From Candidatus Thorarchaeota archaeon (GTDB lineage: Archaea > Asgardarchaeota > Thorarchaeia > Thorarchaeales > Thorarchaeaceae), in assembly GCA_003345555.1 (NCBI GenBank), contig PRDJ01000013.1:1-13686 (forward strand): a DNA stretch of 13,686 nucleotides. The letters run 5' to 3'. A program made the translations under genes and the position numbers. Below, one piece after another: positions 1 through 13,686 of the stretch. Under the pieces are notes generated by a model. That model had not been told where the DNA came from. It searched no databases and worked only from the letters and a program-made list of their open reading frames with translations. Positions within the stretch are counted from its first letter, which is position 1. The number at the start of each line of letters is the position of its first letter.

Positions 1-106
1 TTGTACTGCATCTGGAGAGATATCAAGCTTTGTTGCCACCACGGTCCTGCTTGTCGATCTCTCTGGTCATACAAGCACCGAAGTCATGATGACTGGCGTC
101 TGAACA

Positions 107-144
107 CTCTGGACTCGGTCGTTCGAATCGACCCCCTGCTACTA
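107..144 (+). repeat. tRNA-iMet 3'-half fragment, copy 1
   Basis: CTCTG GACTC GGTCG TTCGAAT CGACC CCCTGCT A CTA: perfect 5-bp T-stem with TTCGAAT loop, then an acceptor-like strand; followed by pyrimidine tract TTTCTCTAGTTCTCTGG. Confidence 0.85.
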
Positions 145-288
145 TTTCTCTAGTTCTCTGGTCGTGCATCTTCCTACTTGACAGCAATGGAGAAAAGGAA
201 GGGGGCCAAACACCGGTGGTACTCCAGAACTGGACATGATAGGGGACACAGCACATGCGTCTGACCCCACCTTTGCTGCGGTGATGAA

Positions 289-654
289 ATGGGAAAACCA
301 ACGATTCTCCTGAAACGGATCTACGACGAGCCGGCCTCGACGGATGGCGTACGGTTCCTCGTGGACAGGTTGTGGCCACGGGGGATCAGCAAGGAGCGGG
401 CCCGGCTGGATGCCTGGCTGAAGGAGGTGGCGCCCAGCGATGAGCTTCGCCGCCGCTACCACCACGAGGCGGAGCTCTGGACCGAGTTCCGAAAGCGGTA
501 CTTCAAGGAGCTCGACGCCAATCCAAAGGCTTTGGACCCAATCCGCGAGGCCCTGAAGCGCGGTCCTGTCACCCTCCTCTTCGCGGCCAAGGATCCAGAG
601 TTCAACAACGCTGCGGCCCTTCGCGATTACCTGCTGGAGCACCTCACGGAGTAG
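289..654 (+). CDS. DUF488 family protein (YeaO-like)
   Basis: Motifs KRIYD..., RFLVDRLWPRGISKE, WLKEVAPSDELR, VTLLFAAKD..FNNA typical of YeaO/DUF488; GGTGA Shine-Dalgarno at 280-284. Confidence 0.92.
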   Translation: MGKPTILLKRIYDEPASTDGVRFLVDRLWPRGISKERARLDAWLKEVAPSDELRRRYHHEAELWTEFRKRYFKELDANPKALDPIREALKRGPVTLLFAAKDPEFNNAAALRDYLLEHLTE

Positions 655-703
655 AGGCGCCACGGCTACGGCCCGAGCCTTCGCCGCGAGCTAAAGAGTG
701 AAA

Positions 704-740
704 CCCCGAGATTGGTCGTTCAAATCGAACCCCGCCACCA
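704..740 (+). repeat. tRNA-iMet 3'-half fragment, copy 2
   Basis: CCCCG AGATT GGTCG TTCAAAT CGAAC CCC-GCC A CCA; ends in CCA; preceded by GAGTGAAA. Confidence 0.85.
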
Positions 741-919
741 CCTTTCTTTGGTACGTTCGAGAGTGCTCGATTGCAGCGCTGAAATCAAGAGTCATCGCCT
801 GCCGCGTGTAGGTGCGGCTTCTGTCGACGGATATTCAGAACCGCGCTGCGAGTCGGCACATCAGCAGGTTCCGCATTCAGCCGGCGAGCCCATGAGTCCA
901 CTACTTCGCACGATTGAGA

Positions 920-1819
920 CTACAGAGCACCGAAATATGTGATGAAGAAGAGCATGTCTGCAATTGCGTGAGATAGCACAGCTCCCCAGATACTGTCTGT
1001 CTTCTGGATCGTGTACCCCCATAGAAGGCCGAGAACAAACGTAATGAAGACAAAAGCCGCGAGCGCAACAAGTCCCAAGAATGGCAGCAGTGGTGCATGA
1101 AAGGCCGCGAAAACAACGGATGTGAAGATAAGCGACGCTCTGGGTCCGAACAGAACCTCATACTTTCTAAGAAATAGCCCACGGATAATCAGTTCCTCCA
1201 TGAAGCTGTTTGAGAATGCGAATATGAGCATCCATGGAATCCAACCGACCAGCATGCCGATTCCTACGCTTATGGCAAAGCCACCCATTCCAGCGAACAG
1301 CACCAGTTCTACGGGAACAGCGGCGAATCCAAGCAGAAGCCCCTTCACCGGGTTTCCACCTGTCACATAAAGCGATGCAAGATTGTCTCCGGCTGCTGTG
1401 ATCAACACGATGACGGTCAACACAATCGGTAATACCTCGGCGAACTTCGCAGCCGCAATTCCCGCTGGAGAATCGACCGTAAGACCCGGAATCAGTTCGT
1501 ACCAGCCGCCGAAGAGCCAAGCGAACAGAAATCCGAGGGCTACTGCGGCAAACGAGTACGCTATCTTGGAATAGATTCGTGGAGCTCTTCTGTAAAGAAT
1601 GAACGCTACAACAAAAAGACCAGTTGCCACGATTGTCTTTGCTATCAGCCTCGTAGTAGCATCCATGAAGTAGTTGTAACCCGCGATCGTATAGACCAAA
1701 ACGCTCGTCACGAATAGCAGTACGAAAAGGATGATGCGTACCCCAAGACTACGTCTGGCCAGCATTGTCGCGTTCACGCTGTCTGGATTGTGATTGCTCG
1801 TGGTCGGTACCTCTGACAT
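920..1819 (-). CDS. CPBP family (CAAX/Abi) intramembrane glutamic endopeptidase
   Basis: Multi-TM protein with SFMEELIIRG (EExxxR), FAAFH and HAIAD motifs; ATG at 1819 preferred because GGTGA lies 8 nt upstream (ORF track starts at GTG 1831). Confidence 0.9.
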   Translation of the reverse strand: MSEVPTTSNHNPDSVNATMLARRSLGVRIILFVLLFVTSVLVYTIAGYNYFMDATTRLIAKTIVATGLFVVAFILYRRAPRIYSKIAYSFAAVALGFLFAWLFGGWYELIPGLTVDSPAGIAAAKFAEVLPIVLTVIVLITAAGDNLASLYVTGGNPVKGLLLGFAAVPVELVLFAGMGGFAISVGIGMLVGWIPWMLIFAFSNSFMEELIIRGLFLRKYEVLFGPRASLIFTSVVFAAFHAPLLPFLGLVALAAFVFITFVLGLLWGYTIQKTDSIWGAVLSHAIADMLFFITYFGAL

Positions 1820-2029
1820 TCTTCGTTTCACCCTGCTTCATGAATGAATCCTAGACCAAACCTTCGAGCCCAAAGGCCACCTATTTATCATCTCTGGTTC
1901 GCCGCATATCCTTCTTGATTCCTTCGGCGGTGCATGCGAAGCAAGGTTCGTTCAATTCTCTCCCTTACAGATAATCACAATGTCTCTCAGGACTGATAGG
2001 CTTCGCTCATTGCGAGCTTTCGAAAGAGA

Positions 2030-2067
2030 CCCTGAGACCGGTCGTTCAAATCAACCGCCCGCTACCA
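2030..2067 (+). repeat. tRNA-iMet 3'-half fragment, copy 3
   Basis: CCCTG AGACC GGTCG TTCAAAT CAACC GCCCGCT A CCA; 2 differences from the array consensus. Confidence 0.92.
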
Positions 2068-2141
2068 TCCTCTATAGTTCGTCTGCCAAGAACGGTTCGT
2101 TCATATGTTTGAAGTACGGTGAACATGATGAGGAGTTCATA

Positions 2142-2564
2142 TTGGCGACTTCTGGCAAGTGGCTCTGCAACCTCATCGGGGGTCTCGATGAGAATGTTGA
2201 CAATGAGATACTGAAGAGAGTTCTTGAGGACTGCGGCAGAAAGTGTCAGTCCCAGAGCACCATAAGGAGAGCAAGGGCGATCTACGAGAAGTCCAAAGAT
2301 GTCGACACGTTTCTCACGGAGCTTGGAAAGACCGTCAAGCATCTTCACAGAGAGAAGGGTGGCACCTATATTGTGTACCCGAGATGCTACTGCACCCGTG
2401 TCAACAAGATACCTCAGGGCCAGATGCCGGCGATCTACTGCAACTGCTCTGTCGGCTGGGCCAAGGCTCTCTTCGAGGGGGCACTTGGAAGACCAGTTGA
2501 GGTCACTCTACAGAAATCGATTATAGCTGGAGATAGTGAGTGCCGATTCAAAATAGGACTATGA
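2142..2564 (+). CDS. DUF6144-like Cys-rich protein (V4R/ATC-hydrolase-like fold, probable metal binding)
   Basis: CGRKC, YPRCYC, YCNCSVGW and C-terminal SIIAGDSECRFKI motifs; probable TTG start at 2142 with GAGGAG 6 nt upstream; the ORF-track extension to 1980 reads through repeat copy 3 and is probably spurious. Confidence 0.75.
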   Translation: MATSGKWLCNLIGGLDENVDNEILKRVLEDCGRKCQSQSTIRRARAIYEKSKDVDTFLTELGKTVKHLHREKGGTYIVYPRCYCTRVNKIPQGQMPAIYCNCSVGWAKALFEGALGRPVEVTLQKSIIAGDSECRFKIGL

Positions 2565-2676
2565 GAAAGACATAGGAATCAAGCGCCGTTAGGTTTCTTT
2601 CTGGTCTACGAGTCCGGCAAGTAAGGCGATGCGTAGAGGCGAATTCTGAAAAGCCAGGAAACGAAGGGGTCGCACT

Positions 2677-3312
2677 ATGCCTAAAGACATCCATGGCTTA
2701 CTTGCCGGAAAATGGGAGAACGGCACTAGACCCAAGGATGTGTACGCGCTTTACGTTTCCAAGACGCCTGAGGCCTACCTCGACACCATCATCAGCGGAT
2801 TTCAGTCACCAGAAGCCAGAGTCCGAGACGGATGTACAATACTAGCTTCGCTTCTGTCGGAGGACCGCCCTGCGCTGCTCTATCCGTTCGTCGATCTCTT
2901 CCTGAACAACTTGGATTCAAAGGAACCGGTGACACGCTGGGAAGCCGTATGCACGGTGGGCAACCTCGCAGCCGTTGACAAACAACACAGGATTCCAGCC
3001 GCCGCGAAACGTATCATTCCATACCTGCGGGATAAGAGCATCGTGCTTCAAGGACACTCTGTCCGGGCGCTCGGCAAGATTGCCCGCGCCAACCCTGAGA
3101 AGGGCGCCGAACTCCTTGACGCTGTAACCAGTGCAGCTGATGCCTTTCCCGGGAACCGTGTCGGCTTTGTCATTGAAGCGATGGAGTACTTCCTAGAAGC
3201 CAAGCCGCTGCACCCCAAGGTGCGCGCATTTGTGGAGCCCTACTTGAAGAGTGATGTCAACGTCGTAGTGGCGAAAGCCAAGAAGTTACTGAAGCGCATC
3301 CCATCCGCCTAG
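2677..3312 (+). CDS. HEAT/ARM-repeat protein
   Basis: Repeated helical units such as FLNNLDSKEPVTRWEAVCTVGNLA and IIPYLRDKSIVLQGHSVRALGKIA. Confidence 0.8.
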   Translation: MPKDIHGLLAGKWENGTRPKDVYALYVSKTPEAYLDTIISGFQSPEARVRDGCTILASLLSEDRPALLYPFVDLFLNNLDSKEPVTRWEAVCTVGNLAAVDKQHRIPAAAKRIIPYLRDKSIVLQGHSVRALGKIARANPEKGAELLDAVTSAADAFPGNRVGFVIEAMEYFLEAKPLHPKVRAFVEPYLKSDVNVVVAKAKKLLKRIPSA

Positions 3313-3351
3313 CTCAACACCGTTCAACGCAAATCGGATGGTGGAGCACGC

Positions 3352-3358
3352 TTTATTA
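3352..3358 (+). promoter_or_regulatory. Candidate archaeal TATA box for the acyltransferase gene
   Basis: TTTATTA about 35 nt upstream of ATG 3393. Confidence 0.4.
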
Positions 3359-3392
3359 GACTCAGGAGAATGCATGCGTTTCGAAAAACAGG

Positions 3393-4643
3393 ATGAGCCA
3401 TTCTGACACAGACATACCCAAGAAGCAGCGGTATCTCTTCCTAGACAATATTAAGGTCCTCTTTACAGTCCTTGTGATTTACTGGCATGTGATGGTCACC
3501 TACGTTGAATCGGGTTGGTGGTACTACAAAGAGGCTAATCCTGTCGATCCTGTGAGTTATGTTCTCCTTCTGTTGTTGGTCTCAATCGGAGGCATACTTC
3601 AGACCTCTCTTCTGGGACTGTTCTTTCTGCTGGGCGGCTACTTCACTCCTGGCAGTTACGATCGAAAGGGGGGCTATGATTTCTGGAAAGACCGACTCAT
3701 TCGTCTCGGTATTCCTCTTCTCCTTTATGTCACATTGATTAACCCCCTGATGGTTTATACCCTATCCAAGCTAGGAATTGCCCCTTGGAGTACCAATCCA
3801 ACACTACAGGGGTCTCTGCAGGATTACTATCTCAGCAAATTCCAGTCATGGGATGAATTCGTAGGCTTTCTGACATTCGCGGGGCCCATGTGGTTCTTGT
3901 CCTCTTTACTGATTCTGACTGCAATCTACACTCTTTGGCGTCAGATTGCCAGAATAGATTCGATAAAGCAGAGAATCCCAAAGGAACTATCTATCCCGAG
4001 GTTTCCCAGTCTACTCCTTCTAGCCATTGTCTTGGGAGTCCTCACTTTCTTGATTCGCATAGTCCTACCTATAGACGTACGGCCGCTGGAAATACCGTGG
4101 GGTCAGCTAATTCAGTATCTCATGATGTTTTCTTTTGGTGTTGTTTGCGTTCGCTACCTTTGGTTCGAAAAAATGACTAGGAAGCATGTTAGGATTTGGT
4201 CAGCTGCGATTGTGGTCGCAGTTGCGTCAATCTATCTAGACTTCTTTCTCATTCGGGGAATGAACCCAGACCTCAGTGTGTTTTCGGGAGGGGCCAGTTT
4301 CCATGCGTTTCTGTTTGCAGTCGCGGACACTATCATATGCATGGGAATGATCTTCGTTGTGATCAAGGTCTTCTATGCAAGATTGAACAGACAAGGACCT
4401 ATACTCCGGAATCTATCCGCTAGTGCGTATCATATGTACCTCGTTCATCCACCTGTCCTAGTTGCTCTGTCCTTGGCATTCTCGTTGCTGACACTTAATC
4501 CGATTCTGAAGATAGGTCTCGTATTTCCATTGGCGCTTCTGATCTGCTATCTGGTAAGCCACTATATACTTCGAAGAATACATCTGAATAGGCAGAAGTC
4601 AGCGAGCCGAATAGCAAGCCCCGACTCTGTTCAAGAACTATGA
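3393..4643 (+). CDS. Acyltransferase family 3 (OpgC/MdoC-like) membrane acyltransferase
   Basis: RYLFLDNIK..LVIYWH, LFFLLGGYF, DRLIRLGIP, GPMWFL and SAYHMYLVHPP motifs; about 10 TM segments. Confidence 0.9.
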   Translation: MSHSDTDIPKKQRYLFLDNIKVLFTVLVIYWHVMVTYVESGWWYYKEANPVDPVSYVLLLLLVSIGGILQTSLLGLFFLLGGYFTPGSYDRKGGYDFWKDRLIRLGIPLLLYVTLINPLMVYTLSKLGIAPWSTNPTLQGSLQDYYLSKFQSWDEFVGFLTFAGPMWFLSSLLILTAIYTLWRQIARIDSIKQRIPKELSIPRFPSLLLLAIVLGVLTFLIRIVLPIDVRPLEIPWGQLIQYLMMFSFGVVCVRYLWFEKMTRKHVRIWSAAIVVAVASIYLDFFLIRGMNPDLSVFSGGASFHAFLFAVADTIICMGMIFVVIKVFYARLNRQGPILRNLSASAYHMYLVHPPVLVALSLAFSLLTLNPILKIGLVFPLALLICYLVSHYILRRIHLNRQKSASRIASPDSVQEL

Positions 4644-4813
4644 GACGCTATACTGTCTCCTTCGGACTCCCGATTTGATGCGAGCAGGAGATTCTCCCTT
4701 TAAGGCTAGTATCGTTGAGCTGTCAATGACGTTCCCGGAACAAATGCGCCACCCGCACTCTATGCCTCCTTCAATAAGAGGATTGGGCCGCCGTGAAAGC
4801 CTGCGTGATGAAG

Positions 4814-4825
4814 GAAACCTATAAG
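4814..4825 (+). promoter_or_regulatory. Candidate BRE/TATA promoter of the methyltransferase gene
   Basis: GAAACC-TATAAG about 35 nt upstream of TTG 4861. Confidence 0.5.
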
Positions 4826-4860
4826 CGAATTCAACAGAGGACGAGGCCATAGCGTATGCT

Positions 4861-5700
4861 TTGAGTGCGGTGTACGAGATGCCGGGCAATCGAAATCTGG
4901 ATGAAATCGGGTACTACGACTACGCAGCAACAATGGGAATACCGTACTTCCATTGGGGTGGCCTAAGCGCGTCGGATCGGATTGCTGAGTTGCTCGCAAT
5001 AAACAACAATACTCGGGTCCTCGTGGTGGGTTGCGGTACCGGATATAGCGCCTGCAGAATTGCGAAGAACACGGGTTGTCATCTGATAGGGGTGGATATC
5101 TCAGCTGAGATGATTAAGGGGGCGCAGAAGAGAGCCACTGAATGGGGTCTCGAAGACCATGTTGAGTTTCGGGAAGGCAATGCATACAAGCTGGATTTCC
5201 ATGATGCCGAGTTTGATGTGTTGATGACCGAGTTCGTGTCGGTCTTTCTGGAGAGGCCTCGTGTTTTTCGCGAGTTTGTAAGGGTGCTCCGACCGGACGG
5301 AAAACTCGGCGTAAACGAGCTCTTCCTCGCAGACGAGATACCCGCAGAGGTAAGGCCGAAGATTGAGAGAGCACTGGAAGGATTCGAACAGGCTGTCGGA
5401 CTTCCGATAAATATTCCCACAATGTCTGAATGGAAGACGTACTTCGCCGAGGCGGGTTTGGGGAGCATAAGTCAAGAGATAGTTGACTACAAATATAGAA
5501 TTCGTGAAACGAAGAATACGATGGGAGGGACTTGGAGGCTGCTCCGTATCATTGGTCGAGTCACATGGGACATGGCCTCGAACGGCGATTTCCGAAGACG
5601 GATGACGCCCATAGGACGGCTGAGTGGCGTGTTGGTGCGGAATCGTGAAACCAGAGGTTACGCAGGAGCTGTCATCTGCGTCGGTACAAAGCCTGCATGA
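4861..5700 (+). CDS. Class I SAM-dependent methyltransferase (Methyltransf_11-like)
   Basis: VLVVGCGTG motif I, GVDIS motif II, FHDAEFDVL, VRVLRPDGKL; start TTG 4861 or ATG 4879. Confidence 0.92.
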   Translation: MSAVYEMPGNRNLDEIGYYDYAATMGIPYFHWGGLSASDRIAELLAINNNTRVLVVGCGTGYSACRIAKNTGCHLIGVDISAEMIKGAQKRATEWGLEDHVEFREGNAYKLDFHDAEFDVLMTEFVSVFLERPRVFREFVRVLRPDGKLGVNELFLADEIPAEVRPKIERALEGFEQAVGLPINIPTMSEWKTYFAEAGLGSISQEIVDYKYRIRETKNTMGGTWRLLRIIGRVTWDMASNGDFRRRMTPIGRLSGVLVRNRETRGYAGAVICVGTKPA

Positions 5701-5762
5701 ACGAATTGGTGTCGAGTAAATCATCATGTTGGGTCGACTGGAGTTAGTCATCTTTGGAGGCG
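5701..5762 (+). pseudogene. Stranded degenerate copy of the 5' end of the ICMT-family gene (7360-7421)
   Basis: Ungapped 62-nt alignment with 50 identities; encodes MLGRLELVIFGG versus MLSRLELIVFLG, then diverges. Confidence 0.75.
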
Positions 5763-5825
5763 ATGACTGTAGTTCCGTGAGTTTCGGCCCCGGAGAAAGA
5801 GATGCATCCGTGACCTTGTTACTTC

Positions 5826-6467
5826 TCATGAATTGATGCCTGCTAGTGCATCCTCAAGCTGCTTTACTCTCTTCACAAGCTCCTTTCTTTTGTATTTGTC
5901 AGCCTCGGCTGCCTCAGCGACTCTCCGCAGCGAATCAACAAATGAGGTGTCCTTCCCTGCGGCTTCCAAATCCATGTTTCTCATCCGTGACTCTGTGTAT
6001 CTGTGTAATAGATACGCAAGGGGCCCCGCAAATAACAAGAGAGCGCTGGATAGCACAACCAGACCCATCAAAATCGAGAATGATTCATATTCACCAAGAT
6101 ACTGAACGACAGCTGCTGCTATTGCACAGGATAGTGCAAATCCAACAGGAAGAAGAAACAAAACATAGACGGCAGCCGTCGTCCGATCCGACAATCGATT
6201 CCGCTTCGTCTGAAGATTGACATATGAAATGAAGTCGGAGTCGCCCAGTGCATACACCTCCCATTTCTTGAGCATGATGATTTCCCTCTCGTCCTTGTCG
6301 AGCACATAGAATGGGTCATCAATGCCCTCCTTCTCCCAGCGCGCGCGCCTCACCTCGCATTCCGCATATCGGGGGTCACTCTGAAGGACCCTCTCCATCG
6401 CCTTACACTTCTCGTCCTTGTACCAGTGTCCCCACTCTAACTCAGATACATCAATCTCGACTTTCAC
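5826..6467 (-). CDS. Hypothetical membrane protein (soluble N-domain, 2 TM helices, charged helical C-terminus)
   Basis: Long ORF with two hydrophobic segments; probable GTG start at 6467 (ORF-track start TTG 6488); BRE/TATA upstream. Confidence 0.75.
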   Translation of the reverse strand: MKVEIDVSELEWGHWYKDEKCKAMERVLQSDPRYAECEVRRARWEKEGIDDPFYVLDKDEREIIMLKKWEVYALGDSDFISYVNLQTKRNRLSDRTTAAVYVLFLLPVGFALSCAIAAAVVQYLGEYESFSILMGLVVLSSALLLFAGPLAYLLHRYTESRMRNMDLEAAGKDTSFVDSLRRVAEAAEADKYKRKELVKRVKQLEDALAGINS

Positions 6468-6505
6468 GCTACGGTCCCTGCATGTCAATTGAAACTTGAA
6501 CGAGT

Positions 6506-6517
6506 ATTATAGTTTCG
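6506..6517 (-). promoter_or_regulatory. Candidate BRE/TATA promoter (CGAAAC-TATAAT on minus strand)
   Basis: Minus strand reads GCACGAAACTATAATACTC just upstream of the 5826-6467 gene. Confidence 0.55.
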
Positions 6518-6622
6518 TGCAACCTAGAGCGCAGATTCAAGAACCACAACATGGGCCTGCGCTCAGGAGTCAACAGAAATCATAAAAATGGCGCGACTCC
6601 GCAAGACCGAGGGTTATGTTGA

Positions 6623-7195
6623 ATGAATGATAGACCACGTGGCCTGATTGTTTACGGCACCACCTTTGGTGCGACGAAGGGAACCTCTGAAGAAATCGCA
6701 AGAGTACTGCGAGAGCAGGATTTCGATATCAAGGTCGTCAATGCGCAAGAGGAGAAAATCAAAGACATCTCAGATTACGAATTGGTCATTGTCGGGAGCA
6801 GTCTGGCTAATTGTAGATGGAACGGTCATGCAGAGGATTTCCTAAAGAAATTCCGCAAGGAATTGGAGCAAAAACAGTTTGCTCTGTTCGTATCTTCCGT
6901 AGCAGCAATTTCTGAAAGAGAAGGAAATACGGATGAAGTTGCCAAGATACGCAAACTTGCCCTGGAGGACAAAATATCAAAGTACGGTCTCAAGCCCGTA
7001 ATGACAGCTTTGTTCGGGGGCATCTTGAACTACAACAAGATGGGGCTCGTGACACGTAAAGGGATGGAAGTAGCCTTCATGTCGCGACTTCAGAACAATG
7101 GGTTCAAAGAGACTGAACCCGGCGTCTATGATTTGCGTGATTGGGACAAGATTCGAAGCTGGACAAGAGAACTTGCCAGAAAGGCGCGAGAATAG
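6623..7195 (+). CDS. Flavodoxin-domain protein (Flavodoxin_5/HemG-like)
   Basis: LIVYGTTFGATKGTSEEIA FMN-binding loop, YELVIVGS, ALFGG.LNY and DLRDWDKIRSW motifs. Confidence 0.88.
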   Translation: MNDRPRGLIVYGTTFGATKGTSEEIARVLREQDFDIKVVNAQEEKIKDISDYELVIVGSSLANCRWNGHAEDFLKKFRKELEQKQFALFVSSVAAISEREGNTDEVAKIRKLALEDKISKYGLKPVMTALFGGILNYNKMGLVTRKGMEVAFMSRLQNNGFKETEPGVYDLRDWDKIRSWTRELARKARE

Positions 7196-7384
7196 GTGCA
7201 CCGGAACAGGAACATGCTGCATACGATTCAGACGTGGGCAGCCAATCTCATGCCACGGTCACGCCTAGGCCGTCAGACTGTTTAAAGACATCAAGGGCAA
7301 TCTGATGCCAAAGTGTGCGACATCCCTTAAATCCAAGACAGGAGAATAACATGACACACACGATTTGGTGTTGAATTAATCATC

Positions 7385-8044
7385 ATGTTGAGCCGGCTGG
7401 AGTTAATCGTCTTCTTAGGCGTGGTTCCGATTCTTGTTCTCGTTGCTGACAAGATTGTGGGCCGTATAAGAGACAATCAGCTCCCTGCGGGCTCGATAGT
7501 CTTGGCGACGCCTATACCCGAGACTGCACACATAAGGCCTGGAACGCGGTGGACCCAAGTCGGAACTACGATTGTATTCATGGGGAATATGATGCTCACT
7601 CTTTTTGTCGCAATTGCGAGTATCTTTGACTTCTGGCTAGTTCTTCCCCAAGTGCTCTTTATCCATCTGCCAGTCTGGGTGAACTGGTTGGGAATCGTGT
7701 TTGGTCTAGCAATGGACCTGATAGGAATTGTAGTTCGGTATTATAATGTGAATTACAGAGCAGTATTCAATGACTTGAAGGGAAAATACGTGTTGGCCAC
7801 CGGAGGGCCGTACAAAGCAGTCAGACACCCAATATATAGTGCCACATGCGGTCTGACCATTGCAATTTTCTTGATAACAGAATTCTGGCCTCTCCTCTTG
7901 ACCGTATTGTGCTGGGGGGCTCTGCGAAAGCAAGCAATCTATGAAGAACAAACATTGCGAACAATCTTCAAAGAAGAGTACGAAGCGTATTACGTTAGAA
8001 CCGGGCGTTTCTTTCCACTATCCCTGAATAGAACGAGAAAATGA
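7385..8044 (+). CDS. Isoprenylcysteine carboxyl methyltransferase (ICMT/PEMT) family membrane protein
   Basis: LATGGPYKAVRHPIYS and EEQTLRTIFKEEYEAY...TGRFFP motifs; several TM helices. Confidence 0.9.
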   Translation: MLSRLELIVFLGVVPILVLVADKIVGRIRDNQLPAGSIVLATPIPETAHIRPGTRWTQVGTTIVFMGNMMLTLFVAIASIFDFWLVLPQVLFIHLPVWVNWLGIVFGLAMDLIGIVVRYYNVNYRAVFNDLKGKYVLATGGPYKAVRHPIYSATCGLTIAIFLITEFWPLLLTVLCWGALRKQAIYEEQTLRTIFKEEYEAYYVRTGRFFPLSLNRTRK

Positions 8045-8047
8045 GAA

Positions 8048-8092
8048 CTCATGACCCTGAAACCGGCCATTCAAATTGACTGCCCGCCACAA
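8048..8092 (+). repeat. tRNA-iMet 3'-half fragment, copy 4 (retains anticodon loop)
   Basis: CTCATGA CCCTG AAACC GGCCA TTCAAAT TGACT GCCCGCC A CAA; CAT anticodon at 8050-8052; starts 3 nt after the ICMT stop codon. Confidence 0.85.
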
Positions 8093-8177
8093 CCTTCTCC
8101 GGCTTCCTCGGACGCGTCATCTCAGATGCTATCTGCTGCGGACTGTGAGCATGCCGGGGTGACTGCTGATGGAGCAC

Positions 8178-8381
8178 TTAGGGAGGTCGTGCGTCTGCCA
8201 TCGCTTTGGAGGCGGGCTTACCCCCGACACCCCAGTGGGTCTTTGGAATCTCATGAATAATGACTTCGACAGCTCGCTCAGGGATTCCTAGCTCAACAAA
8301 GACCTTGGTGATCCCCGAGATGATTCGCTCTGCAGCCTCATCCGACAGGCCTTTCCACATCTTGACGTCAACACTTGGCAT
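8178..8381 (-). CDS. 4-oxalocrotonate tautomerase family protein
   Basis: MPSVDVKMW (Pro-1 after Met removal), VEVIIHEIPKTHWGVGG; 67 aa from ATG 8381 (ORF-track extension to 8432 unlikely). Confidence 0.92.
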   Translation of the reverse strand: MPSVDVKMWKGLSDEAAERIISGITKVFVELGIPERAVEVIIHEIPKTHWGVGGKPASKAMADARPP

Positions 8382-8608
8382 ATGTTGACCTTGGACTACA
8401 GCTATTAAATGGCTCTGACAGACTCGTCCCACGGTAATGTCGGAGTGGATGTGCCTCTATTGGCACGCTTATATGGGAATTCGCGGGACCTCTAAGGATA
8501 CGTCTGAGTTCCTGGCGGCAGCGGAAGTTGAGAGAAGACTCTCTACCGAGCCAAGTCGGGACTCACGCCAATTAGACAGAAGAAACGAGTCGAAAGGAAG
8601 TGACCGTA

Positions 8609-9040
8609 ATGAGTAATCAGATACAGAGACCGCGCGAAGCCTACATTATCTCCATCCTGAGCGGAATAGTCATACTCATCGGAGGTGTGCTCTGGATCGC
8701 GCTGGCGGGAGTGGCATGGCCGCAGGGCTGGTTTGATTGGTTTGGTGGGTATATGCACGGCTTTGAGGACCACATGTTCTTCTGGTTCTCCGGCAGCTTC
8801 GATTATGCGATAGGTCTGGTAGGATTGGTTTCAGGTGTTGGCATCATACTAGCGTCCACCATGCTCATCAGGCGACCTAGCGAACACGGTGCCTGGGGTC
8901 TTGTGATAATAGTCCTCTCAATCATCGGCATGATGGCTGGAATGGTGATCGGGCTCCTCCTAGGAATCATAGGTGGTATTCTCGCCATCTTGTGGCAGCC
9001 TCCAACACCGGTCTCGGCCGGGGCGGTTCAGCAGGCATGA
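8609..9040 (+). CDS. Small multi-pass membrane protein (DUF6114-like)
   Basis: Gly-rich TM helices such as LSILSGIVILIGG, GLVGLVSGVGIILA and GLLLGIIGGILAILWQP; ATG 8609 or GTG 8600. Confidence 0.75.
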   Translation: MSNQIQRPREAYIISILSGIVILIGGVLWIALAGVAWPQGWFDWFGGYMHGFEDHMFFWFSGSFDYAIGLVGLVSGVGIILASTMLIRRPSEHGAWGLVIIVLSIIGMMAGMVIGLLLGIIGGILAILWQPPTPVSAGAVQQA

Positions 9041-9316
9041 AGCATGAACTCGTGTCTGGTCCCATGACTCTCTGAGTCTGCATACGGTCTGCGTACTTAC
9101 CGTGCAGAAGAGCCAGAAGCTCACCGCGTCATAACACACAGCGAACGCGGGGCGACCCGAAACATGTACCAGTTCGTGAACAGTATCATGATTAGAGAGT
9201 TTCATGGGATACAGACAACGTGGTCCGATTGAGGGAGCAGGAGTTGCCTATGCCCCGCAGGTCTAGGTTAGCATCACACTTGGAACACGCCACAGACGTT
9301 GTTCAGGAGTGAAACG

Positions 9317-9354
9317 CCCTGAGACCGGTCGTTCAAATCGAGCCCCCGCTACCA
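9317..9354 (+). repeat. tRNA-iMet 3'-half fragment, copy 5 (closest to consensus)
   Basis: CCCTG AGACC GGTCG TTCAAAT CGAGC CCCCGCT A CCA; preceded by GAGTGAAACG, followed by pyrimidine tract. Confidence 0.92.
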
Positions 9355-9492
9355 CTTCACTTATTCTCTGGAATCACAGGGACAGACTTGGCTGTACGGG
9401 AAATGTCGCTCGGCATTCCTGTGATTGATTGGATGTCCCGAATTCGATGAAACCTATGAGGATGTTGAGCCGCCTCCCAGAAACGACTTCGA

Positions 9493-9960
9493 TCATGAGC
9501 CAGCGTGTCTGTTTGAGCGACTACGCGCCTCAAAGCGACTCAGATTGGAGAGCACTCTTCTCAGATAGTCTTCGAAGACATCAATCTCGGCTGACGTGAA
9601 GCCAGAATATGTAATCCTTGTCATCTCATCTGAGACCTTCGTATACCTCTCGAACATCCTTTTCGTCTTGTCTGTGAGCCGGACATTGGTAACTCGTCTG
9701 TCCAGATCTGAAGCAACGCGGTCTAAGTGTCCAGAGGATTCAAGCACGTCCAGCATCTCGGTCAACGTGGATTTACTCAGACCAGTTCTTTCGACGAGTT
9801 CCTTGATGGCCAGTCCGTCTTCTCGCCATAATGTGTAGAGTATACGTCCCTGTCCGGGACGGGTTTCAATGCCATACTCGCTCAGCTTCTTGGCGAATAT
9901 CCTCTTGGCGATATGATGGATTTTTGTGATTAGGAAGCCGCCTTGTGTATGCTTACTCAC
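9493..9960 (-). CDS. MarR family transcriptional regulator
   Basis: GQGRILYTLWREDGLAIKELVERTGLSKSTLTEMLDVLESSGHLDR...DRRVTNVRLTDK is a MarR wHTH; GTG start at 9960 with GGTGA upstream, overlapping the stop of the upstream gene. Confidence 0.92.
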   Translation of the reverse strand: MSKHTQGGFLITKIHHIAKRIFAKKLSEYGIETRPGQGRILYTLWREDGLAIKELVERTGLSKSTLTEMLDVLESSGHLDRVASDLDRRVTNVRLTDKTKRMFERYTKVSDEMTRITYSGFTSAEIDVFEDYLRRVLSNLSRFEARSRSNRHAGS

Positions 9961-10423
9961 TTCTGTCACCAATGACGAACTTGTAGGTGTGGTCTTGGTT
10001 CCAGCCGCGCCCCAAATGCGGAAACAGGCGAAGGACTGTGTAGTCTGGATCATCGCACCCGGTCGGGTAGTATCGTTCCATTCCTTCTAGCCAGAGTGAC
10101 TTCTTGACCCTCGGATCATCTACTATCTCTATCAGCCCGCTTAGCATAAGCCCACGCGATTCCTCTGGCTTGCAGTAGTATACAGACACGCCGGGGTGAA
10201 CCCTGATGTCTGCAACTTTGGATGAAGATGTGTTCGTAGTGAAGTACAGCATGAAATCCCTCCTGTGGCTCCTGAAGAGGTGTGCGAGCTTGGGAAATTG
10301 GTCTCTGTTTCTCGTGTTGAACATGGCCCTTGTCTGTGGGAAGCCTTCTGCATCTACTGTAGTAAGGTAGGCAGCCTTGGAACTGCCCATTAGTTCAAGC
10401 GCCATCTCTCTTTCTTCTTCCAC
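9953..10423 (-). CDS. Pyridoxamine 5'-phosphate oxidase family (FMN-binding split barrel, general stress protein 26-like)
   Basis: AYLTTVDAEGFPQTRAM, YFTTNTSSSKVADI...P.VSVYY and YYPTGCDDPDYTVL motifs; AGGAG upstream of GTG 10423. Confidence 0.9.
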   Translation of the reverse strand: MEEEREMALELMGSSKAAYLTTVDAEGFPQTRAMFNTRNRDQFPKLAHLFRSHRRDFMLYFTTNTSSSKVADIRVHPGVSVYYCKPEESRGLMLSGLIEIVDDPRVKKSLWLEGMERYYPTGCDDPDYTVLRLFPHLGRGWNQDHTYKFVIGDRSE

Positions 10424-10437
10424 CGAGATTGCTCCTG

Positions 10438-10476
10438 AAATAGTTCGGTATTGGACAGTCCATTTCCGAACTATTT
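10438..10476. promoter_or_regulatory. 39-bp palindrome, probable MarR operator overlapping the PNPOx-marR promoter
   Basis: AAATAGTTCGG-TAT-TGGAC-A-GTCCA-TTT-CCGAACTATTT: perfect 11-bp outer arms and 5-bp inner arms; overlaps minus-strand TATA-like ATAAATA. Confidence 0.75.
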
Positions 10477-10524
10477 ATGTTCTCCGCTCACCGCAACATA
10501 AACATGTGGTCTTGACATCGAAAC

Positions 10525-10561
10525 ACCAGAGATCGGTCGTTCAGATCGACCCCCGCTACTG
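10525..10561 (+). repeat. tRNA-iMet 3'-half fragment, copy 6
   Basis: ACCAG AGATC GGTCG TTCAGAT CGACC CCC-GCT A CTG; perfect T-stem; preceded by GAAAC, followed by TTTCTTGTAG. Confidence 0.85.
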
Positions 10562-10611
10562 TTTCTTGTAGCATCTCGGCAAATCCTCTGAACTGTCTCC
10601 GAGTAGCAGGA

Positions 10612-10899
10612 TTATGTTCTTCCTAGGTCGAGAAACTTCCCATCCATCACACGAGCGATGTACTGGCGCCCTCTCATCACCCACATTATCTGATGACCCT
10701 CTTTTGCCAGTTGAGCCCACCGTGATTCCTTGTTGGGGTTCTGTTCAATGAAAGTCAGCCCTTCTATCTCAACCGACCTCAGCTTGCTCTTTGAGGTCTT
10801 CTCGATGAGGTAGGTCGCTCCCTCGACCTCGACGGAATCGCGCCTCTCAAAGATGGCCGCATAAACCTTGAGGGCAGTCTCTCTCAAGTCCTCCGACAT
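10612..10899 (-). CDS. Hypothetical protein (95 aa)
   Basis: Compact ORF with globular composition, GGAG Shine-Dalgarno and TATATA box about 37 nt upstream; no family recognised. Confidence 0.75.
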   Translation of the reverse strand: MSEDLRETALKVYAAIFERRDSVEVEGATYLIEKTSKSKLRSVEIEGLTFIEQNPNKESRWAQLAKEGHQIMWVMRGRQYIARVMDGKFLDLGRT

Positions 10900-10936
10900 C
10901 ACGTGTTTCTCCAGACCCTGATTGAACCCCGAGGCG

Positions 10937-10949
10937 ATATATAGGTTCG
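10937..10949 (-). promoter_or_regulatory. Candidate BRE/TATA promoter (CGAACC-TATATA on minus strand)
   Basis: Minus strand reads CGAACCTATATATCGC upstream of the 10612-10899 gene. Confidence 0.5.
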
Positions 10950-11024
10950 ATGTCTTTGAATCGGAGCACTTATCAGCTTCTACGGGTTTTGTTCTGGCTT
11001 AAGCATCGATTGCAGGGGATTGCT

Positions 11025-11396
11025 GTGAGAGCTTCTAGGAAAGTGTTCAGAACAATAGATGAGTACATTGTTACTTTTCCTAGGAATGTCCAGGTCATCT
11101 TGAAAGAACTGAGGCGAACCATCAGGGATTCGGCGCCTGAAGCAGAAGAGGCGATTACATATGGAATGCCTGCTTTCAAATTGAACGGGAACTTGGTTTT
11201 CTTTGCAGCCTTCAAGAATCATATCGGGTTCTATCCTACTCCGTCAGCTATTGAGGCATTCAAAGAGGAATTGTCTGATTATGAAGTAAGCAAGGGTACA
11301 ATCAGATTCCCTATGAATAGGCCGGTCCCATTAGACTTGGTAAGGAGAATTGTGGCATATAGAGTCAAGGAAAACCAGGACAGAAAGAAACGCTAA
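11025..11396 (+). CDS. YdhG/DUF1801 family protein (iron-chaperone-like)
   Basis: IDEYI...LKELRRTIRDSAPEAEEAITYGMPAFK..GNLVFFAAFKNHIGFYP...SKGTIRFP; probable GTG start at 11025 after AGGGGA (ORF track starts at 10950). Confidence 0.92.
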   Translation: MRASRKVFRTIDEYIVTFPRNVQVILKELRRTIRDSAPEAEEAITYGMPAFKLNGNLVFFAAFKNHIGFYPTPSAIEAFKEELSDYEVSKGTIRFPMNRPVPLDLVRRIVAYRVKENQDRKKR

Positions 11397-11507
11397 CCAC
11401 TGTGGCCTATCGAAGTTCGGAGAGTCGACTTGGGAGAGTACATCTCTGTTACTCCCATGACGACGTATAGTGGAATATGATATCACGGGAATCCTGCAGA
11501 CGGGTTT

Positions 11508-11948
11508 TCACCTATCCTTATGTGCCCTTGGTCCGCGCTTGCCTTTCCTAGCAGCTCTGAGCTTCCCAAGTCTTAGCTTGTTCTCATATGGCTTGATGAA
11601 GAAGTTGTAATCGGCATCAGGAATGTCTGCCCCGACCCTCTGTTTTACCTCCTCGTATACAACAAGCCGTTGCCTGAGCTTGTTGCAGAGATAGTCCTCG
11701 CACAACGAACAGTTCTCCAGCTGTTTCGCAATCACGCAAGGCCTCACCGGGCAGCTCTTATCGATTAGGTAGGGATTTTGAGACATGCATCCATCACAGC
11801 GTATCTCTGAGGGCGGCAACCGAAAGCCGAAGTACTTGAACCATCCATCGCTTAGGACCTGCTGGTTAGAGGGATTCCTCTCGATGTTGGGAGCATAAGC
11901 AAGACAAAGATCACAACGATAGCCGCATCTCGTGAGAATCGGTTCCAT
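11508..11948 (-). CDS. DUF3795 domain-containing Cys-rich protein
   Basis: CGYRCDLC ... CDGC ... CPVRPC ... NCSLCEDYLC cysteine pattern. Confidence 0.85.
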   Translation of the reverse strand: MEPILTRCGYRCDLCLAYAPNIERNPSNQQVLSDGWFKYFGFRLPPSEIRCDGCMSQNPYLIDKSCPVRPCVIAKQLENCSLCEDYLCNKLRQRLVVYEEVKQRVGADIPDADYNFFIKPYENKLRLGKLRAARKGKRGPRAHKDR

Positions 11949-12136
11949 GTTCTGTCCAGCCGGCGTTCATTGTTTACTACATTCGCCATTTATGTGTAAT
12001 CTCACGAGCACATTCACTTGGGTCTATTTCGGAAAATTGCATCTTGGGTATCTCGTTCACACCGCATACGCCCTCTAAATCGTACTTGAAAAAGAAAGGA
12101 TATACGCGTCAAGCAGCATAATCAGTTCGACATTAC

Positions 12137-12769
12137 ATGTCAGGTGAATGGACTCAGAAAGAGCTAAAGCGAATCGTCAATAAGTACACCGCTGTTACAA
12201 TTCCAGTTGGCATATCTATTGTTGGGAATAATCGTATTCTGAACATGGACGGCGCGGAGAGCGTACTAAAGGGTGCAAGTATCATCGCCGTAAGTAGATG
12301 TGGATGTCGTGAACGCCTCAAGAAATGTGACAGACCAATTGATGTCTGTATAAGCGTGAATCGAGCAGCTCGAGACGGCATCAGGAAAGGTACTGCAAGG
12401 GAAATCAGCCTACATGAGGCACTTGATGTTCTGAAGCTAACTAATGAGGCGGGACTGGTCCACGTGACCTACACAGTCAAGAACCGCAACGAGCTCAGTG
12501 TGATCTGCAGCTGCTGTGCATGCTGCTGTCATAATCTTGCAGCAATGGCAAGGTTCGGAATGCACGATGCCGTAGTGAAGTCCGACTATGTATCGGTTAA
12601 CAGCCAAGAACTGTGCACAGACTGCGGCATCTGCATTGACCGGTGTCAGTTCGGGGCTCGTCAGCTGCAGGATGGTTCGCTAGTCTATGACGAAACTAGG
12701 TGCTTCGGATGTGGGGTTTGTACCAGCACATGCCCTTCGGGGGCAATATCCCTCAGGAAGAGGGTCTAA
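12137..12769 (+). CDS. 4Fe-4S binding (ferredoxin-domain) protein with N-terminal Cys-rich domain
   Basis: CTDCGICIDRCQFGA and CFGCGVCTSTCPSGA ferredoxin motifs; N-terminal CGCR..C..P..VC and ICSCCACCC. Confidence 0.92.
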   Translation: MSGEWTQKELKRIVNKYTAVTIPVGISIVGNNRILNMDGAESVLKGASIIAVSRCGCRERLKKCDRPIDVCISVNRAARDGIRKGTAREISLHEALDVLKLTNEAGLVHVTYTVKNRNELSVICSCCACCCHNLAAMARFGMHDAVVKSDYVSVNSQELCTDCGICIDRCQFGARQLQDGSLVYDETRCFGCGVCTSTCPSGAISLRKRV

Positions 12770-12801
12770 GGCCGGTCGTCTAAATAGAACGCCCGCTACC
12801 A
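12764..12801 (+). repeat. tRNA-iMet 3'-half fragment, copy 7 (most degenerate)
   Basis: GTCTA AGGCC GGTCG TCTAAAT AGAAC GCCCGCT A CCA; overlaps the ferredoxin stop codon; followed by TTTCCTCTTCC. Confidence 0.75.
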
Positions 12802-12821
12802 TTTCCTCTTCCTGCCCAACT

Positions 12822-12962
12822 GCGGGATATATCCAAATCGAGAAGAAATTCGTCGAACGCAAGCCGCTAACCGTCATCCATCTCACCGAAGCCGGGCGTG
12901 CGGCCTTCCGGATCTACCAGCAGAAGATGAAGCACATGTTTGAGGGTCGAGAAGCGAAGTAG
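12822..12962 (+). pseudogene. 5'-truncated winged-helix transcriptional regulator (HTH_34/ArsR-MarR-like), C-terminal half only
   Basis: AGYIQIEKKFVERKPLTVIHLTEAGRAAFRIYQQKM matches the wing and terminal helix of small wHTH regulators; no start codon or HTH helices between repeat copy 7 and this segment. Confidence 0.72.
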
Positions 12963-13033
12963 CGGTGGAAACATATCTAAGATGATTGCAGGTTAGTGAT
13001 GCGAAGAATGGTATGTTGACGAGGGGACTTGAA

Positions 13034-13686
13034 ATGAAAGAAATGCTCGTTTTGATAATGCTCCTGGTCGTGCCTACTGCTGTTGCTAGTGATGGTTACA
13101 TTGTTGAATCAAATCAACCGAGAATTGCTTTCATCATGCCAACTTTCAGCAACACTGCCTTTGCAGGCAGTTTCTATACGTTCTTTCGTCTTCATGAAAA
13201 CGACAACCAGACCTATATCACAGCAGATTTGCAGTTCCTGAATGTAACGATTCGGCCGGGCTGGTTTTGTAGTGGGGGGATTAGCCGATTCCTGAATGCG
13301 ACTGCAGATATTATGCCACAACTGCTCGAAGGAAACACATACACAATCATTGATGAAAGAGACGTTGATATGGGGGCATTGTTCTCGGATGATGGAAGTC
13401 CAGTCTATGATGTTGTAGTGTGTGGCTTTGTTGAATATGTGACTGCGAGAGAATATGCAGACTACAAGAAGTTCGTTGCTTTGGGCGGCACGCTTGTACT
13501 TAACGACGCTTGCAACTTCCTCGCGGAAGTGGCGTACCATCCATGTGCAAATGGATCGGGTTATCTTAGCTTAGTGAGGGGAAAGGGCTGGGAGTTCAAT
13601 GGCACACATGCGTGGCGGTCTGTATATCATAGATGGCCAGAAGAGAATCGCAACTGGGTGGGAAGTAATTACTGGAAATGGTGGAT
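13034..13686 (+). CDS. Secreted protein, partial (runs off the window); possible N,N-dimethylformamidase beta-subunit-like domain
   Basis: Not in the ORF track because it has no stop. Open frame from ATG 13034 after GAGGGG: MKEMLVLIMLLVVPTAVASDG (signal-peptide-like)...YDVVVCGFVEYVTAREYADYKKFVALGGTLVLNDACNFLAEV; five N-x-S/T sequons. Confidence 0.8.
   Translation, partial: MKEMLVLIMLLVVPTAVASDGYIVESNQPRIAFIMPTFSNTAFAGSFYTFFRLHENDNQTYITADLQFLNVTIRPGWFCSGGISRFLNATADIMPQLLEGNTYTIIDERDVDMGALFSDDGSPVYDVVVCGFVEYVTAREYADYKKFVALGGTLVLNDACNFLAEVAYHPCANGSGYLSLVRGKGWEFNGTHAWRSVYHRWPEENRNWVGSNYWKWW

Follow-up and report, generated by a model that had tools for sequence, protein, structure and literature searches.

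The stretch of DNA analysed here (the window) is 13,686 nucleotides long. It is an entire contig, C13, of the genome of a Candidatus Thorarchaeota archaeon (G000), and both of its ends are contig ends. An earlier note on its letters had described seven + strand copies of the 3' half of an initiator tRNA (tRNA-iMet) that divide the contig into gene modules. All seven were recovered at the same positions with nhmmer (envelopes with E values of 1.8e-9 to 2.1e-12). Copies scattered across the genome would have pointed to a dispersed repeat instead; in the 2.28-Mb genome of the window, all seven are confined to C13, and the next-best match has an E value of 2.7.

The copies correspond to nucleotides ~38-76 of an initiator tRNA of the archaeal type, followed by about 10 nt of trailer. 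Their initiator character shows in the T arm (GGTCG/TTCAAAT/CGACC), in the acceptor strand CCCGCU, from which the pair A1:U72 can be deduced, in CCC at 39-41, and in an encoded CCA. A congener has an intact, intron-bearing tRNA-iMet (G003:C10:4598-4739) to which the copies align; in the window itself, ARAGORN finds no tRNA. The repeat is shaped like a classic integrase att site, consisting of the 3' portion of a tRNA in which the T and anticodon arms form inverted repeats, a likeness that counts against the break-repair reading given below.

All seven fragments are on the + strand. Fragment 1 (102..149) is a short form with an intact T stem, in which CCA has become CTA (nhmmer E 2.7e-10; 50 bits with covariance model R1). 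Fragment 2 (699..745) has a 1-nt deletion, a T-stem mismatch, and an anticodon-stem strand, CCCCG, that matches other genera. Fragment 3 (1981..2071; nhmmer envelope 2025-2071, E 2.3e-12) is a long form with the remnant of an intron hairpin at 37/38, and is 78% identical over 87 nt to the intact gene at G003:C10:4653-4739. Fragment 4 (8045..8097; envelope 8051-8097) is intronless, starts in the anticodon loop with G37 (CTCATGACCC), and has one T-stem mismatch. Fragment 5 (9312..9358; E 2.1e-12) retains the 3' end of an intron, GGAGTGAAAC, and has a T-stem mismatch. Fragment 6 (10521..10566; 27 bits in the covariance model) has a 1-nt deletion and CTG in place of CCA. Finally, fragment 7 (12759..12806) has two T-stem mismatches and a mutated T loop, and overlaps the stop codon of a Fer4 gene. 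As had been claimed, the fragments next to the stop codons at 8044 and 12769 abut or overlap them. T-stem mismatches occur in five of the seven copies, and CCA is lost in the remaining two. Since none is pristine, the array in the window is degenerate and probably inactive.

The fragments bound six complete cassettes, and the gene calls of the earlier note for them are upheld by Pfam. Cassette A (150..698) holds a DUF488/YeaO gene (289-654, +; PF22752/PF04343). It has 83% nucleotide identity to G002:C42:18595-19150, and the match begins within a fragment in both genomes. Cassette B (746..1980) holds an Rce1-like CPBP membrane protease (920-1831, -; PF02517), which recurs as a single-gene cassette between two fragments at G002:C22:2513-3832, with 84% nucleotide identity and other neighbours. 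Cassette C (2072..8044) is 6 kb long and has seven genes: DUF6144, HEAT, Acyl_transf_3, a SAM methyltransferase, a membrane protein (-), flavodoxin, and PEMT/ICMT. Only its methyltransferase recurs in G002:C22, inverted and at 83.5% identity. Cassette C probably represents fused cassettes whose intervening fragments were lost, as observed at metagenome locus L160 in comparison with G002 and L209.

Cassette D (8098..9311) encodes a tautomerase (8178-8432, -; PF01361), whose segment has 91% identity to G002:C42:2401-2694, and a small membrane protein (8600-9040, +). Cassette E (9359..10520) consists of a MarR regulator and a PNPOx-like protein, both on the - strand (PF01047, PF16242). Cassette F (10567..12758) has a hypothetical gene (-), DUF1801/YdhG, DUF3795 (-), and a Fer4 protein. 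Its hypothetical gene is 86% identical to G002:C22:2072-2470, and its Fer4 gene is a single-gene cassette at G003:C10:23606-24278 (73%). A further cassette starts at 12807..13686, with an ORF of no family (12986-13684) that is open at the contig end. At the other edge, 1..101 (-) weakly resembles DNA that, in G002 and G003, precedes the fragments found after a recurrent Zn-ribbon membrane-protein cassette; on this weak nucleotide motif, such a gene would extend past the left end of the contig.

Arrays of this kind are found in all four genomes of the genus, with 5 to about 32 copies each. In a covariance-model scan of 87 Thorarchaeia genomes, those of the genus had 7, 28, 15, and 5 copies and other Thorarchaeia had 0-4, mostly 1. 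No other tRNA of G000 has more than 1-3 extra copies. A further 234 fragments came from a metagenome scan, at 80 loci (543 kb), and at every locus the fragments are co-oriented, with mixed strands at none. The intact, upstream, + strand tRNA-iMet that the note predicted is present at six metagenome loci and in G003, a long-read congener. In G003, it has two introns and is co-oriented with the fragments.

Over 201 intervals, the median fragment spacing is 1334 bp (55% are below 1.5 kb), and 118 intervals (59%) hold a single ORF of at least 100 aa. The modules are therefore as small as had been proposed, too small for autonomy at a median of 1.33 kb. It also holds that attC is absent and that the genes are not co-oriented (151 lie along the fragments and 171 opposite). 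The 5' limit varies: the longest fragments begin where the D loop ends and the shortest at the 3' strand of the anticodon stem. The 3' limit lies about 10 nt beyond CCA. The T arm, acceptor, and CCA are all perfect in 40% of 220 distinct fragments. Coordinates and covariance-model bit scores show no gradient of quality with distance from the tRNA, and G37 is common to 65 distinct fragments, versus A37 in every intact gene seen. Both observations argue against simple serial accretion.

The modules are neither syntenic nor invariant among relatives, since neighbours differ in G002, G003, and the metagenome loci. One example is a 1.06-kb cassette that runs from fragment to fragment at 98% identity in G002:C42, L181, and L209, each time with different neighbours. 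Likewise, CPBP, YeaO, hypothetical, and Fer4 cassettes recur in G002 or G003 among other neighbours, and their homology ends at fragments. Breakpoints of variation coincide with the repeats, as the note had expected of a capture system: of 956 internal ends of homology, 46% fall within a fragment compared with 6% for random positions, an enrichment inflated by near-duplicate metagenome contigs. The core flanks of G000 are 83-85% identical to those of G003 and 73-77% identical to those of G002. Cassettes common to G000 and G002 are 83-91% identical, closer than the core flank, which indicates lateral exchange. In 35 near-identical pairs, the point of divergence ranges from the T loop to past CCA. 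This variation fits recombination by homology; all of the pairs bar one also fit a crossover fixed at the T loop or ahead of it.

The window is thus very probably part of a gene-cassette array which, in a Thorarchaeota genus, has the single initiator-tRNA gene as its anchor and whose cassettes recombine at the 3' copies. Most cassettes consist of one gene, which may point either way; they have co-oriented tRNA 3' copies as boundaries, measure 1.3 kb at the median, and carry no integrase. They are gained, lost, reordered, and exchanged between species through recombination inside the copies.

The earlier note had proposed an archaeal gene-capture platform served by a tyrosine or large serine recombinase acting in trans. 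Shuffling at the fragments bears out the platform, while the recombinase was not found in this genome or in the arrays. Searches of G000 for PF00589, PF16795, and PF00239 gave no match. A six-frame search reading through stops revealed no integrase in the arrays of G000-G003, and no recombinase recurs among 149 non-redundant metagenome-array ORFs. In all, about 0.64 Mb of arrays with 286 fragments yielded neither an integrase nor a remnant of one.

The only nuclease-like gene linked to the anchor belongs to a module of a HerA-like ATPase, a LAGLIDADG endonuclease-like protein (X), and a winged-helix protein (Y). X has two LAGLIDADG-type motifs, whose acidic residues are conserved in the alignment, and long extra fused domains. 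The top PDB fold matches of its AlphaFold model (pLDDT 85.6) are all LAGLIDADG homing endonucleases or WhiA. The order X, Y, tRNA-iMet occurs in G003, G045, G021, G017, and six metagenome loci, with the HerA-like ATPase gene preceding X in five loci.

In each array-bearing locus with a visible anchor, the module is directly upstream of tRNA-iMet. Fragments occur at seven of the eight X-Y-tRNA-iMet loci with enough downstream DNA and in none of seven genomes with a convergent arrangement, a correlation drawn from related genomes that are not independent. G017 has X, Y, and the tRNA with no fragment within 6 kb, and G006 has a fragment with X not nearby. Searches of the assemblies of G000, G001, and G002, in which the tRNA-iMet anchor is unassembled too, revealed no X, Y, or HerA-like gene. 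Paralogues of X adjoin tRNA-Tyr (G003:C16) and 5S rRNA (G100:C110), with no arrays downstream. These observations count against the nuclease model that follows.

The agent may be a homing-type endonuclease together with host repair, rather than a recombinase. In this model, X, encoded outside the cassettes beside the HerA-like ATPase and Y, would make a double-strand break in a tRNA-derived site. Host homologous recombination, not site-specific strand exchange, would then mend the break, with any of the other copies of the site serving as template. In this way, a cassette between two copies could enter any array by copying, be deleted from one, or change its place there, and the displaced 3' part of the tRNA would remain as a fragment. 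This mechanism is proposed tentatively, its chances falling somewhat short of even; anatomy and mechanism taken together are judged on balance probable.

Another model, possible but more doubtful, is site-specific recombination in trans by an integrase of the tyrosine or serine type that a virus, plasmid, or unbinned element would encode. The 3' part of tRNA-iMet would be attB and the cassette copies attP- or attC-like, as in integrons or CIME-type elements. The repeat has the right shape for this, running from the anticodon or D-arm region to just past CCA, strictly co-oriented and with the intact gene at one end. Most near-identical pairs that share the upstream cassette are identical at least to the T loop, as a fixed crossover would leave them; however, one pair differs across the whole fragment into the trailer. 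Tyrosine recombinases are sporadic in the family (16 of 41 genomes), which implies that elements carrying them circulate, and a carrier could be missing here, since plasmids and viruses are often lost in MAG binning. Against this stand the arrays and the genomes G000, G001, and G002, in none of which an integrase was found, the fact that the single one of G003 is unshared and sited elsewhere, and sequence scans of a viral collection, which found no copy of the site.

It is unlikely that no dedicated enzyme is involved and that circles are released by ordinary homologous recombination (RadA) between the 45-100-bp repeats and return through a single crossover. Only homologies containing the 3' end would survive, because these regenerate the essential gene. 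The variable 5' limits and divergence points agree with this, as does the missing recombinase. However, it leaves unexplained why large tRNA-iMet arrays occur in one genus when 80-odd relatives with the same tRNA mostly have one copy, and why other G000 tRNAs have so few extra copies. Unaided recombination between direct repeats should, moreover, chiefly delete cassettes.

Island accretion is more improbable still. Here full-size integrative elements or proviruses would have entered tRNA-iMet serially and decayed to 1-kb remnants, leaving the fragments as dead att scars between immobile modules. This is the standard source of tRNA 3' fragments (10.1101/2020.12.28.424599; PMC3293823), and the seven copies in the window are all degenerate. 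Against it, 59% of the intervals hold a single intact ORF and none an integrase remnant, decay shows no proximal-to-distal gradient, and two fifths of the distinct fragments are perfect. Identical cassettes joined at fragments in differing contexts, and cassettes closer between distant species than the core flank, are equally at odds with immobile modules.

The least probable reading, with hardly any chance of being correct, is that the copies are 3' halves of split or trans-spliced initiator tRNAs or tRNA-like processing signals: Nanoarchaeum has split tRNA-iMet genes and the intron 3' ends in some copies could pair with the anticodon loop, but this is already contradicted by the damaged T stems and CCA ends, by the lack of a 5' half, conserved leader, or promoter at the window copies, by the intact continuous gene of relatives, and by dozens of divergent copies per genome.

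Among known systems, integrons combine IntI, attI, and cassettes bounded by attC, and include sedentary chromosomal arrays and integrase-less CALINs. The Thorarchaeota arrays resemble them in their length, their mostly single-gene units of ~1 kb, the one anchor at the head, the strictly co-oriented boundary sites at which cassettes are shuffled and exchanged between genomes, and their accessory cargo of membrane, detoxification, regulatory, and defence genes. Unlike integrons, they lack IntI, lie behind a tRNA gene in an Asgard archaeon, and have a piece of that essential gene as boundary instead of an attC hairpin; with genes in both orientations, cassettes need their own promoters. Exchange at tRNA copies with no visible integrase would be integron-like behaviour on a different principle.

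Free-standing homing endonucleases can lie beside conserved genes, such as SegB in the T4 tRNA cluster. In Allomyces mitochondria, endonuclease ORFs bring a replacement 3' end to atp6, and in yeast HO induces the switching of mating-type cassettes. Similarly, the LAGLIDADG-type nuclease gene adjoins its presumed conserved target, and break repair can copy adjacent DNA, leave a displaced gene end and, with repeated sites, permit cassette replacement. In contrast, X is a candidate nuclease by fold and motifs, is encoded outside the cassettes, and has long extra domains and a HerA-like partner, and dozens of unrelated genes make up the cargo of the arrays.

Tandem accretion at tRNA genes is also known from the CIME-type cis-mobilizable elements of streptococcal ICEs. 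Tycheposons build islands in Prochlorococcus in the same manner (10.1101/2020.12.28.424599). In both, as here, partial tRNA copies part modules beside a full tRNA gene, some units are integrase-less and depend on functions in trans, and content turns over fast. Those systems, however, comprise integrase-bearing elements and their remnants, in units of several kb, whereas the units of the Thorarchaeota arrays are spaced at 1.3 kb and number up to about 32 per genome. A mobile-element model of archaeal tRNA gene disruption has been described for tRNA-Thr of Caldiarchaeum subterraneum (PMC3293823). There too, an insertion takes the place of part of the gene, introduces or alters an intron, and leaves a tRNA fragment stranded. 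The Caldiarchaeum case is one 1.8-kb element with its own recombinase and a stranded 5' fragment (PMC3293823), whereas the Thorarchaeota arrays consist of many recombinase-less units and 3' fragments.

The repeats of the window very probably mark an integrase-less cassette array that is anchored at the initiator tRNA gene (tRNA-iMet) and whose units move by recombination in the tRNA-derived repeats. Here, a fragment is a spare, co-oriented copy of the 3' part of this tRNA, a cassette is the unit between fragments, and the anchor is the intact gene.

The window spans all of contig C13 (13,686 bp), which comes from a 2.28-Mb metagenome-assembled genome (MAG) in 82 contigs, G000. Repeat finding and alignment recovered all seven repeat copies where the earlier note had placed them, every one on the plus strand. 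Its gene list agrees with Pfam, and two stop codons abut fragments, as it had said. Its reading of the repeat as the 3' part of an archaeal initiator tRNA is borne out by sequence features: CCC at positions 39-41, a T arm of the form GGTCG/TTCAAAT/CGACC, a discriminator A and an encoded CCA, which is followed by about 10 pyrimidine-rich bases (trailers judged by eye). The acceptor strand of the fragments, CCCGCU, implies an A1:U72 pair. The sole tRNA-Met found in the G000 assembly is an elongator with G1:C72; an intact tRNA-iMet is absent from it, and no tRNA is called within the window.

None of the seven copies is pristine, since T-stem mismatches occur in five and the CCA is lost in the other two. 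With seven degenerate sites, and with machinery not detected in the assembly, the window array looks inactive or decaying. A profile of the seven copies matches only the C13 sites in G000 (E-values from 1.8e-9 to 2.1e-12), and the confinement of all copies to this contig, with the next match at E 2.7, rules out a dispersed tRNA-derived repeat of the SINE or MITE kind. A split or trans-spliced tRNA is contradicted, as all seven copies have defects in the T stem, acceptor or CCA; no 5' half for such a tRNA was found in the G000 genome.

The earlier note had predicted an intact, co-oriented tRNA-iMet upstream of the fragments. The anchor is unassembled in G000, as it is missing in three of the four MAGs of the genus, and an ENA contig with the same genes reaches only about 190 bp beyond the window. 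The predicted arrangement is seen in the long-read congener G003 and alike in six metagenome loci. On contig C10 of G003 (120,138 bp), an intact tRNA-iMet at 4598-4739 is followed downstream, on the same strand, by 14 fragments across 22 kb. The far side of this array is syntenic with contig C3 of G000 at 83-85% identity; thus the array is an insertion between tRNA-iMet and a conserved flank.

Two introns interrupt the G003 gene: the first in the D loop, the second, of 30 nt, at 37/38. The longest fragments start at the 3' strand of the D stem, and short ones at position 39 or inside the intron. Some fragments retain the 37/38 intron, with a sequence that differs each time and a preserved hairpin, and many are intronless. 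The third copy of the window (1981-2071) aligns over 87 nt to the intact G003 gene, intron sequence included. Most tRNA genes of G000, of which only 29 were detected, bear introns, and the tRNA-iMet of relatives has one or two (G003:C10:4598-4739; loci L145, L149 and L215), very different in sequence between close populations and with hairpins kept.

Arrays are concentrated in one genus. A covariance model of the 38-nt core, run on 87 Thorarchaeia genomes, finds 7, 28, 15 and 5 copies among the four members of this genus, and 0-4 copies in all other genera, mostly one that is the gene itself; every genome compared is a MAG, that of G000 lacking the anchor. In the congener G002, a more permissive profile finds 27 copies on a single 32.7-kb contig plus five on a second. 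For the other tRNAs of G000, extra 3' copies number one to three at most. Public metagenome contigs, a sample drawn by an intronless pattern and including near-duplicates, contribute 234 more fragments at 80 loci (543 kb); many of these contigs are multi-copy, one of them being 184 kb long.

Mixed-strand loci do not occur among 286 fragments. The intervals from fragment to fragment (n=201) have a median of 1334 bp and a minimum of 438 bp, 55% being shorter than 1.5 kb, and 118 of the 201 contain a single ORF of 100 aa or more. ORFs face either way relative to the fragments (151 co-oriented, 171 opposite). Arrays also matter for annotation: they break short-read assemblies and so may conceal part of the accessory genome.

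The same cassettes recur in different surroundings. The CPBP gene of the window forms a single-gene cassette between two fragments on contig C22 of G002, at 84% nucleotide identity and with other neighbours. The YeaO unit starts within a fragment both in G000 and on contig C42 of G002. The Fer4 gene of the window is a lone cassette in G003, and the hypothetical gene stands at the left end of a cassette in the window and at the right end in G002. Another cassette, of 1.06 kb, is found from fragment to fragment at 98% identity in G002:C42 and loci L181 and L209, where neighbours and spacings differ. Homology ends inside fragments at 46% of 956 internal ends versus 6% for random positions; near-duplicate contigs inflate the figure, and the enrichment is a large effect despite this. 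Mapping crossovers from the ends of BLAST segments was uninformative, as the segments extend through the entire fragment because fragments resemble one another.

Boundaries can also disappear. In locus L160, a 589-bp piece with a fragment stands between two genes that adjoin each other in G002 and L209, so fragments can be lost, fusing two cassettes. Such loss and fusion probably explain the 6-kb, seven-gene module of the window (2072-8044). The L160 piece (7401-7989) is an indel made up of a small antisense ORF and one tRNA fragment, absent from G002:C42 and L209. At the junction in those two, no fragment remains and there is no flanking repeat; the L160 fragment came or went by some means other than recombination between fragments.

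In the core flank, G000 shares 83-85% identity with G003 and just 73-77% with G002 and G001. Cassettes common to G000 and G002 are 83-91% identical. Because these shared cassettes exceed the core flank in identity, sequence comparison indicates that cassettes are exchanged laterally within the genus. Fragment quality, by model scores on G003:C10 and G000:C13, shows no gradient with distance from the tRNA. Position 37 is G in 65 distinct fragments and A in every intact gene seen. Given these fragments and the missing gradient, copies are propagated as sites borne by cassettes, and not only left one by one from the working gene.

The earlier note had also predicted a tyrosine or large serine recombinase, and this expectation was not supported: there is none in the arrays, and none was found in G000. 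Six-frame searches that read through stops did not find PF00589, PF16795 or PF00239 in G000, G001, G002 or the array contigs of G003. None of the recurrent families among 149 non-redundant metagenome-array ORFs (170 aa or longer) is a recombinase. G003 has one integrase, away from its array and not common to the other genomes of the genus; used as a query, it matched nothing in or near the arrays. This sole tyrosine recombinase of the genus (G003:C17:26565-27773, locus L137) adjoins two neighbouring pieces of an SBP_bac_5 gene, which could reflect insertion of an element into that gene or a frameshift from long-read sequencing. In the Thorarchaeia family f1, PF00589 is found in 16 of 41 genomes, and in 7 of the 20 with completeness of 90% or more and contamination of 5% or less. 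With this model, a universal Xer-type (XerA-type) recombinase is not evident in the family.

Cargo of the metagenome arrays consists of membrane proteins, small enzymes and defence-type families (for example AAA_21, AAA_15, HEPN_AbiV, REase-ARP, PLDc_2 and PD-(D/E)XK). Regions of the G003 array (C10:8330-9130, 14544-16571 and 18455-19507) and metagenome arrays encode, among other cargo, a pair of cytidine-deaminase-domain paralogues, an HNH endonuclease, NosD/beta-helix surface proteins, TPR proteins and a number of defence-type families.

Several cassette families were rejected as recombinase candidates. The 176-aa Zn-ribbon family and the recurrent families of 238-267 aa are membrane proteins, as is the largest of the metagenome families (Ig-domain/Zn-ribbon). 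Comparison of recurrent cassette proteins with PHROGs gave nothing. The gene upstream of tRNA-iMet in array-less relatives (loci L180 and L220) encodes a CxxCxxCC protein and no recombinase. One recurrent single-gene cassette, seen in three genomes, encodes a membrane protein of 176-188 aa with Zn ribbons at both ends (G002:C42:1189-1719 and 28216-28743; G003:C10:22747-23313). It runs antisense to the fragments, with a 3' end that overlaps the fragment before it. The left edge of the window (1-100) resembles the DNA before this cassette.

Immediately upstream of every intact gene that leads an array (in G003 and at six metagenome loci) is a pair of genes on its strand. They encode X, a LAGLIDADG-like protein of 580-806 aa, and Y, a winged-helix protein of about 226 aa; in five loci a HerA-like ATPase precedes X. 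X has no match in Pfam, and a profile of it has none among PDB sequences. An alignment of 22 relatives contains two LAGLIDADG-type motifs ending in D/E-G, with the acidic residues retained. The leading PDB fold matches of the AlphaFold model (pLDDT 85.6, pTM 0.82) are all LAGLIDADG homing endonucleases or WhiA (I-Tsp061I, PI-PkoII, PI-SceI, I-DmoI), with probabilities up to 1.0 and target-normalised TM scores up to 0.59. A language-model search gave the same direction. By model and alignment, X of the relatives has the fold of an endonuclease and keeps the catalytic acidic residues.

The X family is patchily distributed and multi-copy. It is present in 49 of the 87 Thorarchaeia genomes with up to seven copies, some having stops and some lying at contig ends. 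In at least 17 loci, X and Y lie within 150-400 bp of tRNA-iMet, in either of two orientations. With the order X, Y, tRNA, fragments are present in 7 of the 8 loci having enough downstream DNA. In the convergent arrangement, a second tRNA-iMet copy is present in none of 7 genomes. Convergent pairs lie just downstream of tRNA-iMet on the opposite strand in G053:C69, G055:C69, G075:C50 and G082:C1 (loci L237 and L241-L243), genomes of several genera with a single copy of the gene; between the two arrangements, the tRNA is inverted relative to X-Y.

Paralogues of X also stand directly upstream of, and co-oriented with, a 5S rRNA gene (L252, G100:C110) and a tRNA-Tyr gene (L249, G003:C16), the latter with a HerA-like gene further upstream. 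The association of the family seems to be with stable-RNA genes at large. No arrays were found beside the paralogues at these and two other loci, one genome has X, Y and the tRNA and no array, and X, Y and the HerA-like ATPase were not found in G000, G001 or G002, where the anchor region is unassembled. Paralogues without arrays, X-Y-tRNA without an array and arrays in genomes where the module was not found are all evidence against a simple link between X and arrays.

Of the engines considered, break-induced repair triggered by the LAGLIDADG/HerA module is the most likely, and it is proposed tentatively. In 35 near-identical pairs, the point of divergence lies anywhere from the T loop to beyond the CCA. 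This spread fits repair by homology, and in this small sample a fixed crossover near the T loop is compatible as well. An unseen integrase acting in trans comes second and is doubtful, as no integrase is found in the arrays or in G000-G002, and scans of the viral collection for the tRNA-iMet site, in three versions, gave no match. Homologous recombination without any aid ranks third and is improbable. Decay of ordinary integrated elements comes last, with very little probability.

In a fuller account of the break-repair engine, which is possible at best, the arrays would be an integrase-free platform. A LAGLIDADG endonuclease at the array head, with its HerA-type motor and winged-helix partner, would break the site inside an essential RNA gene. 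Host repair would then copy, delete or reshuffle any cassette flanked by copies of the site. Fast-changing tRNA introns would belong to this arms race and protect the functional copy from being cut.

Arrays resemble integrons in their shape, in the single-gene size of the units and in their shuffling. However, no IntI-type gene was found beside an array (PF00589, in G000-G002 and the G003 array contigs), and none recurs among the 149 metagenome ORFs. Integron attC sites are imperfect palindromes of 60-140 bp, whereas the Thorarchaeota boundaries are 3' parts of tRNA-iMet. Integron cassettes are mostly co-oriented, promoterless single genes, whereas those described here are randomly oriented.

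Accretion at tRNA genes, as by tycheposons or CIMEs, likewise leaves the 3' part of a tRNA in co-oriented direct repeats, the intact gene standing at one end. Yet accretion predicts an integrase or its remnant in at least some units, and none was found in the Thorarchaeota arrays; it also predicts new scars near the gene and decayed ones far from it, and the arrays have no such gradient. The arrays resemble the tRNA-anchored islands built by tycheposons (10.1101/2020.12.28.424599) and the Caldiarchaeum tRNA-Thr case (PMC3293823); these carry an integrase, unlike the Thorarchaeota arrays, which are also far denser. The papers on Asgard mobile elements that were compared describe integrase-bearing elements, aloposons and a homing-endonuclease-like insertion beside a tRNA gene, and no cassette arrays. 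A full-text literature search returned no account of such arrays in Asgard archaea.

Asgard genomes are large and gene-rich, with much acquired DNA, and the uptake and sorting of their accessory genes are hardly known. Arrays provide a concrete, recurrent route, in which one-gene units, many of them membrane, stress or antiviral genes, are lodged behind an essential RNA gene and exchanged among species. They join the logic of the integron with the landing site of tRNA-targeting elements, without the enzyme that defines either. Should the LAGLIDADG/HerA module prove to drive the arrays, they would represent a gene-capture system of a new class, an archaeal counterpart of the integron based on break repair. 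This would also tie the turnover of tRNA introns to mobile DNA, providing a natural test of the old idea that these introns guard tRNA genes against it.

Further repeats were seen in G000. Contigs C40 and C51 have 55% G+C, compared with about 51% in all others; C40 carries tRNA-Leu and, within 13 kb, three more copies of its 3' end; on C51 there is a three-copy repeat family. They may represent a further cassette array, DNA of foreign origin or an error of binning. Within the large cassette of the window, a 62-nt direct repeat (family D3, 81% identity) lies just past the methyltransferase stop (5701-5762) and across the start of the PEMT/ICMT gene (7360-7421), and may be a duplicated gene start or promoter region.
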